DNA from: Ramlibacter sp.
Lineage (GTDB): Bacteria > Pseudomonadota > Gammaproteobacteria > Burkholderiales > Burkholderiaceae_C
Assembly: GCA_019635435.1 (NCBI GenBank)
Contig: JAHBZM010000001.1
Coordinates: forward strand, 2,128,587 to 2,192,586
Direction of reading: 5' to 3'
DNA: 64,000 nt
Position numbers and translations under genes: made by a program
Notes under the pieces: generated by a model
What the model was told of the DNA's origin: nothing
Database searches by the model: none
Seen by the model: only the letters and a program-made list of their open reading frames with translations
In this document: piece after piece, positions 1-64,000 of the stretch
Numbering within the stretch: the first letter of the stretch is position 1
Layout of the letters: every line of letters starts with the position of its first letter

Positions 1-1
1 G

Positions 2-1195
2 CTGGTCAACGCGACCAAGCCGGCCGACGTGATCACGGTCTACGAGCAGCTGCAAAGCCTGGGCAAGGCCGAGGAAATTGGCGGCCTGGCCTACCTCAAC
101 TCGCTGGCGCAGTACGTGCCCAGCGCGAGCAACATCCGCCGCTATGCCGAGATCGTGCGCGAGCGCTCGATCCTGCGCAAGCTGGTGAGCGCCAGTGACG
201 AGATTGCCACCGCGGCCTTCAACACCCAGGGCAAGCCGGTCGACAAGATCCTGGACGAGGCCGAGCAGAAGATCTTCAACATCGGCGAGGAAGGCTCGCG
301 CATGAAGCAGGGCTTCCAGGGCATGGACTCCCTGGTGGTCGAGCTGCTGGACCGCGTGCAGGAGATGGCCGACAACCCGAACGACATCACGGGCGTGCCC
401 ACCGGCTTCTACGACCTGGACCGCATGACCTCGGGCTTTCAGGCCGGCGACATGATCGTGCTGGCGGCGCGGCCGTCCATGGGCAAGACCGCGCTGGCGA
501 TCAACATCGCCGAACACGTGGCGCTCAACGAAGGCCTGCCGGTGGCGGTGTTCTCGATGGAAATGGGGGCCTCGCAACTGGCCGTGCGTATCGTCGGCTC
601 CATCGGGCGCATCGACCAGAGCCACCTGCGCACCGGCAAGCTCACCGACGACGAGTGGCCGCGCCTGACCGAGGCCATCGAGAAGCTGCGCAATGTGTCG
701 CTGCACATCGACGAGACGCCGGGCCTGACCACCAGCGAGCTGCGCGCCAATGCGCGGCGGCTGGCGCGCCAGTGCGGCAAGCTGGGCCTGATCGTGGTCG
801 ACTACCTGCAGCTCATGAGCGTGTCCAGCAGCATGAACGACGAGAACCGCGCCACCGCCGTGGGCGAAATCTCGCGCGGCCTCAAGATGCTGGCCAAGGA
901 ACTGCAGTGCCCGGTGATTGCGCTGTCGCAGCTCAGCCGCGGCGTGGAGTCACGCACCGACAAGCGCCCCATGATGAGCGACCTGCGCGAGTCCGGCGCC
1001 ATCGAGCAGGACGCCGACGTGATCATGTTCATCTACCGCGACGACTACTACAACAAGGACTCGAAAGAGCCCGGCGTGGCGGAGATCATCATCAGCAAGC
1101 AGCGCAATGGCCCCACGGGCACCTGCAAGCTGGCCTTCCTCAAGCCGCTGACCAAGTTTGAAAGCCTGGCCAGTGGCATGAGCGACGACTTTTAA
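2..1195 (+). CDS. dnaB: replicative DNA helicase DnaB (5'-partial; N-terminus lies outside the window)
   Basis: The frame is open from position 2. The DnaB N-terminal-domain-like sequence and the Walker A motif (PSMGKT), RecA-like core and C-terminal region of DnaB-family helicases are recognised. Confidence 0.9.
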   Translation: MVNATKPADVITVYEQLQSLGKAEEIGGLAYLNSLAQYVPSASNIRRYAEIVRERSILRKLVSASDEIATAAFNTQGKPVDKILDEAEQKIFNIGEEGSRMKQGFQGMDSLVVELLDRVQEMADNPNDITGVPTGFYDLDRMTSGFQAGDMIVLAARPSMGKTALAINIAEHVALNEGLPVAVFSMEMGASQLAVRIVGSIGRIDQSHLRTGKLTDDEWPRLTEAIEKLRNVSLHIDETPGLTTSELRANARRLARQCGKLGLIVVDYLQLMSVSSSMNDENRATAVGEISRGLKMLAKELQCPVIALSQLSRGVESRTDKRPMMSDLRESGAIEQDADVIMFIYRDDYYNKDSKEPGVAEIIISKQRNGPTGTCKLAFLKPLTKFESLASGMSDDF

Positions 1196-1196
1196 G

Positions 1197-1230
1197 CCAA
1201 ACAGGGCTGGAGTCCAGGCCAGCCGGCCAC
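1197..1230. repeat. interspersed ~34-bp repeat, copy a (CAAACAGGGCTGGAGTCCAGGCCAGCCGGCCAC)
   Basis: Shares a CTGGAGTCCAG palindromic core and flanks with copies at 8276, 19197, 39356, 49449 and 61563. It is intergenic, after dnaB. Confidence 0.6.
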
Positions 1231-1267
1231 TTCGTGCTATCAAAAACCGAGCAGCTTTGAGCCTGAC

Positions 1268-2776
1268 TCAAAGCACCTCGGAGGCAAAATCGGCCAGCCG
1301 CGAGCGCTCGCCGCGGGCCAGCGTGATGTGGCCGCTGTGCGGCCAGCCCTTGAACTTGTCCACCGCAAAGGTCAGGCCTGATGAACCCTCGGTGAGGTAG
1401 GGCGTGTCGATCTGCGCGAGGTTGCCCATGCAGATGATCTTGGTGCCCGGGCCGGCGCGGGTGATCAGCGTCTTCATCTGCTTGGGCGTGAGGTTCTGCG
1501 CCTCGTCGATGATGACGTACTTGTTCAGGAAGGTGCGCCCGCGCATGAAGTTCATGCTCTTGATCTTGATGCGGCTGCGGATCAGCTCGTTGGTGGCCGC
1601 GCGGCCCCATTCGCCGGCGCTGGTCTCGGTCTTGGCCAGCACCTCGAGGTTGTCGTCCAGCGCGCCCATCCAGGGACCCATCTTCTCCTCTTCCGTGCCG
1701 GGCAGGAAGCCGATGTCCTCGCCCACGCTCACGGTGGCGCGGGTCATGATGATCTCGGTGTAACGGCGGTCGTCCAGCACCTGGGTCAGGCCCGAGGCCA
1801 GCGCCATCAGCGTCTTGCCGGTGCCCGCGGTGCCGGTGAGGGTGACGAAGTCCACCTCGGGGTCCATCAGCAGGTTCATCGCGAAGTTCTGCTCGCGGTT
1901 GCGCGTGGTCACGCCCCAGACCGAGTTCTTGAGGTGGCCGTAGTCCTTGAGGGTCTTGAGCACGGCGGTCTTGGCGCGCACCTCGGTCACGCGCGCGTAC
2001 AGGCTGGGCTCGCCCGGGGACTCGAAGTACACGAACTGGTTGATCAGCAGGCTGGGCACGATCGGGCCGGTCACGCGGTAGAAGGTGTGCAGGCCGCTTT
2101 GCCAGCTTTCCACGGTCTTGCCGTGCTTGGCCCAGAAGTCCGGCGGCAGGGCCAGCGCGCCGGCGTAGAGCAGGTCGCCGTCTTCCAGCGTCTTGTCGTT
2201 CTGGTAGTCGTCGGTGGCCAGGCCCAGCGCCCGGGCCTTGACCCGCATGTTGATGTCCTTGGACACCAGCACCACGTCGCGGGCCGGCACATTGGCTGCC
2301 TTGGCCTTGGCCACGTGCAGGTCGCGCAGGGCCTGCACCACGCCCAGGATCTGGTTGTCGGCCTTGCCCTGGGGCAGGCTGGTGGGCAGCTTGGCGTCCA
2401 ACGGCTCGGTCTGGAAGAACAGGCTGCCGCCAGCCTCGCGGTGGCCCGTGGTGTTGAGCTTGAGCCCGGCCGCGATGTCGGCGCCCTGGGCGCCGGCCAG
2501 CGCGTCCAGCGTGCGGCTGGTCTGGCGGCCGTTGCGGGCCACCTCGGTCATGCCCTTCTTGTGGCCGTCCAGCTCTTCCAGCACGATCATCGGCAGGAAG
2601 ATGTCATGCTCCTCGAAGCGGAACAGGCACATCGGGTCGTGCAGCAGCACGTTGGTGTCCAGCACAAACAGCTTGGCCGGCCCGCTGGGGCGGGGCCGCT
2701 TGCTGCGCGTGGGGGTGGCGGGGGCGGCGGTCGTGACGGCGGGGCTTGGGCGCTTGCGTGTTTCGACCTGGATCAT
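1268..2776 (-). CDS. PhoH-family ATPase with N-terminal PIN domain (YlaK-like)
   Basis: PIN motif FVLDTNVLLHDP and PhoH P-loop GTAGTGKT are present. The track ORF runs to 3007, but the extra N-terminus is Pro/Ala-rich low complexity and would overlap the bcp terminator, so the start is placed at the internal Met (MIQVET, codon at 2776). Starts at 3007 or 2851 remain possible. Confidence 0.7.
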   Translation of the reverse strand: MIQVETRKRPSPAVTTAAPATPTRSKRPRPSGPAKLFVLDTNVLLHDPMCLFRFEEHDIFLPMIVLEELDGHKKGMTEVARNGRQTSRTLDALAGAQGADIAAGLKLNTTGHREAGGSLFFQTEPLDAKLPTSLPQGKADNQILGVVQALRDLHVAKAKAANVPARDVVLVSKDINMRVKARALGLATDDYQNDKTLEDGDLLYAGALALPPDFWAKHGKTVESWQSGLHTFYRVTGPIVPSLLINQFVYFESPGEPSLYARVTEVRAKTAVLKTLKDYGHLKNSVWGVTTRNREQNFAMNLLMDPEVDFVTLTGTAGTGKTLMALASGLTQVLDDRRYTEIIMTRATVSVGEDIGFLPGTEEEKMGPWMGALDDNLEVLAKTETSAGEWGRAATNELIRSRIKIKSMNFMRGRTFLNKYVIIDEAQNLTPKQMKTLITRAGPGTKIICMGNLAQIDTPYLTEGSSGLTFAVDKFKGWPHSGHITLARGERSRLADFASEVL

Positions 2777-3032
2777 GGCCTGCACGGCCGGCTCGGCGCT
2801 GAACGCCGCGGGGTGCAGCGCGCCGCCACCGCTGCGCGGGTCGAAGTCCATGGCCTGGGGCTTGTCAGCCAGCGGGCTGTCCGTGAAGTGCGCCTCCGAT
2901 TTTCGCGATGCCTTGTGCGTGGACCGGGCCGGGGCGTCGTAGGCCTCGGGGGACAGCAGGGCGGCGCGCTTGGTAGGGGCGGGTGGCAATGGCATGGGTG
3001 GGGGCACTCACAAGGTAGGGGATCAAAAAGCG

Positions 3033-3065
3033 AAAAAGCCGCCAGGCGAGCCGGGCGGCTTTTTC
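3033..3065 (-). terminator. hairpin GCCGCC-N10-GGCGGC flanked by an A-run and a T-run; intrinsic terminator for bcp (bidirectional in form)
   Basis: On the minus strand the hairpin is followed by TTTTT, about 110 nt downstream of the bcp stop. Confidence 0.5.
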
Positions 3066-3170
3066 GGGTTTGGCGGTGATGACGCGGTGCGTCGGGATCA
3101 ACGGCATGAGTTCATTATGCACAAGTCCGATGACGCTTCAACCGCACGCCGCGGCTGTTGCTGCAAAACG

Positions 3171-3647
3171 TCAGGCGGCCTTCTTGAGGGCCTTGACGGC
3201 CTTGAGCACGTCGTCCACATGGCCCGGCACCTTGAGGCCGCGCCATTCGTTCTTGAGCAGGCCGTCGGCGCCGATCAGGAAGGTGCTGCGCTCGATGCCC
3301 TTGACCTTCTTGCCGTACATGATCTTGTTCTTGACCACGCCGAACATGTGGCACATTTTTTCTTCGGTGTCGGCGATCAGCTCGAACGGCAGCTCAAGCT
3401 TGGCCTTGAAGTCGTCGTGGGACTTCATGTTGTCGCGCGACACACCGAACACGGTGGCGCCGGCCTTCACGAAGTCCTTGTACTTGTCGCGGAACTGCAT
3501 GGCCTCGGTCGTGCAGCCGGGGGTGTTGTCCTTGGGGTAGAAGTACAGCACCACGACGTGGCCCAGATGGGAGGTGTTGGAAACTTTGATGCCGCCCGTG
3601 GCGTTCGCTTCAAATTCGGGGATGGGTTTGTTGACAACGATCGCCAT
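3171..3647 (-). CDS. bcp: thiol peroxidase / peroxiredoxin Bcp (PrxQ, AhpC/TSA family)
   Basis: 158 aa. The peroxidatic Cys lies in the motif YFYPKDNTPGCTTEA. Confidence 0.85.
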   Translation of the reverse strand: MAIVVNKPIPEFEANATGGIKVSNTSHLGHVVVLYFYPKDNTPGCTTEAMQFRDKYKDFVKAGATVFGVSRDNMKSHDDFKAKLELPFELIADTEEKMCHMFGVVKNKIMYGKKVKGIERSTFLIGADGLLKNEWRGLKVPGHVDDVLKAVKALKKAA

Positions 3648-3752
3648 GAATTGATATCTCGTGTGACAGGGGTTGCTCGTTGCGACTCGGGGACTGGGCT
3701 TCCCCTTTGCAACCCGAGATTTTACCCCGAAACGCTGCGCAACTCCCGCGCC

Positions 3753-4130
3753 TCACTCCAGAGGCTCCTGCAGCACCGCCACCACCACGTCACGGCCCTC
3801 GCCCGCGAGGATGTTGTAGGTGCGGCAGGCGGCGGCCGTGTCCATGGTCTCCAGGCCGATGCGCCGCTCGATCAGCGGCCGCAGCCAGGCGGCCTGCGGG
3901 AAGCGCAGGCGCGCGCCGGAACCGAAGATCACCAGCTCGGTCTGCAGCGCCGCGAGTTGCTCGAAGTGGCTGGCGTCCAGCTCTTCAAAGCGGCTGCAGG
4001 GCCAGGCCATGCGCTGGCCGCGCGAGCCGATGATGACGCTGCCGGTGATCTTTTCGCCCTGCACGCCGACCCAGCCGGGGCCATAGCCACTGATGGTCTG
4101 GACGTCGGATTTGTCAGGCTGCAGCTTCAT
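3753..4130 (-). CDS. Mth938-like (DUF498) domain protein
   Basis: 125-aa ORF. Its size and sequence pattern are consistent with the Mth938/Xcc1710-like fold family. Assignment is from memory. Confidence 0.5.
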   Translation of the reverse strand: MKLQPDKSDVQTISGYGPGWVGVQGEKITGSVIIGSRGQRMAWPCSRFEELDASHFEQLAALQTELVIFGSGARLRFPQAAWLRPLIERRIGLETMDTAAACRTYNILAGEGRDVVVAVLQEPLE

Positions 4131-4229
4131 GGTGCATGGGGGGAGGTTGAATGTTGCGCTGCACTAAAAGAATGCAGAACTGTGGTCAAATTATAGGTTT
4201 CACCCCGTAAAAACGCCCCCGGAGGGACT

Positions 4230-5453
4230 TTGAAGACCGTCCAGAAATCTGCCAAGTTGGCCAACGTCTGCTATGACATCCGCGGTCCCATCATGGATGC
4301 GGCCCGGCAGATGGAGGAAGACGGCCACAAGATCATCAAGCTCAACATCGGCAACATGGCGCCGTTCGGCTTTGATGCGCCCGAGGAAATCCAGCAGGAC
4401 ATGATCCGCAACCTGCCCACCTCGGCCGGCTATTCGGACAGCAAGGGCATCTTTGCGGCGCGCAAGGCCGTGATGCACTACACCCAGCAGCAGGGCATCA
4501 AGGGCGTGGTGCTGGAAGACATCTACCTGGGCAACGGCGCCAGCGAGCTGATCGTCATGGCCACCAACGCATTGTGCGACGACGGCGACGAACTGCTGAT
4601 GCCGTCGCCCGACTACCCGCTGTGGACCGCCGCGGTCAGCCTGTCGGGCGGCACGCCGGTGCACTACCTGTGCGACGAGGCCAACGGCTGGATGCCCGAC
4701 CTGGACGACCTGCGCCGCAAGATCACGCCGCGCACCAAGGGCATCGTCGTCATCAACCCCAACAACCCCACGGGCGCGCTGTACTCAGACGAACTGCTCA
4801 AGGCCATCGTCGCGATCGCGCGCGAGCATGGCCTGGTGATCCTGGCCGACGAGGTCTACGACAAGGTGCTGTACGAGGATGCGAAGCACACGGCCATCGC
4901 CAGCCTCAGCGAAGACGTGCTCACGCTGACCTTCAACTCCCTGAGCAAGAGCTACCGTTCCTGCGGCTACCGGGCCGGCTGGATGGTGGTGTCGGGCGAC
5001 AAGAAGCCCGCGGCCGACTACATCGAAGGCCTGAACATGCTCACCAACATGCGGTTGTGCGCCAATGTGCCGGGTCAGTGGGCGATCCAGACCGCGCTGG
5101 GCGGCTACCAGAGCATCAACGAGCTGATCGCCCCGGGCGGGCGCCTGCGCCGCCAGCGCGACCTGGCCTACGAGCTGATCACGGCCATTCCGGGCGTGAG
5201 CTGCGTCAAGCCGTCGGCCGCGCTGTACATGTTCCCCCGGCTGGACCCCAAGGTCTACCCGATCACCGACGACCGCCAGTTCTTCCTGGAGCTGCTGCAG
5301 GAAACACGCGTGATGCTGGTGCAGGGCACGGGCTTCAACTGGGCCACGCCGGACCATTTCCGCATCGTGTTCCTGCCGCACGAGGACGACCTGCGCGAAG
5401 CCATCGGCCGCATTGCGCGGTTCCTCGAAAGCTATCGAAAACGTAGCGCCTGA
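4230..5453 (+). CDS. alaA: glutamate-pyruvate aminotransferase AlaA (class I/II aminotransferase)
   Basis: TTG start with a GGAGGG RBS 4 nt upstream. Near full-length collinear similarity to E. coli AlaA (KLxNVCYDIRGP ... NPNNPTGA ... SLSK PLP-lysine region). Confidence 0.85.
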   Translation: MKTVQKSAKLANVCYDIRGPIMDAARQMEEDGHKIIKLNIGNMAPFGFDAPEEIQQDMIRNLPTSAGYSDSKGIFAARKAVMHYTQQQGIKGVVLEDIYLGNGASELIVMATNALCDDGDELLMPSPDYPLWTAAVSLSGGTPVHYLCDEANGWMPDLDDLRRKITPRTKGIVVINPNNPTGALYSDELLKAIVAIAREHGLVILADEVYDKVLYEDAKHTAIASLSEDVLTLTFNSLSKSYRSCGYRAGWMVVSGDKKPAADYIEGLNMLTNMRLCANVPGQWAIQTALGGYQSINELIAPGGRLRRQRDLAYELITAIPGVSCVKPSAALYMFPRLDPKVYPITDDRQFFLELLQETRVMLVQGTGFNWATPDHFRIVFLPHEDDLREAIGRIARFLESYRKRSA

Positions 5454-5500
5454 GCGCCGGCTGGCGTGGACTACAGCCACTTTTATTCAGAAAAAGCAAG

Positions 5501-6823
5501 ATGAAACCGATCCAAGTAGGCCTGTTGGGCATTGGCACCGTGGGCAGTGGCACCTTCAATGTGCTCAAGCGCAACCAGGAAGAAATCCGCCGCCGCGCCG
5601 GCCGCGGCATCGAGATCACCATGGTGGCCGACCTGGACACCGCGCGCGCCCAGGCCGTGGTGGGCGACCAGGCCCGGGTGGTCAACGACGCGCGCGCCGT
5701 CATTGCCAACCCTGACATCGACATCGTCATCGAGCTGATCGGCGGCTACGGCATTGCGCGGGCCCTGGTCATGGAGGCCATCGAGGCCGGCAAGCATGTG
5801 GTCACCGCCAACAAGGCGCTGCTGGCCGTGCATGGCACCGAGATTTTTGCCGCCGCGCACCGCAAGGGCGTGATGGTGGCGTTCGAGGCCGCGGTGGCCG
5901 GCGGCATTCCCATCATCAAGGCGCTGCGCGAGGGTCTCACGGCCAACAGCATCGAGTGGATCGCCGGCATCATCAACGGCACCACCAACTTCATCCTGTC
6001 CGAGATGCGCGACAAGGGGCTGGACTTTGGCGTGGTGCTCAAGGAAGCGCAGCGCCTGGGCTATGCCGAGGCCGACCCCACCTTCGACATCGAAGGCGTC
6101 GATGCCGCGCACAAGGTCACGCTCATGAGCGCCATTGCCTTCGGCATCCCGGTGCAGTTTGACAAGGCTTACGTCGAGGGCATCACCCAGCTTGGCGCCG
6201 CCGACATCAAGTACGCCGAGCAGCTGGGTTACCGCATCAAGCTGCTGGGCATCACCAAGCGCGTGGCCACGGGCATTGAACTGCGCGTGCACCCCAGCCT
6301 GGTGCCCACCAAGCGGCTGATCGCCAATGTGGAAGGGGCCATGAACGCCGTGGTGGTGCAGGGCGATGCCGTGGGCACCACGCTGTACTACGGCAAGGGC
6401 GCGGGCTCCGAGCCCACGGCCAGCGCCGTGATTGCCGACCTGGTGGACATCACCCGCCTGCACACGGCCGACGCCGCGCAGCGCGTGCCGCACCTGGCCT
6501 TCCAGCCCGATGCCATGAGCGACGCGCCTGTGCTGCCCATGAGCGAGGTGGTGACCAGCTACTATCTGCGCCTGCGCGTGGCCGACGAGGCCGGCGTGCT
6601 GGCCAAGGTCACGGGCATCCTGGCCGGCGCGGGCATCAGCATCGACGCCGTGCTGCAGCGCGAGGCCGACGAGGTGAGCCAGGCCGGCGAGAACCAGACC
6701 GACCTGATCATCCTCACGCACGACACGCGCGAGGGCACCATGAACGAGGCGCTCGCGCAGATGCAGGCCCTGCCCACCGTGGTGGCGCCGATCACGCGCA
6801 TCCGCAAGGAAGAGCTGGCGTAA
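5501..6823 (+). CDS. hom: homoserine dehydrogenase
   Basis: N-terminal Rossmann motif GxGxVG and a C-terminal ACT domain. Sits in the conserved alaA-hom-thrC arrangement. Confidence 0.9.
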   Translation: MKPIQVGLLGIGTVGSGTFNVLKRNQEEIRRRAGRGIEITMVADLDTARAQAVVGDQARVVNDARAVIANPDIDIVIELIGGYGIARALVMEAIEAGKHVVTANKALLAVHGTEIFAAAHRKGVMVAFEAAVAGGIPIIKALREGLTANSIEWIAGIINGTTNFILSEMRDKGLDFGVVLKEAQRLGYAEADPTFDIEGVDAAHKVTLMSAIAFGIPVQFDKAYVEGITQLGAADIKYAEQLGYRIKLLGITKRVATGIELRVHPSLVPTKRLIANVEGAMNAVVVQGDAVGTTLYYGKGAGSEPTASAVIADLVDITRLHTADAAQRVPHLAFQPDAMSDAPVLPMSEVVTSYYLRLRVADEAGVLAKVTGILAGAGISIDAVLQREADEVSQAGENQTDLIILTHDTREGTMNEALAQMQALPTVVAPITRIRKEELA

Positions 6824-6833
6824 GGACCAAGGC

Positions 6834-8249
6834 ATGCACTACCTGAGCACCCGCGGCCACCCCGACCGCAAACGCTTCTGCGAAATCCTGCTGGAGGGCC
6901 TGGCGCCCGATGGCGGCCTGTACCTGCCCGAGCGCTACCCGCAGGTGGACGATGCCACGCTCACGCGCTGGCGCGGCCTGGCGTATGCCGACCTTGCGTT
7001 TGAAATCCTCTCGCTGTACATCGACGACATCCCGCCCGCTGACCTGCGCGCGCTGTGCCACAAGACCTACACCGAGGCCGTCTTTGGCACGCCGCAGATC
7101 GTGCCGCTCAAGCCGCTGGAGCCGGGCCTGAGCCTGCAGGCCCTGTCCAACGGCCCGACGCTGGCCTTCAAGGACATGGCCATGCAGCTGCTGGGCAACC
7201 TGTTCGAGTACGAACTGGCGCGCCGCGGCGAGCAGCTCAACATCCTGGGCGCCACCAGCGGCGACACCGGCAGCGCGGCCGAGTACGCCATGCGCGGCAA
7301 GCAGGGCGTGCGCGTGTTCATGACCAGCCCGCATGGCCGCATGAGCCCGTTTCAGCAGGCGCAGATGTTCAGCCTGCAGGACGCCAACATCCACAACCTC
7401 GCGGTGCAAGGCGTGTTTGACGACTGCCAGGACATCGTCAAGGCCGTGAGCAACGACCTGGCCTTCAAGCGCAAGTACCGCATCGGCACCGTCAACTCCA
7501 TCAACTGGGCCCGGCTGGTGGCGCAGGTGGTGTATTACTTTGCCGGCTACCTGCAGGCCACCACGGCCAACACGCAGAAAGTCAGCTTCACCGTGCCCAG
7601 CGGCAACTTCGGCAACATCTGCGCCGGCCATGTGGCGCGCAGCATGGGCTTGCCGATCGACCAGCTGGTGCTGGCCACCAATGAAAACGACGTGCTCGAC
7701 GAGTTCTTCCGCACTGGCGTCTACCGGGTGCGCGGCAGCGCCGACACGCACGAGACCTCCAGCCCGTCGATGGACATTTCCAAGGCCAGCAACTTCGAGC
7801 GCTTTGTGTTCGACCTGCTGGGCCGCGATGGCGCGCGGGTCAAGGACCTGTTTGGCGCGCAGCTGTCGGCCACGGGCCGCTTCGACCTGTCGGGCGACCC
7901 GGCATTTGCCAGGGCTGCGTCAACCTTTGGCTTTGTCAGCGGCAAGAGCACTCACGCCGACCGCCTGGCCACCATCCGCGACACGCACCAGCGGTTTGGC
8001 GTGACCATCGACACCCACACCGCCGACGGCCTGAAGGTGGCGCGCGAGCACCTGACGCCCGGCGTGCCCATGCTGGTGCTGGAGACCGCGCTGCCCATCA
8101 AGTTCGCCGCCACCATCGTCGAGGCGCTGGGCCATGAGCCCGAGCGCCCGCCGCAGTTCGAGGGCATTGAAGACCTGCCCAAGCGCGTGCAGGTGGTGCC
8201 GGCCGACACCGCGGCCGTGCAGGCCTACATTGCGGCACATTGCGCCTGA
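6834..8249 (+). CDS. thrC: threonine synthase
   Basis: 471 aa. N-terminal MHYLSTRG motif and a PLP-dependent fold. Lies directly downstream of hom. Confidence 0.9.
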   Translation: MHYLSTRGHPDRKRFCEILLEGLAPDGGLYLPERYPQVDDATLTRWRGLAYADLAFEILSLYIDDIPPADLRALCHKTYTEAVFGTPQIVPLKPLEPGLSLQALSNGPTLAFKDMAMQLLGNLFEYELARRGEQLNILGATSGDTGSAAEYAMRGKQGVRVFMTSPHGRMSPFQQAQMFSLQDANIHNLAVQGVFDDCQDIVKAVSNDLAFKRKYRIGTVNSINWARLVAQVVYYFAGYLQATTANTQKVSFTVPSGNFGNICAGHVARSMGLPIDQLVLATNENDVLDEFFRTGVYRVRGSADTHETSSPSMDISKASNFERFVFDLLGRDGARVKDLFGAQLSATGRFDLSGDPAFARAASTFGFVSGKSTHADRLATIRDTHQRFGVTIDTHTADGLKVAREHLTPGVPMLVLETALPIKFAATIVEALGHEPERPPQFEGIEDLPKRVQVVPADTAAVQAYIAAHCA

Positions 8250-8275
8250 GGCACCTGTGGCGCCCGAGTTTGGAG

Positions 8276-8309
8276 TCAAACAGGCCTGGAGTCCAGACGG
8301 GGCGGCCAT
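8276..8309. repeat. interspersed ~34-bp repeat, copy b
   Basis: TCAAACAGGCCTGGAGTCCAGACGGGGCGGCCAT, intergenic between thrC and mobB. Confidence 0.6.
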
Positions 8310-8346
8310 TGTGTGCACCTGAAACCATAGCAAACCGGAAGTTCAC

Positions 8347-8880
8347 ATGAAGGTCGCAGGCTTTGCAGGGTTCTCGGGCGCGGGCAAGACCACGCTGATC
8401 GAGCAGCTCATTCCCGCGCTCAGGACGCTGGGCCAGCGCGTGTCGGTGGTCAAGCACGCGCACCACAGGTTCGACATCGACCACCCGGGCAAGGACACCT
8501 TCCGCCACCGCGAGGCCGGCGCCTTCGAGGTGGTGGTGGCCTCGGACAAGCGGCTGGCGCTGATGCGCGAGTTCGAGCAGCCCACGCCGCTCACGGTGCA
8601 CCACCTGCTGGCCGAGCTCTACGAGGGCGTGGACTGGGTGCTGGTGGAGGGCTTTCGGGACAGCAACCTCCAGAAGATCGAGGTCTGGCGCGCGGCCGCG
8701 GGCCACCCGGTGCGCTACCCGCACGACGACTTCATTGCCGCCGTGGCCACGTCGCTGCCCGCGCAGCTGCCCGAACCCACCCTGCGCCCGGTGCTGGATC
8801 TGGACGACCCGGCTGCCATCGCGCGCTGGCTGGCCGACAATGGCGAACGCTTCGACTACAACCCGGAACTGTTTGCATGA
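8347..8880 (+). CDS. mobB: molybdopterin-guanine dinucleotide biosynthesis adaptor MobB
   Basis: P-loop GFSGAGKTTL. Overlaps the moeA start. Confidence 0.85.
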   Translation: MKVAGFAGFSGAGKTTLIEQLIPALRTLGQRVSVVKHAHHRFDIDHPGKDTFRHREAGAFEVVVASDKRLALMREFEQPTPLTVHHLLAELYEGVDWVLVEGFRDSNLQKIEVWRAAAGHPVRYPHDDFIAAVATSLPAQLPEPTLRPVLDLDDPAAIARWLADNGERFDYNPELFA

Positions 8881-10142
8881 GCGCTTCCACTCCCCAGGCC
8901 ACCTCGCCAGCCGCCGCCCCGCGCGCGCCGCTGCGCCCGCTCGACGAGGTGCTGGCCGACCTGCTGGGCCACGCCACGCCGCTGGCCGGCACCGACACCG
9001 TCTCCACCTTCGAGGCCGACGGCCGCGTGCTCGCGCAAGACCTGGTCTCGGCCCTGCAGGTGCCGCCGCAGGACAACAGCGCCATGGACGGCTACGCCGT
9101 GCGCGTGGCCGACCTCGCCACCGCCGCCGGCCAGCCCCTGGCCGTGAGCCAGCGCATTCCCGCGGGCAGCACGGGCACGGCCCTGGCCCCGGGCAGCGTG
9201 GCGCGCATCTTCACCGGCGCGCCCGTGCCGCCGGGCGCCGATGCCGTGGTGATGCAGGAAGAGGCCCAGCCCGCGGGCGAAGGCCGCGTGAGCTTCGCCG
9301 CGCCGCCGCCGCTGGGCCAGCACATCCGCCGCGCGGGCGAAGACATCCGTCTGGGCAGCGTGGTGCTGGCGCGGGGCCAGCGGCTGGACGCCGCCTCGCT
9401 GGGCCTGGCGGCCAGCATGGGCCTGGCCGGGCTGCCGGTGGCCCGCCGCCCGCGCGTGGCCCTGTTCTCCACGGGCGACGAACTGGTGCTGCCCGGCGAT
9501 GTGCCGCCCGAGCAGATGAAGCCCGGCGCCATCTACAACGCCAACCGCTTCTTTCTGCGCGCTCTGCTGCGCCGGCTGGGCTGCGAGGTCACCGACCTGG
9601 GCGTGGTGCCCGACCGGCTCGATGCCACCGTGCAGGCGCTGCGCGGCGCGGCGCAGGCCCATGACCTGATCGTGACCAGTGGCGGCGTCTCGGTGGGCGA
9701 GGAAGACCATGTCAAGCCCGCGGTGCAGCAGCTGGGCTCGCTGGACCTCTGGCAGCTCGCCATCAAGCCCGGCAAGCCGTTTGCCTATGGGCGGGTGGGC
9801 GCGGCCCATTTCATCGGCCTGCCGGGCAACCCGGTGTCCAGCTTCGTGACCTATCTGCTGCTGGTGCGGCCCTTCATCCTCAAGCTGCAGGGCGCAACCG
9901 CGCTGTCGGTCCCGGCGGCCGCCGCGCGGGCCGACTTTGCCTGGCCCCGGGCCGACCGGCGCCGCGAGTTCGTGCGCGTGCGGCGCAACGCGGCGGGCGG
10001 CCTGGACCTGTTTGCCAACCAGAGCTCGGGCGTGCTGACCTCCATGGTCTGGGGCGATGGCCTGGTGGACATCGCGCCGGGCCGCACCATCGCGCCCGGC
10101 GACACCGTGCCGTTCATTTCACTCACGGAGCTCATGGCATGA
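8877..10142 (+). CDS. moeA: molybdopterin molybdotransferase MoeA
   Basis: 421-aa MoeA/gephyrin-E fold with the GGVSVG motif. Confidence 0.85.
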   Translation: MSASTPQATSPAAAPRAPLRPLDEVLADLLGHATPLAGTDTVSTFEADGRVLAQDLVSALQVPPQDNSAMDGYAVRVADLATAAGQPLAVSQRIPAGSTGTALAPGSVARIFTGAPVPPGADAVVMQEEAQPAGEGRVSFAAPPPLGQHIRRAGEDIRLGSVVLARGQRLDAASLGLAASMGLAGLPVARRPRVALFSTGDELVLPGDVPPEQMKPGAIYNANRFFLRALLRRLGCEVTDLGVVPDRLDATVQALRGAAQAHDLIVTSGGVSVGEEDHVKPAVQQLGSLDLWQLAIKPGKPFAYGRVGAAHFIGLPGNPVSSFVTYLLLVRPFILKLQGATALSVPAAAARADFAWPRADRRREFVRVRRNAAGGLDLFANQSSGVLTSMVWGDGLVDIAPGRTIAPGDTVPFISLTELMA

Positions 10143-10390
10143 AGGTGGGCATCAAGTACTTTGCCTCGATCCGCGAGGCCCTTGGCCAGGGCAGCGAAAC
10201 CGTGCAGACCCAGGCCACCACCGTGGGCGCGCTGCGCGACGAGCTGATCGCGCGCGGCGGCGCCCATGCCCAGAGCCTGGCGCGCGGGCGGGCCGTGCGC
10301 GCCGCGCTTGACCAGGTCATGGCCGACGAGGCCGCGGTGCTGGCCGAGGGCTGCGAGGTGGCGTTCTTTCCACCGGTGACCGGGGGCTGA
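10139..10390 (+). CDS. moaD: molybdopterin synthase sulfur-carrier subunit MoaD
   Basis: 83 aa ending in Gly-Gly (VTGG). Confidence 0.8.
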   Translation: MKVGIKYFASIREALGQGSETVQTQATTVGALRDELIARGGAHAQSLARGRAVRAALDQVMADEAAVLAEGCEVAFFPPVTGG

Positions 10391-10477
10391 CATGGCCCCC
10401 ACGCTTGCCACTTTGTGTGCTGCGCTGCCCCCCGAGGGGGCTTCAGCCGCCTTGGGGCGGCCCGGCGGGGGCTGAAC

Positions 10478-10939
10478 ATGCCGGCGCGCGTGTCCATCCA
10501 GCAGGCCGATTTCAACCTCGCCGACGAGATTGCCGCGCTGCGCCAGGGCGATGGCCGCGTGGGCGCGGTCTGCAGCTTTGTGGGCACGGTGCGTGACCGC
10601 AATGACGGCACCCAGGTGGGCTCGATGGAACTGGAGCACTACCCCGGCATGACCGAGAAGGCCATCGAGGCCATGATCGACGAGGCGCTCAAGCGCTTTG
10701 ACATCCACGCCGCGCGCGTGATCCACCGCGTGGGCCTGCTGCAGCCACTGGACCAGATCGTGCTGGTGGCCGTGACCTCGGCCCACCGCGGCCAGAGCTT
10801 CCAGGCCTGCGAGTTCCTCATGGACTACCTGAAGACCCGCGCGCCATTCTGGAAGAAGGAGCAGACCCCGCAGGGCGCGCGCTGGGTCGATGCGCGGGCG
10901 CAGGACGACGAGGCCCTGGCGCGCTGGGGCCTGAGCTGA
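10478..10939 (+). CDS. moaE: molybdopterin synthase catalytic subunit MoaE
   Basis: MoaE-sized ORF immediately downstream of moaD. Start taken at the internal ATG (MPARVSIQ). The track ORF begins at 10415. Confidence 0.75.
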   Translation: MPARVSIQQADFNLADEIAALRQGDGRVGAVCSFVGTVRDRNDGTQVGSMELEHYPGMTEKAIEAMIDEALKRFDIHAARVIHRVGLLQPLDQIVLVAVTSAHRGQSFQACEFLMDYLKTRAPFWKKEQTPQGARWVDARAQDDEALARWGLS

Positions 10940-10959
10940 TCAGCCTGCGCTGAGCTGAC

Positions 10960-11532
10960 TCAGTTCAGGTAGCGCGGCCGCCCCTGCGACGGGTCGTCCG
11001 GCGCCTCGGGCTCGGCCGGCGTGGCCACCGCCTGCGGCACCTGCCAGTCGGCCTGCACCAGGGCCTGGCGCGTCAGGTGCAGCAGGCCCTGCATCAGTTG
11101 CGGGTCGAGTTCGAGCTGGAAGCTGCGGGGCGCGCCGTCGCCGGGCGGTTTCTCCACAAAGTCCAGCCGCACCATGCTGCCGGGCAGCGGCGTGATGCTC
11201 ACGTCGGTCACCAGCAGCGGGTCCTCGCCCAGCGGCAGGGAGTTCTGTTTCTCGTTGTAAGGGGTGTCAAAGTCGGCCTGCTGCAGGAACTCCTGCTTGC
11301 GGAAATCGGCCAGCATGGCCTTCATGTCCTCGTCGGCGCCCGTGCCCGAGGTGACGCTGGCCTCCAGCTTGACCAGCTGCTCGGTCAGCACCTTGTTCAG
11401 CAGCGGCCACAGCCCCAGCGTGAGCCGGCGCGTGAACCACAGGCGCAGTTCCTCGGCTTCGGTGGTGTTGATGCGCACCAGCACGCGGTCCTGCTCGCCC
11501 AGGTAGGTGACGGATAACTGGTGAACTTTCAT
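10960..11532 (-). CDS. hypothetical protein, divergent from clpB
   Basis: The ORF is trimmed to the internal ATG (MKVHQLSVTYLGEQD). No recognised domain. Confidence 0.4.
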   Translation of the reverse strand: MKVHQLSVTYLGEQDRVLVRINTTEAEELRLWFTRRLTLGLWPLLNKVLTEQLVKLEASVTSGTGADEDMKAMLADFRKQEFLQQADFDTPYNEKQNSLPLGEDPLLVTDVSITPLPGSMVRLDFVEKPPGDGAPRSFQLELDPQLMQGLLHLTRQALVQADWQVPQAVATPAEPEAPDDPSQGRPRYLN

Positions 11533-11581
11533 CCGGTTGATTTTAGTCAGCCCGCGCCCTCGCGCGCAGGCGCAAACTGAC

Positions 11582-11609
11582 CTTGAAAACCTGTGGATAA
11601 CCCCAAGGT
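11582..11609 (+). promoter_or_regulatory. sigma32 (RpoH)-type heat-shock promoter upstream of clpB
   Basis: CCTTGAA - 13 nt - CCCCAAGGT resembles the CCCTTGAA-N13-15-CCCCATnT consensus and lies about 30 nt upstream of the clpB start. Confidence 0.55.
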
Positions 11610-11639
11610 GCCGGACATGCGACAAGACACGGAGCCCTC

Positions 11640-14285
<2,646 letters not shown>

Positions 14286-14316
14286 ATGCCCAACCCAGAG
14301 GGCCGACAATAGGCGC

Positions 14317-14634
14317 ATGCAAGGTCTCTTCAACTTTCTCCTGCGGCTGGTCCTGCTGGCCGCGGGCCTGCTGTTTGCCGCCAGCCTCGCGCTGGCGGTG
14401 ATGGTGCTGCTGGCCCTGTGGGGCCTGCGCATGCTGTGGGCCCGCCTCACGGGCCGGCCGGTCACGCCGTTCGTGATGCGCGTGGACCCGCGCGCGGGCT
14501 TTGGCCGCTTCTATGGCGGCTTTCCCGGCGGGCGCGGTCGCGCGCCAGGCCACGCCGACGCGCCGGTGCAGCCCCCGGGCCCGCGCAGCGTGGCCGATGT
14601 GACCGACGTCCAGCCCAAGGAACCCCGCCACTGA
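14317..14634 (+). CDS. hypothetical membrane-anchored protein
   Basis: The internal ATG (MQGLFNFLLRL) avoids overlap with clpB. A single hydrophobic N-terminal segment is followed by a Gly/Pro/Arg-rich tail. Confidence 0.4.
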   Translation: MQGLFNFLLRLVLLAAGLLFAASLALAVMVLLALWGLRMLWARLTGRPVTPFVMRVDPRAGFGRFYGGFPGGRGRAPGHADAPVQPPGPRSVADVTDVQPKEPRH

Positions 14635-14766
14635 CCCCGTCCGGCTGAGCCGGGCACAGGGCGATGCACGCTGACAGCCATTGTCAGAGACGGCCTACGC
14701 CCGTCTGACGCGCGGCCGCGCACCATTTGGAGGTTCTCTTGCAAAACCTCACACCAAGGAGCGGCC

Positions 14767-15489
14767 ATGCCCCACAACGCGGACCGGCGCGGGTTCCTGC
14801 GCAAATCATTCGCCATCGTTCCCGCGGCGGCACTCACCGGCGCGGCCCACACCCAGCAGGCCCCGCGGCCCGTGGCCGCGTCCGAGGGCCCGGTGCCGGC
14901 GCCTTCAGCGCCTTACCAGCCCAGCTTCTTCAACGCCGTGGAATGGGCCTGGCTGCAGGCCGCGGTGGCGCGGCTGATCCCGGCCGACGACACCGGTCCG
15001 GGCGCGCTGGAGGCCGGCGTGCCCGAGTTCATCGACCGGCAGATGGAAGGGCCGTTCGGCCACGCGGCCACGCGCTACATGCAGGGGCCGTTTGTCGAGT
15101 CGCCGCCCGAGTTTGGCTACCAGGGCCAGCTCACGCCGCGTGAGCTGTACCGCGCGGGCATGGCGGCCGTGGACGCGCACTGCAAGGCCAACCTGGGCGG
15201 CAAGGCCTTCGCGCAACTGGACGCCGCGGCGCAGGACACCGTGCTCAAGTCGCTGGAATCGGGCGCGCTGAAATTTGACACGTTGCCGGCGAAGACCTTC
15301 TTTGGCTTCCTGCTGCAAAACACCAAGGAGGGTTACCTCAGTGACCCGATCCATGGCGGCAACAAGAACGCTGGCGCGTGGAAGATGATCGGCTTTCCGG
15401 GCGCGCGCGCCGACTTTGCCGACTGGGTGGGCCGGCCCGGCGTGCGCTACCCGTTGCCGCCCGTCACCATCAACGGGCCGCAAGGCTGA
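14767..15489 (+). CDS. gluconate 2-dehydrogenase subunit 3 (gamma)-family protein with Tat signal
   Basis: Twin-arginine motif RRGFLRK. First gene of a three-subunit dehydrogenase operon. Confidence 0.75.
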   Translation: MPHNADRRGFLRKSFAIVPAAALTGAAHTQQAPRPVAASEGPVPAPSAPYQPSFFNAVEWAWLQAAVARLIPADDTGPGALEAGVPEFIDRQMEGPFGHAATRYMQGPFVESPPEFGYQGQLTPRELYRAGMAAVDAHCKANLGGKAFAQLDAAAQDTVLKSLESGALKFDTLPAKTFFGFLLQNTKEGYLSDPIHGGNKNAGAWKMIGFPGARADFADWVGRPGVRYPLPPVTINGPQG

Positions 15490-15500
15490 AGGAGCACCCC

Positions 15501-17273
15501 ATGGCAACACAGAAAAAACCGGCCGTGGACGCGGTGCTCGTGGGCTTTGGCTGGACCGGCGCCATCATGGGCATGGAGCTCACGGCGGCCGGCCTCAAGG
15601 TGCTGGCGCTGGAGCGCGGCGAGAACCGCGACACGAACCCTGACTTTGCCTACCCCCGCAACACCGACGAGCTGAGCTACGGCATCCGCGGCAAGCTGTT
15701 CCAGAACCTGGCGCGCGAGACCGTGACGGTGCGCCACACGCCCGCCGACGTGGCCGTGCCTTACCGCCAGCTCGGCTCGTTCCTGCCCGGCGACGGCGTG
15801 GGCGGCGCGGGTGTGCACTGGAACGGTCACCAGTGGCGCCCGCTGCCCGACGACCTGCGCATCCGCAGCCGCACCATCGAGCGCTACGGCGCGAAATTCA
15901 TTCCCGAGGGCATGCACCTGCAGGACTGGGGCGTGACCTATGAGGAGCTGGAGCCGCACTTTGACCAGTTCGAGAAAGTCTGCGGCACCTCGGGCAAGGC
16001 CGGCAACCTGCGTGGCCAGATCCAGCAGGGCGGCAACCCGTTTGAAGGCGCGCGCAGCAGCGACTACCCGCTGCCGCCGCTGGCCTCGGTCAACAGCGCG
16101 CTGGTGTTCGAGAAGGCCGCGCGCGAGCTGGGCTACCACCCGTTTCCGCAGGCCGCGGCCAATGCCTCGCGGCCCTACACCAATCCGCATGGGGCGCAGC
16201 TGGGGCCGTGCAACTTCTGCGGGTTCTGCGAGCGCTTTGGCTGCTACAACTATGCCAAGGCCTCGCCCCAGACCACGCTGCTGCCCACGCTGATGCACCG
16301 GTCCAACTTCGAGCTGCGCACGCGCTCGCATGTGCTGCGCGTGAACATGGCGGCCGATGGCAAGCGCGCCACCGGCGTGACCTACATCGACGCGCAGGGC
16401 AACGAGGTCGAGCAGCCGGCCGACCTGGTGGTGCTGTGCGCCTACCAGTTGCACAACGTGCGGCTGCTCATGCTGTCCAGCATTGGCCAGCGCTATGACC
16501 CGGCCACCGGCAAGGGCGTGGTGGGGCGCAACTACGCCTACCAACTGGGCGGCGGTGCGGCGCTGTTCTTTGACAAGACCCAGCCCATGAACCCGTTTGT
16601 GGGCGCTGGCGCCAGCGGCAGCGTGATCGACGACTTTGACGGCGACAACTTCGACCATGGCCCTCTGGGTTTCGTTGGCGGCGCCAGCATCAACTGCATC
16701 AACACCGGCGGGCGGCCGATCCAGCAGACCAGCCTGCCGGCCGGCGCGCCCGCCTGGGGCGCGGGCTGGAAGAAGGCGCTCAAGGACAACTACCTGTACA
16801 CCGCCAGCGTGGGCAGCCAGGGCTCGGTCATGGCCTACCGCGACAACTACCTGGACCTGGACCCGACCTACAAGGACGTGCACGGCCAGCCCCTGCTGCG
16901 CATGACCTTTGACTGGAAGGCCAACGACCTGGCCATGACGAAATTCATCGTGGGCAAGATCGAGGGCATCGCCCGCGCCATGGGCCCGCGTGAGTACAGG
17001 ATCGGCATGAAGAAGCCGGGCGACCACTACGACCTGCGCGCCTACCAGTCCACCCACAACACCGGCGGCGCGCCCATGGGCACCGACCCGTCCACCAGCG
17101 CCGTCAACCGCTACCTGCAAAGCTGGGACGTGCCCAATGTGTTTGTGATGGGCGCCAGCGCCTTTCCGCAGAACTTTGGCTACAACCCTACGGGCATGGT
17201 GGGCGCGCTGGCCTACTGGTCGGCGCGCGCGATTCGCGAGCGCTACCTCAAGCAACCCGGCGCACTGGCGTGA
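15501..17273 (+). CDS. GMC-family FAD-dependent oxidoreductase (dehydrogenase large subunit)
   Basis: N-terminal FAD-binding GFGWTGA motif. Start taken at the internal ATG after an AAGGAG RBS. The track ORF extends upstream to 15378. Confidence 0.85.
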   Translation: MATQKKPAVDAVLVGFGWTGAIMGMELTAAGLKVLALERGENRDTNPDFAYPRNTDELSYGIRGKLFQNLARETVTVRHTPADVAVPYRQLGSFLPGDGVGGAGVHWNGHQWRPLPDDLRIRSRTIERYGAKFIPEGMHLQDWGVTYEELEPHFDQFEKVCGTSGKAGNLRGQIQQGGNPFEGARSSDYPLPPLASVNSALVFEKAARELGYHPFPQAAANASRPYTNPHGAQLGPCNFCGFCERFGCYNYAKASPQTTLLPTLMHRSNFELRTRSHVLRVNMAADGKRATGVTYIDAQGNEVEQPADLVVLCAYQLHNVRLLMLSSIGQRYDPATGKGVVGRNYAYQLGGGAALFFDKTQPMNPFVGAGASGSVIDDFDGDNFDHGPLGFVGGASINCINTGGRPIQQTSLPAGAPAWGAGWKKALKDNYLYTASVGSQGSVMAYRDNYLDLDPTYKDVHGQPLLRMTFDWKANDLAMTKFIVGKIEGIARAMGPREYRIGMKKPGDHYDLRAYQSTHNTGGAPMGTDPSTSAVNRYLQSWDVPNVFVMGASAFPQNFGYNPTGMVGALAYWSARAIRERYLKQPGALA

Positions 17274-17284
17274 AGGAGCAGACC

Positions 17285-18652
17285 ATGGCATGGACCTGCC
17301 TTCGGGCCTTCTTCACTACCGCGCTGTGTGCGCTGGCCTGTGCCGGCGCGACGGCACAGTCGAAGCCGCCAGCGACAGTGCCAGCCGCTGATCCCGCGCC
17401 CACGCCCGCGTCCGCTTCCGTGCCCGACCCGCGCGACGCGGCGGTGGTGCGCGGCGAATACCTGGCGCGGGCGGGCGACTGCATCAGCTGCCACACCCGC
17501 CCGGGCGGCGCCCCGTTCGCCGGTGGCCTGCCGATGAAGACGCCGTTTGGCACCATCATCTCGACCAATATCACGCCCGAGCCGCAGCAGGGCATTGGCC
17601 AGTACACGCAGGAAGACTTCACGCGCGCCCTGCGCGAAGGCCGGGCCCGCGACGGCCACCACCTGTACCCGGCCATGCCCTACACCAGCTTCTCGCGGCT
17701 GAGTGACGCCGACCTGCAGGCGCTGTACGCCTATTTCATGAAGGGGGTGCCGCCCGCGCGCCAGGACAACCCCGTGACCGACCTGGCCTGGCCGTTCAGC
17801 ATGCGCGGCCTGATGGCGCTGTGGAACTGGCGCTACCTGCCCGACAAGCCGTTTGAGGCCGACCCGGCCCGCAGCGCGCAGTGGAACCGCGGTGCCTACC
17901 TGGTGCAGGGCCTGGGCCACTGCGGCGCCTGCCACACGCCGCGCAGCTTCACCGGGGCCGAGAAGGCCCGCTCGGAGCAGGGCGGCGAGGCTTTCCTGTC
18001 GGGCGCGGTGATCGATGGCTGGTACGCGCAGCCGCTGCGCAACAGCGTCACGCCCGGGCTGGCCACCTGGTCAACCACCGAGATCGTGGACTACCTCAAG
18101 ACCGGCCGCACGGCCCGCACCGCCGCGTTCGGACCCATGACCCAGGTGGTGAGCAACAGCACCCAGCACCTGAGCCGCGAGGACCTGGGCGCCATTGCGG
18201 GCTACCTCAAGTCCATTGGCGGCGAGGGTGACGCGGCCGTGATCGCGCCGCCGGCCGCGACCGACGCCACAGCGGCGGCGCTGCGCCAGGGCGAGACCAC
18301 CAAGCCCGGCTCGCTGGTGTTCCTCAACAACTGCGCCGCCTGCCACCGCACGGACGGAGAGGGCGCGCGCCGCACCTTCCCCTCGCTGGCGCACAACAGC
18401 GCGGTGGCCGCGTCGGACCCGACCTCGCTGATCCGCATCGTGTTGCAGGGCTCGGCCATGGCGCGCACCGCCGAGGCGCCGTCACAACTGGCCATGCCGG
18501 CCCTGGGCTGGCGCCTGACCGACGCCAACGTGGCTGACGTGCTGAGCTTCATGCGCAGCAGCTGGGGCAACCGGGCGGCGCCCGTCACGCCCGAGCAGGT
18601 GGCGCGGGTCAGGGCCGACGTGCAGGCCGCCGCGAAGGGCGCCGCACGCTGA
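17285..18652 (+). CDS. triheme cytochrome c subunit of membrane-bound dehydrogenase
   Basis: Three CxxCH motifs (CISCH, CGACH, CAACH). An AAGGAG RBS precedes the ATG at 17285. Confidence 0.85.
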   Translation: MAWTCLRAFFTTALCALACAGATAQSKPPATVPAADPAPTPASASVPDPRDAAVVRGEYLARAGDCISCHTRPGGAPFAGGLPMKTPFGTIISTNITPEPQQGIGQYTQEDFTRALREGRARDGHHLYPAMPYTSFSRLSDADLQALYAYFMKGVPPARQDNPVTDLAWPFSMRGLMALWNWRYLPDKPFEADPARSAQWNRGAYLVQGLGHCGACHTPRSFTGAEKARSEQGGEAFLSGAVIDGWYAQPLRNSVTPGLATWSTTEIVDYLKTGRTARTAAFGPMTQVVSNSTQHLSREDLGAIAGYLKSIGGEGDAAVIAPPAATDATAAALRQGETTKPGSLVFLNNCAACHRTDGEGARRTFPSLAHNSAVAASDPTSLIRIVLQGSAMARTAEAPSQLAMPALGWRLTDANVADVLSFMRSSWGNRAAPVTPEQVARVRADVQAAAKGAAR

Positions 18653-18716
18653 CCCTGGCAGCGGGCGTGTCGCCAGTTCGACGCGCCCGCCGTGGCGGCG
18701 CGGCTAGCATGCGTGC

Positions 18717-19190
18717 ATGACCGAACCCGCCGCCGACACGCCTGTCCCCGAAGGCTTTCGCCCTGCCCGCATGGGCGGGCCGTTCATCAGCTTCAACGGC
18801 CCGCTGTACGCGCGGCTGGACGGTGAGCGCCTGCTGCTGGGCTTCCGGGTCGAGCCGCGGCACGCCAACCCGCTGAAGATGTGCCACGGCGGCATGCTCG
18901 CCACCTTTGCCGACATGCTGCTGCCCATGGCCGCGATGTACCAGGCCGAAGGGGAGCGCCGCTTCCTGCCCACCATCAGCCTGCAGATCGATTACCTCGC
19001 GCCCGCGCTGCTGGGCGCCTGGGTGCAGGGCCAGGCCGACGTGCTGCGCAGCACGCGCAACATGATGTTCATCCAGGGCCTGGTCAGCGCCGATGGCGCC
19101 CCCGCGCTGCGCGTGAGCGGCATCTTCAAGCAGGGCCCGCTGATCGGCGACGGCACCGACCGCGACCCGCTTTTGCTCCGAAATAAATAG
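18717..19190 (+). CDS. PaaI-family hotdog-fold thioesterase
   Basis: 157 aa with the MCHGG motif typical of the PaaI/4HBT thioesterase family. Confidence 0.75.
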   Translation: MTEPAADTPVPEGFRPARMGGPFISFNGPLYARLDGERLLLGFRVEPRHANPLKMCHGGMLATFADMLLPMAAMYQAEGERRFLPTISLQIDYLAPALLGAWVQGQADVLRSTRNMMFIQGLVSADGAPALRVSGIFKQGPLIGDGTDRDPLLLRNK

Positions 19191-19196
19191 CAAAGA

Positions 19197-19231
19197 GTGG
19201 CCGCCAGTCCTGGACTCCAGCCCTGTTTGAC
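19197..19231. repeat. interspersed ~34-bp repeat, copy c (inverted orientation)
   Basis: GTGGCCGCCAGTCCTGGACTCCAGCCCTGTTTGACC is the reverse complement of the copy a/b consensus. Confidence 0.6.
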
Positions 19232-19495
19232 CTAAATTTGTCCCGTGGGCCCCCGACCCGTGGGGCACAGCTGGTTGACGGGCACCTCGCCGCGGATGTA
19301 TTGCTCCTCTTCCTCGGGCGTGGCCAGCCGGACCTGCTCCAGCTGCTGGCGCCTGCCGTAGTAGTCCTCGAGCAGGCGGGCCATTTCGGCCGGGACATCA
19401 GTGCCTTGCGGGAACGCCTTGAGCCAGCGCCGTGCGCGCCCGTCGAAAAGAAACTCGATCACCCAGACCTGGCTGGTTTTGAAGAAGGGCGGCAT
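19232..19495 (-). CDS. hypothetical small protein
   Basis: 87-aa ORF at the end of a minus-strand gene string. No recognised domain. Confidence 0.35.
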   Translation of the reverse strand: MPPFFKTSQVWVIEFLFDGRARRWLKAFPQGTDVPAEMARLLEDYYGRRQQLEQVRLATPEEEEQYIRGEVPVNQLCPTGRGPTGQI

Positions 19496-19502
19496 GCGGG
19501 CC

Positions 19503-20032
19503 TCAGTTTGCCTCCGCCACCCGTTTCATGTCGGCCAGGCCGGCCTCGAAGTCGGGGCCGACCATGGCCTCCATGCTGAAAAACGTGGTCATGAGCCTGC
19601 TGATGTAGGGGCTGGGGCCGAACATGGCCCAGTTCACCAGCGTGCCGTCGCCCTGCGGCTTGAGCGTGAAATCGGCCATGTTGTGGGCCTCGAACGGGCT
19701 GATGAAGTCGAGCTTGATCAGCACCCGCGCGGGCACGGCCGATTCGGTGATCTCCATGCGCCCCTGGCCCACGTTCTTGTTGCCGTCCCAGGCATAGACC
19801 GAGCCCACGCCGCTGGCCGGGCCGCTGCGGGTGCGCTTCATGGCCGGGTCTTTCTTTTCCCAGGGCGACCACCGGGGCCAGGCGTCGAAGTTGTTGATCA
19901 GCGCATGCACCTTCTCGGGCGGCGCCTTGATGGTGATGCTTCGTTCGATGCGGAAGCTGTCGGGCTTGGTGGCGGCGTAGATCAGCACGCCGGCAACGAG
20001 CAGGACGACGACGAGGGCAATGGTTTTGAGCA
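19503..20032 (-). CDS. SRPBCC (polyketide cyclase/START-like) domain protein, membrane-anchored
   Basis: Only the C-terminal 176 aa of track ORF 19503..20981 is real; its N-terminus is the wrong frame of the MFS gene. Start at MLKTIAL with a GGAG RBS. Confidence 0.6.
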
Positions 20033-20092
20033 TGAGGAACTCCCGGGTGAAAACTGGATGACTGAAATGACGAAGGTGGGCGGGGCGCCGCG

Positions 20093-21529
20093 TCAGTGCG
20101 CGGGTGCGGCCTGCGCCATCCCGGTGGCGGCACCGGTGCGGATCAGCAGCGCGCTGAGCAGCGCCGCCACGCCGGCAAACACGGCGCCCACCACAAAGGC
20201 TGTCTGGTAGCCGCCGTTGAGCGCGAGCGGCAGCGCCACGCCGCGCGCCAGCAGGCCCGTGGTGCGCGCGGCCGCCAGGCTGGCCAGCACGGCCAGGCCG
20301 AGCGCGCCGCCCATCATGAAGGCGGTGTTGACCACGCCCGAGGCCAGGCCGGAGTCGGCCGGGCTCACGTCGCTCATGGCGGCCAGCAGCAGCGGGTTGA
20401 ACGCAATGCCCGCGCCCAGGCCCAGCAGCAGCATGCCCGGCAGCACATGCACGGCAAACTGGCCACCGGCCGGCGCCTGGGCAAACAGCAGCAGGCCCAC
20501 GGCGGCCAGGCCCAGGCCCGTGGCCAGCGGCCCGCGGATGCCAAAGCGCATCACGATGCGCGCCGACAGCCCCAGCGAGAACGCCGCCATGATCAGGTTG
20601 GCGGGCAGGAAGGCCAGGCCCACCTGCATGGCGCTGTAGCCCAGCACCAGCTGCAGGTACAGCGCCGAGATGAAGAACCACGCAAACATGGCCGCCGCCC
20701 ACAGCACGCCCACCACGTTGGCGGTGGACACATTGCGCAGCCGGAACAGCGCCAGAGGCATCAGCGGCGCGGCCACGCGCGACTCGATGGCGATGAACGC
20801 CGCCATCAGCAGCGCCGCCGCGCCCAGCAGCCCCAGCGTCTGGCCGGAGCGCCAGCCTGCTTCGTTGCCGTTGACCACGCCGTACACCGCGAGCATGAGC
20901 GACAGCGTGACCGTGAGCGCGCCGGCCACGTCCAGCCGCTGGCCCGCCGAGCCAGCGCCCGGGGCGATCAGCCGCAGGCACAGCGCATACACGGCCACGC
21001 CAATGGGCAGATTGACCAGGAAGATCCAGTGCCAGCTCAGCGTGCTGGTGAGCAGGCCGCCCAGCAGCACGCCAATGCTGCCGCCACCCGCGCAGACAAA
21101 GCCGTACACGCCCATGGCCCTGGCGCGCTCGCCAGGCTCGGTGAACAGGTTCATGATCAGCGACAGCGCCACGGCCGACACCACGGCGCCGCCCAGGCCC
21201 TGCACCGCGCGGGCCGCCACCAGCAGCCCCTGCGAATGGGCCACGCCGCAGGCCAGCGAGGCCAGCGTGAACAGCACGATGCCGGCCAGGAACATGCGGC
21301 GGTGGCCGAACAGGTCACCCAGCCGCCCGCCCAGCAGCAGAAAGCCGCCAAAGGTCAGCATGTAGGCATTGACCACCCAGACCAGCGAGGTCTCGGTGAA
21401 CTTCAGATCCTGTCGGATCGAGGGCAGGGCCACGTTCACGATGGTCGTGTCCAGCACGATCATCAGCACGCCCAGGCACAGCACCATCAGGGCCAGCCAG
21501 CGCTGGCGGGAAGAGGAAGACGAGTTCAT
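20093..21529 (-). CDS. MFS transporter, DHA2 (EmrB/QacA-like) drug-efflux family
   Basis: 478 aa with 14-TMS architecture and the LDTTIVNVALPSI signature. Confidence 0.85.
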   Translation of the reverse strand: MNSSSSSRQRWLALMVLCLGVLMIVLDTTIVNVALPSIRQDLKFTETSLVWVVNAYMLTFGGFLLLGGRLGDLFGHRRMFLAGIVLFTLASLACGVAHSQGLLVAARAVQGLGGAVVSAVALSLIMNLFTEPGERARAMGVYGFVCAGGGSIGVLLGGLLTSTLSWHWIFLVNLPIGVAVYALCLRLIAPGAGSAGQRLDVAGALTVTLSLMLAVYGVVNGNEAGWRSGQTLGLLGAAALLMAAFIAIESRVAAPLMPLALFRLRNVSTANVVGVLWAAAMFAWFFISALYLQLVLGYSAMQVGLAFLPANLIMAAFSLGLSARIVMRFGIRGPLATGLGLAAVGLLLFAQAPAGGQFAVHVLPGMLLLGLGAGIAFNPLLLAAMSDVSPADSGLASGVVNTAFMMGGALGLAVLASLAAARTTGLLARGVALPLALNGGYQTAFVVGAVFAGVAALLSALLIRTGAATGMAQAAPAH

Positions 21530-21547
21530 GGTTGCAAGGCGCCCGTG

Positions 21548-21913
21548 TCAGTACACCACCTGGGTCTTGAAGCCACCCCAGATCATTCGCTTGCCATCAA
21601 ACGGCATGGTCTTGGGGTCCATGGCCTGGATGCGCGGGTCGGCCATGACCTTCTTGTTGACGGCGTCGCGCTGCTTGCGCGACTTGTAGGTGATCCACGA
21701 GAACCACACCACCTCGTCGGCCTTGAGCTTGACCGCCTGCGGGAACGAGGTGAGCTTGCCGGGCTTCACATCATCGGCCATGCATTCGGTGTAGCTCAGC
21801 GCACCGTGCTCCATCCAGATCTTGCCGGCCTTGCGGGCCAGGCGGCGGTAGGCCTCGCTCTGGGCCTTGGGCACCGCGAGCAGAAAGCCATCGACGTAGC
21901 TTGCCATGTCCAT
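21548..21913 (-). CDS. DUF1428-family protein
   Basis: 121 aa. Its length and sequence resemble the YbaA-like DUF1428 family. Assignment is from memory. Confidence 0.5.
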   Translation of the reverse strand: MDMASYVDGFLLAVPKAQSEAYRRLARKAGKIWMEHGALSYTECMADDVKPGKLTSFPQAVKLKADEVVWFSWITYKSRKQRDAVNKKVMADPRIQAMDPKTMPFDGKRMIWGGFKTQVVY

Positions 21914-21931
21914 CTCCTTGCAAAAGGGGTT

Positions 21932-21975
21932 AAAAAAATCTGCGTCCTGCCTGCACGACGAAGAGCCCGGGCAGG
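21932..21975 (-). terminator. intrinsic terminator after the upstream MFS gene (hairpin TCCTGCC...GGCAGGA followed by T7 on the minus strand)
   Basis: A 7-bp GC-rich stem is followed, 5 nt later, by TTTTTTT read on the minus strand. Confidence 0.45.
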
Positions 21976-22009
21976 ATTCGACATCGCCCAGCCTGCATTT
22001 GCCTAAGGG

Positions 22010-23542
22010 TTAACCCGGGGAAATGGGGGAAGCTGTTTCCTGGCGTTGCAGGGTGGCCGCCGCCAGGAAAGCCGCCGCCACCATGATCAAGGCGCTCAGG
22101 GCCGCGCATGCCCGCAGGCCCTGCACAAAGGCCAGCCGGGCCGCGCCCTGCAGGGCCGGACCGGCGGGCTCGGGCCACTGCGCCGCGAGCGCCAGCGCGC
22201 CGCCCACGGTGCTGCGCGCGGCTTCGATGGCCATGGCCGACAGACCCGGCGGCAGCGCGTCGGCCATGGCGTTGCGGTAAATGGCCGCGGCGACGCTGCC
22301 CAGCACGGCAATGCCCAGCGCGCCGCCAAACTCGCTGCTGGTCTCTGACAGGGCGGAGGCCGCCCCCGTGCGCTCAGGCGGCGCGGTGCTGATCACCACG
22401 TCGGTGGTCAGGGCCACCACGGGTGACAGGCCCAGTGCAAACACCACCGTGCCGGCCACCAGCAGCGCCAGTGCCTGGGTGTCCACCTGGCTGATCATGG
22501 CAAAACCCAGGGCGCCCATGACCAGGCCGCCCACCATCACGCGCGGCGTGCCCAGCCGGCGCACCAGCAGCGGCACCACGAATGACCCCGCAATGAAGCC
22601 CAGCGCCGAGGGCAGCGTCCACAGCCCGGCCTGCAGCGGCGCCATGCCCAGCACCAGTTGCAGGTACTGCGCCTCGTAGAGAAATGCCGCAAACATGGCA
22701 AAGAAGCTCAGGATGTTGATCAGCAGCGCCGCGCCAAAGCCCGGCCGGCGCAGCAGGGCCAGGTCAATCAGCGGCACGGCCAGCCGCTGCTGGCGCACCA
22801 CAAACAGCGCGCCCAGCAGCAGCCCGGTGGCCATGGCCAGCAGGCCCAGGGGCGTGACCCCGTGCTCGGCCATGCGCTTCATGCCAAAAATGATGCTGAG
22901 CACCGCGGCCATGGACAGCGCGGCGCTGGCAATGTCGAGCCGGCCAGCATGCGGGTCGCGGAACTCGGGCAGCAGCAGCGGCCCCAGCACCAGCAGCAGC
23001 ACCATAACGGGCACCGCGAGCAGGAACACCGCCTGCCAGCTGAAGTGCGCCAGCACCACGCCGCCGAGCAGCGGGCCGATGGCGCCGCCGGTGGAAAAGC
23101 TGGCAATCCACACCCCAATCGCAATGCGCCGCTCATGCGGGTCGTGGAACATGTTGCGGATCAGCGAGAGCGTGGACGGCGCCAGTGTGGCGCCCGCCAC
23201 GCCCAGCAGTGCGCGCGCGGCAATCAGCATGTTGGCGCTGTGCGAGAGCGCCGCCAGCACCGAGGCCACGCCAAAGGCCGCCGCGCCAATCATCAGCAGG
23301 CGGCGCCGGCCGATGCGGTCGCCCAGCGTGCCCATGGTGATGAGCGAGCCCGCGACCAGAAAGCCGTAGATGTCCACGATCCACAGCATCTGCGCGGCGC
23401 TGGGTTTGAGGTCGGCGGTGATGGCCGGAATGGCCAGGTTCAGCACCGACAGGTCCATCGCGTACAGCAGGCAGGGCAGGGCGATCACGGCCAGGCCGAT
23501 CCACTCGCGGCGGCTGGCCTGCGGGCCGGGCAGGGGGGCCAT
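22010..23542 (-). CDS. MFS transporter (DHA2-like, 14 TMS)
   Basis: Start trimmed to MAPLPGP, which abuts the stop of the upstream lipoprotein gene. Confidence 0.8.
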   Translation of the reverse strand: MAPLPGPQASRREWIGLAVIALPCLLYAMDLSVLNLAIPAITADLKPSAAQMLWIVDIYGFLVAGSLITMGTLGDRIGRRRLLMIGAAAFGVASVLAALSHSANMLIAARALLGVAGATLAPSTLSLIRNMFHDPHERRIAIGVWIASFSTGGAIGPLLGGVVLAHFSWQAVFLLAVPVMVLLLVLGPLLLPEFRDPHAGRLDIASAALSMAAVLSIIFGMKRMAEHGVTPLGLLAMATGLLLGALFVVRQQRLAVPLIDLALLRRPGFGAALLINILSFFAMFAAFLYEAQYLQLVLGMAPLQAGLWTLPSALGFIAGSFVVPLLVRRLGTPRVMVGGLVMGALGFAMISQVDTQALALLVAGTVVFALGLSPVVALTTDVVISTAPPERTGAASALSETSSEFGGALGIAVLGSVAAAIYRNAMADALPPGLSAMAIEAARSTVGGALALAAQWPEPAGPALQGAARLAFVQGLRACAALSALIMVAAAFLAAATLQRQETASPISPG

Positions 23543-23546
23543 GCGC

Positions 23547-24023
23547 TTACTTGAGGGGGATAACCGTGCCCGGCGGCAGCGCCACGGCGGTGACCGCGTT
23601 TTGCGGCGAGCCTTCAATCACGCGGTCGGAGTAGGTGAGGTAAACCAGCGTGTTGCGCCTGGTGTCGACCATGCGGATCACGCGCAGCTTCTTGAACACC
23701 AGCGAGATGCGTTCGCTGAACATCTCTTCCTGCTTGTCCAGCGGCTTGCCCGTGGGGAAGGTGATGGGGCCGGTCTGGCGGCAGGCAATCGACGCCTCGG
23801 CCTTGTCCTCGGCCAGGCCCAGCCCGCCCTTGATGCCGCCGGTCTTGGCGCGCGACACATAGCAGGTCACGCCGCCGACCTTGGGGTCGTCATAGGCGTC
23901 GACCACGATCTTGTGGTCGGGCCCGAAGAACTTGAACACCGTGTCGACTTCGCCGACCGATTCGCCGCCGGCCTTGCCGCAGGCGGCCAGCAGCAGCGCG
24001 ATCATGAGGCTGTATTTTTTCAT
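23547..24023 (-). CDS. CreA-family lipoprotein
   Basis: Lipobox LLAAC, about 158 aa, with a CreA-like sequence. Confidence 0.55.
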   Translation of the reverse strand: MKKYSLMIALLLAACGKAGGESVGEVDTVFKFFGPDHKIVVDAYDDPKVGGVTCYVSRAKTGGIKGGLGLAEDKAEASIACRQTGPITFPTGKPLDKQEEMFSERISLVFKKLRVIRMVDTRRNTLVYLTYSDRVIEGSPQNAVTAVALPPGTVIPLK

Positions 24024-24463
24024 CCCTCTGTCCTGGTTGGGGGAAACAGCCTTGGACTGTAGCGGCTTTGCCGCCGGGGCGTCAGAGCAGGCCGCGTGCG
24101 TCGGCGGCGCGGATGACCTGCATCAACTCGTCCACATCATCGGCCGTGGCCAGCGGCTTGCTGAGCGCCTGCTGCAGGTGGCGCGGCAGGCGCAGCGGCG
24201 GCGGTGGCCGGGTGGGCCGGGTCTGGGTGCTGGCGTCGGCATGGGCCGGCTCGGGGGTGGGGTACAGAAAAATCATGGCGTGCTTTCAAATCATCAATGG
24301 CTTGATGATGCGAGGCGCGCCGGGGCGCTCTGGTAGGCGGGGCGGGTATTTGGCTGTCAGCTTCGTCGGGTGGGCTTGTAGGCGATTGGCTTACTTTGCA
24401 GGCGGCTAGCCGGGGTGGGCGGCCCTTATGGATTCCTGACGCTTCCCCTGCCACACTTCGGTC

Positions 24464-25963
24464 ATGTTCACCGAATTCACGGGGCGACCGACCACGCGCA
24501 GCGCAGCCGCATTGTCGGCGGTGGGCCTTCTGGGGCTGGCGACCTTGCTGGCTTTCTGCCTGGATTCGCAGGTGTCGCTCACCAGCCTGGCCATGGTGTA
24601 CCTGCTGGCCGTGGTGGTGGCGGCGTATCTTCTGGACTGGGTGGCTTCGGCCGCCACGGCGGTGGCGGCTGTCACGGCACTCAATTTCCTCTTTGTTCCG
24701 CCGCGCTGGACGTTCGAAGTGGAGAGCCGGGATCATCTGATTGCGCTCTCCGCGATGTTGGTGGTGTCTCTGGTCATCAGCCATCTGGCGCGTGGGCTGC
24801 GGCGCGAGGCGGCGCTGGCCCGGCTCAACGAGCAGCGCGCGCAGCAACTCCAGTGGCTGGCAACCGAGCTGGGTGCCGCTCAAACCCCTCAGGAGGTGTG
24901 TGAGTTGGGGCGGCGGGCCTTGCTGCAGGCCTTCGCCGGGCCGGTGCTGCTGGTCGGGCTGGATCCTGATGGCTCGATGCAGACCGAACCGTCCGTTCCT
25001 TCTCTGGTGCGCCAGGGGCTGCAGCAATGCGTCAAGGAGAACGCCGTTCTGGGGCCGGGTACGGGTCGCTGGCCGGGTCTGAATGCCTGGTACCTGCCCA
25101 TGGGAAATGCCGAGGAGACGCTGGGCGTGGTGCAGGTTCAGCCCGCCCGGGCTGGCGACAACGAGGGCCGCCTGCATGCCGCCGCGCTGGTCGCGCTTTT
25201 GGGCCAGGCCCTGCTGCGGCTGAGGTTGAACAGGGCGGTGCTGGCGGCCCAGGGCGAAGCGCAGCGCCAGCATTTGCTCAACACCTTTTTGGCGGCGATT
25301 TCCCATGATCTTCGCACCCCCCTGGCCGCGATCACGGGGGCGGCCACTTCCCTGCAGACTCAGGGCGAGCGCTTGTCGCATGCCAGTCGGGAACGGCTCA
25401 TGGGCAGCATCGTGAGTGAGGCCACCTACCTCAATACCCTGGCAGAAAACACGCTGCACCTCACGCGCCTGACCTCGCAACAGACCATGTTGCCCCTGCA
25501 GTGGGAGTCGCTGGAGGAGCTGGTTGGCACGGCGGTGGCGCGCATTCGCCAGCGTGACCCCGATCGACGCATCAGCACAAGGGTCCAGCCCGGCCTGCCG
25601 CTGGTGCGCGCGGAACCGGTGCTGATGGGGCGGCTGCTGGCCAATCTGCTCGACAACGCGCTTCACTACAGCGACGGTCCGGTGGAGGTGACCGCGCAGG
25701 CGGGGCCGGCGGAACTCAGCCTCTGCGTCAAGGACAGGGGCCGCGGATTGACCGAAGAGCTCAAGGCCAGATTGTTCCTGCCCTTCAGCCGTGGCGACCA
25801 CACAGGCCTGCGCGGGGCTGGGTTGGGGCTGGCGGTGTGCCATGCCATTGCCAGTGCCCATGGCGGACGCCTGAGTGCACGCAATCGCAAGGGCGGTGGC
25901 GCGGCATTCTGTCTGACGCTGACACTTGAGCCTCAACCTGATCTGTCAGAGGCCATGCCGTGA
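24464..25963 (+). CDS. sensor histidine kinase, KdpD-like but lacking the N-terminal KdpD/Usp sensing domains
   Basis: Aligns with E. coli KdpD from the 4-TM segment onward (LAMVYLLAVVVAA / FVPPRWT), followed by GAF-like, HisKA (ISHDLRTPL) and HATPase domains. No N-terminal P-loop domain. Confidence 0.8.
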   Translation: MFTEFTGRPTTRSAAALSAVGLLGLATLLAFCLDSQVSLTSLAMVYLLAVVVAAYLLDWVASAATAVAAVTALNFLFVPPRWTFEVESRDHLIALSAMLVVSLVISHLARGLRREAALARLNEQRAQQLQWLATELGAAQTPQEVCELGRRALLQAFAGPVLLVGLDPDGSMQTEPSVPSLVRQGLQQCVKENAVLGPGTGRWPGLNAWYLPMGNAEETLGVVQVQPARAGDNEGRLHAAALVALLGQALLRLRLNRAVLAAQGEAQRQHLLNTFLAAISHDLRTPLAAITGAATSLQTQGERLSHASRERLMGSIVSEATYLNTLAENTLHLTRLTSQQTMLPLQWESLEELVGTAVARIRQRDPDRRISTRVQPGLPLVRAEPVLMGRLLANLLDNALHYSDGPVEVTAQAGPAELSLCVKDRGRGLTEELKARLFLPFSRGDHTGLRGAGLGLAVCHAIASAHGGRLSARNRKGGGAAFCLTLTLEPQPDLSEAMP

Positions 25964-26646
25964 AGCTGCGTGTGTTGCTGGTCGAGGACGATCCGCATGT
26001 CAGGGGGTTCATGCAGGAAGCCCTGTCGGTGGAGGGGTTCGAGGTCCTGACGGCGGCCTCGCTGAGCGAGGCGCAGGCCATGTTCCGGCACGGGGGTGTC
26101 GGCCTGATCCTGCTGGACCTGGGGCTGCCTGACGGCGACGGCGAAGTGCTGTTGCGCGAGATGCGCCAGCAAGGCAACCTGCCGGTCATCGTGGTCTCGG
26201 CGCGTGACCAGGAAGCGCAGAAGATTCAACTGCTCGACGCAGGCGCTGATGATTTCCTGACCAAGCCGTTCAGCGTGGGGGAATTGCTGGCTCGCATCCG
26301 GGTGAGCCTGAGGCACCGCGGCACCGCGCTATTGCCAGCCGTCACGCTGCACGCGCTTGATGATTTGCGCGTGGATCTGCAAAGACATGTGGTGTGCCTC
26401 AACGATGCCCCGGTTCACCTGACGCCCACCGAGTACCGGCTGCTGGCCCGCCTGGTCCGCCAGGCCGGACGCGTGGTCACGCACCGGCAACTGCTGGCTG
26501 ACGTCTGGGGCGCCGAGTTCACCGAGCACACACACTACCTGCGGCTGTACATGGCCCAGCTTCGAGCCAAGCTGGAGCGCAATCCGGCCGAGCCGCGCCA
26601 CCTGCTGACCGAGGCCGGCGTGGGCTACCGGCTGGCGGACACCTGA
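25960..26646 (+). CDS. kdpE: OmpR-family response regulator, KdpE-like
   Basis: REC domain plus winged-helix domain. Overlaps the kinase stop. Confidence 0.8.
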   Translation: MKLRVLLVEDDPHVRGFMQEALSVEGFEVLTAASLSEAQAMFRHGGVGLILLDLGLPDGDGEVLLREMRQQGNLPVIVVSARDQEAQKIQLLDAGADDFLTKPFSVGELLARIRVSLRHRGTALLPAVTLHALDDLRVDLQRHVVCLNDAPVHLTPTEYRLLARLVRQAGRVVTHRQLLADVWGAEFTEHTHYLRLYMAQLRAKLERNPAEPRHLLTEAGVGYRLADT

Positions 26647-26678
26647 GCCGCCCGCTGCTGCCCGCCCTTATGCTTTCC

Positions 26679-26695
26679 TGACACCCGGGGTGTCA
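26679..26695. promoter_or_regulatory. perfect inverted repeat TGACACCC-G-GGGTGTCA upstream of kup
   Basis: 8-bp arms with a 1-nt spacer, centred about 40 bp upstream of the kup start. Confidence 0.35.
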
Positions 26696-26726
26696 CATTG
26701 AAAGTCTTGCAACTTCCAGGGCATTC

Positions 26727-28625
26727 ATGAGCGACTCCCTCGTTTCCCCAGCTGACAGGCAACCCTCGGGGCGGGCACTGGGCATCCTGATGCTCGGCGC
26801 GTTGGGCGTCGTCTATGGCGACATTGGCACCAGCCCGCTTTACACCATGAAGGAGATATTTGGCGTGGCCAAGGTCCCCCTGGACGCGGCGCATATCGTG
26901 GGGGCCGTTTCCACCATTGTCTGGGGCCTGCTCATGGTGGTGACGCTCAAGTACGTCGTGCTGGTTCTGCGGGCCAACAACCGGGGCGAAGGCGGCGTTC
27001 TGGCACTGGCTGCCCTGGCTGCCCAGTCGGTGGGTGGCAAGAGCCAGCGACGGGCGGGATTGCTGCTGTTGGGCATGGCGGGCGCCGCGCTGTTTTACGG
27101 CGACAGCGTGATCACCCCGGCAATCTCGGTGCTCAGTGCAGTGGAAGGCCTGGAAATTGTGACGCCGTTGCTCAAGCCCTATGTCCTGCCGGTATCAATG
27201 GCCGTGCTGATCGCGCTGTTTGCCGTGCAGCGCCGGGGGACCGCGCGGGTGGGGCGCCTGTTTGGTCCCGTCATCCTGTTGTGGTTTGCGGTGTTGGCGT
27301 TCACCGGTGGGGTGCAGGTTGCGCGGCAGCCAGGGATATTGTGGGCACTCAACCCGCTTGAGGCGCTGGCCTTCCTGCGTGGACAGGGCTGGCATGTATT
27401 TGCGGCTGTCGGTGCCATCGTCCTGGCCTTTACCGGGGCCGAGACGCTTTACGCCGACATGGGGCACTTTGGCAAGCGGCCGGTCCGGTGGGCCTGGTCG
27501 GGCTACGTGCTTCCTGCACTGGCATTGCAGTACATGGGGCAGGGCGCACTGCTCATGCGGGATGCCTCGGCGCTGGAGAACCCCTTTTACCGGATGTTTC
27601 CCCAGGAGTGGCTGCTGCCCGCGGTGGCGCTGGCGACGCTGGCCACGGTGATTGCGTCGCAGGCCGTGATCTCGGGCGCGTATTCCATGACCCGCCAGGC
27701 GGTCCAGCTTGGCCTGCTGCCCCGCATGAAGGTGATCTATACATCCGCCAGAGATGCCGGGCAGATATACATGCCCCAGGTCAACTGGGTGCTGCTGGCG
27801 GCCGTGCTGGCCGCCGTGCTGGGCTTTGGCAGTTCCAGCGCGCTGGCTTCTGCCTATGGCATTGCCGTGACACTGACCATGTTCATCACCACCGTGCTGA
27901 CCTTCTTTGTGGTGCGCCATGGCTGGGGCTATCCCCTGCCACTGGCGCTGGGGGCGACGGGCGCCTTCCTGGCACTGGACGCACTGCTGGTGGCCTCTTG
28001 CGCGCTCAAGTTTCCGGAAGGGGGCTGGTTCCCCATTGCCGCTGGTATTGCCATCGTCCTGGTGATGACGACTTGGCGACGCGGGCGCGAAATTCTTCTG
28101 GACACCATTCGTCGCGATGATCCCGACCTTCAGCAATTCGTTCGTGGACTGGCAGGGAGTTTTCCGCAACGCGTGCCGCGAACCGCCGTCTATGCCGTGG
28201 CCAATCCAGACACCGTCCCCCAGGCCCTCATGCACAACCTCAAGCACAACCAGGTGCTTCACGAGCGCAACCTGATCCTGAATGTGGTGTTCCATGAGGT
28301 GCCGTGGATTCCTTTTGGCGAGAGGGTCAAGGTCACACCACTGGAGCCCGGCTTCTGGCGGGTGGAGGTGCACTATGGTTTCAAGAATATTCCGGACATC
28401 CCCCAGGCCCTCTCGCTATGTGCTGCCCAGGGCGTGGACATCAACCTGTTTGAAACGTCGTACTTCCTGAGCCGGGAAATCATCGTGCCCACCCGGGGGC
28501 CTGGCATGGCTGGCTGGCGTGAGGCGCTCTTCGCCCTGATGTCCCGCAACGCGGGCAATGCGGCGGACTTCTTCCGCTTGCCGGGCAATTGCGTGATCGA
28601 GTTGGGAACCCGGGTTCAGATCTGA
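26727..28625 (+). CDS. kup: KUP/HAK/KT-family potassium uptake protein
   Basis: 632 aa with the N-terminal [13 protein letters not shown] signature. Confidence 0.9.
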
Positions 28626-28627
28626 CG
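28581..28627 (+). repeat. direct repeat DR-L (native kup 3' terminus)
   Basis: CCGGGCAATTGCGTGATCGAGTTGGGAACCCGGGTTCAGATCTGACG. Confidence 0.7.
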
Positions 28628-28684
28628 GCACTACGCAACATCTGGCGTGAGCACTGGAGGTCAACCACAGGGCAGGTCGGCATA

Positions 28685-29065
28685 TCAAGTTTCGAGCGGT
28701 GGTTTGGCGGCCTCTTTCAAGCAACGCGTCATGTCCCGCTTGCGCTTCGCATTGGCTGCGCGCCAGGCGCTTCTGGCTAGTTCCACAAATCGATCCTCGG
28801 CAATATCAGGCGCGCGGGCTGTGCCCCGGTCCTGATCGAGCCAGCCCGTCGGTTGGCGGGCGTGGTGTTCGATCTGCCTGGCCAGCTTGTCGCTGATGGG
28901 GCGGGCACTCTTGATCTGGCTCCACATGCTGGGCGAGATTTCCAGCAGGGCGGCAAATGTCTGGTCCAGGCCCTTGGGTGCGTCGCCGGCCGCAATGCGC
29001 TCCTGCAAAAAGGTCTGGTAGAGCGCGACCACATTGGCGCGGCGGGTAACGGTGGTTGGGGGCAC
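28685..29065 (-). CDS. XRE-family (Cro/CI-like) helix-turn-helix regulator
   Basis: HTH-like segment FAALLEISPSMWSQIKSARPISDKLARQIEHHARQPTGWLD. GTG start. Divergent from the small-ORF unit and the tRNA array. Confidence 0.5.
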   Translation of the reverse strand: MPPTTVTRRANVVALYQTFLQERIAAGDAPKGLDQTFAALLEISPSMWSQIKSARPISDKLARQIEHHARQPTGWLDQDRGTARAPDIAEDRFVELARSAWRAANAKRKRDMTRCLKEAAKPPLET

Positions 29066-29110
29066 GTGTGGAAAAGCTGCAACAGCGGAAAAATTAATTG
29101 TCTCCGGTGT

Positions 29111-29145
29111 TGACCGGATCGTAAAGACTCTTTACAGTTCGCCCA
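29111..29145 (+). promoter_or_regulatory. sigma70-like promoter (TTGACC-N17-TACAGT) in the AT-rich stretch
   Basis: Lies 45 nt upstream of the small ORF's RBS. Confidence 0.35.
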
Positions 29146-29191
29146 CTGCCTGAAACGGCATGACCATTTTTATCAACACAAGGAACCGATC

Positions 29192-29323
29192 GTGATCACC
29201 AAGCCCGCATTCACAACCAGCTTGACCCATTTGGGTCGGCGTGCGTTGGTATGCGCCACGTTCATCCAGCCATGGATGAATGGCCGCGAGGATCGCCCTT
29301 TTCCGGGAATGGAAGACGTGTAG
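29192..29323 (+). CDS. small ORF (43 aa) with a strong RBS, followed by an intrinsic terminator
   Basis: AAGGAA RBS 6 nt before the GTG. Peptide MITKPAFTTSLTHLGRRALVCATFIQPWMNGREDRPFPGMEDV. The terminator lies about 30 nt downstream. No homology recognised. Confidence 0.35.
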   Translation: MITKPAFTTSLTHLGRRALVCATFIQPWMNGREDRPFPGMEDV

Positions 29324-29352
29324 ACGCTTCTTCCATCAGCTCTTTCGAGAGG

Positions 29353-29392
29353 CCCGGATTCCACAAGGATCCGGGCCTTTTTTTTCGCTCCT
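29353..29392 (+). terminator. intrinsic terminator (GGCCCGGAT-N8-ATCCGGGCC followed by T8)
   Basis: A perfect 9-bp GC-rich stem is immediately followed by TTTTTTTT. Confidence 0.75.
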
Positions 29393-29700
29393 TTTGGGGG
29401 TGCTTGCAGTGATCGCGCTGCAAGTCGCTGCGTCATGGCGCGGCGAATTGATCTTTAACAAGTTGCCGCGGGGCAGCGCCGGTACTGGCCGGACGCGAGC
29501 TCCGCAGAAAGAAGTGGATGCCGGTCTCATGCCGGTCATCTGCTCCATTTCGGGTGTGCCTATGCACCACCGTCGCCGCGCTGCCCTGGAGTGGGTGCGA
29601 CGGGATGTGCAGGGTGTCGCTCACCGTTGTGCAGCGAGGCTCACAGGCGGCGTCATGCCGTCTGCTCGCGCGTAGACACAGCCGAAATGGAGAAGCATTC

Positions 29701-29778
29701 GCCCCGTTAGCCCAGTGGAATCAGAGCACTGGCCTACGAACCCAGGGGTCGCACGTTCGAATCGTGCATGGGGCACCA
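29701..29778 (+). tRNA. tRNA-Arg(ACG)-like, with C12-A23 and C31-C39 stem mismatches; CCA encoded
   Basis: Hand-folded cloverleaf. Acceptor GCCCCGT/ATGGGGC, T-arm GCACG-TTCGAAT-CGTGC, anticodon loop CTACGAA identical to that of E. coli tRNA-Arg(ACG), discriminator A. Confidence 0.65.
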
Positions 29779-29785
29779 GATCAAA

Positions 29786-29863
29786 GTCGTGTTCGTCTAG
29801 ATGGCCAAGGACACCTGAATTTCAATCAGGAGATCGCGGGTTCGACTCCCGCACACGACGCCA
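29786..29863 (+). tRNA. tRNA-Glu(TTC); CCA encoded
   Basis: Lies 7 nt after the previous tRNA. Glu-type D-arm GTCTAGATGGCCAAGGAC, anticodon loop ATTTCAA, T-arm GCGGG-TTCGACT-CCCGC, discriminator G. Confidence 0.7.
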
Positions 29864-29954
29864 TCAAGACCAGAGCGAGCCCTCAGTAATGAGAGCTTGC
29901 GGAAACCGGTCGCAAAGATTGGGCGGCACCGGAACCCGTCACCGGAAATTCAGA

Positions 29955-30030
29955 GGTCCGTTAGCTCAGTGGCCAGAGTGGTTCCCTGTCGAGGAACAAG
30001 TCGCGGGTTCGACTCCCGCACGGACCGCCA
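29955..30030 (+). tRNA. tRNA-Asp(GTC); CCA encoded
   Basis: Acceptor GGTCCGT/ACGGACC, D-arm GCTC-AGTGGCCA-GAGT, anticodon stem GTTCC/GGAAC with loop CTGTCGA (G37), T-arm GCGGG-TTCGACT-CCCGC. Confidence 0.7.
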
Positions 30031-30075
30031 ATTCCGAGAACATCAACCAACCCGTTAACTTCCAAGGAGGACGAC

Positions 30076-30249
30076 ATGAAACGGCAACACACCGGCGAAC
30101 AGCCGCAACGCCAACCGGTCGTCGCCTTGGCGAGGAACCGAATGGCTTGGGCCAGGCTCTGGCGCGCCACGAAGCAGTGGCGCCGCCGCATGGTCGAAGC
30201 GGACGATGCCGACCTGGCACAGCGCGTTCGCCTGAGTGGCGAATGGTGA
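30076..30249 (+). CDS. small basic ORF (57 aa) with a strong Shine-Dalgarno, just upstream of the HNH gene
   Basis: AAGGAGG sits 6 nt before the ATG. The peptide MKRQHTGEQPQRQPVVALARNRMAWARLWRATKQWRRRMVEADDADLAQRVRLSGEW is Arg/Trp-rich. It falls below the ORF-track length cut-off. Confidence 0.3.
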   Translation: MKRQHTGEQPQRQPVVALARNRMAWARLWRATKQWRRRMVEADDADLAQRVRLSGEW

Positions 30250-30304
30250 GAGCAATGGTCCACCGTTTGACGAAAAAAAATTTTAGCAACGAAAGGAAAG
30301 CATC

Positions 30305-30868
30305 ATGCAAGCGCATGTCCTGCAACTCGATATCCAGGGAACCCCTCAGGCCTGGATTTCGCTGGAACAGGCCGCGCTGCATTACGCCACCGACGGCGTG
30401 GCGTGGGAAGACGGAGCAGGCCCTCTGGCCACCCTGCGTGGCGGCTGGAGCGTGGCGCGGGGTGTGCAGTCCACGCTGGCGGTGCACCCCATCATCGCCC
30501 TGCGCGGCTCGCCCCGACGCAACCTGTTTGATGTGGTGCCTGGCTTCAGCAAGTCCAAGCTGCTGCGGCGCGACCGTTTCACCTGCGCGTACTGCGCGCG
30601 GGTGTTTGCCGAGCGCGACCTGCAGTGCGAGCACATCCTGCCCGCATCGCGGGGGGGTGCGTGGTCGTGGATGAACCTGGTCACGGCCTGCGCCGCGTGC
30701 AATGGCCGCAAGGCCGACCGCACGCCCGAGGAGGCGGGCATGCCCCTGGTGTACCTGCCCTATGTGCCGACCCGCTTTGAGGATTTTCTTCTGGTGGGCC
30801 GCAACATCCGGGCCGACGTGCACCTGTGGCTGGCCTCTCGCCTGCCCAAAGGATCGCGACTGAACTGA
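30305..30868 (+). CDS. HNH endonuclease
   Basis: HNH motif CAYCARVF...CEHILPASRGG...NLVTACAACNGRK (paired CxxC and a catalytic His). 187 aa. Confidence 0.8.
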   Translation: MQAHVLQLDIQGTPQAWISLEQAALHYATDGVAWEDGAGPLATLRGGWSVARGVQSTLAVHPIIALRGSPRRNLFDVVPGFSKSKLLRRDRFTCAYCARVFAERDLQCEHILPASRGGAWSWMNLVTACAACNGRKADRTPEEAGMPLVYLPYVPTRFEDFLLVGRNIRADVHLWLASRLPKGSRLN

Positions 30869-31022
30869 GGCTGTCCACAGTCAGAGTTCAGCCCACACAT
30901 CTTCCGCAGAAGGCGAACGCTCACAGGAGCGGGGTTGGGGCAAAGGCCCGCCCCGCCGGTGTCATTGCCCGGGCCTGGCCCGTGGGCGGGTGACATGCCG
31001 CACCGCCGGAAACGGTTGATAC

Positions 31023-31076
31023 GGGTGATGTGGGGATACCTCCTCGACGAGCCGGGTTCGACTCCCGGATCACCCA
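31023..31076 (+). ncRNA. truncated tRNA-like element: 7-bp acceptor stem plus canonical T-arm, with D and anticodon arms replaced by one short hairpin (54 nt)
   Basis: GGGTGAT...ATCACCC acceptor pairing; T-arm CCGGG-TTCGACT-CCCGG; discriminator A; no CCA. It abuts the next tRNA, 3 nt away. It could be a tRNA pseudogene remnant or a tRNA-mimic RNA. Confidence 0.4.
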
Positions 31077-31079
31077 CCC

Positions 31080-31152
31080 CATTGGATAGCTCAGTCGGGT
31101 AGAGCAGTCTTTGCATAAAAGACCGGTCACGGGTTCGACTCCCGTTCCAAAG
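31080..31152 (+). tRNA. tRNA-Met/Ile2-like (anticodon CAT) with G33, an A2-A71 mismatch and no encoded CCA
   Basis: Canonical D-arm TAGCTCAGTCGGGTAGAGCA. Anticodon stem GTCTT/AAGAC with loop TGCATAA. T-arm ACGGG-TTCGACT-CCCGT. Confidence 0.55.
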
Positions 31153-31160
31153 CAAACCAG

Positions 31161-31231
31161 GGTCGAAAGACCCGCGCCGCTGCAGTCGCGGGGCAAGCCT
31201 GATCCGACGTTGCCGCCCCGAGCGGCAACGC
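31161..31231 (+). other. three consecutive GC-rich hairpins (GGGTC-GAAA-GACCC; CCGC-N7-GCGG; CGTTGCCGC-N5-GCGGCAACG) immediately 3' of the tRNA array
   Basis: Perfect stems with no U-tract. Possibly RNA processing or stability elements. Confidence 0.4.
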
Positions 31232-31430
31232 AGGACCGGACGAGCCCTGCAACTGCCCTCGGTGGCGGCCGGCGCTGAAACCGCCCGGTCCGCGCCCACG
31301 GCCAGCACAGGCTGCCTTGCCGGGTGGCCTGAGCGCACCGTGACGCCCGGCCCTGTGCCTTCAGCGTTTGCAGCCCCCGTTGCCGCGGCGCACCCCTTCA
31401 TTCACACGCATCCAACACAAGGAGAACACC

Positions 31431-32570
31431 ATGGAATTCAAGCGTGTCAGCATCAAGAAAAACGAGCGCGGCATCCTGCTGCGCAATGGTGACTTTGACC
31501 GCGTGCTGCGGCCCGGCCGTCACCTGCTGTTCAGCGGTCTGGACACGCTGCGCGTGGAAAACTTCGCGCTCGACCAACCCGCATTCGCCCACAGTCTGGC
31601 GGACTACCTCATGGCCAGGGAAGCCGGGGTGGTCGCGGCCGAGTTCGTGCGCGTCGAGCTGGGCGAGACCCAAGCCGGCCTGCGTTCCGAGAACGGCGTG
31701 TTGGTGGAAGTGCTTGCTCCCACCACGCGGCGCCTGTACTGGAAGGGGCTGGTGGACGTGCAGGTGGAGGTGATCGACCTGGTCGCCTCGCCCGAGCTCG
31801 CCCCTGGCACGGTGGCCCGCCTGACGCAGACCCAGCTGCGCCAACGTGGCGTGACCGGCCTGGCCGGTGTGCTGCAGGTGCAGGTGCCCGAACACTCGGT
31901 GGGCGTGCTGACCGTTGACGGCAAGGTGGAACGCCTGCTGGTGCCCGGTGCGTACGCGTTCTGGAAGTTCAACCGCAATGTGGCGGTGGATCTAGTGGAC
32001 ATGCGCCTGCAGTCGCTGGAAGTCACGGGCCAGGAAATCCTGACCCGCGACAAAGTCAGCCTGCGGCTGAACCTGGCGGCCACCTGGCGCTACACCGATG
32101 TGCTCAAGGCCTTCACCCAGCTGCAAAAGCCCGCGGAACACCTGTACCGCGAGCTGCAGTTCGGGCTGCGCGCCGCTGTGGGCACCCGCACGCTGGATGA
32201 GCTGCTGGAGAACAAGACGGTCATCGACGAAGTGGTGACCACCTATGTGCGTGGCCGCCTGTCCGCGTGGGGGCTGGCGCTGGACGGCGTGGGTGTGAAA
32301 GACATCGTGCTGCCCGGCGAGATGAAAACCATCCTGGCCCAGGTGGTCGAGGCGGGCAAGTCGGCGGAAGCCAACGTGATCCGCCGGCGCGAAGAAACCG
32401 CCGCCACGCGTTCCCTGCTCAACACGGCCAAGGTCATGGAGGACAACCCCGTGGCCCTGCGCCTGAAGGAGCTGGAAACGCTGGAGCGTGTGGCCGAGCG
32501 CATCGACAAGATCTCCGTCTTCGGCGGTCTGGACCAGGTGCTCAACGGGCTAGTGAAGCTCAAGCCCTAG
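31431..32570 (+). CDS. SPFH/band-7 (slipin-like) domain protein, no predicted TM segment
   Basis: AAGGAG RBS. SPFH core from about residue 170 (VDLVDMRLQSLEV...). C-terminal coiled-coil-like region. Confidence 0.7.
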   Translation: MEFKRVSIKKNERGILLRNGDFDRVLRPGRHLLFSGLDTLRVENFALDQPAFAHSLADYLMAREAGVVAAEFVRVELGETQAGLRSENGVLVEVLAPTTRRLYWKGLVDVQVEVIDLVASPELAPGTVARLTQTQLRQRGVTGLAGVLQVQVPEHSVGVLTVDGKVERLLVPGAYAFWKFNRNVAVDLVDMRLQSLEVTGQEILTRDKVSLRLNLAATWRYTDVLKAFTQLQKPAEHLYRELQFGLRAAVGTRTLDELLENKTVIDEVVTTYVRGRLSAWGLALDGVGVKDIVLPGEMKTILAQVVEAGKSAEANVIRRREETAATRSLLNTAKVMEDNPVALRLKELETLERVAERIDKISVFGGLDQVLNGLVKLKP

Positions 32571-32621
32571 CAACCCTCCGGGGGCGGCCTTTGGTCGCCC
32601 CCGTTCTTTGGAAACAACATC

Positions 32622-33632
32622 ATGGAAACACAAGAGAAGAAAAAGAAAGTCAAACAGCCGCCCGTGCTGTTTGCCAGGACGCAGGCCGTGATGGCCCAGC
32701 TTGGAGATTGTCTGGGCGGCCCTGTGGTGAGCTACTGGAACAACCCGCGAGGCTCGGTGTGCCAGTCAGACGTGGTGGCGCTGTATGACGTGCTGGCACG
32801 TCTGGGCCGGCACGACACCATGTACCTGTTCATCAAGTCCGACGGGGGCAGCGGCCAGGTGTCGCTGCGCCTGGTCAACCTGCTGCGCCAACACTGCCGC
32901 CAGCTCGTGGCGCTGGTGCCGCTGGAGTGCGCATCGGCCGCGACGATGATTGCGCTGGGCGCGGACCGCATCCTGATGGGGCCTACCGCCTATCTGACGG
33001 CGGTGGACACCTCGCTGAACCATGCGCTGTCGCCTGTGGACCGTGACAACGACCGTGTGAACGTCAGCCTGGATGAACTCAACCGGGTAATCCGGCTGTG
33101 GCGCGACCAGCAGGGCGAGCAGGCCGAGAACGCCTACAAGTCGCTGTTCCAATACGTGCACCCGCTGGTGATCGGCGCCGTTGATCGCGCCGAATCGCTG
33201 TCCATCATGCTGTGCCGCGAGTTGCTGGCCAACCACATCGCCGATGAGGCAGTGGCCGAGCAGATAGCGGCGACGCTGAATGCCAAATACCCGTCGCACA
33301 GCTACCCCATCCTGCTGGATGAGGCCGTCAAGATCGGCCTGAAAGCCGAGCGCATGCCGCAAGAGGTCAACACCCTGTTGCTGCAACTGAACGGCTACTA
33401 CAGTGAAATGGGGCAGAAGGCGACGACCGACTTTGACGAGATCAGGGCCCATGGCAATGAGATCGTCAACATCTGGGAGGCGTCGGGCACGCAGGTGTTC
33501 TACCAACAGGACAAGGACTGGTTCTACCGCGCCGAAGAACGGCGCTGGATCACCATGAACGACAACAGCGGATGGCGCCGCATTGAACGAAACGGCTCAC
33601 GCATCAAGCGCACCTTGCTGCACGTGGCCTGA
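32622..33632 (+). CDS. ClpP/crotonase-fold serine protease (SDH/NfeD/S49-like)
   Basis: Motifs KSDGGSG and ECASAATMIALGAD are typical of Clp-fold serine proteases. This class partners with SPFH proteins. Confidence 0.55.
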   Translation: METQEKKKKVKQPPVLFARTQAVMAQLGDCLGGPVVSYWNNPRGSVCQSDVVALYDVLARLGRHDTMYLFIKSDGGSGQVSLRLVNLLRQHCRQLVALVPLECASAATMIALGADRILMGPTAYLTAVDTSLNHALSPVDRDNDRVNVSLDELNRVIRLWRDQQGEQAENAYKSLFQYVHPLVIGAVDRAESLSIMLCRELLANHIADEAVAEQIAATLNAKYPSHSYPILLDEAVKIGLKAERMPQEVNTLLLQLNGYYSEMGQKATTDFDEIRAHGNEIVNIWEASGTQVFYQQDKDWFYRAEERRWITMNDNSGWRRIERNGSRIKRTLLHVA

Positions 33633-33664
33633 GCGGCCTGCCATGGCGGGCCAAAAGGAAAAAC

Positions 33665-34885
33665 ATGAAAGAAACCAACTACATCGAAGAGCAAACCCCC
33701 GGCGGCGTGCCCATCAAGATGTGGACGCGCGGCGTGCCGGTGGAAGACGAGGCCCGACGCCAGCTCAGCAACGCGGCGCGGCTGCCCATTGTGTTCAGGC
33801 ACGTGGCCGCCATGCCTGATGTGCACTTTGGCATCGGGGCCACTGTGGGCTCGGTCATTCCCACCTTCCGCGCCATCATCCCCGCGGCGGTGGGGGTGGA
33901 CATTGGCTGCGGCATGATCGCCAGCAAAACCACGCTGACGGCTGAAGACCTGCCCGACAACCTGGGGCCGCTGCGCTCGGCCATCGAGCGAGCCGTGCCG
34001 CATGGCCGCGCACCCGGTGCGCGCGACCCCGGCGCCTGGCACAAGGTGCCAGGGTCGGTGGACACCGCCTGGGCCCAACTGGAGCCCGAGTTCACCGAGC
34101 TTTGCCGTGACTACCCCAAGCTGCGCAAGACCAACAACCACAACCACCTGGGCACCCTGGGCACGGGTAACCACTTCATTGAGGTCTGCCTGGACGAGCA
34201 GGGCGCGGTTTGGTTCATGCTGCACTCGGGCTCACGCGGCGTGGGCAATGCCATTGGCACCATGTTCATCGAACTGGCCAGGCAGGACGCCATGCGCAAC
34301 AACGTGAACCTGCCTGACCGTGACCTGGCGTACTTTGAAGAAGGCTCGCGCTACTTTGGCGACTACGTGCGGGCCGTGGGCTGGGGCCAGAAGTTTGCGC
34401 GCCTGAACCGTGAGGTGATGATGCGCCGCGTGATCGAGGCGGCCAAGACCGTGATCCGCAAGAACTTCCAGAGCCACATCGAGGCGGTCAACTGCCACCA
34501 CAACTATGTGCAACGGGAACGCCACTTTGGGGAAGATGTTTACGTGACCCGCAAGGGCGCCGTGAGCGCCCAGGCGGGTGAACTGGGCATCATCCCCGGC
34601 AGCATGGGCGCGCGCAGCTACATCGTGCGTGGCAAGGGCAACCCCGAAAGCTTCGCCTCGTGTTCGCACGGGGCAGGGCGCACCATGAGCCGTGGCGAAG
34701 CCAAGCGCCGGTTCACGCTGGCCGACCACCGCGCCGCCACCGAAGGCGTTGAATGCCGCAAGGACAAGGACGTGATTGACGAAACGCCCGCGGCCTACAA
34801 GGACATTGACGCCGTGATGGCGGCGCAGCAAGACCTGGTGGACGTGGTGCACACGCTCAAGCAGGTGGTGTGCGTGAAAGGGTGA
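33665..34885 (+). CDS. rtcB: RNA-splicing ligase RtcB (3'-phosphate/5'-hydroxyl RNA ligase)
   Basis: 406 aa. Conserved RtcB metal and GTP-binding His residues (DVHFG, GNHF, HNH region). Confidence 0.85.
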   Translation: MKETNYIEEQTPGGVPIKMWTRGVPVEDEARRQLSNAARLPIVFRHVAAMPDVHFGIGATVGSVIPTFRAIIPAAVGVDIGCGMIASKTTLTAEDLPDNLGPLRSAIERAVPHGRAPGARDPGAWHKVPGSVDTAWAQLEPEFTELCRDYPKLRKTNNHNHLGTLGTGNHFIEVCLDEQGAVWFMLHSGSRGVGNAIGTMFIELARQDAMRNNVNLPDRDLAYFEEGSRYFGDYVRAVGWGQKFARLNREVMMRRVIEAAKTVIRKNFQSHIEAVNCHHNYVQRERHFGEDVYVTRKGAVSAQAGELGIIPGSMGARSYIVRGKGNPESFASCSHGAGRTMSRGEAKRRFTLADHRAATEGVECRKDKDVIDETPAAYKDIDAVMAAQQDLVDVVHTLKQVVCVKG

Positions 34886-34902
34886 AACGCATCGCCCATC
34901 GA

Positions 34903-34930
34903 GCCGACCCGAAAGGGTCGGCTTTTTTTT
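34903..34930 (+). terminator. intrinsic terminator after rtcB (GCCGACCC-GAAA-GGGTCGGC followed by T8)
   Basis: Perfect 8-bp stem, GNRA tetraloop and a TTTTTTTT run. Confidence 0.8.
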
Positions 34931-35015
34931 GGTCGCAGGGTGGTCTACCCTTGCTTCAACGCCGTCAGATCAATCGCAATCGTCATGCGCGAGTCAGCCA
35001 GATCGTCGGCCATCG

Positions 35016-35408
35016 TCATGGTGCAGGGGGCCACGGCCCCGGGACGGTCACGGCTTCGTCAGGGCCAGGCCAGGGCGGCATGGTGATGGCCACCGCAGAT
35101 ACCCCCTCCGTAGCCGCGGCCCGAAACTGGAAGTGCGTACCCAGTGGAATGGTCAGGCAAACACCCGGTTCGAGCACCACAGTTTCTTCACGCTCGCCCT
35201 GCTTGCGCCACATCTCGCCACGCCCGGCCACCACAAACCAGATCTCTTCCACCGTGCGGTGCGTCACGGCCTGGGCCACCTGGCCGGCGCGCAGCGTGAA
35301 ATGCGCCATGCCGCCTCCCTGCAAGCCCAGCAGGATGCGCACATCCGAGCCATCGGGTGCCACCACTGTCGCGACGGCGGGGAGAGGCATGGTATTGAAC
35401 GCGGTCAT
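35016..35408 (-). CDS. cupin-domain protein
   Basis: 130-aa small-barrel cupin_2-like sequence. Confidence 0.5.
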   Translation of the reverse strand: MTAFNTMPLPAVATVVAPDGSDVRILLGLQGGGMAHFTLRAGQVAQAVTHRTVEEIWFVVAGRGEMWRKQGEREETVVLEPGVCLTIPLGTHFQFRAAATEGVSAVAITMPPWPGPDEAVTVPGPWPPAP

Positions 35409-35596
35409 GGTTGGGCGCTACCAGTTACAAACTCCATCAGATCGGCAGACAGAATGACGGGCACTTGCGGAAAGTACCCGGACTGGTTCGGCTGTGCCGT
35501 GAGCGCACAAATGTTTTTGGAATACATGCATCCTCCGCTGTTTGAATAGTGGTTCAAATTCTGCCGCATAACGTCTCCAGGCTGCTGCTCCACAAC

Positions 35597-35643
35597 GCGG
35601 GCAGTTGCCTGGTCGAGCGGGGGACCCGGGTTCAGATCTGACG
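35597..35643 (+). repeat. direct repeat DR-R (diverged copy of the kup 3' terminus)
   Basis: GCGGGCAGTTGCCTGGTCGAGCGGGGGACCCGGGTTCAGATCTGACG. In frame it encodes AGSCLVERGTRVQI-stop, against kup [14 protein letters not shown]-stop. Confidence 0.7.
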
Positions 35644-35645
35644 CA

Positions 35646-36104
35646 TCAAGGCGCGCGCCCCGGCGCCACCATGGCCGTGGCCAGCGCCAGGCCGGGCGCC
35701 GTGGGGTGGGCCGTGTCCACCAGAACGCCTTCTGCAAAGCTGAAATTTCTGGCCGGGCGGACCACATGGGCCCGGAAGGCGAGTGAATCGCTGGCGCTCG
35801 CCAGCGACAGGAACTTGACGGAGAGTTCCAGCGTGACGACCACCTCACTGTCGTAGTGCCCCAAGCCGGCGAGCACGAAGGCCGCGTCAAAACCCGCGGA
35901 GATGACTCCCCCATTGAGCGCCGTCGTGCCGCCACCGCCCAGCGGGCCAGGGGCCAGCCCTGACAGGGTGACAACCGCGGTGCCGGGTTCCTCGAACGCA
36001 CCCTTGAAGCCGAACCACAAGACCTCTTTGCGCGCGTTGAACTGCAGCAGTTGCTGTGCGCGCCTTTCAGGCGACAGGCGAAAAGCGGCCGAAGGAAGTT
36101 GCAT
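35646..36104 (-). CDS. hotdog-fold thioesterase superfamily protein
   Basis: Start taken at the internal Met (MQLPSAAF). PaaI-like hotdog sequence. Confidence 0.55.
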   Translation of the reverse strand: MQLPSAAFRLSPERRAQQLLQFNARKEVLWFGFKGAFEEPGTAVVTLSGLAPGPLGGGGTTALNGGVISAGFDAAFVLAGLGHYDSEVVVTLELSVKFLSLASASDSLAFRAHVVRPARNFSFAEGVLVDTAHPTAPGLALATAMVAPGRAP

Positions 36105-36132
36105 GGCAGTACCGTCCTCAATCAAGCGGGGC

Positions 36133-36639
36133 TCAACCCAGCAGCGCAGGGTTGAGCTGCCAGGTGGCGAGCGTGAGTGCCGACGCGAACGACACCCATG
36201 CCAGGTAGGGCAGCAGCAGCATGGCCGCCAGCCTGCTGACGCGCCAGAACAGGCCGATGGTGAGGGCGATCAGCACCCACAGCAGAACAATCTCTGCCAA
36301 CGCCAGCCCGCCTTGCCGCCAGACGAAAAAGAGCCAGGTCCACAGCGCATTGGCCGCCAGCTGGAGCATGAACACCAGCAGCGCGTTGCGTGCGCCCGCA
36401 AAACCGCGCGCGCGCCAGACCAGCCAGGCCGAGATGCCCATCAACGCATACAGAGCCGACCAGACCGGCGCAAACAGCCAGCCCGGGGGCGCCCAGGCGG
36501 GGCGAATCAGGTCGCGGTAGAAATCACCCGCGTTGGCCGATGCCAGACCGCCCACCGCGGCCGCGGCAAAAGCGACGGCCAGCCAGCCGATCAGGCCCAG
36601 GGTTTGGCGTGCGGGTGACCTGGCAGGGCGTTGAGTCAT
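36133..36639 (-). CDS. tspO: TspO/MBR-family tryptophan-rich sensory protein
   Basis: 168 aa, five TM segments, Trp-rich. Confidence 0.8.
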   Translation of the reverse strand: MTQRPARSPARQTLGLIGWLAVAFAAAAVGGLASANAGDFYRDLIRPAWAPPGWLFAPVWSALYALMGISAWLVWRARGFAGARNALLVFMLQLAANALWTWLFFVWRQGGLALAEIVLLWVLIALTIGLFWRVSRLAAMLLLPYLAWVSFASALTLATWQLNPALLG

Positions 36640-36756
36640 TGGAGGTGCTGACGATAGGGATGCCCTGCATTCTCCGGCAGTTGTTCAACTGGGTGTGCGC
36701 CCTCCGGATTCAGTCAACTTGTCGCGGGTGGTTGAGCGGCCTCTTTTGACATTTGC

Positions 36757-39144
36757 CTAATAGAGGTACACCGCCCCCGAATTGCTCTGGCTTGCATCGG
36801 CCTGGTTGCCACCAATGCCGCCCGAGCCACCGTCTTCTGAGGCCGCACCCACGGCGAGGGTATTGCCATCGGCCGACAGCGCCACCGCACCGCCAAACCG
36901 GTCGCCCGCGCCGGTATTGGGTGCCTTCAGGTAGGCCGACTGCGACCACGCCGCGCCGCTGCGCTTGAACATGAAGACGGCGCCGGCATCCGCCGCGGCG
37001 GTGTTGGCCTGGTCCCCGTTGAAACCCGTGGCGTTGCTGTCTTCACGGTAAGACGACACGGCCAGCGTATGGCCGTCCGCCGACATGAACATCGCATTGC
37101 CAAAGCGATGTGGTGTTCGCGTGTTGGAGGGCTTCAGGTACGCCTGCTGTGACCAGGTTGCGCCCGCACGGGTGAACACAAATGCGGCGCCCGAATTCAA
37201 GGCCAGCGCATTGTCGACGGGGTTGACTGCGAACACGCCGGTGTTGTTGCTGCTCTCGCCGTCCATCCCCACGCCCAGGGTGTTGCCGTCGGCCGACAGG
37301 ACAACTGCCACTCCGAACCGGTCATTGGCTTCGGGCAGCGGCGCCTTCAGGTAGCTCTGCTGCGCCCACAGGTTGCCCGTGCGCTGAAAGACGTAGGCGG
37401 CTCCCGCGTTGGACAAGGAGTTGTCGCCCGGGGCCGCCGCGTCGGCGCTTTGCTCAAAAAACGCGCCCACCGCGACGGTGTCACCACTGCCCGAGAGCGC
37501 CAGTGATATGCCGAAGAAATCGCCCGCGCCCGCGTTGGATGCCTTGAGGTAGCCCTGGGCCGACCAGACGCCCCCTGTGCGCGTGAACACATGGACGGCC
37601 CCTGAGCCGAAGTAAGCGCCGTTGCCGTGCGCGCCCGTCTGGTCCGCGCTCTCGTAATAGGCGGCCACCGCCAGCGTGTCGCCGTTGGTGGACAGCCTCA
37701 CGGTGGTCCCGAACAGGTCGCCAGCGTACGCGTTGGGTGCCTTGATGAAGGCCTGGCGCGACCACACCGCGCCACTGCGGGTGTAGACATACACGGCGCC
37801 AGCGCTGGCTGCCAGATTGTTGGTGGCCGGCATCACGGTGAAGGTGCCGGTCTGGTTGCCCGACTCCCCGTCGGCCCCGATGGCCAGCGTGCTGCCGTCG
37901 CCCGACAGGGCCAGCGCGTTGCCAAAGTAGTCGTTGGCATCCGGGTTGGGCGCTGCAATTCGGGCCTGCTGGGTCCACGTGGCCCCGGTTTTGGTGAAGA
38001 CATACACAGCGCCCGTGTTGCCGCCCTCACCGTAGGCTCCAACGGCCATCGTCGAACCGTCGGCCGACAACGCCACCCGGTTGCCGAAGCGGGCCTCCAC
38101 CGCCGGCGAGGCCGCCTTGAAGTAACCGATGGCCTGCTTCATGTCGGGCGCCACCGCCGCCGAGCTCGGCCCACACCCGCTCACGTTGCAGGCCTGCACG
38201 GTGTAGGTGGCGCTCAGGCGCGTGTGCAGCAGCACCGGGACCGCATACGCCAGGCTGGTTGTGAAACTGCTTTGCCCGATCTGCACCCGGGGCAGGGGTC
38301 CGGCGCCGTCCGGGTCTTCGTACACCAGGTAGCTCTGGGCATCTGCCACAACGTTCCATGAAAAGTTCAAGGCCTTGGCCGCGTAAGTGATGGTCAGGCC
38401 CGGCGCGGCGGTGGGAGCGGGTGGCGGCGGCGGGGGTGGCGGCGGAGGCGGGGGCTCCGGCGGGGGCGGCGGCACCACTGCGCTGCAGTGGACCAAGGCT
38501 TGGCTCTGCTGCCCTGCGCTGCCCGTGCCCTGCAACACACTGCACAGCATCCCGGCCGGTTGCACAGCCACCGTGACGGTGTAGGGCGTGCCGTGCGCCA
38601 GCGGGGTGGCGAAGCTGAAGGACCCGTTGGCAGGCACGGACAGGTTTTCTGCCCCGTTGATCTGAAGCACCACGGTGCCTACCAGGCCCGTCACCTCGAC
38701 GGTGATGGGGTAGGTGTTGTCGGAGCATGACACCAGAATATCGTTGACGGGCCCCACAGCCGTCCCCGTGCCGTTGGCCACCACACAGGTCTGCCCCGTG
38801 GGCTGCGTTTTGACCACCAGGTGGTAGGCGGTGCCGACCGCCACCGTCACGGAATAGTGGCCTGAAGACGTCAGCTCCACTTCAAGAGTGCCGTTGTTCT
38901 GCAGAACCACCTTGCCCTTCAGGCCGACCAGGGTGCCGCCAATGGTCGTTTCGGCGCTTGGCGTGTCCGGAGGGCCCACGGGGGCGTCGCTGCCCCCGCC
39001 GCAAGCCGCCAGCGTCATGAGCAAAGGGAACGCCAGACACGCTGCGGCCCAACGCCTCAGGTGGTTGAAGTTGACGGTGACCCGGCCCTTCAAGGCCAAC
39101 AGGGAAACGTGCCCGCGTGAAAGCCGGCCAACAAAACATTGCAT
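36757..39144 (-). CDS. large surface lipoprotein with Ig-like domains, a poly-proline linker and FG-GAP-type beta-propeller repeats
   Basis: Lipobox LAAC. Run of PPPPPEPPPPPPPPPPPPAPTAAPG. Repeats of the form DG-TLAVGA...GAVYVF-R-G--W-Q-AYLKA-N. Start uncertain: ATG at 39144, or GTG around 39084 giving MTVNFNHLRRW. Confidence 0.65.
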   Translation of the reverse strand: MQCFVGRLSRGHVSLLALKGRVTVNFNHLRRWAAACLAFPLLMTLAACGGGSDAPVGPPDTPSAETTIGGTLVGLKGKVVLQNNGTLEVELTSSGHYSVTVAVGTAYHLVVKTQPTGQTCVVANGTGTAVGPVNDILVSCSDNTYPITVEVTGLVGTVVLQINGAENLSVPANGSFSFATPLAHGTPYTVTVAVQPAGMLCSVLQGTGSAGQQSQALVHCSAVVPPPPPEPPPPPPPPPPPPAPTAAPGLTITYAAKALNFSWNVVADAQSYLVYEDPDGAGPLPRVQIGQSSFTTSLAYAVPVLLHTRLSATYTVQACNVSGCGPSSAAVAPDMKQAIGYFKAASPAVEARFGNRVALSADGSTMAVGAYGEGGNTGAVYVFTKTGATWTQQARIAAPNPDANDYFGNALALSGDGSTLAIGADGESGNQTGTFTVMPATNNLAASAGAVYVYTRSGAVWSRQAFIKAPNAYAGDLFGTTVRLSTNGDTLAVAAYYESADQTGAHGNGAYFGSGAVHVFTRTGGVWSAQGYLKASNAGAGDFFGISLALSGSGDTVAVGAFFEQSADAAAPGDNSLSNAGAAYVFQRTGNLWAQQSYLKAPLPEANDRFGVAVVLSADGNTLGVGMDGESSNNTGVFAVNPVDNALALNSGAAFVFTRAGATWSQQAYLKPSNTRTPHRFGNAMFMSADGHTLAVSSYREDSNATGFNGDQANTAAADAGAVFMFKRSGAAWSQSAYLKAPNTGAGDRFGGAVALSADGNTLAVGAASEDGGSGGIGGNQADASQSNSGAVYLY

Positions 39145-39355
39145 GGTGATGGGTCCTCGTCTGCACCCGTGGCCCAACAACGGCCGGTCATGCAGGGATC
39201 CGATGGGCCTGTGTGCCAAGCCTGAATCGGGCCCGAATGATGCAATGGCGTGGGGCGTGGTTGCAGTGGTGCAAACCCATCCAAACTTCAGTAGGGTTGA
39301 CAAACGCAGCGACGCCAACGCGTCAGCGTCCGGGCAATAGTTGCTACCAATTCCG

Positions 39356-39389
39356 TAGCAAGAAGTGGCCGCCCCGTCTGGACTCCAGG
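39356..39389. repeat. interspersed ~34-bp repeat, copy d (inverted)
   Basis: GTGGCCGCCCCGTCTGGACTCCAGGCCTATTTGCC. Confidence 0.6.
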
Positions 39390-39517
39390 CCTATTTGCCT
39401 CTTGACTCAGCTTGTGAAGCCAGTTGCGCGGCGTGCAGCGCTTGCGGCGCGTTGGCGAGCCTTCGCAAGATTTCACTGACCCGACTGGCGCAACCCTGGA
39501 CGGGGGAGAAAAGTGGG

Positions 39518-40531
39518 CTATTGACCGTTGCCGACGAACGTCACCAGATCGCCGGACAACACCTGCCCTGGGTAGGTGTGTTGATCTGGCACAGCGTTGA
39601 CATTGGTGGCCAAGAAGGCTGGGTTGGTCAAAGCGGTGAAGTGCTGATAGGAAACTTTGAGGGTTTTGGCGCCTGATCCGGCAGAGGCCGCCAGATTTTT
39701 GAGCCCGGTGATCTGAACTGCATTTGCCGTCACGTCAATGCCCGAAACGCCATTGAAGGTGTTGGTGCTTGCGTTCAGGGTAATCAGCGGCTTAAGCAAG
39801 AGTGCCTCGGCAGATTGTTCGCCCAGAACGGTGAAGAACAGGGTGCGCTTGTCGGTGCTCAACGCCGCTTGAATTACCCGGTATTCGTACCCTTTGAACG
39901 AGCGAAAGTTGGTGACTTGGCTCCCCACGACGCCCGTCACGCCATCTTCCAGACGCAAAGCACGCTCGGGGTTGCTGCCCAGCACCCAAGCCCCGTCGCT
40001 CAGGATGAACTGGATCTGGAAGGTATTGTTCGCTCCCCGGCCATCGTTGTCGCGCGGAAAGTACAAGCGCACTGGCGGCGCTTGCAGTGTTTGAAGGTCA
40101 GACACGATGGTCCCGGAGGCCACTTTGGCCAGGTCCGCGACCAGACCCACAGGCCTGCTCACCATAACCGTCGCCGTGGCGCTGACGGTGCCGGCGGAGT
40201 TGGACGCAACCAGCACGTAGGTTCGGGTTGCCGCAGGCACCACTGTGGACTGTTGCCCAGTGACGGTCACCTGATCGAGCGTGACTGACGTGGCGAAGGT
40301 CGTGGTCCAGTTCAGTACGCTGGACTGGCCGGGTGCGATCGTGGCCGGCGTGGCGGTGAACGCCGAGATAGCTGGCAATGCCACGGGGGGATCGACGGTG
40401 CCGCCACCTCCGCCGCCACAGGCGACAGCGCCTATCGAGGCGATCACGCCGACCAGGCATCTGCCCGCAGCGCGACAAAAACCGGCAAAGGGATGCCCGG
40501 ATTTGAGGGGAGAAGCGTTGTCGAATTCCAT
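39518..40531 (-). CDS. hypothetical lipoprotein (Thr/Ala/Val-rich, beta-strand-type)
   Basis: Lipobox AVACGGG. No recognised domain. Start uncertain. Confidence 0.5.
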   Translation of the reverse strand: MEFDNASPLKSGHPFAGFCRAAGRCLVGVIASIGAVACGGGGGGTVDPPVALPAISAFTATPATIAPGQSSVLNWTTTFATSVTLDQVTVTGQQSTVVPAATRTYVLVASNSAGTVSATATVMVSRPVGLVADLAKVASGTIVSDLQTLQAPPVRLYFPRDNDGRGANNTFQIQFILSDGAWVLGSNPERALRLEDGVTGVVGSQVTNFRSFKGYEYRVIQAALSTDKRTLFFTVLGEQSAEALLLKPLITLNASTNTFNGVSGIDVTANAVQITGLKNLAASAGSGAKTLKVSYQHFTALTNPAFLATNVNAVPDQHTYPGQVLSGDLVTFVGNGQ

Positions 40532-40678
40532 GAAACCTCCACTGAATTTTTGTTCCGGGAGTTTAATGCGCCCGTAGATTCTGAGGGCAACGAAAAGGGG
40601 TCACCACGCGCAACGCGATCCTGAGAGCGCACAGGAATAGGCTGCTCCCGGTACATCGCGTCTGTCGTGAGGGGCCGG

Positions 40679-41092
40679 TTACTGACTCTTCCTGCGGTGA
40701 TACGTCAACGCCGCCGCCACACAGAATGCCAGCGCGTCCTGGTCCACAGGCTCATGTTCGGTAAACACAATGGCCCGGTTGCCTTCGTACCTGAATGTGC
40801 GAGGGAAGATGGTCTTGAAAGTCTCCACCAGCGTCGTCTGGCAGTTGAAGTACATCGCGTACTCGGTGGGTTTTGACTTCTTCCAACCAAGCCGGATGGT
40901 GCTTCCGCTGCCTGTGTGTGGTGTGAGGTACGCGGGCTCGCCCCACTTGAGCGTTTCTTCAAGCGCACCTACACCTTCGGTTGACGCGGCAGTGCGAAAG
41001 ATGAGGTCGCGCAGCGCCATGAGTTTGCGGCGCATGGGGGCGGGGTAGGTCTGGAATGCGCTGGCGACCCTAGGGCTGGCGAAGGGCTTCAT
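40679..41092 (-). CDS. DUF1801-domain protein
   Basis: 137 aa, YdhG-like. Assignment is from memory. Confidence 0.5.
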   Translation of the reverse strand: MKPFASPRVASAFQTYPAPMRRKLMALRDLIFRTAASTEGVGALEETLKWGEPAYLTPHTGSGSTIRLGWKKSKPTEYAMYFNCQTTLVETFKTIFPRTFRYEGNRAIVFTEHEPVDQDALAFCVAAALTYHRRKSQ

Positions 41093-41236
41093 GGTGCGTG
41101 GAGTGTATTCAGATCACATTCGTGGTCTTGCCTTTTGCTGTGCCGAGATCGGGAGGCAAGCTCCTGATCCGTGTCGATTGAGATGTTATCCGCCGAGCCC
41201 TTCCCGCGCCGCACTCCCAGTGCTAGACTGAATTCC

Positions 41237-41461
41237 ATGAATGCCCGCGTAGACCAGCTACTGGATGAGGTTCTCGGCCTACCCGCCGATGAACGCTCGG
41301 CATTGGCGGTCGCTCTCCTCGACAGCCTCGAGACTGCTGACGAAGCGACAGTCTCCGATCTGTGGCGTGCCGAAGTGAACCGGCGCCGCGCGGAATTGCG
41401 TGCAGGGCGAGTGCAAGCCAGCCCCTGGGCTGAAGTACGGCAGCGCCTTAGCTCCCTGTGA
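41237..41461 (+). CDS. type II antitoxin (putative addiction-module component, TIGR02574-like)
   Basis: Sequence MNARVDQLLDEVLGLPADERSALAVALLDSLE. Its stop overlaps the toxin start as GTGA. Confidence 0.6.
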   Translation: MNARVDQLLDEVLGLPADERSALAVALLDSLETADEATVSDLWRAEVNRRRAELRAGRVQASPWAEVRQRLSSL

Positions 41462-41754
41462 GTTCCTTCGACATTGAAGTGCTGCCCGAAGCGGAGGCAG
41501 AGGCACGCGAGGCTTTCCTCTGGTATTTCGAGAGAAGCCCAATTGCCGCCGATGCCTTCCGGGTGGAGCTGTTCGAAGCCATCGATGGATTGGCCGAGAC
41601 GGCCGAGGACTGGCCCGAGGACGAAGACGACATCCGGCACTACCACCTCAAGCACTTCCCGTATACGGTGAGGTATGAGGTGCTCGGCCGGACTGTGACG
41701 GTCTTCGCGATAGCGCATCAACGTAGGCGCCCAGGATATTGGCGAGATCGCTGA
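41458..41754 (+). CDS. type II toxin, ParE/RelE family
   Basis: 98 aa, C-terminal FPYTVRYEV...VTVFAIAHQRRRP. 4-nt overlap with the antitoxin. Confidence 0.65.
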   Translation: MSSFDIEVLPEAEAEAREAFLWYFERSPIAADAFRVELFEAIDGLAETAEDWPEDEDDIRHYHLKHFPYTVRYEVLGRTVTVFAIAHQRRRPGYWRDR

Positions 41755-41873
41755 ATACCCGCCAGGACAGCACTCGACGGATAAGGTAGCCGCTCAGCCG
41801 ACGCCGAAGGCGGCCGATGCAGCGGCCTGCTAAACCGCTGTATATGAATGCTGGCAGAAAGATTTCCTAACCA

Positions 41874-42092
41874 TCACGGCAACTGAAATATGCCAACAGC
41901 ACCAGCAAAGAAGACGAAGCCCAAGCCAATCACAACCACGCCTGCAAACACAGAATCTCTTCCCCGAATCCGCCAAAACGGGGTATTGCTACCTTCGCTT
42001 GTGACGGGAATCTCGCGAATAAGGATGAAACGCCATCCAACAAAAATGAGGATGCTCCCGCACAGGACTTCGAAGACTTGGAGGAGCGTCAT
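41874..42092 (-). CDS. hypothetical small membrane protein in a low-GC patch
   Basis: 72 aa with two hydrophobic segments. Local GC is about 50%. Confidence 0.3.
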   Translation of the reverse strand: MTLLQVFEVLCGSILIFVGWRFILIREIPVTSEGSNTPFWRIRGRDSVFAGVVVIGLGFVFFAGAVGIFQLP

Positions 42093-42269
42093 TTGCGGTT
42101 TAACGTGATGCAGCCCAGCGCCTATCCTGGCACTTCCAGGACAGGCGACGAAATAAGCTGGTCCGGCGAGTCAGATCGACGCGGCACGATGTGGCGCGAT
42201 GCCGCTTGCAATCAGCTCTCGGGGTGAATCTTGAGGATGCAGACACGTGGGTCATGCTACCTCTGAAAC

Positions 42270-43070
42270 TCAAACCCCCACCAACCCCGCAGCCCGCTGC
42301 ACCTCAATGCGTATCTCCTCCGTCAACTTCGCCTTGAGCTCGGTGAACACCGGCGTGGTCTTGACCGAGTAGTGGCGCGGGTGCGCAATGGGCACGCTCA
42401 GGTCGCACTTGATGCGGCCGGGGCGGGCGCTCATCACCACCACGCGGCTGCCCATGAAGATGGCTTCGTCGATGTCGTGCGTCACAAACAGCACGGTCTT
42501 CTGCTCGGCTTCCCAGATGCCTTGCAGCAGTTCCTGCATCAGCTCGCGGGTCTGGTGGTCGAGCGCGCCAAAGGGCTCGTCCATGAGCAGGATGCGCGGG
42601 TCGTTGGCCAGGGCGCGGGCCAGCGCGGTGCGCTGCTGCATGCCGCCCGAGAGCTGCTTGGGAAAGTGGTTCTCAAACCCCTTCAACCCCACCTTGGCCA
42701 GAAACTGCCGCGCCTTGTCTTGCTGTTCGGCCAGGGGCAGGCCTTTTTCGCGCAGGCCAAAGCACACGTTCTGCAACACCGTGAGCCAGGGGAACAGCGT
42801 GTAGCTCTGGAACACCATGCCGCGGTCGGCGCCCGGGCCGCTCACGGCTTTGCAGTCCAGCTCGATGCGGCCCGTGGTGGGCGTGTCCAGCCCGGCCACC
42901 ATGCGCAGCAGGGTGCTCTTGCCGCAGCCCGAGGGGCCGAGGATGGTGATGAAGTCGTTCTCGGCCACCGTCAGGTCGGTGGCGTCCAGCGCCACGGTGC
43001 CGCCCTCTTTTTTGCCGTCTCGCCCGGGGAAGGTTTTGGACAGCTTGGAGATGTTGAGGATGTTGGTCAC
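42270..43070 (-). CDS. ABC transporter ATP-binding protein, NitT/TauT (SsuB/TauB-like) family
   Basis: Walker A GPSGCGKST, signature LSGGMQQR, Walker B LLMDEPFGALD. GTG start overlapping the permease stop. The track ORF is an in-frame read-through to 43481. Confidence 0.85.
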   Translation of the reverse strand: MTNILNISKLSKTFPGRDGKKEGGTVALDATDLTVAENDFITILGPSGCGKSTLLRMVAGLDTPTTGRIELDCKAVSGPGADRGMVFQSYTLFPWLTVLQNVCFGLREKGLPLAEQQDKARQFLAKVGLKGFENHFPKQLSGGMQQRTALARALANDPRILLMDEPFGALDHQTRELMQELLQGIWEAEQKTVLFVTHDIDEAIFMGSRVVVMSARPGRIKCDLSVPIAHPRHYSVKTTPVFTELKAKLTEEIRIEVQRAAGLVGV

Positions 43071-43840
43071 AGCCGGGCCCACGGGTATAGCTTGCGGTTG
43101 AAGGCCTTGAAGGCAAAGTCCGTCACCAGGCCGATCACGCCAATGACGATGATGCCGAAGATGATCTGGTCGGTGGCCAGCAGCGCCTGGCTGTCGGTGA
43201 TCATGTGGCCGATGCCGCTGCTCGCGCCAATCAGCTCGGCCACGATCACATAGGTCCAGGCCCAGCCCAGCACCATGCGCAGCGTTTCGGCAATTTCGGG
43301 CGCGCTGCTGGGCAGCAGCACGCGGGTGACGATGCCGCGGTCGCCCGCGCCCAGGGTGTAGGCGGCTTCCACCAGGTCGCGCCGCGTGTTGCCCACGCTC
43401 ACGGCAATCATCAGCACCAGCTGGAAGAAGCTGCCAATGAAGATGACGCTGAGCTTCTGCGCCTCGCCAATGCCGGCCCACAAAATCAGCAGCGGGATGA
43501 AGGCCGAGGCGGGCAGGTAGCGCGCAAAGCTCACAAAGGGCTCAAAGAACGCCTCGATGGGTTTGTACGCGCCCATCAGCACGCCCATAGGGATGGCCAG
43601 CACGGCCGCCAGCGCAAAGCCGCCCAGCACCCGCCACACCGTCATGCCAATGTCCTTGGCAAAGCCCTGGTTCACCAGCAGGTCCCAGCCCGAGCGCACC
43701 ATGGTCAGCGGGTCGGCCAGAAAGGTCTTGGACACATAGCCGCTGAAAGTCACGGCCGACCACAGCGCAAAGAACAGGATGAAGAAGCTCACGCCCAGCA
43801 CCACACGGGTGCCGGGGTTCACCGGTTGCAACGGTCGCAT
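43067..43840 (-). CDS. ABC transporter permease, NitT/TauT (SsuC-like) family
   Basis: 257 aa, six TMS, EAA-like loop. Confidence 0.85.
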   Translation of the reverse strand: MRPLQPVNPGTRVVLGVSFFILFFALWSAVTFSGYVSKTFLADPLTMVRSGWDLLVNQGFAKDIGMTVWRVLGGFALAAVLAIPMGVLMGAYKPIEAFFEPFVSFARYLPASAFIPLLILWAGIGEAQKLSVIFIGSFFQLVLMIAVSVGNTRRDLVEAAYTLGAGDRGIVTRVLLPSSAPEIAETLRMVLGWAWTYVIVAELIGASSGIGHMITDSQALLATDQIIFGIIVIGVIGLVTDFAFKAFNRKLYPWARL

Positions 43841-43846
43841 GCCGGT

Positions 43847-44791
43847 TTATCTCAAGAACTGCGTGTCGGCCAGCTTGCCCATGTCGGGCAGGGTCTTGAT
43901 GATGCCGGCTTCCATCAGCAGGCTGGCGGCTTCCTTGCTGAACTCGGCGTGCTCGCTGGCAAAGAACTTCTGGTTGGCGGCGCGGTCCTGCCAGCGCAAG
44001 TACTTCTGGCTGGCTTCAAACTTGTCGGCGGGTTGCTTCACGTCGGCGCCCATGATCTCGAAGCTCTTGGCCGGGTCTTTCTTGATCATCTCCAGCGCGT
44101 CAAAGTAGCCGTCGGCCAGGGCCTTGGCGGCCTTGGGGTTCTCGGCCAGGAACTTGGGCGTGCAGCCAAAGGTGTCCATCACCATCGGGTAGTCGAGCGT
44201 GGTGGCAATGATCTTGCCGGCCTCGGGCTTCTCGCGCACGGCGCTCAGGTAGGGCTCGTAGGTCATGGCGGCGTCCAGGCCACTGGTGCCCGCAATCATG
44301 GCGTTGGCGGCGGCTTGCGGTTCGAGGTTGACGATCTTCACGTCCTTGGTGCTCAGGCCGTTCTTCTTGAGCATCCAGGCCAGGCCGAAGTAGGGCGCGG
44401 TCCCGGGTGCGCTGGCGGCCACGGTCTTGCCCTTCAAGTCGCTGATCTTGGTGATGCCGGGCTTGACCACCATGCCGTCGGCGCCGTAGCTCTTGTCGAG
44501 CTGGAAGATCTGCGTGGTGGCCACGCCGTTGGCGTTCCACACGATCCAGGTCTCGACCGTGGTGGCCGCGCACTGGATGTCGCCCGAGGCAATGGCCAGG
44601 TGGCGGTCTTTCTGCGGGATCTTCTTGATGGTCACATCCAGCCCGTGTTTCTTGAACAGGCCGGCCTCCTTGGCCAGCGTGAGCGGGGCAAAGCCGGTCC
44701 ACCCCGACATGCCGATGGCGACTTTGGTTTCCTCGGCCTGGCTGGTCACGCAAGCAAAGGCAATGAGCGAGAGGGCAAACAGCTTTTTCAT
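43847..44791 (-). CDS. ABC substrate-binding protein, NMT1/SsuA-like, linked to the hut genes
   Basis: Signal peptide followed by an SsuA/TauA-type fold. Confidence 0.75.
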   Translation of the reverse strand: MKKLFALSLIAFACVTSQAEETKVAIGMSGWTGFAPLTLAKEAGLFKKHGLDVTIKKIPQKDRHLAIASGDIQCAATTVETWIVWNANGVATTQIFQLDKSYGADGMVVKPGITKISDLKGKTVAASAPGTAPYFGLAWMLKKNGLSTKDVKIVNLEPQAAANAMIAGTSGLDAAMTYEPYLSAVREKPEAGKIIATTLDYPMVMDTFGCTPKFLAENPKAAKALADGYFDALEMIKKDPAKSFEIMGADVKQPADKFEASQKYLRWQDRAANQKFFASEHAEFSKEAASLLMEAGIIKTLPDMGKLADTQFLR

Positions 44792-44833
44792 GGGGGTTCT
44801 CCTGGTTGGGTGTGGTGGGACTCTATGCAGGCT

Positions 44834-46381
44834 TCATGCCAATCGCAATGCGTGTAATTCCGGTATTTGCGCTTCCAGCGCATCACCGATGGCGCCGCTG
44901 ACCACGAGGTCGTGCATGGCCGACATGTCGGGGGCCAGGCTGCGGTCCTGCATCATCGCGGGCGAGACCTGGCGCACCGCGCGCATCACGCCTTCAAGCG
45001 CCGGCGCACTCGTGAGTGGCCGCAAAAACTCAATGCCCTGGGCCGCGGCCAGCAGCTCGATGCCCACGATGTGCGCGGTGTTGCGCAGCATGGGCGTGAG
45101 CCGGCGCGCGGCAAACGTGGCCATGCTCACATGGTCTTCCTGGTTGGCCGAGGTGGGCAGGCTGTCCACGCTGGCGGGGTGGGCCAGCGACTTGTTCTCG
45201 CTGGCCAGCGCGGCCGCCGTCACGTGCACGATCATGAAGCCGCTGTTCAGGCCCGGCTCGGGCGTGAGGAAGGGCGGCAGGCGCGACACCACCGTGTCCA
45301 CCAGCATCGCAATGCGCCGCTCGGTGATGGCGCCGATCTCGGCAATCGCCACGGCCAGCGCATCGGCGGCCAGCGCCACGGGTTCAGCGTGGAAATTGCC
45401 ACCCGACACCATCAGGCCTTCGAAGACCAGCGGGTTGTCGGTCACGGCGTTGGCTTCGCGCACCAGCACTTCGGTGGCATGGCGCATCTGGTCCAGGCAG
45501 GCGCCCATCACCTGGGGTTGGCAGCGCAGGCAATACGGGTCCTGCACGCGGTCGTCCCCTTCAAGGTGCGAGGCGCGGATGGCGCTGCCCACCATCAGTG
45601 CACGGTAGGCCGCGGCGCAGTCGATCTGCCCGGGCTGGCCGCGCACAGCGTGGATGCGCGGGTCAAACGGGCCATCGCTGCCGCGCGCGGCGTCCAGCGT
45701 GAGCGCGCCCGAAATCACGGCGGCTTCAAACACGCGGTCGGTGGTGAGCAGGGCGTCAATGGCCAGGCCCGCAGACACCTGGGTGCCGTTGATCAGCGCC
45801 AGCCCCTCCTTGGCGCCCAGGGCCAGCGGCGCCAGGCCGGCGCGGGCCAGGGCCTCGGCCCCGCCCAGCCGCTCGCCTTGGTAGAAAGCCTCGCCCTCGC
45901 CAATGAGCGGCAGGCACAGGTGGGCCAGCGGCGCGAGGTCGCCCGAGGCACCGACCGAGCCCTGGCAGGGAATCACCGGTACCACGCCCGCGTTGTGCAG
46001 GTTGATCAGGCCGTCGACCACTTCCTCGCGCACACCCGAGTAGCCGCGTGCCAGGCTGGCGGCCTTGAGCACGAGGATGAGCCGCACCACGCGCTCGCTC
46101 ATCGGTTCGCCCACGCCCACGGCGTGCGAGCGCAGCAGCTTGAGCTGCAGCGTGGCGAGGTCGCTGCGCGCAATGCGCGTGCTGGCGAGCTTGCCAAAGC
46201 CGGTGTTGACGCCATAGACGGGCGCATCACCCTCCGTGGCCTTTTTGACCAGCGCCGCGCTGGCGCGAATGCCGTCGCGGCAGGCTGGGTCCAGTGCCAC
46301 GGCTGGCGGCGTGTCGCTGCACAGCCGGCGCAGCTGCGCCAGCGTGAGCTGGCCGGGGACGATGGTTTCAGTGAGGGGCAT
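44834..46381 (-). CDS. hutH: histidine ammonia-lyase
   Basis: 515 aa. The ASG triad (GSVGASGDL), which forms the MIO cofactor, is present. Confidence 0.9.
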
Positions 46382-46493
46382 ACAGGAGGTTGTTGGGAGA
46401 TTCCGTTCGTCCTGAGCTTGGCCTGTCCTGAGCCCGTCGAAGGGCGAAGGGCCCCGCGCGGGGCTTCGACAGGCTCAGCCCGAACGGATTTTT

Positions 46494-48212
<1,719 letters not shown>

Positions 48213-48251
48213 GGCGGGCTCCTGGGCAGGACGGCGATGAGGCTTTGCGGT

Positions 48252-48306
48252 AAGTTGTCTATACAACTTGAGCGATTGAAATGAAGTTTAGTTGTCTATA
48301 CAACTT
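48252..48306. promoter_or_regulatory. two HutC-operator-like palindromes (AAGTTGTCTATACAACTT) in the hutU/hutC divergent intergenic region
   Basis: Copies at 48252..48269 and 48289..48306 have identical 16-bp cores with inverted half-sites AGTTGT/ACAACT, 38 bp centre to centre. They resemble the GntR/HutC TGTATATACA-type operator. Confidence 0.6.
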
Positions 48307-48332
48307 GTGTCAACTGGGGTAATCTACGGGCC

Positions 48333-49043
48333 ATGAGCAAGCGCGAATTGCCGGCCTACGAACAGGTCAAGGCCTTCATCAAGGGGCACATCAGCAGTGG
48401 CCACTGGAAGCCGGGCGACCCGGTGCCCAGCGAGTCGGCGCTGATGACGCAGTTTGGTGTGTCGCGCATGACCGTCAACCGAGCGCTGCGCGAGCTGGCC
48501 GCCGAGGGCATGGTCACGCGGGTGCAGGGCTCGGGCACGCGGGTGGCGCAGCTGCACCGCATCTCGTCGCGCCTGACCATTCGCGACATCCATGAAGAAG
48601 TGGTGGAGCGCGGCCACATCCACACCACGCGGGTGCTCACCGTGGCCCGCGAGGCCGCCAGCGCCGACGTGGCGCCCGCGCTGGGCCTGGCCGCCGGTGC
48701 GCCGGTGTTCCACACGGTGCTGATCCACCTGGAAAACGGCGTGCCCATCCAGTATGAAGACCGCTACGTCAACCCCGCAGCCGCGCCCGACTACCTGCTG
48801 ACCGATTTCACCCAGACCACGCCCACCCACCATTTGCTGCTGCACGCGCCGCTGACCGAGGCCAGCTACGCCATCGAGGCCTGCCTGCCCACGGCCGAGG
48901 AGGCGCGCGAGCTGGGCATCAAGCGCAGTGAGCCCTGCCTGGCCATGATGCGGCGCACCGTGAGCGGCGCCCATGTGGCCAGCATTGCCCGGCTGGTGTA
49001 CCCCGGCACGCGCTACAGCTTTGCGGGGCAGTTCCAGGCATGA
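48333..49043 (+). CDS. hutC: histidine utilization repressor HutC (GntR family with UTRA domain)
   Basis: N-terminal GntR wHTH (SESALMTQFGVSRMTVNRALRELAAEG) and a C-terminal UTRA domain. Confidence 0.85.
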   Translation: MSKRELPAYEQVKAFIKGHISSGHWKPGDPVPSESALMTQFGVSRMTVNRALRELAAEGMVTRVQGSGTRVAQLHRISSRLTIRDIHEEVVERGHIHTTRVLTVAREAASADVAPALGLAAGAPVFHTVLIHLENGVPIQYEDRYVNPAAAPDYLLTDFTQTTPTHHLLLHAPLTEASYAIEACLPTAEEARELGIKRSEPCLAMMRRTVSGAHVASIARLVYPGTRYSFAGQFQA

Positions 49044-49594
49044 ACTGGCAGATGGTTTCATTGGCCGACGTGCGCCCGCAGCCCTGGAAAAACGGCGGTG
49101 GCACCACCCGCGAGCTGCTGGCCTGGCCCTCGCCCGCTGACTGGCGGGTGCGCCTCTCGGTGGCCGAGGTGGCGAGCGATGGCCCTTTCTCGTGCTTTGA
49201 GGGCGTGCAGCGCTGCTTTGCCGTGCTCAGCGGCGCGGGCGTGCGCCTCGACATGGGCGGCACGCTGCACACGCTCACGGCAGCCAGCGAGCCACTGGCG
49301 TTTGACGGCGCGGTGGCCGTGGGCTGCACCCTGATTGATGGCGCCACACAGGACTTCAACCTCATGGCACGGGGCGGCTCACCCACGCTGCGCCGCGTGC
49401 GGGGGGCCTGGCAGGGCCTGGCGGGTGCTACAGGTTTTGTAGCACTCTATGCCCACCAGTCCTGGACTACAGCCACTTTTGACCATGAAACCGTGACAAT
49501 ACCCCCAGCCACGCTGGCCTGGCGCGTGGCAGACCTGGCCGCGCCGGTGGCCGTGCACAGCAGCGACGCACTCTGGATGGAGGTGATGCCATGA
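49040..49594 (+). CDS. hutD: HutD-family protein
   Basis: 184 aa, [12 protein letters not shown] motif. Overlaps hutC and hutI. Confidence 0.75.
49449..49484. repeat. interspersed repeat, degenerate copy e, located inside the hutD reading frame
   Basis: ATGCCCACCAGTCCTGGACTACAGCCACTTTTGACC, most similar to the copy at 61563. Confidence 0.45.
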
Positions 49595-50805
49595 GCGTTG
49601 AAATCTGGACCAACTGCCACGTGGCCACGCTGGCCGCCGGTGCCGCCGTGCCCTATGGCCTGGTGAACAACGCGGCGCTGGTGGTGCAGGGCGACCGGAT
49701 CGCCTGGGTGGGCTCGCAGGCCGACGTGCCGGCCGAGTGGCTGTCGCGCTGCACCCGCGGCCGCGATGCGGGCGGCGCGCTGATCACGCCGGGCCTGATC
49801 GACTGCCACACCCACCTGGTGTATGGCGGTGACCGCGCGCAGGAGTTCGAGCAGCGGTTGCAGGGCGCCAGCTATGAAGACATTGCCCGCGCCGGCGGTG
49901 GCATTGCCTCCACCGTCCAGGCCACGCGAGCCGCCAGCGCAACGCAGCTGGAGGCCCAGAGCGCCGAGCGCCTGTGGGCCCTGCTGGCCGAAGGCGTGAC
50001 CACGGTGGAAATCAAGTCGGGCTATGGCCTGGCGCTGGAGCACGAGCGCAAAACGCTGGGCGTGGCCCGTGCGCTGGGCCGCGACCTGCCGGTGGATGTG
50101 CGCACCACCTTTCTGGGCGCGCACGCCGTCCCGCCCGAGTTTGCCGGCCGCACCGACGACTATCTGGCCGAGGTGCTGCGCATGCTGCCCGTGCTGCATG
50201 CCGAGGGCCTGGTGGATGCGGTGGACGCGTTCTGCGAACGCATTGCCTTCAGCGCGGCGCAGACCCGCCAGGTGTTTGAGGCGGCCAGGGCGGTGGGCCT
50301 GCCCGTGAAGCTGCATGCCGAGCAGCTCAGTGACAGCGGCGGCGCCCAACTGGCCGCAGAATTTGGCGCGCTCAGCTGCGACCATCTGGAGTGGCTCAGC
50401 GCCGACGGCGCGGCCGCCATGGCCCGCGCCGGCAGCGTGGCCGTGCTGCTGCCCGGCGCGTTTTATTTCTTGCGCGAGACGCGGCTGCCGCCGGTGGCGC
50501 TGCTGCGCGAGCATGGTGTGCCCATGGCGGTGTCCACCGACTGCAACCCGGGCAGCTCGCCCTGCACCTCGCTGCTGCTCATGCTCAACATGGCCTGCAC
50601 GCTGTTCCGCCTCACGCCCGAAGAGGCACTGGCCGGGGCCACGCGCCATGCCGCGCGGGCGCTGGGCCTGGCCGACCGCGGCGCGCTTGCGCCGGGCCTG
50701 CGCGCCGACTTTGTGCTGTGGGGGGTGGACCACCCCGCGCAGCTGGCTTATGCCATGGGCGCCAACCCGCGTCTGCAAACCGTCTTCAAGGGTCAACCTG
50801 TATGA
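49591..50805 (+). CDS. hutI: imidazolonepropionase
   Basis: Amidohydrolase-fold HxH motif ([10 protein letters not shown]). Confidence 0.9.
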
Positions 50806-51602
50806 GTTTCCAACTGCATCGCGGCACGGTGCCGCTGCTGGTCAGCATGCCGCACGTGGGCACGCAGATTCCCGACGAACTGAAAGACCGCTACCTGCCG
50901 CGCGCGCTGGCCGTTGAAGACACCGACTGGCACCTGGAGCGGCTCTATGACTTCTTGCCCGCGCTGGGCGCCAGCGTGCTGGTGCCGCAGATCTCGCGCT
51001 ATGTGATCGACCTGAACCGCCCGCCCGACGACGCGCCCATGTACCCCGGCGCGTCCAACACCGAGCTGTGCCCCACGCGGTTTTTCACTGGCGACCCGCT
51101 GTACCGCGACGGCGCCGCGCCCGACGCCGCGCAGCGCGCGCGCCGCCGCGAGGCCTGGTGGCAGCCCTACCACGAGGCGCTGCAGGGCGAGCTCAACCGC
51201 CTGCGCGCCGAACACGGCTTTGCGCTGCTGTGGGACGCGCACAGCATCCGCAGCCAGATCCCCTGGCTGTTTGAAGGCCGCCTGCCAGACCTCAACATCG
51301 GCACGGCCAGTGGCGCGGCGGCGCACGCGGCCATCACCGACGCCGTAGCCGCCGCCTGCGCCGGCATGCCGGGGCTCACCAGCGTGGTCAATGGCCGCTT
51401 CAAAGGCGGCTACATCACGCGCCACTACGGCCAGCCCGCGCAACAGGTCCATGCGGTGCAACTGGAGAAGTGCCAGAGCCTGTACATGCAGGAGCAGATG
51501 CCGTTTGCCTATGACGAAACGCTGGCCGCGGGCATTCAGCCCGTGCTGCAGCGCATGGTGAGCGCCGCGCTGGCCGCCGCGCAAGGCCTGTATGGGCGCT
51601 GA
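50802..51602 (+). CDS. hutG: N-formylglutamate deformylase
   Basis: Start at the internal ATG (MSFQLHRG) overlapping the hutI stop as ATGA. The track ORF extends upstream to 50391. Confidence 0.8.
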
Positions 51603-52971
51603 AGCGCGCTTTCTCGCACCACAGGCCTGGCTGTCCGCCGCGGGCGGTGGGGTGTGGGCCAGTGAGGTGTTGCTCACGGTGGGGCCTGACGGCCATTGGC
51701 AGGCGATTGAACCTGGCGCCATACCGGCCCAGGCACAGGGCGCCACACGCTTGCCAGGGCCGGTGCTGCCTGGCGTGGTGAATGCACACAGCCATGCGTT
51801 CCAGCGCGCCATCGCCGGCCTGACGGAGCAGGGCAGTGCGCAGGGTGACGATTTCTGGAGCTGGCGCGACCGCATGTACCGCGCGGCACTGCGCATCACG
51901 CCTGCCCAGCTCGAGGCCATTGCCACCCAGCTTTACAACGAGCTGCTGCAAGGCGGCTACACCCAGGTCTGCGAGTTTCACTACCTGCACAACGACCTGG
52001 ATGGCCGGCCCTATGCCGATCCGCTGGAACTCTCGCTGGCGCTGGTGCGCGCGGCCCAGGCCACGGGCATGGGCCTGACGCTGCTGCCCACGCTGTACAT
52101 GCGCTCGGGCTTTGGCGCGCCGGGCTTGCGCGGCGACCAGCGCCGCTTTGCCAGCACACCCGCAAGCGTGCTGCGCCTGGCAGAAGGCGTGAACGCGCTG
52201 GGCCTGCCGAACGTGCGGGCGGGCGTGGCGCTGCACTCGCTGCGCGCGGTGGACGAAGCGGCGCTGAACGAGGTGGCCCAGGCCGCGCAGCGCCAGGGCT
52301 GGCCGGTGCACATCCACATTGCCGAACAGACCCAGGAGGTGGGCGACTGCCTGGCCCACCATGGCCAGCGCCCCATCGAGTGGCTGCTGGACCATGCGCC
52401 GCTGGACGCGCGCTGGAACCTGGTGCACGCCACCCACACCACGGCGGCGGAACTGCAGGGCCTGCGGGCTGCGGGCGCGGCCATCGTGATCTGCCCGAGC
52501 ACCGAGGCCAACCTGGGCGACGGCGTGTTTGACTACGAAGGCTGGGCCGGGCAGGGCGGGACCTGGTCTGTTGGCTCCGACAGCCACGTCACGCGCCGCG
52601 CCACCGAAGAGCTGCGCCTGCTCGAATACTCGCAGCGGCTGGTGCGGCGCCAGCGCAACCTGGCCGCGCGCGTGGCTGGCACGCCCAGCACAGCGGGTGC
52701 CCTGCTGCAGGCGGCCATGGCCGGGGGCTCGGTCGCGGCCGGGCTGGCATTGGGCGGCCTCGCCGTGGGGCAGCGGGCCGATTTCTGTGTGCTGCACGCC
52801 GGGGCGCCCGCGCTGGCCGGCATCCCCATGGCGCACCTGCTGGATGCCTGCGTGTTCTCCAGCCCCGATGCGGCGCTGGCTGGCACCTGGGTGGCCGGGG
52901 CGGCGGCAGGGGTCGGTCATGAGGTCGGCCAGACAGCGTTTGGCGAGGTCATGCGCGCGCTGTGGGACTAG
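51592..52971 (+). CDS. hutF: formimidoylglutamate deiminase
   Basis: Amidohydrolase-fold motif (NAHSHAFQRA). Confidence 0.8.
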   Translation: MGAEARFLAPQAWLSAAGGGVWASEVLLTVGPDGHWQAIEPGAIPAQAQGATRLPGPVLPGVVNAHSHAFQRAIAGLTEQGSAQGDDFWSWRDRMYRAALRITPAQLEAIATQLYNELLQGGYTQVCEFHYLHNDLDGRPYADPLELSLALVRAAQATGMGLTLLPTLYMRSGFGAPGLRGDQRRFASTPASVLRLAEGVNALGLPNVRAGVALHSLRAVDEAALNEVAQAAQRQGWPVHIHIAEQTQEVGDCLAHHGQRPIEWLLDHAPLDARWNLVHATHTTAAELQGLRAAGAAIVICPSTEANLGDGVFDYEGWAGQGGTWSVGSDSHVTRRATEELRLLEYSQRLVRRQRNLAARVAGTPSTAGALLQAAMAGGSVAAGLALGGLAVGQRADFCVLHAGAPALAGIPMAHLLDACVFSSPDAALAGTWVAGAAAGVGHEVGQTAFGEVMRALWD

Positions 52972-53010
52972 CCGCGGGCGGCGTTGCCGCGGCGATTTAA
53001 TATCGCGGCC

Positions 53011-53700
53011 ATGACCCAACACATTGGAATCGTTGGCTGCTCCGCGGCCGGTGCCGCGCTTTGCTACCAGACCATTTGCGTGGAGGGCGCGGCCCTGCTC
53101 GGGCCGCATGCGCACCCCGAGGTGTCCATGCACACGCCGTCGCTGGCCGACTATGTGGCCTGCCTGGACCGCCATGACCTGCATGGCGTGGGTGAGCTGA
53201 TGCTGGCCTCGGCGCACAAGCTCGCGCGCGCGGGCGCCGACTTCCTGATCTGCCCCGACAACACCATCCACCAGGCTTTTGAGCATGTGGCGCCGCGCTC
53301 CCCGCTGCCCTGGCTGCACATTGCCGAGGTGGTGGCGGCCGAAGCATTGCACCGCGGCTACCGGCGCGTGGGCATCACCGGCACGGGCTGGCTGGTGGAC
53401 AGCGAGGTCTACCCCGAGAAGCTCGCGGCGCGCGGCCTGGCCTATGTGCGGCCCGAGGCGGCCGAGCGCAACGAGATCAACCGCATCATCATGGACGAAC
53501 TGGTCTGCGGCGTGTTCACGCCCGGGGCTGTGGCGTATTTCCAGCAGGTGATCGAGCGCATGAAGGGCGACGGCTGCGACGCCGTGGTGCTGGGCTGCAC
53601 CGAGATCCCGCTGATCATCAGCGACGCCAACTCGGCCTTGCCCACGCTCGACTCCACGCGCCTGCTGGCCCGGGCTGCCCTGCAGCGCGCCGTGGCCTGA
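53011..53700 (+). CDS. Asp/Glu/hydantoin racemase-family protein
   Basis: Start at the internal ATG (MTQHIGIVG). Paired Cys-containing racemase motifs. Confidence 0.65.
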   Translation: MTQHIGIVGCSAAGAALCYQTICVEGAALLGPHAHPEVSMHTPSLADYVACLDRHDLHGVGELMLASAHKLARAGADFLICPDNTIHQAFEHVAPRSPLPWLHIAEVVAAEALHRGYRRVGITGTGWLVDSEVYPEKLAARGLAYVRPEAAERNEINRIIMDELVCGVFTPGAVAYFQQVIERMKGDGCDAVVLGCTEIPLIISDANSALPTLDSTRLLARAALQRAVA

Positions 53701-53733
53701 GCCTGCACCTCTGCCTGTGCGGGCGCGGCCAGC

Positions 53734-54594
53734 CTAGAGCGCGTTCAGCGGAATCCGCAGGTAGCTCACGCCGTTGTCGTCCGGCGGCGGCAGCTCACCG
53801 GCGCGGATGTTGACCTGGATCGACGGCAGGATCAGCGTGGGCATCTCCAGCGTGGCGTCCCGCGCGGTGCGCATGGCCACGAACTCAGCCTCGCTCACCC
53901 CGTCATGCACGTGCACGTTGCGCGCGCGCTGGTCGGCCACGGTGCATTCCCACAGCGCCTCACGCCCGGCGGGCGGGTAGTCGTGGCACATGAACAGGCG
54001 GGTTTGTGGGGGCAGGGCGAGCAGCTTGCGGATGGAGGCATACAGCTGGTGCGCATCGCCACCCGGAAAGTCGCAGCGCGCCGTGCCCACGTCGGGCATG
54101 AACAGCGTATCGCCCACGAACACGGCGTCGCCGATCTGGTAGGCCATGCAGGCCGGGGTGTGGCCCGGCGTGGCCATGGCGCGCACCTGCAGCTCGCCGA
54201 GCGCGAAGCTGTCGCCGTCTTCAAGCAGGCGGTCGAACTGGCTGCCATCCTGGCGGAAGCCGGGCTCCAGATGGAACACCTTGTTGAACACGCCCTGCAC
54301 GGTCGTGATGGCGCGGCCAATGGCGATCTGCCCGCCCAGCTCCTGGCGCAGCCAGGGCGCGGCCGTGAGGTGGTCGGCATGGGCGTGGGTTTCAAGGATC
54401 CACTGCACCTGCAGGCCCTGTTCGCGCACCCAGGCCGCGACCTTTTCAGCCGAGGTGGTGCGCGTGCGGCCCGACTTGGGGTCGTAGTCCAGCACCGGGT
54501 CAATGATGGCGCAGGCCGAGCCGGGCCCCGCGTGGACCACGTGGGTCGCGGTCCAGGTGGCGGGGTCAAAAAACGTCTGGACGAGGGGGTTCAT
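53734..54594 (-). CDS. MBL-fold metallo-hydrolase (Blh/persulfide-dioxygenase-like)
   Basis: HAHADH metal-binding motif. Divergent from an ArsR/BigR-type regulator. Confidence 0.75.
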   Translation of the reverse strand: MNPLVQTFFDPATWTATHVVHAGPGSACAIIDPVLDYDPKSGRTRTTSAEKVAAWVREQGLQVQWILETHAHADHLTAAPWLRQELGGQIAIGRAITTVQGVFNKVFHLEPGFRQDGSQFDRLLEDGDSFALGELQVRAMATPGHTPACMAYQIGDAVFVGDTLFMPDVGTARCDFPGGDAHQLYASIRKLLALPPQTRLFMCHDYPPAGREALWECTVADQRARNVHVHDGVSEAEFVAMRTARDATLEMPTLILPSIQVNIRAGELPPPDDNGVSYLRIPLNAL

Positions 54595-54622
54595 GGCGGG
54601 CTCCTTGGGTTGACTTGCGAGA

Positions 54623-54662
54623 ATTATAATCTATTGACAAATATAATGTAATCTGGCAAACT
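54623..54662. promoter_or_regulatory. AT-rich divergent promoter region between the MBL hydrolase gene and the ArsR regulator gene
   Basis: Minus strand reads TTACAT-N17-TATAAT with an AAGGAG RBS before the MBL gene. Plus strand reads TTGACA-N17-CAAACT. Confidence 0.45.
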
Positions 54663-54697
54663 GAATTTGTTCTGGATCAACTTGTGGAGCAAAAGCA

Positions 54698-55036
54698 ATG
54701 AATGAAGACGCCGTGATCGAGCTGGACGCCATGCGCACCGCCGCGCAGTCGGCCTGCGCGCTGATGAAGGTGCTGTCCAACCCCGACCGCCTGCTGCTGC
54801 TGTGCGAGCTGGCCGGGGGCGAACGCAATGTGGGCGAACTGGAAGAGGCGCTGGGCATCGTGCAGCCCACGCTGTCGCAGCAGCTCACGGTGCTGCGCAA
54901 CGAAGCGCTGGTGAGCACCCGCCGCGACGGCAAGAACATCTATTACGAAATGGCCAGCCCCCAGGCGCTGGCCGTGATGCAGGTGCTGTACACGCAGTTC
55001 TGCCAACCCGTCAAACCCAAAAGGAGCCGCAAATGA
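54698..55036 (+). CDS. ArsR/SmtB-family transcriptional regulator (BigR/SqrR-like)
   Basis: Winged-helix HTH with a pair of Cys residues, consistent with thiol-based persulfide sensing. Confidence 0.75.
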   Translation: MNEDAVIELDAMRTAAQSACALMKVLSNPDRLLLLCELAGGERNVGELEEALGIVQPTLSQQLTVLRNEALVSTRRDGKNIYYEMASPQALAVMQVLYTQFCQPVKPKRSRK

Positions 55037-55464
55037 CCATTGACTGGAATCACTTCACCCCCTGGGTCTCGCTGGCCGGGGGCCTGCTGCTGGGCCTGGC
55101 CTCGGCCGCCTTCATTTTGCTCAACGGGCGCGTGCTGGGCATTAGCGGCATTGTGGGCGGGCTGATCAAGCCGCTGGCGGGCGACGCGCTGTGGCGCGTG
55201 GCCTTTGTGGCCGGGCTGCTGGCCGCGCCCTGGGTGTGGACCTTGTTTGCCGCGCCCGTGGTGCCGCGCATTGACGCCGGCGGCGCGGTGCTGGTGGTGG
55301 CCGGCCTGCTCGTGGGCTGGGGTACCCGTTATGGATCGGGCTGCACCAGTGGCCACGGGGTGTGCGGGCTGTCGCGCCTGTCACCACGCTCCCTGGTGGC
55401 CACGCTGGCCTTCATGGGGGCGGGTTTTGCCGTGGTGTTTGTGGCGCGCCACCTGTTGGCTTGA
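55033..55464 (+). CDS. YeeE/YedE-family (DUF395) membrane protein
   Basis: Internal ATG (MTIDWNHF). Sulfur-transport-like membrane protein with a GSGCTSGHG motif. Confidence 0.7.
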   Translation: MTIDWNHFTPWVSLAGGLLLGLASAAFILLNGRVLGISGIVGGLIKPLAGDALWRVAFVAGLLAAPWVWTLFAAPVVPRIDAGGAVLVVAGLLVGWGTRYGSGCTSGHGVCGLSRLSPRSLVATLAFMGAGFAVVFVARHLLA

Positions 55465-55475
55465 GGAGAAAACAC

Positions 55476-55910
55476 ATGAAACGACTGACCGAATTCCTGG
55501 TGGGCCTGCTGTTTGGCCTGGGCCTGATCCTGGCGGGCATGACCGACCCGGGCAAGGTGCTGGGCTTTCTGGACCTGGCGGGTGCCTGGGACCCGTCGCT
55601 GGCCCTGGTGATGGGCGGGGCCATCGGGGTGGGGTTCTTTGCGTTTGCGTTGGCCCGCAAGCGCACCGCCGCGTTCCTGGGTGACGCCATGCGCCTGCCC
55701 ACAGGGCGCGACATCGACCGCCGGCTGGTGATCGGCAGCCTGGTGTTTGGCGCGGGCTGGGGCCTCGCGGGGTTCTGCCCGGGCCCGGCGCTGGTGGCGG
55801 CGGGTGCTGGACACTGGCAGGCTGTGGTGTTCGTGCTGGCCATGCTGGCGGGCATGGGCTTGCATGAACTGTCGGCCCGGCCGGCTAATCCTGCCGCGGG
55901 GCAGGCCTGA
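55476..55910 (+). CDS. YeeE/YedE-family membrane protein (second half-transporter)
   Basis: GAGGAG RBS followed by ATG (MKRLTEF). Confidence 0.7.
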   Translation: MKRLTEFLVGLLFGLGLILAGMTDPGKVLGFLDLAGAWDPSLALVMGGAIGVGFFAFALARKRTAAFLGDAMRLPTGRDIDRRLVIGSLVFGAGWGLAGFCPGPALVAAGAGHWQAVVFVLAMLAGMGLHELSARPANPAAGQA

Positions 55911-55912
55911 GC

Positions 55913-56731
55913 ATGACTGGCGCTGAACTGGTGGCGCCGGGCCTGGGCGCGCTGGTGGGGCTGGTGCTGGCGCTCACGGGCGCGGGCGGCGCCATCATTG
56001 CCGTGCCCTTGCTGGTGTTCGGCCTGCACCTGAGCATGGCGCAGGCCGGGCCGGTGGGGCTGCTGGCCGTGGCCCTGGCGGCCACGGTGGGCGCGGTGCT
56101 GGGCTGGCGGGCCGGCGTGCTGCGCTACAAGGCCGCTGCGCTCATGGCCGCTGCCGGGCTGGTGGTGAGCCCGCTGGGCCTCTGGCTGGCGCAGCGCATT
56201 CCCAACCGGCCTTTGACGGCGCTGTTTGGTGCCGTGTTGGTGGGGGTGGCGTGGCGCATGTTCCGCCAGGCCGGGCGTGACTTGCGGGGTGAGCCGCGCG
56301 TGGCGGCCAGCGAGCCGCCGTGCAGGCTGGATGCCGCGACGGGCAAGCTGCATTGGAATGCGTCCTGCGCACGCTCGCTGGGGCTGGCGGGCGGGGCGGC
56401 GGGCTTTCTGTCGGGGCTGCTGGGCGTGGGCGGCGGCTTTGTGCTGGTGCCCACCCTGCTGGCGGTGACCGACCTGCCCATGAAAGCCGTGGTGGCCACC
56501 TCCGTGGGCGTGCTGGCCTTGGTGTCGGCCGGCGGCGTGTTCAACGCCAGCGTGGCCGGGCTGGTGCGCTGGGACGTGGGCTGGCCCTTTGCCGCCGGCG
56601 CGCTCGGCGGCCTGGTGCTGGGCCGCAGCTTTGCCAGCCGCCTGTCGGGGCCGCGGCTGCAGCAGGGCTTTGCAGTGCTGTCGGGTGCGATTGCGGTGAG
56701 TTTGCTGGCGCGGGCGGTGGGGTGGGTTTGA
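55913..56731 (+). CDS. TauE/SafE-family sulfite exporter (DUF81)
   Basis: 272 aa, eight TMS with an internal duplication. Confidence 0.75.
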   Translation: MTGAELVAPGLGALVGLVLALTGAGGAIIAVPLLVFGLHLSMAQAGPVGLLAVALAATVGAVLGWRAGVLRYKAAALMAAAGLVVSPLGLWLAQRIPNRPLTALFGAVLVGVAWRMFRQAGRDLRGEPRVAASEPPCRLDAATGKLHWNASCARSLGLAGGAAGFLSGLLGVGGGFVLVPTLLAVTDLPMKAVVATSVGVLALVSAGGVFNASVAGLVRWDVGWPFAAGALGGLVLGRSFASRLSGPRLQQGFAVLSGAIAVSLLARAVGWV

Positions 56732-56866
56732 GGATGGGCGCTGCGGAGTGAGCTGAAGTGGGGAATTGGGATATAAATCTCTGTATGAACTGCACGCCCA
56801 CAGCCCGAACGCCAGAGTGCATGCAAGTAATACGGCGGATCTGACTTTTATATCGCACCAGGTCTT

Positions 56867-57274
56867 ATGCGCACGCACGTCGAATTTGTCTCCACAAAGT
56901 TCCCTGCGTATCCAGGAGAAGATGAGAAAGTCAACCCCGGTCGCTTTGGCAAGCGGCTTGCTGAGTACCTTGCAGCACAGCTGCCGAGCCATGGCTTTGT
57001 CGTTGCTTCGATCAGAGCCGAAGATTGGGGATGGATGGTTGAATTGGTAAACCCTGAATTCCCGCTTTGGGTGGGATGCGGTAGCTACGACGAAAAGCCG
57101 AATGCATTTCTGTGCTTCATAGAGCCGTCGAAGCCATTTGTGCGTAAGTGGTTTTCGAAAATCGACACTACCCAGAAAGTCGAAAGCCTTGCGGTGACCA
57201 TGAACCGCATATTGCTTGCTAATGACCAAGTCTCTGAGCTCAGATGGTGGACTGAGGATGAAGTTCAGACTTGA
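56867..57274 (+). CDS. hypothetical protein (lower-GC patch)
   Basis: 135 aa, no recognised domain. Confidence 0.4.
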   Translation: MRTHVEFVSTKFPAYPGEDEKVNPGRFGKRLAEYLAAQLPSHGFVVASIRAEDWGWMVELVNPEFPLWVGCGSYDEKPNAFLCFIEPSKPFVRKWFSKIDTTQKVESLAVTMNRILLANDQVSELRWWTEDEVQT

Positions 57275-57328
57275 CAGGGCGTTCTGGGACGATCGCGCCG
57301 CCTCAAAACTTCGACGCTATAGCGCTAC

Positions 57329-57616
57329 ATGATCAGTCGCATCGCCAACGCAATAAGTTCGTGGGACGCAATCTCGCTATTGCTTTCCGTGCTTGTTGGC
57401 GCAGTCTGCCTTGCCTTCGTTGCGTTCAACTGGGCCATGCACTTTGTTGGTTCTGGCAACTATTTGGGGGCAGGGGGAATTGTGTTGGCGTCGGTGGTGG
57501 TTACTTTGGCGGCGGCCGCGCGAGTACCGGTGGCATTGGTACTTCTTTTCGGCAGCGCCGTGATCGTCGGAACGGCGTTCTCAATTGGAGCAAGCAACCT
57601 TGTCATGCCTTATTAA
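57329..57616 (+). CDS. hypothetical membrane protein
   Basis: 95 aa with three hydrophobic segments. Confidence 0.35.
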   Translation: MISRIANAISSWDAISLLLSVLVGAVCLAFVAFNWAMHFVGSGNYLGAGGIVLASVVVTLAAAARVPVALVLLFGSAVIVGTAFSIGASNLVMPY

Positions 57617-57716
57617 CTGGTTCGTCGGATGGACCCATAACGGCGGCTGGCGCGACTGCCACTTGTTCAGACTGAGTGTGCCGCTGCTGCCCATTCACGG
57701 CCAACGGTAGGTCTTA

Positions 57717-58331
57717 ATGAACCGGGTGATCTCCTTCCTGAGGCCTCTACGCGCGGCTCACTGGTCATTGCCTCTGATCATCGTTGGATCCGCCCTGTTC
57801 ATCGTGTTCGCGCAGCCCTGCAGAGAAGGGCCGCTGTATGCCGAAGTCTGTTGGTTGCTGCTGACAAGTTGCATCGTGCTCTGGTCGAATCACCTTGCCG
57901 CTGCTCCGGTGCAAGGTCTGCGACAACTGGGTGTCCTGATAGTCAGCTGCGGCAAGGACGCGATCTCGCTTTTCCTGTGGTTCATTTTTGCGGGCATTCC
58001 ATTGGCGATTGCTGTTCCTGCCTATCAGTGCTACACGCCGCGAGCAAAGGCGAGTGAAGTCGTGCTGGCGGCATCGATACTGCGACGTGAAATAGATGAA
58101 AAGGCGCGCAGACAAGGCACGCTCTCGGGCGCAGGAAAGGACCTTCAGTTCAAGCCTTCAGGGCGCACGGTGGCTGGTTATGTCACAGAAAACGGCGAGA
58201 TCGTCGCAATCGGCGAGGACCCGCCTGTAGTGATCGTTCTTGCTCCGCAACTTGTTGACGGCGCGGTAAAGTGGGAGTGTCGCGGCTACCCCAACAAGAT
58301 CGTTCCAGTGTTCTGCCGAGCAGATAAGTGA
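57717..58331 (+). CDS. hypothetical membrane protein with a C-terminal soluble domain
   Basis: 204 aa. Four N-terminal TM segments followed by a Cys-containing domain. Confidence 0.4.
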   Translation: MNRVISFLRPLRAAHWSLPLIIVGSALFIVFAQPCREGPLYAEVCWLLLTSCIVLWSNHLAAAPVQGLRQLGVLIVSCGKDAISLFLWFIFAGIPLAIAVPAYQCYTPRAKASEVVLAASILRREIDEKARRQGTLSGAGKDLQFKPSGRTVAGYVTENGEIVAIGEDPPVVIVLAPQLVDGAVKWECRGYPNKIVPVFCRADK

Positions 58332-58367
58332 GACCAGACCTCGCCATCCTCACCCTCAACCGTCACC

Positions 58368-59015
58368 ATGTCCAGACTTCGCGTAGAAAGTTTCACCATC
58401 TCCCTCGACGGTTTCGGCGCTGGCCCGGACCAGGACATCAACAACCCTCTGGGCGTGGGCGGCACGTTGCTTCATGGCTGGGCCATTCCCACCCGGACGT
58501 TCCAGAAGACCTTGTTCGGCAAGGACGGCGGAGAAACGGGCGTGGATGACGACTTTGCCGCCCGGGGCTTTCAGAACATTGGGGCCTGGATTCTGGGCCG
58601 GAACATGTTCGGACCGGTTCGCGGCCCCTGGCCCGACGAGACCTGGCGCGGCTGGTGGGGCGAAAACCCGGTCTATCACGTCCCGGTGTTTGTGCTGACC
58701 CACCACGCACGCGCGCCGCTGGTCATGGAAGGCGGCACCACCTTCCACTTTGTGACCGAAGGGATTGCCGCCGCGCTGGCGCAGGCGCGCGAAGCGGCTG
58801 GGGGCAAGGATGTTCGCGTGGGTGGCGGGGTCGATGTCATTCAACAGTACCTTCGCCAACGCCTGATCGACGAGATGCACATCGCCATTGCGCCGGTCCT
58901 GCTCGGCTCTGGGGAAAGACTTTTTGAAGGAGTCAACCTTCCTGCTTTGGGGTATGCCTGCACGCGGCACCTAAGCACTTCACTGGCGACCCATCTGGTC
59001 ATCGCCCGGCAATGA
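58368..59015 (+). CDS. dihydrofolate reductase-family protein (RibD C-terminal domain)
   Basis: Sequence FTISLDGFGAGPDQ...GRNMFGP, typical of YwjB/RibD_C-like reductases. Confidence 0.75.
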   Translation: MSRLRVESFTISLDGFGAGPDQDINNPLGVGGTLLHGWAIPTRTFQKTLFGKDGGETGVDDDFAARGFQNIGAWILGRNMFGPVRGPWPDETWRGWWGENPVYHVPVFVLTHHARAPLVMEGGTTFHFVTEGIAAALAQAREAAGGKDVRVGGGVDVIQQYLRQRLIDEMHIAIAPVLLGSGERLFEGVNLPALGYACTRHLSTSLATHLVIARQ

Positions 59016-59055
59016 CCTGAGCGCTGTCTGACACACCCCAACCTCAAGTTTCAAG

Positions 59056-59334
59056 ATGCTTTGGCTGACCATTTTTCTCGGAGGCGCTCTTGTGTGGGCA
59101 GGCATTGATGCCTTGTTGCACCTGGGGGCGCCGCAATACTTGACCAAGCGGGAAATTGCGGAGGCGGTGTATGGCGATGGTGCGCCACAGATGTCGGAAC
59201 GCGGTGAGCACTATGCTCGCAGACGCCTGATCGTGCAGGACTCTTCCCTCGCGACGTTGATTGCATGGTTGTTCATTGTTGCGGGCCTGGCGTCAGTCAT
59301 CGGTGCAATATGGTTGCTTTTACAAACCTGGTAG
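59056..59334 (+). CDS. hypothetical small membrane protein
   Basis: 92 aa, two TM segments. Confidence 0.3.
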   Translation: MLWLTIFLGGALVWAGIDALLHLGAPQYLTKREIAEAVYGDGAPQMSERGEHYARRRLIVQDSSLATLIAWLFIVAGLASVIGAIWLLLQTW

Positions 59335-59384
59335 CTGGTTCCCTGCGGCGGCTTGCCGAGTCGGCTGGATGCGAGTGTTGACCC

Positions 59385-59648
59385 ATGGACGATTTTCTTG
59401 CGCTCGCTGCGTGGCTCGTCGTGGAAGTCGTGCTCATTCAAACGGGGAGGGTCGCGGTGTGGTTTGCCACACTTGGCCGCTGGCGCGGGGAGCGCATCAC
59501 CGAAAACGAGGGGCGCATCCACGGGCCGGCGGGCGCACTTTCGTTCGTGCGGGAAGGCCGTCGAATCGTGACCGCCAGCGGCATGCTATTTGCCGGAATC
59601 CTTTTCTACGCTGCGCTTGTCCTTTTTCTCCTCGCTTGGGCCAGATGA
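59385..59648 (+). CDS. hypothetical small membrane protein
   Basis: 87 aa, two TM segments. Confidence 0.3.
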   Translation: MDDFLALAAWLVVEVVLIQTGRVAVWFATLGRWRGERITENEGRIHGPAGALSFVREGRRIVTASGMLFAGILFYAALVLFLLAWAR

Positions 59649-59799
59649 TCCGAGCAAGATCTTCGGCCAGTCACAAGCGGAGCAGGGCCTCGACCCGTTG
59701 ACGGGGGCCAATACCGGAAGCTGCAGGCACTTGGAACGCTTGCTCCCGTCGCGGCTCGGCGCAGTCGTCCTACGCCGCAAGAGGCTTCCGAGGCTCGCT

Positions 59800-60216
59800 T
59801 CAGGTCTGAGCTTCGCTCGGCATGGACGCCGGGTCCATCCAGAGCGCGGCCCACAGGTGGCCGTCGGGGTCGGCAAGGTCGCGGGTGTACATGAAGCCCA
59901 GGTCCTCGGCCGGGTTCGCATCCGCCTGACCTCCATGGGCCGCCGCGGCAAGGTTCATCGCGTCCACGGCGCCGCGGCTTTCCAGCGCGAGCGAGAGCAT
60001 CATCGCGCTGCTCCCGGCCGGCGGGAACGGCCGCTGCGTGAACGTGCGCCACTTGGCGTGGCTGACCAGCATCACCTGGATGGCCTCGCTCCACACCATG
60101 CAGGCGGAGGCGTCGTCGCTGAATTGCGGGTTCTGGCTGAAGCCCAGCGCCGTGTAGAAGGCGATGGAGGCCTTGAGGTCGGTGACCGGCAGGCTGATGA
60201 AGATCATCTTTGTCAT
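59800..60216 (-). CDS. VOC/glyoxalase-family protein
   Basis: Start at MTKMIFISLPV. Glyoxalase-fold beta-alpha-beta-beta-beta pattern. Confidence 0.65.
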   Translation of the reverse strand: MTKMIFISLPVTDLKASIAFYTALGFSQNPQFSDDASACMVWSEAIQVMLVSHAKWRTFTQRPFPPAGSSAMMLSLALESRGAVDAMNLAAAAHGGQADANPAEDLGFMYTRDLADPDGHLWAALWMDPASMPSEAQT

Positions 60217-60326
60217 GGGGTTTCCTTGGTGTGTGTCTGGGGGCTGGAGCCTCCGCACGGGCAGAGCCTCACCCCTACGACGATCGACCCACGCCGGAAT
60301 CGACAAATGGCCGGACCGGCACCGCC

Positions 60327-61433
60327 TCAGGGTTGGGCGGAGATGTAGCCGGCAAAGCGGGACAGGAAGTCGTGGATGTGCAGGGTGCCCTGGTAGTAGC
60401 GGCCCCAGCTGAATACCCGCATCTGCACCTGGCGGCCATGGATGACGAGGATCTGCACTGCAACGTAGTGCAGGTACTGGTCTTCGGAGAGGCTGGTCCT
60501 CATCCGGCCGCCGTTGAGCGCGTTGAGGATGCCCGGGTCGATGGCGATGATCACAAAATGGTGCTGGCCCAGCTTGTTGCAGGCTTCCTGCAGGGTTTTC
60601 AACTTGACCAGGTAGCCATGCGCGTCCTCGGCCTCGAAGGCGGTCTTGGTCGAAGGCTTGATCGAACCATGGGTGTCGATCTTCTGGACCAGGCGCGACA
60701 GGCTGATGGCATCGTCATGCTCGTAGGACCGCGGGCGCATGTGGCTTTGTATGTTGCGGAAGCTGATGCGGTCGACAACGTTGGTGAAGCCCATCTTGCG
60801 CAGCGTGCCCGCCAGCAGGGTGGGTTGGGTGCCCTGAACGGCGGCCGACAGGACGCCGGGCACGTGGGACACGTCCAGCGCGTTGCGGATGCTGGCCAGC
60901 GCCACGTAGTCCACCTCCTTCATGCCGTCCGGAATGGGCGCTGCCTTGATCTGCGGGATCGGTTCGATCAGCGAATCCCGCAGGTGGCCCACGCCGGTGG
61001 TGACGAGGTCAATGCAGAACGACACATAGTGTTCCGGGCTCCTCTGCGCGTACAGGAACAGCAGGCTGGCCTGCCCGCAAAAATCCACCTCGGCCTGGTT
61101 GATGTCCTGGGGGCGCGCAACGCGGATCGCAAGCTGCAGTGCAAACTGCAGCGGGTTGACGTTGGTGAAAAACGAGTTCCACGGAAACTCGTTGCGGAAC
61201 TCCAGCAATTCGATGGCATCGATCAGGCCCGGCCGCGGCGGATTGATTTCCTGAAGGATGGCTTTCCAGGTGGTCAGGAAGTTCACCAGTTCTGGTTGTG
61301 TGGGTGTGACGTACCCCGGATCGGCGAGGGTCGCGCAGACAGTATTGATGGCGATGTTCACGGGCCTCGTGTGGTTGCGGATCAGCGCCAGTTGCGTGGT
61401 GCAGTAATTCTGGAGGGTGGCAAGGGTCATCAT
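60327..61433 (-). CDS. hypothetical protein (368 aa), no recognised domain
   Basis: Long ORF of ordinary amino-acid composition. Precedes an AraC regulator. Confidence 0.45.
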   Translation of the reverse strand: MMTLATLQNYCTTQLALIRNHTRPVNIAINTVCATLADPGYVTPTQPELVNFLTTWKAILQEINPPRPGLIDAIELLEFRNEFPWNSFFTNVNPLQFALQLAIRVARPQDINQAEVDFCGQASLLFLYAQRSPEHYVSFCIDLVTTGVGHLRDSLIEPIPQIKAAPIPDGMKEVDYVALASIRNALDVSHVPGVLSAAVQGTQPTLLAGTLRKMGFTNVVDRISFRNIQSHMRPRSYEHDDAISLSRLVQKIDTHGSIKPSTKTAFEAEDAHGYLVKLKTLQEACNKLGQHHFVIIAIDPGILNALNGGRMRTSLSEDQYLHYVAVQILVIHGRQVQMRVFSWGRYYQGTLHIHDFLSRFAGYISAQP

Positions 61434-61562
61434 GGCGGCGGCCTGGCGGTGTCACTGGGTGCGCCGCAGGGTAAAAGCCGTCTGCGCCGGGGTCAATCCT
61501 GTCAACCTTGACAGGTGGGGGCCGGAAAAGCACGCTGGACGCTATATTTTGTATAGCGCCCA

Positions 61563-61592
61563 ATGCCCGCCAGTCCTGGACTACAGCCCGAT
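61563..61592. repeat. interspersed repeat, copy f (inverted)
   Basis: ATGCCCGCCAGTCCTGGACTACAGCCCGAT. Confidence 0.55.
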
Positions 61593-62426
61593 CTTGTTCT
61601 GAAAATGGCTGGGCGACTGCCCCATGGCGCTCTTGAACATGGCGCTGAAGGCGCTGTCACTGGCGTAGCCGCTGGCGGCGGCCACCTGGCTCACCGGTGC
61701 GCCGCGCGCGAGCATGGGCAGGGCGTGCGCCAGGATCACCTGCTGGCGCCACTGCTGGTAGCTGGTGCCCAGCTCCTCGCGGAACAACCGGGCCACGGTG
61801 CGCTCGCTAGCGCCAAAGTCGCTGGCCCATTCGGCCAGGGTGGCGCGCTCGGCCGGCGCGTGCACGATGGCGTCGCACAGCGCGCGCAGGCGCTTGTCGC
61901 CCGACTGCGGGTGCGGCATGGGCACGCCCAGCGGCAGCGCATCGGCGTGGCCGATTTCCTCCATCACCAGCTGGGTCAGGGCCTGCTCGCGGGCCGGCGT
62001 GAGGGGGCTGCCCGCGGGCGCGTCCAGGGCCTGGATCAGCTCGCGCAGCAGCGGGGTCACGCCGATCATGCGGCAGGCGTCCCAGCCGGCGGGCGTGACC
62101 ACCGGGTCCATGTAGAGCGTGCGGAATTCGGCCGACTCGAGCACATGGATGGCGTGGCGGGCCCCCGGGGCGATCCACACGGCGCGTGATGGCGGCACGA
62201 TGTAGGTCACCTCGTCGCCCGATCCCGGCGTGCTGGAGGCAATCACTTGCAGCATGCCGCTGGCGCTGTAGGCCAGCTGGGCCCAGGCGTGATGGTGCGG
62301 CTCGAAGTGGGTGTCGGCGGTCATGGTGCGCGCGCGCACCCGCACCGGGCGCCTCGGGTCGGGCCGGAAGGGGTCGGTGTCGCCCACCGGCATCAGGCGG
62401 GGCGGGGCATGGCTGGCGCGGGTCAT
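61581..62426 (-). CDS. AraC-family transcriptional regulator with N-terminal cupin domain
   Basis: C-terminal dual HTH (ERTVARLFREELG...). Start trimmed to the internal Met. The track ORF would overlap the divergent MFS gene. Confidence 0.75.
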   Translation of the reverse strand: MTRASHAPPRLMPVGDTDPFRPDPRRPVRVRARTMTADTHFEPHHHAWAQLAYSASGMLQVIASSTPGSGDEVTYIVPPSRAVWIAPGARHAIHVLESAEFRTLYMDPVVTPAGWDACRMIGVTPLLRELIQALDAPAGSPLTPAREQALTQLVMEEIGHADALPLGVPMPHPQSGDKRLRALCDAIVHAPAERATLAEWASDFGASERTVARLFREELGTSYQQWRQQVILAHALPMLARGAPVSQVAAASGYASDSAFSAMFKSAMGQSPSHFQNKIGL

Positions 62427-62505
62427 GGCGGGATGGCTGGAATTCGATGAAACATGGCGTTCCGTCGTGTTCCGGAAATCGCACCCCGAGTCTACGATAG
62501 CCGCC

Positions 62506-63759
62506 ATGAACCCTTCCACCACCCTGAATGTGCCGCCTGGCGGCGCCATCAGCCTGCGCCAGGACGCGGGCGTGATCGGCCTTGTGGGCCTGGCCCACAT
62601 GATCAGCCACTACAGCCAGCTGCTGCTGGCGCCCCTGTTCCCCTGGCTCAAGGACGCCCTGCATGCGAGCTACACCGAGCTGGGCTTCCTGATGACGGTG
62701 TTTTTTGTGGTGTCGTGCGCGGTGCAGGCGGCCTCGGGCTTTCTGGTGGACCGCTATGGCCCGCGGCCCATCCTGTTCGCGGGCCTGGCGCTGCTGGGCG
62801 GGGCCGCGTTTGGCTACGCGGCCAGCACCGGTTACTGGATGATGGCGTTCTTCTCTATCGTGGCGGGCATTGGCAACGGGGTGTTCCACCCGGTGGACTA
62901 CACCTTGCTCAACCGCAAGGTCAGCGCGCCGCGGCTGGGCCATGCCTACAGCTTCCACGGGATCACGGGCAGCCTGGGCTGGGCGCTGGCGCCGGCCATG
63001 CTGGTGCCGCTGGCGCTGGCGTTCTCCTGGCGGGTGGCGCTGGTGGGCGCGGGCATGCTGGCCTATGGGGTGCTGGCCGTGCTCTGGTTTCACCGCGACA
63101 AGCTCAGCCTGCCCGCCGCCGCGCCAGCCACTGCCAGCCGGGCCGCCGGCCAGCCTGCGGGCGAGGGCAGCTTTGATTTCCTGCGCATCCCGGCGGTGTG
63201 GATGTGTTTTGCGTTCTTCTTTTTCTACGCCATCGTGATCAGCGTGGTGCAGGCCTTTGCGCCCGAGGCCGCGCGCCAGTTGCACGGCGTGCCGCTGGCG
63301 CTGGCGGCCATGTGCCTCACGGTCTACATGGTGTGCAGCGCAGGCGGCATGGTGCTGGGGGGCTTTCTGGCCGCCGACCCGTCGCGCTGCGAGCGCATCG
63401 TGGGCATGGCGTTTGGCGTGGCGGCCATGTTTGCCCTGACCCTGGGCCTGGCCGACCTGCCCGCGCTCATGGTGCCGGTGCTGTTTGGCGTGATGGGGTT
63501 TGCCTCGGGCATCGCGGGGCCCTCGCGCGACCTGCTGGTCAAGAAGTCCACGCCTGACAACGCCACGGGACGGGTCTACGGCGTGGTGTACGCGGGGCTG
63601 GACATTGGCCAGGCTGCGGCGCCGCTGATGTTCGGCGCCCTGATGGACCAGCATCGCTACAGCGCCGTGCTGGTCGGGCTGGCCGTGGTGCAGGGGGTGC
63701 TGATTGCCAGTGCCTTCAACGTGCGCAAGGTGCGGCGCACCGCGCTGGTGCCGGCCTGA
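62506..63759 (+). CDS. MFS transporter (12 TMS)
   Basis: Internal ATG (MNPSTTLN). MFS signature D-R-Y-G-P-R. Confidence 0.8.
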   Translation: MNPSTTLNVPPGGAISLRQDAGVIGLVGLAHMISHYSQLLLAPLFPWLKDALHASYTELGFLMTVFFVVSCAVQAASGFLVDRYGPRPILFAGLALLGGAAFGYAASTGYWMMAFFSIVAGIGNGVFHPVDYTLLNRKVSAPRLGHAYSFHGITGSLGWALAPAMLVPLALAFSWRVALVGAGMLAYGVLAVLWFHRDKLSLPAAAPATASRAAGQPAGEGSFDFLRIPAVWMCFAFFFFYAIVISVVQAFAPEAARQLHGVPLALAAMCLTVYMVCSAGGMVLGGFLAADPSRCERIVGMAFGVAAMFALTLGLADLPALMVPVLFGVMGFASGIAGPSRDLLVKKSTPDNATGRVYGVVYAGLDIGQAAAPLMFGALMDQHRYSAVLVGLAVVQGVLIASAFNVRKVRRTALVPA

Positions 63760-63781
63760 CGCGCCGGGCCGCAGCGCCACT

Positions 63782-64000
63782 GCAGCGCTACTTCTTCAGC
63801 GAGTCCATCATGCTGTCGAGGTTGAACGGGTGCCAGTTGTCCGGCAGGCCGGCGATGGTCTCGCGGGCCCGGAACTCGGCGCTCTCAAGTGCCTGGCTCT
63901 CGGTGGAATACAGGTGGTAGCTGCGCACCTTGTGCTGTGCGTTGATGTTGTGCACCGAGTCGGGCTTGGCAATGCAGATCTTGGCGAAGCCGACAAACTC
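63782..64000 (-). CDS. hypothetical protein, C-terminal fragment (runs off the window edge)
   Basis: The frame is open to the edge and ends in ...PDNWHPFNLDSMMDSLKK-stop. Confidence 0.35.

Follow-up and report, generated by a model that had tools for sequence, protein, structure and literature searches.

A short KdpD-like kinase and a KdpE-like regulator conserved beside kup: a predicted potassium-uptake regulon in Ramlibacter and orthologous loci

What does a two-component pair resembling KdpD and KdpE do when its neighbor is kup? The question is raised by positions 24464-28625 of a 64-kb stretch of DNA from Ramlibacter sp. (the window), which encode a 499-aa KdpD-like kinase, a KdpE-like regulator and a Kup transporter (Table 1). 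The answer that we favor, and hold to be reasonably probable, is a self-contained three-gene K+-uptake regulon, in which the kinase/regulator pair, driven by K+ limitation, would activate both its own operon and kup. This reading is based on domain content, family conservation, synteny, and the conservation and geometry of the predicted regulator boxes; from these we infer that the regulator binds the boxes, that it activates rather than represses, that K+ is the signal, and where transcription starts.

Table 1. Genes and predicted regulatory features of the kinase-regulator-kup locus, in window positions.
Feature	Position	Strand	Basis
Predicted box of kinase-regulator operon, CCTTATG-gatt-CCTGACG	24424..24441	+	Pattern match, ortholog conservation
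Predicted extended -10, TGc-CACACT	24449..24457	+	Read from sequence, inferred
Short KdpD-type sensor histidine kinase, 499 aa	24464..25963	+	Pfam, NCBIfam, alignment to E. coli KdpD
KdpE-like OmpR/PhoB-family response regulator, 228 aa	25960..26646	+	NCBIfam, E. coli KdpE identity
Predicted box of kup, CCTTATG-cttt-CCTGACA	26666..26683	+	Pattern match, ortholog conservation
Palindrome, TGACACCC-G-GGGTGTCA	26679..26695	.	Read from sequence; perfect 8+8
Predicted -10 hexamer CACATT, TGt before it	26694..26699	+	Read from sequence, inferred
KUP-family K+ transporter Kup, 632 aa, predicted target gene	26727..28625	+	Pfam, NCBIfam

An earlier note on this DNA had described the kinase as N-terminally short, and it is: the NCBIfam KdpD equivalog model (NF007793) is matched only at positions 402-890 of 895, with 264.8 bits against a cutoff of 1123, and the protein aligns with residues 427-889 of E. 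coli KdpD at 32% identity. Since an in-frame TGA at 24437-24439 blocks upstream extension of the reading frame, and the start position is common to 12 orthologs, the short N-terminus is real and no artefact of gene calling. Pfam detects DUF4118 (residues 18-120, 81.7 bits), HisKA (272-338, 42.9 bits) and HATPase_c (386-489, 77 bits) and no other domains; the kinase therefore has the four-helix TM block (DUF4118) and a DHp/CA region with the conserved phospho-acceptor histidine. All catalytic motifs are intact, H281 and the N, G1 and G2 boxes are invariant among 13 kinase orthologs, and the best match among solved structures is the DHp-CA part of KdpD (6LGQ_C, E 8.7e-32). In an AF2 model, residues ~125-260 fold with good confidence (pLDDT 85-93) into an alpha/beta domain, and the best Foldseek match of the model is to a full-length bacteriophytochrome, over an alignment of 468 columns. 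A Pfam scan of residues 119-272 alone found no GAF or other family, even at E <= 10, and tblastn with KdpD residues 1-395 found no match in the window or in any cassette locus. We read the architecture as a TM block, a putative GAF-like middle domain, DHp and CA, without the KdpD N-terminal and Usp domains.

The module that is missing has a reported substrate. The KdpD N-terminal module is a serine kinase specific for KdpB (PMC11018627, 2024), and its loss therefore fits a system dedicated to Kup. In agreement with the earlier note, which had found the Kdp ATPase genes absent, tblastn with E. coli KdpF, KdpA, KdpB and KdpC gave no match in the 64-kb window, and the other cassette loci examined likewise have no Kdp genes within 4-6 kb. 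Loci with a full-length KdpD, scanned alongside, had kdpB and kdpC directly upstream where that flank was long enough.

Could the kinase regulate kup in response to a stimulus that is not K+, for example pH, osmolarity, Na+/NH4+ or the state of the membrane? Its identity to full-length KdpD cores is only 32%, its middle domain carries an invariant, clade-specific motif (LGPGTGRWPGL) and goes unrecognized as GAF by Pfam, and Kup is tied to low-pH and hyperosmotic uptake in E. coli, according to work that PMC3164672 cites. We nevertheless judge another signal to be unlikely, because the retained TM/GAF/C-terminal region is the part in which all proposed K+-sensing sites of E. coli KdpD are found (PMC11018627; PMC5936718), because the sole conserved target is a K+ importer, and because KdpDs that were truncated independently are found with a further K+ importer, KimA.

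The regulator gene overlaps the kinase stop (GTGA), the two being translationally coupled, and only 80 bp separate it from kup, which bears out the earlier placement of the pair directly upstream of the transporter gene. Both domains of a response regulator, receiver and winged helix, are present in its product (Response_reg, 95.8 bits; Trans_reg_C, 80 bits); D53, as read from the sequence, is the probable phospho-acceptor aspartate. Its best NCBIfam model is KdpE (NF007820; 244.6 bits, below the cutoff of 325), with MtrA (163 bits) as runner-up and PhoB at 159.4 bits; it is 50% identical to E. coli KdpE, and its closest solved structure is KdpE (4KNY, E 1.7e-65). The recognition helix, HYLRLYMAQLRAK, is near-identical to that of E. 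coli KdpE, HYLRIYMGHLRQK. Judged by sequence, the regulator is clearly closer to KdpE than to PhoB, and outside the PhoB family. Kinase and regulator each score below the NCBI equivalog cutoff.

Where would such a regulator bind? A repeat resembling the KdpE-type TTTATA-N5-TTTACA is present at both promoters of the locus, and we predict it to be the regulator site. This predicted box is a direct repeat with an 11-bp period and the consensus CCT[T/G/A]ATG-N4-CCTGAYR (7-4-7). The kup box, CCTTATG-cttt-CCTGACA-ccc, can be set against the KdpE box of E. coli kdpFABC, TTTTATA-cttt-TTTTACA-ccc. The pattern CCTDATGNNNNCCTGAYR has exactly 2 matches in the 64-kb window, even with one mismatch allowed, where 0.16 are expected. 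In the initial locus set, each complete orthologous locus has exactly 2 boxes and 12 unrelated loci have none; a relaxed form of the pattern gave one stray match in 473 kb of further loci. Relaxed-pattern matches inside the regulator gene (window position 26245; 7785 in locus L018) were set aside as a coding coincidence that reflects the conserved codons for ADDFLTKPF. The box of the kinase operon occurs at the same place in every orthologous locus with a readable region upstream of the kinase, and that of kup is present in the regulator-kup gap of 16 same-strand loci; in locus L029 the box lies in a shared intergenic region.

The spacing between each box and an nAnnnT hexamer is invariant, at 10 nt, in the window and in the orthologous loci. 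At the kinase promoter the orthologs have TGnTACGCT at this spacing, followed 6-10 nt later by the ATG. In the window the ATG comes 6 nt after the predicted extended -10, so the kinase-regulator mRNA is predicted to be leaderless or nearly so. At kup the orthologs have GAYAGT, CACAGT or AACAAT, again at the same spacing. Among the tabulated -10 sites, which are weak hexamers assigned by eye, A stands at position 2 in 29 of 31 and T at position 6 in 28 of 31. No consensus sigma-70 promoter was found in 24000-28900, as expected if the promoters are activator-dependent, as we propose. No terminator-like site was found between the regulator gene and kup, and read-through from the former may therefore add to kup expression.

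The same cassette and boxes would also suit a repressor that blocks RNA polymerase at kup and at its own operon, for instance when K+ is plentiful. The E. coli KdpE site lies further upstream. Here the box overlaps the -35 region in a Pho-box-like position and ends 10 nt from the -10, a position that repressors use as well, and this difference from the E. coli site is what leaves room for repression. A study of Caulobacter, moreover, supposes that kup expression does harm at low K+ and is down-regulated, by a mechanism that it leaves unnamed (bioRxiv 10.1101/2023.07.05.547876). Repression nonetheless seems improbable to us, given that there is no recognizable -35 hexamer at the proper spacing, that the -10s are weak and the sigma-70 consensus is missing, all of which is typical of activator-dependent promoters, and given that KdpE acts as an activator. 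PhoB, furthermore, is known to activate from a 7-4-7 repeat in just this position, 10 nt before the -10.

The earlier note had pointed instead to the perfect palindrome in the regulator-kup gap as the place where KdpE might bind. The palindrome is there, but the conserved element is the direct repeat: the left arm of the palindrome coincides with the second half-site of the kup box, and the right arm consists of the non-conserved spacer and the first bases of the -10. That the palindrome is itself an operator, or a terminator or attenuator hairpin between the regulator gene and kup, might be argued from its perfect 8+8 symmetry within an 80-bp gap and from the different inverted repeats found nearby in other loci, such as CAGTGAAC-ccct-GTTCACTG in locus L014. 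We consider this very improbable. The palindrome is conserved in no orthologous locus, in sequence or position, not even in the closest relative, L021; it is statistically ordinary, since the window holds 19 perfect 8+8 palindromes (loop 0-4) against 13 +/- 4 in Markov-1 simulations. It is followed by no T-run and was not called as terminator-like, and OmpR/PhoB-family regulators bind direct repeats. We reject both roles on its non-conservation and near-chance frequency, and the direct-repeat box, rather than the palindrome, is likely to be the regulator site.

Conservation also bears on whether the locus functions at all. The Kup-linked short-KdpD/KdpE cassette is a family defined in the present analysis, and the window shows its features: a kinase of the clade, a KdpE-like regulator, an adjacent kup, and 7-4-7 boxes at both promoters. 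Wherever the neighborhood is readable, in 17 of 17 loci, the kinase-regulator-kup trio is present amid differing flanking genes, and this holds for kinases as little as 43% identical and for G+C contents of 48% to 73%. Curvibacter fontanus is one isolate that carries the cassette. The best 120 kinase homologs listed are all 478-531 aa long, with DUF4118, HisKA and HATPase_c only, and the closest 27 cluster representatives are likewise all short. The short kinases stand apart as a deep clade: those linked to Kup group together with a bootstrap of 100/100, and mean identity is 57% within this clade as against 32% to full-length KdpDs. A search with a profile built from distant representatives led back to the Comamonadaceae core, and three distant members were added to the context comparison. 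In a genome-contig collection, the kinase as sole query found the source genome (Ramlibacter sp. MAG ACE_PRO44) and, beyond that, only unrelated kinases. In the plasmid collection searched, the only hits were canonical KdpDs on Caballeronia replicons, and the cassette is therefore not plasmid-borne there. The acidophile genome papers that we checked do not report a kup-kdpDE linkage. That the pair is an orphaned remnant, a kdpDE decayed after loss of kdpFABC and beside kup by chance, is scarcely credible and we reject it: the window does lack kdpFABC and both proteins do fall below their equivalog cutoffs, but the reading frames are intact and coupled, the catalytic motifs are invariant, the uniformly short kinases form a deep and species-rich clade, and both the linkage to kup, despite changing flanks, and the boxes at both promoters are conserved. 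Of the two possibilities raised by the earlier note, it is the rewired K+-responsive circuit controlling kup that gains strong support from comparison of loci, and the remnant that conservation contradicts.

The predicted target is a KUP-family member. K_trans (PF02705, 582.4 bits) and K_trans_C (PF22776, 153 bits) are both matched over their full length. The NCBIfam Kup model is matched at 616 of its 622 positions with 676 bits, short of the 883-bit equivalog cutoff, and TIGR00794 gives 521.3 bits, just under 539.6; with scores below the Kup cutoffs, the protein need not be equivalent in function to E. coli Kup. The genome paper of Ramlibacter TTB310 reports TrkH and two Kup-like genes; that it does not speak of Kdp is an omission only. 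A review of the genus has no K+ content. In the literature searched, we found no experiment on K+ responsiveness of the cassette, on binding of the regulator to the box or on regulated kup transcription. Because the canonical KdpE of S. fredii does not bind the kup promoter (PMC9239096) and E. coli Kup is described as constitutive (PMC5936718), it is on context that the inference of a regulon rests.

In the regulon that we propose, the membrane kinase would keep only the sensing-and-signaling core of KdpD, that is, four TM helices, the GAF-like domain, DHp and CA, and would phosphorylate the KdpE-like regulator. The phosphorylated regulator would then bind the direct-repeat box, which would do the work of a -35 element at a distance of 10 nt from a weak -10, and activate two promoters, that of its own operon (positive autoregulation, with a near-leaderless mRNA) and that of kup. 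The behavior of KdpD makes K+ limitation the most likely signal, and Kup would be an inducible rather than a constitutive importer. The KdpD/Usp module, which turns the Kdp pump off by phosphorylating KdpB on serine, would have nothing to act on in such a system, and this would explain its absence.

How does this compare with known systems? With E. coli KdpD/KdpE-kdpFABC the cassette shares a homologous kinase core (TM block, DHp and CA), a regulator with half of its residues identical, a 7-4-7 direct-repeat box of similar sequence and a K+ importer as target. It differs in having no N-terminal/Usp module, in targeting a KUP K+/H+ symporter rather than a P-type pump, in the placement of the box, which lies 10 nt from the -10 where that of E. 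coli is more distant, and in a second box, which predicts autoregulation of a separate kinase-regulator promoter. The Pho-box of PhoB/PhoR likewise consists of two 11-bp repeats (7 conserved and 4 variable positions) that take the place of the -35 and lie 10 nt before the -10, and serves an autoregulated two-component operon, but its half-site sequence differs and the regulator described here is closer to KdpE. The nearest precedent in gene order is the kdpD1-kdpE1-kupA unit of Azotobacter (Achr_19800-19820; Avin_24520-24540), annotated as regulators of KupA (PMC4465626, 2015). It has the same order, with kup distal, and the same proposed role for the regulators; it differs in being gammaproteobacterial and a one-sentence annotation inference, and the likeness is one of gene order and annotation. 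A. vinelandii DJ has this unit without a Kdp ATPase and A. chroococcum has it alongside a separate kdp operon (PMC4465626); since the latter carries both, a separate kdpFABC-kdpDE operon elsewhere in a genome would not argue against the circuit. Silberberg et al. (2024) described a TM/GAF/DHpCA-only kinase chain among split and shortened KdpD architectures (PMC11018627). Those variants come from species with annotated Kdp(F)ABC, in which a short kinase and a separate KdpD/Usp serine-kinase chain serve the pump, whereas here the short kinase is tied to kup, with no Kdp gene within the flanks searched. K+-dependent expression of KUP-type importers is also found for Bacillus kimA (c-di-AMP riboswitch) and for plant HAK/KUP (induced by K+ starvation); the control predicted here is by a two-component system and not by a riboswitch or eukaryotic signaling.

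Other short KdpD/KdpE pairs have as their neighbor the K+ importer KimA (match to 6S3K, E 9.5e-148), and there, too, KdpE-type repeats lie upstream. We put a little short of an even chance on a broader view, in which the KdpD core and KdpE would be a portable K+ module, repeatedly moved away from the Kdp pump, once anciently to Kup and several times recently to KimA, and shedding the KdpB-directed domain each time.

Altogether, the comparison of sequences suggests that Kup is switched by potassium supply in these bacteria. The promoter model is precise and testable, consisting of two 18-bp boxes, and the analysis offers better annotation for thousands of proteins now named 'DUF4118 domain-containing protein' or 'KdpD'. 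If the regulon is real, the 499-aa kinase would be a minimal K+ sensor for dissecting K+ sensing by the TM/GAF core, and the family would be a natural experiment in support of the conclusion, reached in 2024, that KdpB is all that the KdpD N-terminus acts on, the domain being gone where the target is not the pump. In the usual view, bacterial Kup is a low-affinity reserve that is always expressed, and KdpDE serves the Kdp pump and nothing else; a widespread and conserved cassette that puts Kup, or KimA in other lineages, under a KdpDE-type pair would change both ideas. In bacteria without Kdp, a KUP-type symporter would then be the K+-starvation-inducible, and possibly high-affinity, route of potassium uptake.

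The three same-strand ORFs that occupy 24464-28625 are, as judged by sequence comparison, a real, conserved and functionally coherent KdpDE-type system that lacks the KdpB-directed module and is predicted to be dedicated to Kup. The kinase's match to the NCBIfam KdpD model was confined to model positions 402-890 (of 895; 264.8 bits, cutoff 1123), and its alignment with E. coli KdpD covers residues 427-889 (32% identity). No upstream extension of its ORF is possible because of an in-frame stop, and we regard the short N-terminus as a genuine truncation, in line with the earlier note. The best NCBIfam model for the regulator was KdpE (244.6 bits, cutoff 325); it shares 50% identity with the E. 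coli protein, and among solved structures KdpE 4KNY matched it best. The earlier note had also placed the pair directly upstream of kup with no Kdp ATPase genes in the window; indeed, only 80 bp separate regulator and kup, and tblastn with E. coli KdpF/A/B/C gave no match in the 64 kb.

Coordinates of the cassette, its predicted sites and other features (window positions unless a related kinase locus, L-number, is named)
Feature	Position	Strand	Remarks
Kinase, 499 aa	24464-25963	+	DUF4118, HisKA, HATPase_c
In-frame stop upstream of kinase ORF	24437-24439
OmpR/PhoB-type regulator, 228 aa	25960-26646	+	GTGA start overlapping kinase stop codon
KUP-family transporter, 632 aa	26727-28625	+
Predicted box, kinase operon	24424-24441
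Predicted box, kup	26666-26683
Palindrome in regulator-kup gap	26679-26695		TGACACCC-G-GGGTGTCA
Second perfect palindrome	24290-24309		ATCATCAA-tggc-TTGATGAT
64-aa ORF	24082-24276	-	no Pfam match
CreA-family gene	23547-24023; L021:3392-3877	-
Segment of lower G+C	28626-33632
tRNA-Arg-ACG, Glu-TTC, Asp-GTC	29701-30030
tRNA-Met-CAT	31080-31153
HNH endonuclease gene	30305-30868		between tRNA genes
ARAGORN tRNA-Ile(GAT), 96 nt	6392-6487	-	within 459-aa ORF 5447-6823 (composition-based map)
KimA-type importers	L033:2051-3871; L034:1071-3011; L059:737-2575		by short kinase and KdpE-like regulator
~800-aa APC-family permeases	L057:537-2921; L067:717-3128		beside short KdpD/KdpE pairs
Kef-type exchanger	L080:2127-4094		Na_H_Exchanger, TrkA_N; beside short pair

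Upstream of both the kinase gene and kup lies a conserved intergenic element, the direct repeat CCT[T/G/A]ATG-N4-CCTGAYR with an 11-bp period, which we predict to be the regulator's site (the box). The pattern matched the window exactly twice, even with one mismatch allowed (chance expectation 0.16). Every complete orthologous locus examined likewise had exactly two matches, and 12 unrelated loci had none; since the pattern was derived from the same loci, these counts speak to its specificity and are not an independent discovery. Distant and variant members of the cassette carried recognisable versions at the same positions, and a relaxed pattern gave a single stray match in the 473 kb of further loci examined. 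Relaxed-pattern matches at window:26245-26262 and at 7785-7802 of the related locus L018 fall within the regulator gene, on the conserved ADDFLTKPF codons, and were dismissed as a coding coincidence.

Each box is followed, after 10 nt, by an nAnnnT hexamer, a spacing shared without exception by the 29 real boxes of 17 loci. This predicted -10 hexamer has A at position 2 in 29/31 and T at position 6 in 28/31 tabulated sites, the -10 and transcription-start assignments having been made by inspection. At the kinase promoter a TGn stands before the hexamer, which would make it an extended -10; most loci read TGnTACGCT and the window TGcCACACT. The kinase ATG lies only 6-10 nt past the hexamer, so that a near-leaderless mRNA is predicted. 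Neither a consensus sigma-70 promoter nor a terminator-like site was found in the cassette region; the former result fits activator-dependent promoters, and the latter would permit some read-through into kup. In most orthologs, including one from a 48% G+C genome, a CTGTTCACT(G) element lies ~7-20 nt past the predicted kup -10, where the kup mRNA is predicted to begin (for example L014 near 8235, L018 near 8240, L108 near 7290); in several loci it forms an inverted repeat with the -10 region (ACAGTGAA...TTCACTGT). The element is absent from the window.

The best-supported reading, from sequence and by analogy, is a K+-responsive two-component system that would activate kup and its own operon through the boxes. 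Every K+-sensing site proposed for E. coli KdpD falls in its TM/GAF/C-terminal part (PMC11018627; PMC5936718). The window kinase retains the counterpart of that portion, through which the pair would sense K+, and the regulator would bind the boxes and thereby activate both transcription units. A 2024 study showed the N-terminal domain of KdpD to act as an atypical serine kinase, which switches the pump off by phosphorylating KdpB Ser162 (PMC11018627); loss of this domain is as expected in a system that regulates a transporter other than Kdp. The recognition helices of the window regulator and E. coli KdpE are almost identical, and the window kup box (CCTTATG-cttt-CCTGACA-ccc) resembles the KdpE box of E. 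coli kdpFABC (TTTTATA-cttt-TTTTACA-ccc, taken from the K-12 genome sequence). The E. coli KdpE site lies further upstream; the placement in the window is instead that of the PhoB Pho-box, in which two 11-bp repeats stand in place of the -35 and 10 nt separate them from the -10. This layout favours activation, repression through the boxes being a less likely alternative.

The perfect palindrome that the earlier note had singled out in the regulator-kup gap is present, so each factual point of that note holds. The left arm coincides with half-site 2 of the kup box; the right arm comprises the spacer and the start of the -10. It was absent from every ortholog compared, including the closest (L021), and perfect 8+8 palindromes occur in the window at about the chance frequency (19 observed, 13 +/- 4 expected). 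We consider it largely incidental. The predicted operator is well defined and overlaps the palindrome without being identical to it. The second perfect palindrome, just upstream of the 64-aa minus-strand ORF, may be an operator of that ORF.

The three genes form a conserved unit. In 9/9 orthologous neighbourhoods the kinase is followed on its own strand by a regulator of 228 aa and then by a Kup of 622-625 aa, and the genes on either side vary between genomes. Scanning metagenomes with the kinase alignment gave 80 further loci, which were classed by tblastn. Kinases at 50% identity or above were all short and all adjoined a regulator and kup (divergently oriented in L029). Relatives at 28-40% identity were mostly KdpDs of full length, and those whose flank extended far enough had kdpB and kdpC immediately upstream. 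Of three distant members (42-43% identity), two are complete cassettes, one of them in a 48% G+C genome, and the contig of the third stops within the regulator gene. In all, kup was present in 17/17 loci with a readable neighbourhood, and tblastn detected no kdp genes within 4-6 kb in these loci.

The kinases themselves form a uniform family. The 120 closest homologs listed (55-66% identity, 478-531 aa), among them Rhodoferax, Curvibacter and Hylemonella, all carry DUF4118, HisKA and HATPase_c as their Pfam domains. Among the representatives of a library clustered at 50% identity, the nearest 27 (42-54% identity) were without exception short, and full-length forms of ~900 aa occurred only among more distant ones. 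Thirteen aligned orthologs start at a common position, 17-20 residues ahead of TM1, and retain the phospho-acceptor histidine and the N, G1 and G2 boxes. A distance-based (neighbour-joining) tree built from 82 kinase cores recovered the Kup-linked kinases as a clade in 100/100 bootstraps; identity averaged 57% among its members and 32% against full-length KdpDs. An orphaned remnant, which the earlier note had offered as an alternative for a truncated pair with no kdpFABC, is contradicted by this uniformly short family, its intact catalytic motifs and its linkage to kup. The other proposal, a rewired K+-responsive circuit for kup, is supported by the linkage and by the predicted boxes at both promoters; its response to K+ we infer.

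In the AlphaFold model of the kinase (mean pLDDT 76), the middle domain (~residues 125-260; pLDDT 85-93) has an alpha/beta fold. The best structural match was a full-length bacteriophytochrome, aligned across its GAF/PHY-type module and kinase core; Pfam called no GAF domain there. This domain contains LGPGTGRWPGL (residues ~196-206), invariant in all 13 aligned Kup-linked kinases and a candidate clade-specific ligand or K+ site.

Other short kinases have a different partner. Five distant ones without the N-terminal module adjoin APC-type permeases of 600-800 aa. The L033 permease, the one compared with solved structures, is a full-length homolog of the KimA K+ importer (E 9.5e-148 to 6S3K), and each of the three KimA-sized (606-646 aa) permease genes is preceded by KdpE-type 7-4-7 repeats (for example TTTTACG-cgct-TTTTACG in L059). 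The three linked kinases were monophyletic in 0/100 bootstraps, and two have a full-length KdpD as nearest relative (~70% identity). By these sequence relationships each arose recently and independently by truncation of a full-length KdpD; the N-terminus would therefore have been shed, and the pair re-coupled to a different K+ importer, several times. The L057 and L067 permeases, for which no solved relative was found, and the L080 exchanger, accompanied by a 48%-identical Kup, may be further K+ transporters under similar control.

Around the cassette, the CreA-family gene just upstream in the window and in L021 is the sole flank conservation seen. Third-position G+C is 0.79-0.84 in the cassette genes and 0.89-0.93 in the four upstream genes (20093-24023). 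This difference and the variable flanks are a hint of a cassette that travels as one piece. The segment downstream of kup (G+C 0.60), with a four-tRNA cluster, the HNH gene and then SPFH and ClpP-like SDH protease genes, could be mobile or phage-derived. Elsewhere in the window, the tRNA-Ile(GAT) is unusually long and may thus be a spurious call, a tRNA with an intron or a pseudo-tRNA.

KdpE control of kup is not seen in the systems studied: the KdpE of S. fredii binds at the promoter of kdpFABC and not at that of kup (PMC9239096), Caulobacter kup is controlled by ChvGI (bioRxiv 10.1101/2023.07.05.547876), and E. coli Kup is described as constitutive (PMC5936718). KdpD chains consisting of TM/GAF/DHpCA only have been catalogued, solely in Kdp-bearing species (PMC11018627), where they are partnered by a separate serine-kinase chain. 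A Kup-dedicated KdpDE cassette has precedent at the level of annotation only, as kdpD1-kdpE1-kupA in Azotobacter chroococcum and in A. vinelandii DJ, which is without a Kdp ATPase (PMC4465626); we found no experimental follow-up of that annotation in the literature searched, whose coverage is incomplete. The genome paper of R. tataouinensis TTB310 lists TrkH and a pair of Kup-like genes but makes no mention of Kdp (PMC3164672), which is suggestive only.

Follow-up and report, generated by a model that had tools for sequence, protein, structure and literature searches.

The locus described here lies within a window of 64,000 nucleotides (64 kb) from a Ramlibacter genome. On the plus strand, Pfam and NCBIfam assign a cassette (24392-28627) that encodes a KdpD-like histidine kinase (24464-25963), a KdpE-like response regulator (25960-26646) and Kup (26727-28625). 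The Pfam domain K_trans_C covers residues 484-632 of Kup in full, and Kup is therefore intact, with a C-terminus of full length. The cassette is followed by a 7,016-bp segment (28628-35643), hereafter the island, beyond which the first gene is that of a PaaI-type thioesterase (35646-36104/36125, minus strand), succeeded by that of TspO (36133-36639, minus strand); both were recognised by Pfam.

At its left end the island encodes a phage-repressor-like regulator, orf126 (28685-29065, minus strand), which is divergent from the tRNA operon. It matches phrog_12107, a ‘transcriptional repressor’ (PHROGs, E 2.8e-8), has no match in Pfam or NCBIfam, and has homologues upstream of tRNA arrays in L116, L119, L120, L121, L124 and L148. 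From here to rtcB every feature lies on the plus strand. Directly 5′ of the first tRNA is a conserved, structured leader RNA of ~155 nt (29541-29694) that matches no Rfam family. In an alignment of 10 copies, for which RNAalifold gave the consensus structure, 95.5% of cells were paired and 14 of the 42 pairs carried compensatory changes, a number reached by 0/500 shuffles; slid-partner controls gave 1-6. The reduced tRNA array that follows (29701-30030, ARAGORN) comprises three tRNA genes, tRNA-Arg(ACG) (29701-29778; Rfam, 50 bits), tRNA-Glu(UUC) (29786-29863; Rfam, 59.5 bits) and tRNA-Asp(GUC) (29955-30030; Rfam, 66.3 bits), the last of which is missing from L154-L157. Next comes a small conserved ORF of 57 aa (30076-30249) without a Pfam match, at whose position genes of 56-58 aa are called in L116, L121, L154, L155 and L156. 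It lies 5′ of an HNH endonuclease gene (30305-30868; Pfam HNH_5 and HNH), which adjoins tRNA arrays both in bacteria and in the phage contigs L086 and L087. The HNH protein has 1284 homologues at E<=1e-20, the best 120 of these 1284 being 76-100% identical. Further downstream, a tRNA-like minihelix (31023-31075) stands 5′ of an aberrant tRNA with a CAU anticodon (31080-31153, ARAGORN). This tRNA was called in all Ramlibacter copies, and its G33 and the absence of an encoded CCA were read from the sequence. Over 31023-31153 Rfam returned tRNA at 42.6 bits, together with mascRNA-like (29.6 bits) and YrlA (22.4 bits) hits that are both below the gathering score.

The gene for an SPFH/Band-7 protein (31368-32570; Pfam Band_7, E 4e-29) likely has its true start at 31431, giving 379 aa, the length called in L154 and L156. 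It is followed by genes for a ClpP-like serine protease of the SDH type (32622-33632; Pfam SDH_protease, E 5e-11), whose NCBIfam Clp_like_SDH score is under the cut-off, and for the RNA ligase RtcB (33665-34885; Pfam RtcB, E 7e-128). Together with its intrinsic terminator (34903-34930, read from the sequence and common to L156 and L157), rtcB constitutes the right end of the conserved module (33665-34930); homology with L144 stops at 34886. On the minus strand, a cupin-domain protein (35016-35408; Pfam Cupin_2, E 8e-8), whose 124-aa form is MBX3587054, is particular to the kup-integrated form of the island and is absent from L156, L157, L144 and L148. It adjoins a lipoprotein gene remnant (35409-35530, minus strand) with a 926-nt internal deletion at 35476; in L154 the gene is intact and encodes 349 aa with a signal peptide and a lipobox-like ...VACGGGG. 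The genes listed in an earlier note on this DNA are all found again here, but that note had missed the cupin gene and the lipoprotein remnant beside the right-hand repeat. No phage structural genes are present in the island.

Two direct repeats mark the ends of this arrangement. The left copy, DR-L (28581-28627, plus strand; CCGGGCAATTGCGTGATCGAGTTGGGAACCCGGGTTCAGATCTGACG), and the right copy, DR-R (35597-35643, plus strand; GCGGGCAGTTGCCTGGTCGAGCGGGGGACCCGGGTTCAGATCTGACG), start 7016 nt apart and are identical at 40/47 positions, with the 3′ 20 nt perfect. Both the coordinates and the identity of the imperfect 47-nt repeats reported in the earlier note were thus reproduced. The kup stop codon occupies 28623-28625, so that DR-L, which we read as attL, spans the final 45 nt of kup, up to and including the stop, and 2 nt beyond it. 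The match of 40/47 is the top 47-nt direct match within 26000-38000, and in 30 first-order Markov randomisations of this interval, used as a chance control, the maxima were 29-33 matches per 47 nt. Moreover, a 21-nt core occurs twice in the window against 0 expected. DR-R is intergenic, and a 238-aa ORF that overlaps it has no Pfam match. Read in the kup frame, DR-R gives ...LLLHNAGSCLVERGTRVQI*, and the corresponding Kup tail runs on from ...ALMSRNAG. This comparison is suggestive only, but on its basis the kup-like stretch may start at 35582, with a 30-nt deletion. The putative kup-like pseudo-terminus (P arm) and DR-R, read as attR, would then together occupy 35582-35643 on the plus strand, with the core at 35613-35642; in attL the probable ancestral core of 30 nt lies at 28597-28626, also on the plus strand.

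A sister genome, Ramlibacter sp. MAG ACE_PRO44 (L001), carries the unoccupied site. It aligns to 21570-28627 of the window and then straight to 35598-39461, and 46 nt of it (11856-11901) align to both DR-L and DR-R, showing a single repeat copy. There, kup is directly contiguous with the thioesterase and TspO genes. The earlier note had proposed a search for just such an empty site in relatives, and had placed the thioesterase and tspO right after DR-R, where we find them. Two observations that it regarded as incompatible with insertion, namely relatives carrying the block at uniform composition without any empty-site variant and a DR-R belonging to an unrelated gene, were not made. Given this clean empty site, the island is real, although the L001 arrangement would be compatible with gain of the island and with its excision alike.

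The L001 site also bears on the origin of the repeats. It matches the attL of L154 completely, and agrees with DR-L of the window at 45/47 positions compared with 40/47 for DR-R. Hence the left part of DR-R, where the two copies diverge, is the element's own variant of the kup 3′ end, and would fit an attP arm imitating the end of kup. The changes that separate attL from attR are concentrated to the left of a block of probably 30 nt that was free of mismatches in the ancestor. The attR of the window has CG where that of L154 has TT, and the latter has a private C>A; this comparison indicates an ancestral perfect core of probably ~30 nt, not 20. Such clustering would be predicted by an attP arm and a crossover core, not by uniform decay. 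The occupied state is common to three genomes of lineage 1 (the window, L154 and L155) at 98-99% identity, suggesting that it arose once. Neither a circular form nor a second copy of the att core was seen.

Base composition is less telling than the first reading had assumed. A dip in GC in the first part of the interior is real (0.54-0.62 over ~28.8-30.4 kb against ~0.65 in the flanks) but modest, and it coincides with the island's non-coding/tRNA part; over the coding part GC is 0.62-0.70, similar to the flanks. The suggestion of foreign gene content is likewise upheld by comparison between genomes, not by composition. The absence of an integrase or excisionase, on the other hand, was borne out by domain scans. 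No recombinase domain was detected in the island ORFs (Pfam, NCBIfam and PHROGs) or in alternative frames (Pfam), and Pfam, NCBIfam, PHROGs and PADLOC found no integrase, excisionase, relaxase or conjugation genes among the island ORFs. The island thus has no tyrosine or serine recombinase of its own next to the att site, the mark of a self-integrating island, IME or prophage. Weak tests found no integrase-like sequence in the 64-kb window, and a kup terminus turned up on no phage contig.

The same module is present in many Burkholderiales, in differing genomic contexts. Its left end, the orf126 stop, is constant across unrelated contexts, with neighbours that include p450 (L121), Wadjet (L120), CdsA and an epimerase (L148) and type IV secretion genes (L116). 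At the kup locus the left arm of the island (P′ arm) runs from the core to this stop codon (28628-28684) and is absent from L001; module homology in other genomes begins only at ~28720-28739. The right end of the module, where seen, is the RtcB terminator, and a TRAP transporter lies beyond it in L144. The Scleromatobacter copy (L119) combines the array and HNH with RtcR, a Ro60-like protein, a tRNA-like RNA, RtcB, RlaP and RtcA. Homologous arrays number 8 tRNA genes in L119, 25 upstream of HNH and one after it in L120, and 23 in L122.

L-arrays are defined by 20 or more tRNA genes packed at no fewer than 2 per kb (PMC4758250). They are spread horizontally, and HNH and rtcB recur beside them (PMC8421152). 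The arrays of L120 (26) and L122 (23) reach this size, whereas the island keeps only 3 tRNAs and one aberrant tRNA. HNH and RtcB are linked in the cassette, and its distribution is patchy and horizontally transferred. The array of the window is a reduced derivative of an L-array, and the cargo is of a known kind. tRNA arrays in general are supernumerary, spread horizontally and ride on megaplasmids; the plasmid matches here are the HNH gene on megaplasmids of Variovorax, Methylibium and Polaromonas, plus the leader-tRNA part in V. paradoxus. The TrcR regulon includes the trn operon together with genes for an HNH protein, RtcB, a slipin and a cupin (PMC10272220). L-array/TrcR systems and the island have in common an adjacent regulator, a tRNA array, HNH, rtcB, SPFH/slipin and cupin. 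However, the cyanobacterial TrcR is an RHH protein and the island regulator is phage-repressor-like; moreover, the island unites all components, along with a structured leader RNA, in a single compact cassette. RNA repair operons controlled by RtcR include rtcBA and the Salmonella rsr-Y RNA-rtcBA. In these, as in the island, the RtcB ligase adjoins a tRNA-like RNA, but they pair RtcB with RtcA under RtcR/sigma-54, and the window copy has RtcB only, being without RtcR, RtcA and Ro60 and having the SPFH protein and ClpP-like protease instead.

The chromosomal slot that holds the island is itself variable, with three configurations among six closely related genomes and sharp boundaries in common. 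The cargo module also occupies this slot in L156 and L157, where kup, the cupin gene and the repeats are all lacking, an arrangement produced neither by Campbell integration nor by simple deletion. The kinase-regulator-kup cassette is absent from both; it is 98.5-99% identical to L001, compared with 86% for the adjoining left flank, with the step at ~24391. The cassette is variable in its own right and was recently exchanged between lineages, and kup is not simply native. A kup-less module in the same slot together with a recently exchanged kup cassette makes this locus a cassette hotspot, and the step in identity means that it also exchanges cassettes by another route.

It could thus be argued that cassettes were shuffled at this hotspot by homologous or illegitimate recombination with no site-specific recombinase at all. 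The 35582-35643 tail would then be a decayed relic of an earlier kup copy beside the thioesterase, the kinase-regulator-kup cassette and the module would have arrived or been rearranged separately, for instance through transformation with one homologous anchor, and L001 would have arisen via RecA-mediated deletion between the 47-nt repeats. Such shuffling would account for the three configurations with shared sharp boundaries, for two cassettes far more alike between lineages than the left flank, for the repeat-free module in L156 and L157, for the missing recombinase and for the pseudogene-like 30-nt deletion in the tail. We nevertheless consider it unlikely. Divergence is non-uniform (~7-8 changes and an indel in the left 32 nt, 0 in the reconstructed right 30 nt), the L001 join is exact at the repeat, deletion over 30 nt of perfect identity is inefficient, and several independent events would be needed where integration needs one.

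Spread of the module by the HNH endonuclease, through homing-like double-strand-break repair that leaves the repeats as a by-product, is highly improbable. The close similarity of its best 120 listed homologues, its position amid tRNA genes in every copy, phage contigs included, and the many contexts of a module without a recombinase would agree with it. However, homing makes no 47-nt imperfect direct repeats of its target, no HNH target site was identified at the kup island, and the Anabaena HNH is co-regulated with a stress response, an observation that suits such a role at least as well as it suits mobility (PMC8421152, PMC10272220). Lastly, the repeat might be due to chance or functional constraint in a 7-kb block ancestral to all relatives, as the flank-like composition of the coding part would allow. 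The random maximum of 33/47 against the observed 40/47, the location of DR-R in no gene and the lack of the block in L001 exactly at the repeat refute this, and we assign it virtually no probability.

We therefore favour, as the probable explanation, a CIME-like, att-flanked island at the kup 3′ end, inserted site-specifically by an integrase that was lost or supplied in trans. A circular form would carry an attP made up of the diverged kup 3′ end copy, the core and a short arm beside orf126, and would recombine with the ~30-nt core at the kup terminus (TCGAGTTGGGGACCCGGGTTCAGATCTGAC), a direction of the event that we infer. The catalyst would most likely be a tyrosine-type integrase for which the island has no gene, the gene having been lost through decay or the enzyme provided by a related element. 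The products would be an attL inside an intact kup and an attR that forms a dead kup-like tail beside the thioesterase. The earlier note was thus right that the element carries a kup-like end, but this end lies dead at attR and does not serve as a replacement terminus; since the sequence of Kup is its own as far as the core, at most its last few codons were replaced.

In Streptococcus thermophilus, CIME19258 and CIME302 sit at the 3′ end of fda. The island would match the definition of such cis-mobilizable elements (PMC6323972), with attL and attR direct repeats at its ends, the 3′ end of a protein-coding gene, here kup, inside one of them, no genes for integration or transfer, and a relative with a single repeat at an empty site. 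It differs from known CIMEs in its betaproteobacterial host, its kup target and its RNA-module cargo, and any mobilisation of it is putative. We are aware of no partner ICE or IME that uses this att site. Genomic islands and prophages that bear an integrase, enter protein-coding genes and restore the gene end, such as those with dusA-specific integrases (PMC4482086), similarly carry the end of their target gene, which stays intact, and have repeats that are imperfect outside a perfect core, but they encode an integrase beside the att site and the kup island encodes none.

In summary, the island is real but a fairly ordinary gene island. By analogy with the Anabaena trn operon and TrcR regulon, the module would most likely supply spare tRNAs and repair cleaved tRNA or rRNA while antibiotics, toxins or phage-related nucleases are attacking translation. 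We also put forward a more speculative proposal, which taken as a whole we regard as quite improbable. The unit of regulator, leader, tRNAs, HNH, tRNA-like RNA, SPFH protein and RtcB, with or without the protease, may be a self-contained ‘translation-rescue’ cassette that circulates without its own recombinase among Burkholderiales chromosomes, megaplasmids and phages, and the 155-nt leader may be a novel sensor or cis-regulatory RNA through which damage to tRNAs or ribosomes turns the cassette on. If so, att sites at the kup end would be one of several routes by which the cassette is captured.

Both copies of the repeat were located at the positions claimed in the earlier note, DR-L at 28581-28627 (the kup 3′ end) and DR-R at 35597-35643, 7016 nt apart, and its count of 40/47 equal positions, with 20/20 at the 3′ end, was reproduced. 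This is the top 47-nt direct match within the 12 kb around the site. A chance origin of the repeats is excluded, since composition-matched random sequences (n=30) gave maxima of 29-33/47 and a 21-nt core, with an expected count of zero for the window, is present twice. The kup stop codon lies at 28623-28625, and DR-R read in frame gives ...LLLHNAGSCLVERGTRVQI-stop, where Kup reads ...ALMSRNAG followed by 10 and then 12 protein letters not shown here. From a second, weaker repeat match, the start of the kup-like stretch may be placed at 35582, with 30 nt deleted inside it. We rejected a transposon target-site duplication, as 47 imperfect nt are far too long and both terminal inverted repeats and a transposase are absent. 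A Xer/dif-type element is also unlikely, as the core lies inside a gene end and bears, by eye, no likeness to a dif site.

A scan with Kup, one genome per species, found one near-identical locus, L001 in Ramlibacter sp. MAG ACE_PRO44 (Kup 99% amino acid identity). There, the genes directly after kup encode the thioesterase, TspO and a large FG-GAP protein; this is the empty site that the earlier note had proposed to look for, with one repeat copy. L001 4827-11901 aligns with window 21570-28627 and L001 11856-15713 with window 35598-39461, and the 46 nt common to both alignments are that single copy. The L001 site is identical to DR-L at 45/47 positions and to DR-R at 40/47, and therefore the diverged left part of DR-R arrived with the inserted DNA. 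Two further window stretches, 39462-40683 and 41165-42094, are missing from the L001 alignment and may be other indels of the same neighbourhood; GC drops to 0.57 at 39.4-40.0 kb. The island is shared by the closer relative L154 (98-99% identity to the window), in whose attR ...GTCGAGTTGGGGACACGGG... stands in place of the window's ...GTCGAGCGGGGGACCCGGG..., pointing to private changes in each. In the ancestor, the perfect block was probably 30 nt long (TCGAGTTGGGGACCCGGGTTCAGATCTGAC), with a clearly diverged kup-like arm in front of it. No integrase-bearing relative turned up at kup: neither a second repeat copy nor downstream island genes were found at any of the best 80 kup loci (0/80). These included no other Ramlibacter, and the next-best loci had 77-78% identity, Curvibacter and Hylemonella MAGs included. 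A degenerate kup-terminus pattern gave one match in IMG/VR, judged to be chance, and a plasmid search with the cupin-lipoprotein-attR right end gave none.

The gene content claimed for the interval is present. Downstream of kup (26727-28625, C-terminal domain complete) lie the minus-strand orf126 (28685-29065), which is phage-repressor-like (phrog_12107, E 2.8e-8), a conserved non-coding stretch, tRNA-Arg(ACG), tRNA-Glu(UUC) and tRNA-Asp(GUC) (29701-30030), a conserved 57-aa ORF and an HNH endonuclease gene (30305-30868; protein MBX3587050). These are followed by a tRNA-like minihelix with an aberrant tRNA(CAU) (31023-31153), genes for an SPFH protein, a ClpP-like SDH protease and RtcB (33665-34885; terminator end at 34930) and, in addition to the earlier list, a minus-strand cupin gene (35016-35408) and the stump of a lipoprotein gene before DR-R. 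As described earlier, thioesterase (PaaI) and TspO genes come next past DR-R, both on the minus strand. The absence of an integrase and excisionase also held: no recombinase, excisionase, relaxase or transposase domain was found in any ORF of the interval, alternative frames included. The lower GC claimed for the first ~2.5 kb of the interior was seen as a dip to 0.54-0.62 confined to the non-coding and tRNA part; the coding part is like the flanks.

The island is not a prophage, structural genes being absent; in the phage library RtcB alone was matched, apart from what are presumably short tRNA hits, and IMG/VR contains no relatives of the orf126, protease and cupin proteins. An exact look-up of the RtcB protein found no record of it. 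A defence system was rejected too, as PADLOC returned generic HNH matches only. A 349-aa ORF of L154, considered as a recombinase, was identified as a lipoprotein instead. This gene is intact in L154, which shows that the intact form is original island content, and in the window it has a 926-nt internal deletion at 35476 (the segment L154 15173-16098). Conversely, the tRNA-Asp segment (window 29948-30056) is kept in the window alone and missing from L154-L157. Decay of the island differs strain by strain.

Five further Ramlibacter assemblies were reached via cluster members of the thioesterase and HNH proteins, and with the window these form two lineages. Lineage 1 (window, L154 and L155) has the order kinase-regulator-kup, attL, island, attR, thioesterase. 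In lineage 2, L001 combines an empty site with the kup cassette (window 24392-28627), which encodes a KdpD-like kinase, a KdpE-like regulator and Kup. L156 and L157 lack this cassette and have the module from orf126 to RtcB between boundary 24391|24392 and the thioesterase; cupin gene, lipoprotein gene, kup-like sequence and flanking repeats are all absent from their slot, and no repeats flank the module in L148 (an array locus of another genome) and L156. Identity between lineages is 86-89% in the left flank and 94-96% in the right flank, compared with 98.5-99% in the kup cassette, with a sharp step at ~24391 where the adjoining left flank has only 86%, and 93-99% in the module. These values imply that both cassettes moved between the lineages after the lineage split. 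The locus shows itself to be a hotspot at which at least two cassettes have been swapped. Moreover, given the identity step and the L156/L157 absence, kup, the 'host' gene of the island, looks horizontally acquired itself. A third core copy was sought at the left edge of the kup cassette, where local alignment reached only null level.

On its right, the slot is bounded by the ancestral thioesterase stop codon: homologues end in ...MVAPGR or ...MVAPAR, and these Ramlibacter proteins in ...GRAP or ...GRPVRI. The kup-less arrangement was noted at L156 8395-8523 and 14709-14724, and likewise in L157. The thioesterase 3′ extension in these two (..GRPVRI, CGACCCGTCCGGATCTAG) has a faint inverted likeness to the kup terminus, which may be chance (alignment score 15 against a shuffled 95th percentile of 14). 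Thioesterase homologues L158 and L159 were tried as outgroups and gave no polarisation, because synteny is not conserved.

Taking the empty site together with the core and arm pattern, site-specific integration at the kup 3′ end, as the earlier note had it, is the best explanation and on balance a probable one. Lineage 1 and L001 would then differ by site-specific recombination at the kup terminus involving an att-flanked island without its own recombinase, akin to a cis-mobilizable element (CIME) as defined in PMC6323972; this we regard as reasonably likely, and the difference could represent gain or precise excision of the element. We would infer the class of recombinase solely from the long identity core. 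The main alternative is a shuffling of cassettes by recombination, with the kup-like tail as a relic. It stays in play through the L156/L157 configuration and the precision with which the kup cassette was exchanged, but a perfect block beside a diverged arm is at odds with the uniform decay of a duplication and is what attP x attB recombination should leave behind, and we consider shuffling improbable. Involvement of the HNH enzyme in mobility is conceivable, though unsupported.

Turning to the cargo of the putative CIME-like island, HNH homologues numbered 1284 at E<=1e-20, the best 120 of which span 76-100% identity. At several loci checked, the recurrent unit is a minus-strand orf126 homologue, conserved leader, tRNA array, HNH gene, one tRNA and SPFH gene, with SDH protease and RtcB optional thereafter. 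The array of L119 has 8 tRNA genes and that of L122 has 23; L120 has 25 ahead of the HNH gene and 1 behind it, and L148 has 5, with 1 more behind HNH. The contexts are unrelated, with p450, Wadjet, CdsA, TRAP-transporter or type IV secretion genes as neighbours; at L120 1-6184, the array module adjoins a Wadjet (JetB/C/D) defence cluster and a DUF4357 gene. In Scleromatobacter humisilvae (L119 8753-17823), genes for RtcR, a Ro60-like vWA protein, a tRNA-like RNA (14552-14610), RtcB, RlaP and RtcA come after the 8-tRNA array and HNH, and the array module is thus physically joined to a full Rtc/Ro RNA-repair operon. The HNH gene also occurs on Variovorax, Methylibium and Polaromonas megaplasmids, in V. 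paradoxus with the leader-tRNA part, and array plasmids have been described in Variovorax (PMC7313664). In phage contigs, tRNA arrays adjoin more distant HNH relatives. An IMG/VR provirus from an isolate genome (L084 1-3079) encodes an HNH homologue of 78% identity, with tyrosine integrase and phage antirepressor genes 1.2 kb later, a layout suggesting that prophages may insert beside, or into, the tRNA after HNH. On a Burkholderia stagnalis sequence listed as a plasmid (L081 7545-10487), RtcB comes immediately after an SPFH gene whose N-terminal region is duplicated, and a protease gene is absent from this pair, so the SPFH-RtcB pairing recurs beyond the tRNA-array context; similar DNA matches this stretch in Burkholderia cenocepacia, multivorans and arboris, at match level only.

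Cyanobacterial L-arrays spread horizontally, lie next to rtcB and a conserved HNH gene, and respond to translational stress by induction (PMC8421152). Members of the TrcR regulon are the trn operon, rtcB and genes for an HNH protein, a slipin and a cupin (PMC10272220); the association of array, HNH and rtcB is the same as in the cargo here. The 3-4 tRNA genes of the window fall below the formal array definition of at least 20 (PMC4758250), and its module is a reduced derivative of this known kind.

Directly upstream of the first tRNA, every array copy has a conserved structured RNA of ~155 nt, at 29541-29694 (+) in the window and at L116 9516-9672, L119 8589-8740, L120 7312-7466, L121 4277-4427, L122 5594-5750, L124 827-974, L148 6736-6884 and L133 701-860. 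It folds into a long closing stem and three inner helices, with 95.5% of alignment cells paired and compensatory changes in 14/42 pairs (0/500 shuffles as high); invariant G.U pairs fix it on the tRNA strand. No Rfam family matched, even at E<=10. The minihelix consists of just an acceptor stem and a T arm, and its scores for mascRNA-like (29.6 bits) and YrlA (22.4 bits) both stay below threshold. Every Ramlibacter copy of the module yielded a call for the adjoining aberrant tRNA(CAU), which has G33 and no encoded CCA; in other genomes the HNH-SPFH interval contains an ordinary Lys, Asn or Met tRNA instead. A 96-nt tRNA-Ile(GAU) called by ARAGORN at window 6392-6487 (-) has no Rfam tRNA match at the gathering threshold; the call is probably spurious.

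The principle of an island at a gene end is textbook, and current ideas on genomic islands are not overturned. A literature search on kup integration sites found neither kup as a target nor such cargo in an att-flanked islet. The case, which an empty site confirms, is a clean one of an accessory block at the 3′ end of a transporter gene, with no integrase of its own. Of more interest are two by-products, the compact betaproteobacterial tRNA-array/RNA-repair module and the 155-nt leader RNA. The cargo ties betaproteobacterial tRNA arrays to cyanobacterial translational-stress modules, and with a covariation-supported leader RNA outside Rfam, the regulation of supernumerary tRNA operons could become testable beyond cyanobacteria.

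Follow-up and report, generated by a model that had tools for sequence, protein, structure and literature searches.

Bacterial toxins and anti-phage systems are now recognised to use tRNA cleavage as one of their main weapons, and to our knowledge how chromosomes shield their own tRNA pool is poorly understood. The abstract of Burroughs and Aravind (2016, NAR 44:8525) reportedly describes SPFH/Band-7 modules with a novel tRNA-like molecule as RNA-repair cofactors. These predicted systems place an SPFH/Band-7 gene by RtcB with a tRNA-like ncRNA alongside, for which a scaffold or cofactor role in RNA repair is proposed. The same arrangement is present at the locus described here, a cassette within 64,000 nucleotides of Ramlibacter sp. 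DNA (the window), while a link to a tRNA array, an HNH gene and a repressor may be absent from that description.

The HNH gene is a hallmark of mobile tRNA array units (PMC5966550, PMC8421152), and in one Mycobacterium array group an XRE regulator and an HNH gene go with about 87% of the arrays (Morgado and Vicente 2018, PMC5966550). L-arrays lie next to an HNH gene, and their expression is regulated together with that of rtcB under translational stress (Santamaria-Gomez et al. 2021, PMC8421152); an array that is silent unless translation is stressed is known for Anabaena only (PMC8421152). The cassette resembles L-arrays in its same-strand, tightly packed supernumerary tRNAs, in the HNH gene and small regulator at its edges, and in its patchy distribution, differing flanks, plasmid copies and rtcB neighbourhood or co-regulation. 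It differs in having only three tRNAs where an L-array has tens on the same strand, in being physically fused to an SPFH-RtcB operon, and in that its family carries two conserved non-tRNA structured RNAs, elements A and B.

The Anabaena TrcR repressor regulon includes a tRNA array, HNH genes, rtcB and a slipin gene (PMC10272220, Table 1), and is induced by translation inhibitors (PMC10272220, PMC8421152). The cassette likewise has a tRNA array, an HNH gene, rtcB, a slipin-family gene and one repressor, which is putative here. The Anabaena parts are scattered on the chromosome and a megaplasmid, whereas those of Ramlibacter lie in a single cassette. TrcR is a ribbon-helix-helix protein; the cassette regulator is apparently not its homologue, and is phage-repressor-like by PHROG match only.

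YrlA RNAs are tRNA-like Y RNAs encoded in rtcBA operons, and a scaffold or competitive-inhibitor role has been proposed for them (PMC4201824, PMC7790460). The cassette RNA resembles YrlA in having a tRNA-like domain (T arm, D arm and acceptor-like stem) in an RtcB operon, but where YrlA has one module and a Ro-binding stem, the cassette RNA is a tandem of two tRNA-like modules. Some phage tRNAs carry mutations in the anticodon loop that let them evade anticodon nucleases (van den Berg et al. 2023, PMC10264068). Like the array tRNAs described here, they are extra copies with loops that depart from the housekeeping consensus, and some phages have RtcB alongside. The cassette is chromosomal, however, and the deviating loops in the window are only those of Asp (G37, A38) and Glu (A32, A38).

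Anatomy and distribution of the cassette

The interval 29701-31152 belongs to the RNA-gene half of a cassette that is portable, spans about 6.3 kb (28,685-34,924) and joins two known kinds of unit, a tRNA array unit (L-array) and an SPFH/tRNA-like/RtcB repair module (Table 1). The array module consists, in order, of a divergent small repressor, leader RNA A, tRNA-Arg, tRNA-Glu, RNA B, tRNA-Asp and HNH. The repair module follows with the tandem tRNA-like RNA, a soluble SPFH/slipin protein, a ClpP/NfeD-like protease and the RtcB ligase. Judged from this gene content and by analogy with the systems above, the cassette probably provides tRNA back-up and repair after tRNA damage. PADLOC assigned no cassette protein to a described defence system; the HNH protein is generically similar to PtuB (1.6e-9) and the rest were unmatched.

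The cassette is widespread: its gene order is common to 80 Burkholderiales loci, and at least 77 related loci of this order have the tandem RNA upstream of SPFH and RtcB. Carrier genera include Acidovorax, Roseateles, Piscinibacter, Caenimonas and Burkholderia. The SPFH-RtcB adjacency is also present on the plasmid-classified 3.2-Mb replicon plas1 of B. stagnalis and in three other Burkholderia species. The genes around the Ramlibacter cassette encode transporters, a two-component system, a cupin, a thioesterase and TspO. None of the flanking genes is shared with the 80 related loci, which bears out the inserted block of the preliminary description.

Array size in the related loci ranges from 0 to 20 tRNAs, and 22 of the 58 well-covered loci have no array. 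A mobilizable Variovorax plasmid carries a 27-tRNA array bracketed by the same repressor, leader RNA A and HNH. Since up to 20 tRNAs accompany this repressor, leader RNA and HNH in relatives, and 27 on the plasmid, the window holds the remnant of an L-array. Its repair module is intact, and its array part is down to three tRNAs with tRNA-Arg damaged. The variable flanks and the copy on the mobilizable plasmid mark horizontal spread of the tRNA array unit.

Table 1. Features of the Ramlibacter cassette, in order along the window
Feature	Position	Strand	Support or remark
Small repressor-like protein, 126 aa, divergent from array	28685..29065	-	PHROG 12107
Element A, array leader RNA (~140 nt)	29547..29691	+	RNAalifold, model R2
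tRNA-Arg(ACG), CCA encoded	29701..29778	+	ARAGORN; Rfam 50.0 bits; two private lesions
tRNA-Glu(UUC), CCA encoded	29786..29863	+	ARAGORN; Rfam 59.5 bits; stems fully paired
Element B, structured RNA between Glu and Asp	29866..29951	+	RNAalifold, conserved core
tRNA-Asp(GUC), CCA encoded	29955..30030	+	ARAGORN; Rfam 66.3 bits; stems fully paired
Insertion private to the window, between Asp and HNH (274 nt)	30031..30304	+	57-aa Arg-rich ORF inside
HNH endonuclease, 187 aa	30305..30868	+	Pfam HNH_5 4.7e-15
Module 1, tandem tRNA-like RNA	31023..31079	+	Covariation; mascRNA model 29.6 bits, sub-threshold
Module 2, tandem tRNA-like RNA (ARAGORN Met-CAT)	31080..31153	+	Model R1, covariation
Small conserved GNRA hairpin GGUCGAAAGACC, 3' of module 2	31161..31172	+	Helix 10 of model
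SPFH/Band-7 (slipin), 379 aa	31431..32570	+	Pfam Band_7 3.1e-29
ClpP-fold SDH/NfeD-like serine protease, 336 aa	32622..33632	+	Pfam SDH_protease 5.2e-11; NCBIfam Clp_like_SDH
RtcB RNA ligase, 406 aa, full length	33665..34885	+	Pfam RtcB 6.8e-128
Intrinsic terminator-like hairpin, U tract after it	34901..34924	+	Operon end

The array tRNA genes and their structured neighbours

ARAGORN calls the four genes of the preliminary description (Arg-ACG, Glu-TTC, Asp-GTC and Met-CAT), all on the plus strand, and all four, including the CAT call at 42.6 bits, exceed the gathering score (29) of the Rfam tRNA model RF00005, with E-values of 4e-7 to 1e-13, far past chance. By score and fold, Arg-ACG, Glu-UUC and Asp-GUC are genuine tRNA genes (50.0-66.3 bits), which we assume to be supernumerary or spare copies; the CAT element, with its four-pair acceptor and hypervariable "anticodon", is not (see below). 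The four had been described as a tight tandem with 7-nt and 3-nt spacers. The 7 nt between Arg and Glu are as stated, but 91 nt separate Glu from Asp and 1049 nt separate Asp from the CAT element, and the 3 nt are the gap between a previously unlisted mini tRNA-like element (31023-31075, with ACCC after it) and the CAT element. The 91-nt gap and the 150 nt 5' of Arg hold conserved structured RNAs.

The stems of tRNA-Glu and tRNA-Asp are fully paired, and both have U33 and a purine at position 37, while tRNA-Arg has the two non-pairs already recorded, C12-A23 and C31-C39. Among 23 tRNA-Arg orthologues the broken 12-23 pair and the C-C at 31-39 occur in this window alone, and they look like damage or decay, not adaptation. 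The Arg anticodon loop, CUACGAA, is the same as that of E. coli tRNA-Arg. Decay may extend further, in that the array module could be a non-functional L-array remnant with selection acting only on the tRNA-like/SPFH/RtcB module. The three tRNAs left, the loss of tRNA-Gly(GCC), which is the usual first array gene, the two stem lesions of tRNA-Arg, the private insertion that parts Asp from HNH and the many well-covered loci with no array are in keeping with such a relic. We nevertheless consider it rather unlikely, as Glu and Asp have no broken pairs at 59.5 and 66.3 bits, tRNA-Glu keeps E. coli-like acceptor (G1-C72, U2-A71) and D-arm features, and the HNH protein, the repressor and both structured RNAs are full-length, element A at 103.6 bits.

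The anticodon loops also depart from the housekeeping pattern. The tRNA-Glu has A32/A38 compared to C32/C38 in E. coli, and positions 37 and 38 of the tRNA-Asp loop (CUGUCGA) are G and A, against A37 and C38 in the housekeeping tRNA-Asp of E. coli. The unusual 37/38 identities reported for both genes are therefore real for Asp and for Glu A38, whereas Glu A37 is normal. The 25 array orthologues of tRNA-Asp show compensatory changes in 15 of 21 pairs and A37 in none, and among 26 distinct array tRNA-Asp genes A37 occurs in a single divergent one. Across the distinct array tRNAs of the relatives U33 is absent in 33 of 258 (13%) and a pyrimidine stands at position 37 in 18 of 258, with substitutions that include C33 in Gly, Glu and His. 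The array family thus shows recurrent anticodon-loop changes, yet its cloverleaf stems are kept by compensatory changes, a pattern that fits selection on loop identity of the kind suggested for nuclease-evading phage tRNAs (PMC10264068). Why U33 and A37 should be lost recurrently in tRNAs whose structure is otherwise kept is a puzzle.

These loop changes, together with the near-loss of A37 in Asp genes whose stems co-vary, are what might be expected if the four genes were phage-derived tRNAs resistant to colicin D, zymocin-type, colicin E5 and VapC-type nucleases, as first put forward. Loop-mutated phage tRNAs that evade anticodon nucleases have been described (PMC10264068), and one predicted viral contig has an element B homologue beside tRNAs. 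At the level of the family (Asp A37, U33) the nuclease-escape idea retains some support. For the four genes themselves it is very unlikely, since the CAT gene is not a tRNA, the Arg mismatches are private to the window and the Arg loop is that of E. coli. A prophage or phage-type tRNA array is very unlikely, as the flanks have no phage structural, integrase or replication genes and phage genomes share nothing with the cassette beyond RtcB; the SPFH gene has no relative in IMG/VR, which also speaks against a phage source.

Element A lies directly 5' of tRNA-Arg and is predicted to form a long closing stem with at least three internal helices. RNAalifold gives 34 predicted pairs with compensatory changes at 15; 97.4% of cells are paired compared to 31-49% in slid controls, and the observed values were reached by none of 500 shuffles. 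Model R2 scores 103.6 bits here, has one plus-strand match in each of 48 loci, and also matches immediately 5' of the first tRNA in the Variovorax plasmid array. Element B consists of a variable hairpin and a near-invariant core (GGAAAyCGGyCGCAAmGATwGGGCGGCnyCGGAACCCGTnACCGr) forming two small hairpins. The core is found in more than 30 loci, one copy each and always within the array, and RNAalifold predicts 15 pairs, 7 with compensatory changes, among them C-G to U-A in 11 sequences. Neither element has an Rfam 15 family, and no description was found in the related literature searched. With the tandem tRNA-like RNA, the cassette gives three well-supported structured RNA candidates that have no Rfam model.

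The repressor-like protein matches the PHROG 12107 'transcriptional repressor' (2.8e-8), with no match in Pfam or NCBIfam, and is the putative regulator of the cassette. In 36 of 80 loci a homologue is likewise divergent and in the same place, and another is encoded on Variovorax plasmid 3 (46% identity). The HNH gene had been correctly placed with the array, and its motifs (CxxC...EH...N...CxxC-N) are intact. The HNH protein shares 72% identity with the one at the end of the Variovorax plasmid array. The repressor is present in 29 of 35 HNH-positive loci compared to 5 of 23 HNH-negative ones, and array tRNAs in 32 of 35 compared to 4 of 23. Within the insertion between tRNA-Asp and HNH lies an ORF for 57 aa (30076-30249) that is rich in arginine and has a strong ribosome-binding site; the insertion has no blastn or tblastn match in any of the 80 loci, and no protein family match.

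Alternatively, the cassette could be a selfish mobile element, in which HNH homing would spread the array, and the tRNAs and structured RNAs would be cargo or targets that bring no host benefit. No other array-linked genes are as widespread as HNH genes, which have been proposed as array spreaders (PMC8421152, PMC5966550), the cassette has differing genomic contexts and a copy on a mobilizable plasmid, and the near-invariant core of element B could be a DNA recognition site. However, the HNH protein is 62-85% identical across loci and keeps a fixed position between the array and the tRNA-like RNA across genera, so its conservation appears to be that of a stable component, unlike that of sporadic homing genes. 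The structure of the array tRNAs is kept through compensatory changes, and in Anabaena induction of the HNH gene goes along with that of the array and rtcB (PMC8421152, PMC10272220). Selfish spread is therefore very unlikely.

The tandem tRNA-like RNA and the proposed repair module

A conserved tandem tRNA-like RNA (31023-31172) has the "Met/Ile2 CAT" gene as its second half, which is non-decoding. Identity as tRNA-Met or tRNA-Ile2 was rejected, since there are four conserved acceptor pairs and the anticodon varies among orthologues. The G33 and the A2-A71 mismatch noted earlier are both present, with no CCA after the element, and these oddities appear to arise because it belongs to a different RNA family.

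Module 1 is built of an acceptor-like stem of 7 bp, a linker of 10 nt in which a GG is conserved, a hairpin of 4 bp and a T arm, and ends in an encoded ACCA in relatives and ACCC in this window. Its helix 1 has compensatory changes at 7 of 7 pairs, with 95.3% of cells paired. In module 2 the D arm is invariant and the anticodon arm hypervariable, and there are also a T arm and an acceptor of 4 bp (UGGA/UCCA); a fifth acceptor pair forms in only 38.6% of 72 sequences. Its "anticodon" takes 18 different triplets in 47 copies and is replaced by a GNRA-type tetraloop in 19 of 66 copies, and ARAGORN gives the orthologues 20 different 'anticodons'. The many odd "tRNA" calls with random anticodons 5' of slipin genes are thus tRNA mimics, and the calls a gene-caller artefact. 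The GNRA hairpin that follows (helix 10) is 99.5% paired, with covariation at 2 of 3 pairs.

Over the whole tandem RNA 95.7% of cells are paired compared to about 40% in slid controls, 29 of 38 pairs are doubly changed, and none of 500 shuffles reached the observed values. Model R1 scores 136.6 bits across 31023-31171 and has one match per locus in 77 loci, 5' of the SPFH gene, at 73-155 bits. The RNA is also present in Burkholderia stagnalis, where the array is absent. Identity as YrlA or a bacterial Y RNA is not supported, as the Rfam YrlA model scores 22.4 bits in the window, under its gathering score of 69, and no cassette protein has an Rsr/TROVE (Ro60) domain.

The SPFH protein has no transmembrane segment (maximum Kyte-Doolittle 19-aa window 1.09), and its relatives number at least 526 in GTDB species genomes and more than 7,700 proteins at E<=1e-5. 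RtcB also matches the PHROG tRNA splicing ligase (9.8e-143), and in most loci it lies downstream of the SPFH gene on the same strand.

The tandem element is always on the strand of the SPFH gene, 250-370 nt before its start, and no intrinsic terminator was found after the element. This arrangement raises the possibility, which we hold to be rather unlikely, that the element is a cis-acting leader of the SPFH-RtcB mRNA and not a free RNA. RNase P/RNase Z processing, or cleavage and religation, would then set the expression of the downstream genes, or else the element would sense tRNA-directed nuclease or ligase activity. The cassette lacks an RtcR-type sensor and therefore needs another sensing route, which would suit such a leader. 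Against this, most loci show no conservation across the 250 nt that separate the element from the SPFH start, which leaves room for a separate promoter. The encoded ACCA after module 1 is like a mature tRNA end, the GNRA hairpin after module 2 would be stabilising, and the related YrlA RNAs are stable free RNAs (PMC4201824).

Proposed working of the cassette

For tRNA back-up and repair, the reading that we favour, the following steps are suggested by gene content and analogy. The operon would be held silent by the repressor and induced by damage to translation or to the tRNA pool, whether by the anticodon nucleases of toxins, colicins and defence systems or by translation-blocking antibiotics. 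Replacement tRNAs would then be supplied, some of which, in the wider family, have loop substitutions that should alter nuclease recognition. RtcB would reseal cleaved tRNAs with 2',3'-cyclic-phosphate and 5'-OH ends, and the tRNA-like RNA on an SPFH assembly may act as scaffold, cofactor or decoy, a role that parallels that of Y RNA and Ro60 in rsr-yrlA-rtcBA operons. The cassette would unite spare tRNAs, a ligase, a tRNA mimic and a scaffold, all suspected countermeasures, under one putative repressor. The idea of tRNA back-up plus repair has so far been assembled from scattered Anabaena genes, and as the cassette is present in many cultivable Burkholderiales, it is directly testable.

A more specific version, which we regard as speculative and on balance unlikely, is that the cassette is a self-contained countermeasure to tRNA-targeting toxins that uses three undescribed RNA families together with escape-variant array tRNAs. 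The tandem RNA would load onto a soluble SPFH cage, vault-like or Ro/Y-like, and the loaded cage would present or collect nicked tRNAs for RtcB. Alternatively, the hypervariable anticodon loop might be a diversifying bait or sensor for anticodon nucleases. RNAs A and B would be new RNAs that act in processing or regulation and are confined to mobile tRNA arrays, and the loop substitutions of the array (Asp nearly lacking A37; C33 in Gly, Glu and His) would have been selected for escape. The SDH/NfeD-like protease is optional, being present in about 15 of 80 loci, and since only about one fifth of the loci have it, it does not appear to be essential to the mechanism.

A cassette of two separable modules

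The tRNA genes lie in a compact cassette of protein genes and structured RNAs (see the table). Outside 28.65-34.93 kb the window holds ordinary chromosomal genes, encoding a KdpD/E-like two-component system, Kup, a cupin, a thioesterase, TspO, an FG-GAP protein, ABC and MFS transporters and CreA, and no integrase or phage genes were found in that part of the window.

Features of the cassette, in window coordinates
Feature	Position	Strand	Remarks
Repressor-like gene	28685-29065		126 aa; upstream, divergent
Element A	29547-29691	+	about 140 nt, directly 5' of tRNA-Arg; long closing stem, conserved in sequence
tRNA-Arg(ACG)	29701-29778	+	ARAGORN; Rfam tRNA model 50.0 bits
tRNA-Glu(UUC)	29786-29863	+	ARAGORN; Rfam tRNA model 59.5 bits
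Element B	29866-29951	+	fills the 91-nt Glu-Asp gap; variable hairpin and nearly invariant core of about 45 nt
tRNA-Asp(GUC)	29955-30030	+	ARAGORN; Rfam tRNA model 66.3 bits
HNH gene	30305-30868		motif intact
Tandem tRNA-like RNA	31023-31172
Mini tRNA-like structure	31023-31075
'tRNA-Met(CAT)' (CAT element, module 2 of the tandem RNA)	31080-31153	+	ARAGORN; Rfam tRNA model 42.6 bits
SPFH/Band-7 (slipin) protein	31431-32570	+	downstream of CAT element
ClpP-fold SDH/NfeD-like protease	32622-33632		downstream of CAT element
RtcB RNA ligase	33665-34885		full-length; downstream of CAT element
Terminator	34901-34924		good; after RtcB

Relatives of the SPFH protein number at least 526 in GTDB species genomes, and the comparisons use the best 80 loci, all of which are from Burkholderiales. 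A recurring order is seen with tblastn: [tRNAs] - HNH - about 500 nt - SPFH - (protease, about 15 loci) - RtcB, with the number of array tRNAs ranging from 0 to 20. Array tRNAs are present in 32 and the repressor in 29 of the 35 HNH-positive loci, as against 4 and 5 of the 23 HNH-negative loci; array, HNH gene and repressor travel together. None of the window's flanking genes lies beside the cassette in the other related loci.

On a mobilizable Variovorax plasmid the array module stands alone, without SPFH or RtcB, and consists of a repressor of 46% identity, the same leader RNA, 27 tRNAs and an HNH protein of 72% identity. Conversely, the 3.2-Mb replicon plas1 of Burkholderia stagnalis, classified as a plasmid, has only the module of tRNA-like RNA, SPFH and RtcB. 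Since each module is found alone, the cassette is a fusion of two separable modules, and these comparisons show its anatomy, its conservation and the separability of its parts.

The tandem arrangement of the tRNA genes had been likened to phage tRNA arrays, and a phage origin was rejected: phage genomes match RtcB only, and no SPFH relatives were found in IMG/VR. The window is not a prophage, nor is it a YrlA/Rsr system or a defence system listed by PADLOC, which returned nothing specific for the cassette proteins.

The tandem tRNA-like RNA

ARAGORN makes four plus-strand calls in the interval, Arg-ACG, Glu-UUC, Asp-GUC and Met-CAT, as in the preliminary description; the gathering score of the Rfam tRNA model is 29 bits. 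The oddities noted for the CAT element are also there, G33 being present and the 2-71 mismatch being marked in the Rfam tRNA model alignment. What that description gives as a 3-nt spacer actually separates the CAT element from a mini tRNA-like structure that is not on its list, and the two are parts of one RNA.

In nearly every related locus an ARAGORN 'tRNA' call lies 250-370 nt before the start of SPFH, and these calls carry 20 different anticodons, some of two or four bases. In the alignment of this tandem RNA, module 1 has an acceptor-like stem of 6-7 bp, a linker of 10 nt in which a GG is invariant, a 4-bp hairpin in which a GNRA loop is common, and then a canonical T arm; after it ACCA is encoded, the window having ACCC. 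Module 2 opens with UGGA and UA, then come a D arm that does not vary (GCUC...GAGC) and an anticodon arm that does; CUGUC, the T arm and UCCA complete it, and a small GNRA hairpin lies 3' of it.

Single-sequence folding of the tandem RNA was uninformative (z = -1.45), and covariation was used instead. MAFFT misaligned the variable stems, so that RNAalifold recovered the T and D arms only, and its alignment was replaced by anchor-based parsing and covariance-model alignment. The resulting model, R1, gives one match per locus at 73-155 bits (136.6 bits in the window) and separates the tandem element cleanly from true tRNA pairs, which reach at most 78 bits. In the 73-sequence model alignment 95.7% of the pair cells are standard, versus 37-45% with slid partners, and 29 of the 38 pairs show double-sided changes (0/500 shuffles as high). 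Covariation is seen in every pair of the module-1 stem (seven) and of the module-2 anticodon stem (five).

By the same comparison the CAT element is not a tRNA. Its acceptor has just four conserved pairs, and 38.6% of the sequences form the next pair tested. Among unpaired positions the three of the 'anticodon' vary most (1.5-1.85 bits), with 18 kinds of triplet in 47 copies, and in 19 of 66 sequences the module-2 loop is a GNRA-type tetraloop. With an 'anticodon' that is hypervariable or replaced by a tetraloop, G33 and A2-A71 are therefore features of a tRNA mimic, and not those of a modified Met/Ile2 tRNA. Searches of Rfam 15 at gathering score and at E<=10 put tRNA alone above threshold in the interval; mascRNA (29.6 bits) and YrlA (22.4 bits) were rejected as identities, both being below threshold.

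Array tRNAs and their accompanying RNAs

The Arg, Glu and Asp genes were compared with their array orthologues, and their loops with those of E. coli tRNAs of verified sequence, which stand in for the housekeeping tRNAs of the host. The tight spacing described for the array stands for the Arg-Glu gap (7 nt) but not for the Glu-Asp gap (91 nt).

The window's tRNA-Asp has no broken pair, and 25 array orthologues show compensatory changes at 15 of 21 pairs. None of the 25 has A37; the 26 distinct array Asp genes divide at position 37 into 15 with U, 9 with G (the window among them), 1 with C and 1, a divergent copy, with A. The loop of E. coli housekeeping tRNA-Asp is CUGUCAC, in a sequence verified at 100% identity. 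In one array tRNA-Asp clade (loci L021, L027, L035, L048, L055 and L056) the T loop GGGATCGAGG or GGGGTCGGG replaces GGTTCGA, and this clade is therefore without the usual T54-Psi55-C56. The tRNA-Glu likewise has no broken pair, shares its acceptor start and D arm with E. coli tRNA-Glu, and has A32/A38 versus C32/C38 in E. coli.

In tRNA-Arg the reported C12-A23 and C31-C39 mismatches are both marked in the Rfam model alignment. The window copy is the only one among 23 orthologues with a broken 12-23 pair or a C-C at 31-39, and its loop is the same as that of E. coli; the mismatches are private lesions. The related loci L001 (4235-4311) and L018 (2083-2159) each have a 77-nt 'tRNA-Leu(CAG)' without the long variable arm usual in bacterial tRNA-Leu; a reading of these as anticodon-switched Arg homologues was rejected, as their likeness to the window's tRNA-Arg is confined to the acceptor ends.

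Nearly all tRNAs have U33 and a purine at position 37. Of the 258 distinct array tRNAs, 33 are without U33 (mostly having C33), concentrated in Gly-GCC (8/10), Glu-UUC, His-GUG and Ile-GAU; a pyrimidine stands at 37 in 18, for the most part U37 in Asp-GUC. Examples of non-canonical loops are L003:2140-2215 (Gly-GCC) and L021:4472-4546 (Glu-UUC). The anticodon stems are well formed in those of these tRNAs that were inspected, and CCA is encoded by 231 of the 258. Recurrent loss of U33 and of purine 37 with maintained stems argues for anticodon-loop identity being under selection in the array tRNAs. The earlier proposal that these are spare tRNAs escaping anticodon nucleases thus keeps some ground in the loop changes of the array family but loses it for the CAT element, a mimic, and for tRNA-Arg with its private lesions. 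Elsewhere in the window, ARAGORN calls a 96-nt 'tRNA-Ile(GAT)' at 6392-6487 (-) within a high-GC3 ORF, 5501-6823 (+); Rfam at gathering threshold has no tRNA match there, and the call is probably a false positive.

Element A has 34 pairs, 15 of them compensatory, and its cells are paired in 97.4% of cases versus 31-49% in slid controls (0/500 shuffles as high). R2, its covariance model, has a single plus-strand match in each of 48 loci (103.6 bits in the window), and matches directly 5' of the first tRNA in the Variovorax plasmid array. Element A is the leader of this tRNA array family. Twelve IMG/VR pattern matches to it are due to chance, none being confirmed by R2, and the weak tblastn matches that suggested a protein gene at ORF 29280-29675 reflect its DNA conservation. 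A strong terminator-like hairpin (29347-29381, +; a 15-bp stem, then T8) separates the repressor gene from element A, and the array promoter should therefore lie in 29382-29546. The sole sigma-70-like match, 29110-29138, is upstream of this hairpin.

Element B occurs once per array in more than 30 loci. Its core has two small hairpins, one with a C-G to U-A switch in 11 sequences, and is a candidate RNA motif or DNA recognition site. A homologue adjoins tRNAs on a 93-kb predicted viral contig (L083, 7086-7130). No family in Rfam 15 matches element A or element B. The 274-nt Asp-HNH stretch that follows (30031-30304) is unique to the window, without counterpart in the 80 related loci, and holds an ORF (30076-30249, +) for an arginine-rich protein of 57 aa, for which no family match was found; the ribosome-binding site of this ORF, AAGGAGG, is strong.

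Proposed working and relation to known systems

The anatomy of the cassette is solid, and its function is a proposal based on gene content and analogy. The repressor may silence the operon, which would be induced by damage to translation or to tRNAs. Spare tRNAs could then refill the tRNA pool, RtcB may reseal tRNAs cut by metal-independent RNases, and the tRNA-like RNA may be a scaffold, cofactor or decoy that works together with the SPFH protein. No transmembrane segment is predicted in the SPFH/slipin protein, and a region of about 150 aa at its N terminus precedes the Pfam Band_7 match; for the SPFH superfamily, a soluble assembly is unusual.

The concept of such a cassette has been published in part already. 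The abstract of Burroughs and Aravind (2016) reportedly predicts an SPFH/Band-7 module with 'a novel tRNA-like molecule' in RNA-repair operons. Literature searches combining SPFH or Band-7 with tRNA-like and RtcB found no paper. Descriptions were not found of the two modules physically fused as one cassette across Burkholderiales, of a two-module tRNA-like RNA or a hypervariable or dispensable anticodon loop, of elements A and B, or of systematic loss of U33 and A37 in array tRNAs.

Array units of tRNAs that come with an HNH gene and a small regulator have been described (PMC5966550, PMC8421152). In Anabaena, translation inhibitors co-induce the L-array, a tRNA array unit, with an HNH gene and rtcB (PMC8421152), and the TrcR regulon includes the array, HNH genes, rtcB and a slipin gene (PMC10272220). 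The tRNA-like YrlA RNA of Salmonella is encoded with Rsr and RtcB, and has been proposed to act as a competitive inhibitor (PMC7790460, PMC4201824).

The HNH gene interleaved with the array is real. The best similarity of its domain in the defence library is to PtuB (1.6e-9), an HNH nuclease that, together with PtuA, reportedly acts on tRNA-Tyr in a retron system (PMC11555353). The array HNH protein might act on RNA or tRNA instead of in homing.

Follow-up and report, generated by a model that had tools for sequence, protein, structure and literature searches.

A 54-nt RNA element encoded upstream of a Band-7/SPFH gene in Ramlibacter sp. retains the acceptor stem and T arm of a tRNA, with the remainder of the molecule reduced to two tiny hairpins. 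Comparative sequence analysis of this mini element (hereafter the mini) indicates that it is a real and evolutionarily conserved miniature tRNA mimic, beyond what is expected by chance, and establishes its structure, its conservation, its genomic coupling to Band-7 and its lack of decoding capacity. It is followed directly by a full-size tRNA-like gene of the b7a-tRNA type; the pair always precedes the Band-7 gene, and the comparison of loci further indicates that the two RNAs behave as one unit. All coordinates refer to the 64,000-nt stretch of DNA analysed here, which we call the window.

The mini element and its locus

The mini lies on the + strand at 31023–31076 and reads GGGTGAT GTGGGGATAC CTCCTCGACGAG CCGGG TTCGACT CCCGG ATCACCC A. 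As originally predicted, GGGTGAT and ATCACCC form a 7-bp acceptor helix, here with seven Watson-Crick pairs, CCGGG-TTCGACT-CCCGG forms a perfect T arm, and the element sits 3 nt upstream of the next tRNA-like gene (Table 1). The stretch of 22 nt that separates the 5' acceptor strand from the T stem agrees in length with the approximately 20 nt that had been described, but comparative analysis resolves it into two mini-hairpins rather than the single short hairpin proposed at the time. Position 3:70 is G3-C70 in the window, and a G:U pair is found there in only four of 56 copies.

Table 1. Positions of the RNA elements and operon genes in the window.
Feature	Position	Strand	Details
Three canonical CCA-encoding tRNA genes (Arg-ACG, Glu-TTC, Asp-GTC)	29701–30030	+	
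HNH endonuclease	30305–30868	+	Pfam HNH_5
Possible sigma-54-type promoter	30827–30846	+	TGGCTGGCCTCTCGCCTGCC; GG/GC 12 nt apart; inside HNH 3' end
Structured leader	30897–31022	+	GCTCACAGG block; hairpin; P2 helix; small GAAA-capped hairpin; GAT; 57-locus alignment
Mini acceptor helix	31023–31029/31069–31075	+	7 Watson-Crick pairs
Mini D-like hairpin	31030–31032/31037–31039 (whole 31030–31039)	+	3 bp; loop GGGA
Mini anticodon-like hairpin	31040–31042/31049–31051 (whole 31040–31051)	+	3 bp
Mini T arm	31052–31056/31064–31068 (whole 31052–31068)	+	5-bp stem; canonical loop TTCGACT
Mini discriminator	31076	+	A
Degenerate 3' CCA and linker to next module	31077–31079	+	CCC
b7a-type tRNA-like RNA	31080–31153	+	ARAGORN tRNA-Met(cat); Rfam tRNA model 42.6 bits
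Rest of 5' UTR	31154–31430	+	Several conserved blocks (alignment of downstream regions)
GGTC-GAAA-GACC hairpin	31160–31173	+	Conserved
Shine-Dalgarno AGGAG	31420–31424	+	In conserved 5' UTR
Band-7/SPFH (slipin), cytoplasmic type	31431–32570	+	Pfam Band_7, 3.1e-29
ClpP-like SDH/NfeD-type serine protease	32622–33632	+	Pfam SDH_protease, NfeD1b_N; NCBIfam Clp_like_SDH
RtcB RNA ligase	33665–34885	+	Pfam RtcB, 6.8e-128

Standard annotation tools pass over the element. Rfam reports nothing at the mini at gathering thresholds, and the Rfam tRNA model (RF00005, gathering 29 bits) gives no match at 31023–31076 even when 2 kb are searched with a cut-off of E<=10; ARAGORN does not call the mini and finds no tmRNA here. 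The anticodon arm is a stub of 3–4 bp closed by a tetraloop or a 6-nt loop, is absent in some homologues, and does not have the canonical 7-nt loop. Folding of single sequences was tried on the 54-mer and on the mini together with its neighbour. The minimum free energy (MFE) structures are alternative ones, that of the isolated 54-mer having −25.8 kcal/mol against −20.6 kcal/mol for the cloverleaf-like fold, and the z-scores are weak (−2.26 for the 54-mer and −0.81 for the pair). Such folding is uninformative alone for either RNA.

The Band-7 start codon lies 355 nt downstream of the mini on the same strand, with RtcB further downstream; the rtcB gene is thus where it had been placed, 2.6 kb from the mini and in the same orientation. 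We take the Band-7/SPFH gene directly downstream, which the original prediction had missed, to encode the relevant protein partner. In related loci the tRNA array upstream of the RNA pair contains from one to 13 tRNAs, the HNH gene between array and pair is syntenic in about 50 loci, and the gene for the ClpP-like protease is present in only part of them. Among the roughly 35 window ORFs scanned with Pfam there is no Rsr/TROVE match and RtcR was not found. Relatives of the Band-7 protein were not found in viral contigs, and PADLOC matched none of the proteins of the locus except for a generic HNH domain. An AlphaFold model of Band-7 (mean pLDDT 41.6, from a shallow alignment of 13 sequences) was unusable.

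Similar gene sets are known from cyanobacteria, where long tRNA arrays linked to HNH and rtcB were described in 2021 (PMC8421152) and where the Anabaena TrcR regulon consists of a tRNA array, HNH, rtcB and a slipin (PMC10272220); the tRNA array, HNH and RtcB are co-induced by translational stress in Anabaena (PMC8421152, PMC10272220). In its entirety the locus has the appearance of a module for responding to translational damage.

The interval of ~560 nt between HNH and Band-7 is conserved end to end, with the mini and the b7a-tRNA embedded within it. In the leader ahead of the mini, CCGG and TGTCA (30956–30964) pair with TGACA (30991–30995) followed, after a TG bulge, by CCGC (30998–31001). 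This P2 helix covaries, being TGTCA/TGACA in the window and TGCGC/GCGCA or TGGGC/GTCCA elsewhere, and the leader motif recurs in Burkholderia, E. coli, Photobacterium, Subdoligranulum and Bacteroidota-like loci. A long-range pairing of leader CCGGTGCGC with downstream GCGCACCGCGG was considered and dropped, because TGTCA in the window leader covaries with the local TGACA and not with the downstream block.

A promoter scan of 29400–31500 found no sigma-70 consensus, and the terminator-like matches in the same interval are tRNA arms, or the GAAA hairpin in the wrong orientation. The segment at 30827–30846 may be a sigma-54-like promoter, albeit a weak one in the window; it aligns with clear sigma-54 promoters of relatives. 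In Acidovorax loci a sigma-54 promoter (CTGGCACGCATCTGGCAAT) stands ahead of the leader and a divergent rtcR adjoins it, and the corresponding promoters are TGGCACGCTTCTCGCA in E. coli and GGCACGCTCCTCGCT in B. cenocepacia.

Conservation of the two-module RNA

The comparison set comprised 80 genome loci, mostly Burkholderiales, with Band-7 proteins at 74–85% identity; this protein is highly conserved, with >80% identity among the best 120 matches. The mini is found at the same site upstream of Band-7 in about 75 of 78 related Burkholderiales loci. Where the sequence reaches far enough upstream, nearly every locus has two T arms, 64–79 nt apart and 260–450 nt upstream of Band-7, the first belonging to a 54-mer-like element and the second to a full-size tRNA-like gene. 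A mixed-length MAFFT alignment (A2) was dropped when its acceptor strands proved mis-registered, and an ungapped seed of 14 copies (A3) was taken instead to build a covariance model, R1. The model scores 77.1 bits on the window mini and matches the element where expected in 70 loci as well as in the window, with scores of 56–66 bits for the copies in these loci outside the seed and of 56–75 bits over all relatives not in the seed; about five further diverged copies (L028, L034, L038, L043, L068) were found by manual inspection. Two loci, L031 and L079, are without a mini, and their leader passes directly into the tRNA-like gene.

Pairing holds in 94.1% of cells of a 59-sequence alignment, a figure inflated by the fitting of that alignment to R1, against 65.4% in shuffles and 30–54% when partners are slid. 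The same alignment has changes on both sides in 18 of the 19 mini pairs and a covariation score of 0.662 as opposed to 0.163, although the strong copies all come from one order (Burkholderiales and close transfers) and sequence relatedness inflates the counts. Because of the model fitting, RNAalifold was run on the ungapped MAFFT seed, whose alignment is not fitted to R1; it returned the same four helices with compensatory changes in 13 of 17 pairs, which mitigates the inflation. The original prediction had left room for an element with no conservation in related islands, and the loci compared here contradict this.

The consensus is a four-helix mini-cloverleaf with zero linker nucleotides. 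The acceptor stem has 6–7 bp. The D-like hairpin has ~3 bp and a loop of 3–5 nt in which GG is always present, and the anticodon-like hairpin has 3–7 bp and is mostly GNRA-capped, with a 6-nt loop in the subgroup to which the window belongs. In the T arm GGTTCGAnTCC is invariant. An encoded N-CCA follows in 47 of 59 copies, the window copy having CCC. The conserved features (GGTTCGAnTCC, the GG of the D-like loop and N-CCA), as judged from these alignments, are exactly the tertiary and end features of a tRNA. The anticodon-like hairpin is missing from the minis of Caenimonas koreensis, Ottowia and B. cenocepacia; it is dispensable, and the selected features are therefore the acceptor/T-arm stack, the elbow of D-loop and T-loop, and the 3' end.

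The second element was originally described as a CAT tRNA. Its position stands, but a decoding role does not, as its homologues carry arbitrary anticodons or tetraloops; the comparison identifies this 'tRNA-Met(CAT)' as a non-decoding tRNA-like RNA, b7a-tRNA. In the window it has canonical D and T arms, an anticodon stem extendable to 6 bp around a loop of 5 nt, an acceptor with an A2:A71 mismatch, and a 3' end of GCAA, not GCCA. Across loci the D arm (TAGCTCAG...GAGC), variable region and T arm stay canonical. The ARAGORN identity changes by locus among Val, Lys, Thr, Met, Ile, Phe, Glu, Ala, Asn, Leu, Cys, Gly and Pro, and in Acidovorax and Burkholderia the anticodon arm is capped by a GAAA or GCAA tetraloop. 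The acceptor is mostly 3–5 bp long and begins 0–2 nt past the CCA of the mini; many copies have their own N-CCA directly 3' of this short stem. In the two mini-less loci the acceptor of the b7a-tRNA is 6–7 bp.

More distant Band-7 loci were recovered by tblastn against plasmid and chromid records and by a pattern scan of metagenomes. The scan returned mostly ordinary tight tRNA pairs and YrlA-type RNAs, the informative loci being L113, L127 and a few two-module Band-7 loci. B. cenocepacia (Band-7 at 66% identity) has a 49-nt mini and a b7a-tRNA; metagenome locus L127 (55% identity) has a mini without the anticodon-like hairpin, plus a b7a-tRNA. At 39–52% identity, Photobacterium and loci L088, L089 and L092 carry two full-size tRNA-like genes in tandem, of which the first combines a 7-bp acceptor with an abnormal anticodon loop of 4–6 nt and the second has a truncated acceptor. 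In Bacteroidota-like loci (28–35% identity) both of the two tandem modules are circularly permuted, running from T arm through a closed hairpin to D arm, and E. coli, with a slipin and a nucleotidyltransferase, has one permuted, YrlA-like module and RtcB not adjacent. The theme common to these loci is tRNA-like modules, usually two, directly ahead of Band-7 across phyla. Since distant lineages also carry two modules before Band-7, the mini is the reduced, Burkholderiales-type form of module 1.

Possible processing and function

On balance we think it probable, reasoning largely by analogy, that the mini is cut out as a tRNA 'top half' of ~55 nt ending in CCA and serves, with the b7a-tRNA, as an RNA partner of the Band-7/RtcB module. 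The mini keeps the top half of a tRNA, with the acceptor stacked on the T arm and an elbow formed by the T loop and the GG-bearing D-like loop, and its anticodon arm has shrunk to a capped stub. It is module 1, and the b7a-tRNA at 31080–31153 module 2, of a two-module tRNA-like RNA, both lying in the long leader of the Band-7/protease/RtcB operon and predicted to be co-transcribed with it; the operon promoter in relatives is predicted to be sigma-54/RtcR-dependent and stress-inducible. RNase P may cleave immediately 5' of both modules, and its cleavage between mini and b7a-tRNA would release the 3' end of the mini, with N-CCA in most relatives; the window copy with its CCC would need trimming and a CCA-adding enzyme. 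The product would be a stable ~55-nt RNA. The two tRNA-shaped RNAs could then partner a Band-7 oligomer as Y RNA/YrlA does Ro60, and their tRNA-like surfaces might offer docking sites to RtcB and to further proteins that handle tRNA, or engage nucleases that target tRNA, to which they would be uncleavable in lacking an anticodon loop.

RNase P and the CCA enzyme are known to act on minihelices, and the vertebrate mascRNA is cut out by RNase P and RNase Z and then receives CCA. We infer RNase P and CCA processing of the mini from these analogies; stability as a separate RNA and the molecular role are likewise proposed by analogy. Whether RNase P would use the acceptor stem of 3–5 bp in the b7a-tRNA is uncertain.

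Several observations run against this overall reading: CCC in place of CCA in the window, the GCAA end of the b7a-tRNA, the alternative MFE structure, no RtcR among the ORFs scanned, and the weak sigma-54 site.

The mini might instead act purely in cis, as RNase P 'punctuation' that trims the leader and sets the 5' end or the translation of the Band-7 mRNA, the excised mini being functionless. It does lie inside a ~560-nt leader that is conserved throughout and must have cis roles, L031 and L079 manage without it, and its CCA is not strictly conserved. However, RNase P cleavage alone does not need the elbow (D-like GG and T loop) or the N-CCA, both of which are selected; two modules are kept beside Band-7 in very different layouts across phyla, and the permuted versions with closed acceptor hairpins cannot serve as RNase P punctuation. 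We consider a purely cis role unlikely. It is also quite improbable that the mini is a free decoy, or sponge, for tRNA-targeting ribonucleases that acts independently of Band-7 and cannot be cut for want of an anticodon loop. Most anticodon nucleases read the anticodon loop, which the mini does not have, and the RNA strictly adjoins Band-7 in all lineages, including those without an adjacent RtcB (the E. coli slipin and nucleotidyltransferase), which argues for a specific protein partner. A decoy would accord with an anticodon arm that is a tetraloop stub or deleted while the features of the body are retained, with the linkage of the locus to spare-tRNA arrays, HNH and RtcB, a set co-induced by translational stress in Anabaena (PMC8421152, PMC10272220), and with the same proposal for YrlA, whose tRNA-like domain was suggested to inhibit an anticodon nuclease competitively, being itself uncleavable (PMC7790460). 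We prefer a role as Band-7 partner over a free decoy because all lineages keep the RNA tied to Band-7.

The original prediction had offered a choice between a tRNA pseudogene fragment and a tRNA mimic, with Y-RNA-like RNAs as the example of the latter. A decaying pseudogene, or a functionless internal-deletion copy of the adjacent tRNA gene, would account for the 15-nt T-arm segment that is identical between the mini and its neighbour in this window, for the lack of CCA here, and for the failure of ARAGORN and the Rfam tRNA model to detect the element. This is contradicted by about 75 loci that have a correspondingly placed mini whose four helices all show compensatory changes and whose loops vary in length, and by the finding that the T stems of the mini and its neighbour differ in other loci; the covariation leads us to reject a pseudogene, which we regard as very improbable. 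The tRNA-mimic option fares better: conservation and covariation point to a tRNA mimic linked to rtcB, but not to one of the YrlA/Y-RNA family. Membership of that family, with binding to Ro60 (Rsr), can be given hardly any credence. It would fit the RtcB neighbourhood, shared with YrlA, and a weak, partial match to the YrlA model (RF02553) at 31052–31105 (model positions 31–81), but this match scores 22.4 bits, far under the gathering threshold of 69, and arises from the T arm of the mini and the D arm of the next element. The model grazes the window here because a T arm followed ~20 nt on by a D arm reproduces the YrlA layout, whereas these are two separate elements. The mini itself has normal topology with open acceptor ends, is not permuted around a closed hairpin, in which it differs from true permuted modules, and has no Ro-binding stem, and there is no rsr among the roughly 35 window ORFs scanned.

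Beyond the proposed role as Band-7 partner in this operon, we hold more tentatively that the mini represents a bacterial class of minimal (~48–64 nt) tRNA mimics of normal topology, analogous to mascRNA, that are obligatory partners of the b7a-tRNA, and that Band-7/RtcB systems use a pair of tRNA-shaped RNAs, with two elbows and two CCA ends between them, cut from a large leader RNA of several domains that is conserved across phyla. Bacterial RtcB systems are widespread, with few of their substrates and cofactors known. If the leader does yield a tRNA-shaped pair of which one member has shrunk to 54 nt, the surface under selection would be the acceptor, T arm and elbow, not the anticodon, and small synthetic RNAs could serve in binding and competition assays and in structural studies with Band-7, RtcB, RNase P and tRNA-directed toxins. 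A covariance model could annotate such elements, which at present either go undetected or are wrongly called tRNA genes, with arbitrary anticodons.

Relationship to known tRNA-like RNAs

The mini is absent from Rfam 15, and the searchable literature, in which the 2016 paper on the b7a-tRNA is represented through a citing paper, yielded no description of it; literature searches found no later work on tRNA-like RNAs of Band-7/RtcB systems. The Rfam scan gave only sub-threshold matches at the mini, the YrlA match noted above and the best one, to mascRNA-menRNA (RF01684), which is full-length at 29.6 bits, below the gathering threshold of 42.5 (E=0.0019 in 2 kb). mascRNA and MEN-beta share with the mini a near-identical size and architecture (a 7-bp acceptor, two tiny hairpins and a T arm with linkerless junctions), although they derive from the 3' end of vertebrate nuclear lncRNAs and the mini from a bacterial mRNA 5' leader. 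We regard the resemblance as analogy and not homology. The tRNA-like domain of tmRNA is similarly built, with an acceptor, T arm, reduced D loop and CCA end but no anticodon arm; the mini differs in having no mRNA-like domain and, in the window, no G3:U70 alanine identity pair.

The cyanobacterial tRNA arrays and the TrcR regulon resemble this island in their spare tRNAs, HNH, RtcB, slipin and connection with translational stress, but the tRNAs in those papers are canonical and no miniature tRNA-like RNA is described in them (PMC8421152, PMC10272220).

The closest parallel is the b7a-tRNA of Burroughs and Aravind (NAR 2016) which, as represented in a citing preprint (bioRxiv 10.1101/312249), was put forward as the RNA cognate to Band-7 in RtcB systems, is strongly like authentic tRNA, is seen as functionally equivalent to YrlA, a Y RNA, and was still unvalidated in 2018. 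The Pelobacter 'mutant tRNA' Pcar_R0061 sits between rtcR and stomatin-rtcA-rtcB (PMC3543383). Like these RNAs, as far as the citing account describes them, the mini is a non-decoding, RtcB-linked tRNA-like RNA in the same transcript leader upstream of a Band-7/stomatin gene, and adjoins Band-7 in an RtcB neighbourhood. By that account, however, the b7a-tRNA is full-size, with an authentic full cloverleaf such as 31080–31153 possesses, whereas the mini has no proper D stem or anticodon arm and is a separate upstream module with its own acceptor stem and CCA.

YrlA, finally, is also a tRNA mimic that keeps the acceptor/T/D elbow and has no decoding anticodon, and it too belongs to RtcB operons under RtcR/sigma-54. 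It is permuted (T arm, closed acceptor hairpin, D arm), its ends form the Ro60-binding stem and its partner is Rsr; it is found in rsr-yrlBA-rtcBA operons, whereas the protein neighbour of the mini is Band-7. The mini, in contrast, has the normal topology of a tRNA with free 5' and 3' ends and CCA, and its acceptor ends covary. Taken with the comparative evidence, these likenesses and differences place the mini as a miniaturised variant among the tRNA-like RNAs of RtcB repair operons.

A conserved interval between the HNH and Band-7 genes

Sequence conservation spans the entire interval between the HNH endonuclease gene and the Band-7 gene, approximately 560 nt, including the segments that flank the RNA pair (30897-31022 and 31154-31430). 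In the leader, a helix pair containing a TG bulge covaries among the loci compared and is found again in proteobacterial, Firmicutes and Bacteroidota-like loci, and the downstream part of the interval contains several conserved blocks, represented in relatives by, for example, AACCGGTCGAAAGACCA and CTGTAACGGCACC. Judged from these sequences, the interval looks like a single large multi-domain RNA that has no Rfam entry.

The second element of the RNA pair is labeled tRNA-Met(cat) by ARAGORN, but is a non-decoding Band-7-associated (b7a-type) tRNA-like RNA. Its homologues have an acceptor stem of 3-5 bp and either an arbitrary anticodon or a tetraloop in place of one. Genome annotations of Band-7 loci with such RNAs probably include spurious tRNA genes of many specificities.

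The covariance model of the first, 54-nt element of the pair also matches a metagenome locus (L135, 533-582; 36.8 bits), the matched sequence ending in GGACCCGGGTTCGATTCCCGGCATCTCCA. This match looks like the tRNA-like domain found at the 3' end of a tmRNA, and the model thus also picks up other acceptor/T-arm mimics.

Features of the window
Feature	Position	Strand	Remark
96-nt 'tRNA-Ile(gat)'	6392-6487	-	ARAGORN call
Canonical CCA-encoding tRNA genes (n=3)	29701-30030	+	array
HNH endonuclease gene	30305-30868	+	conserved
Sigma-54-like promoter motif	30827-30846		within final codons of HNH gene
b7a-type tRNA-like RNA	31080-31153	+	ARAGORN call: tRNA-Met(cat)
ORF 3' of rtcB	34929-35549	same as rtcB	
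ORF 3' of rtcB	35902-36618	same as rtcB	

The two ORFs 3' of rtcB have no matches in Pfam, NCBIfam or PADLOC. The ARAGORN tRNA-Ile(gat) has no support from Rfam and is probably a false positive, since it falls within long ORFs on both strands.

Permuted tRNA-like modules in distant loci

Five distant, Bacteroidota-like Band-7 loci from metagenomes (L114, L118, L123, L136 and L124) contain two tandem circularly permuted tRNA-like modules, in which a T arm, a closed hairpin and a D arm follow one another and are then repeated. Their occurrence suggests that Band-7-associated RNAs generally require two tRNA 'elbows'.

In some strains of E. coli, for example STEC639 (L081; CP061233.1, 3680-3860), a slipin gene and a nucleotidyltransferase gene stand together as an insert between lysC and the DUF3811 gene. 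The insert has a sigma-54 promoter and, as its leader, a permuted tRNA-like RNA of YrlA-like form; RtcB is not adjacent to it.

The region upstream of the RNA pair

The RNA pair is preceded by the canonical tRNA array and then the HNH gene, with the array varying in size and reaching up to 13 genes in the upstream regions of relatives (L001-L080). In Acidovorax-type loci, a divergent rtcR takes the place of both array and HNH gene. A Pfam scan of roughly 35 ORFs of the window found no RtcR; the sigma-54-like motif can be aligned to bona fide sigma-54 promoters in RtcR-linked relatives. The combination of tRNA array and HNH gene is similar to what has been described in cyanobacteria, where long tRNA arrays are accompanied by HNH and rtcB.
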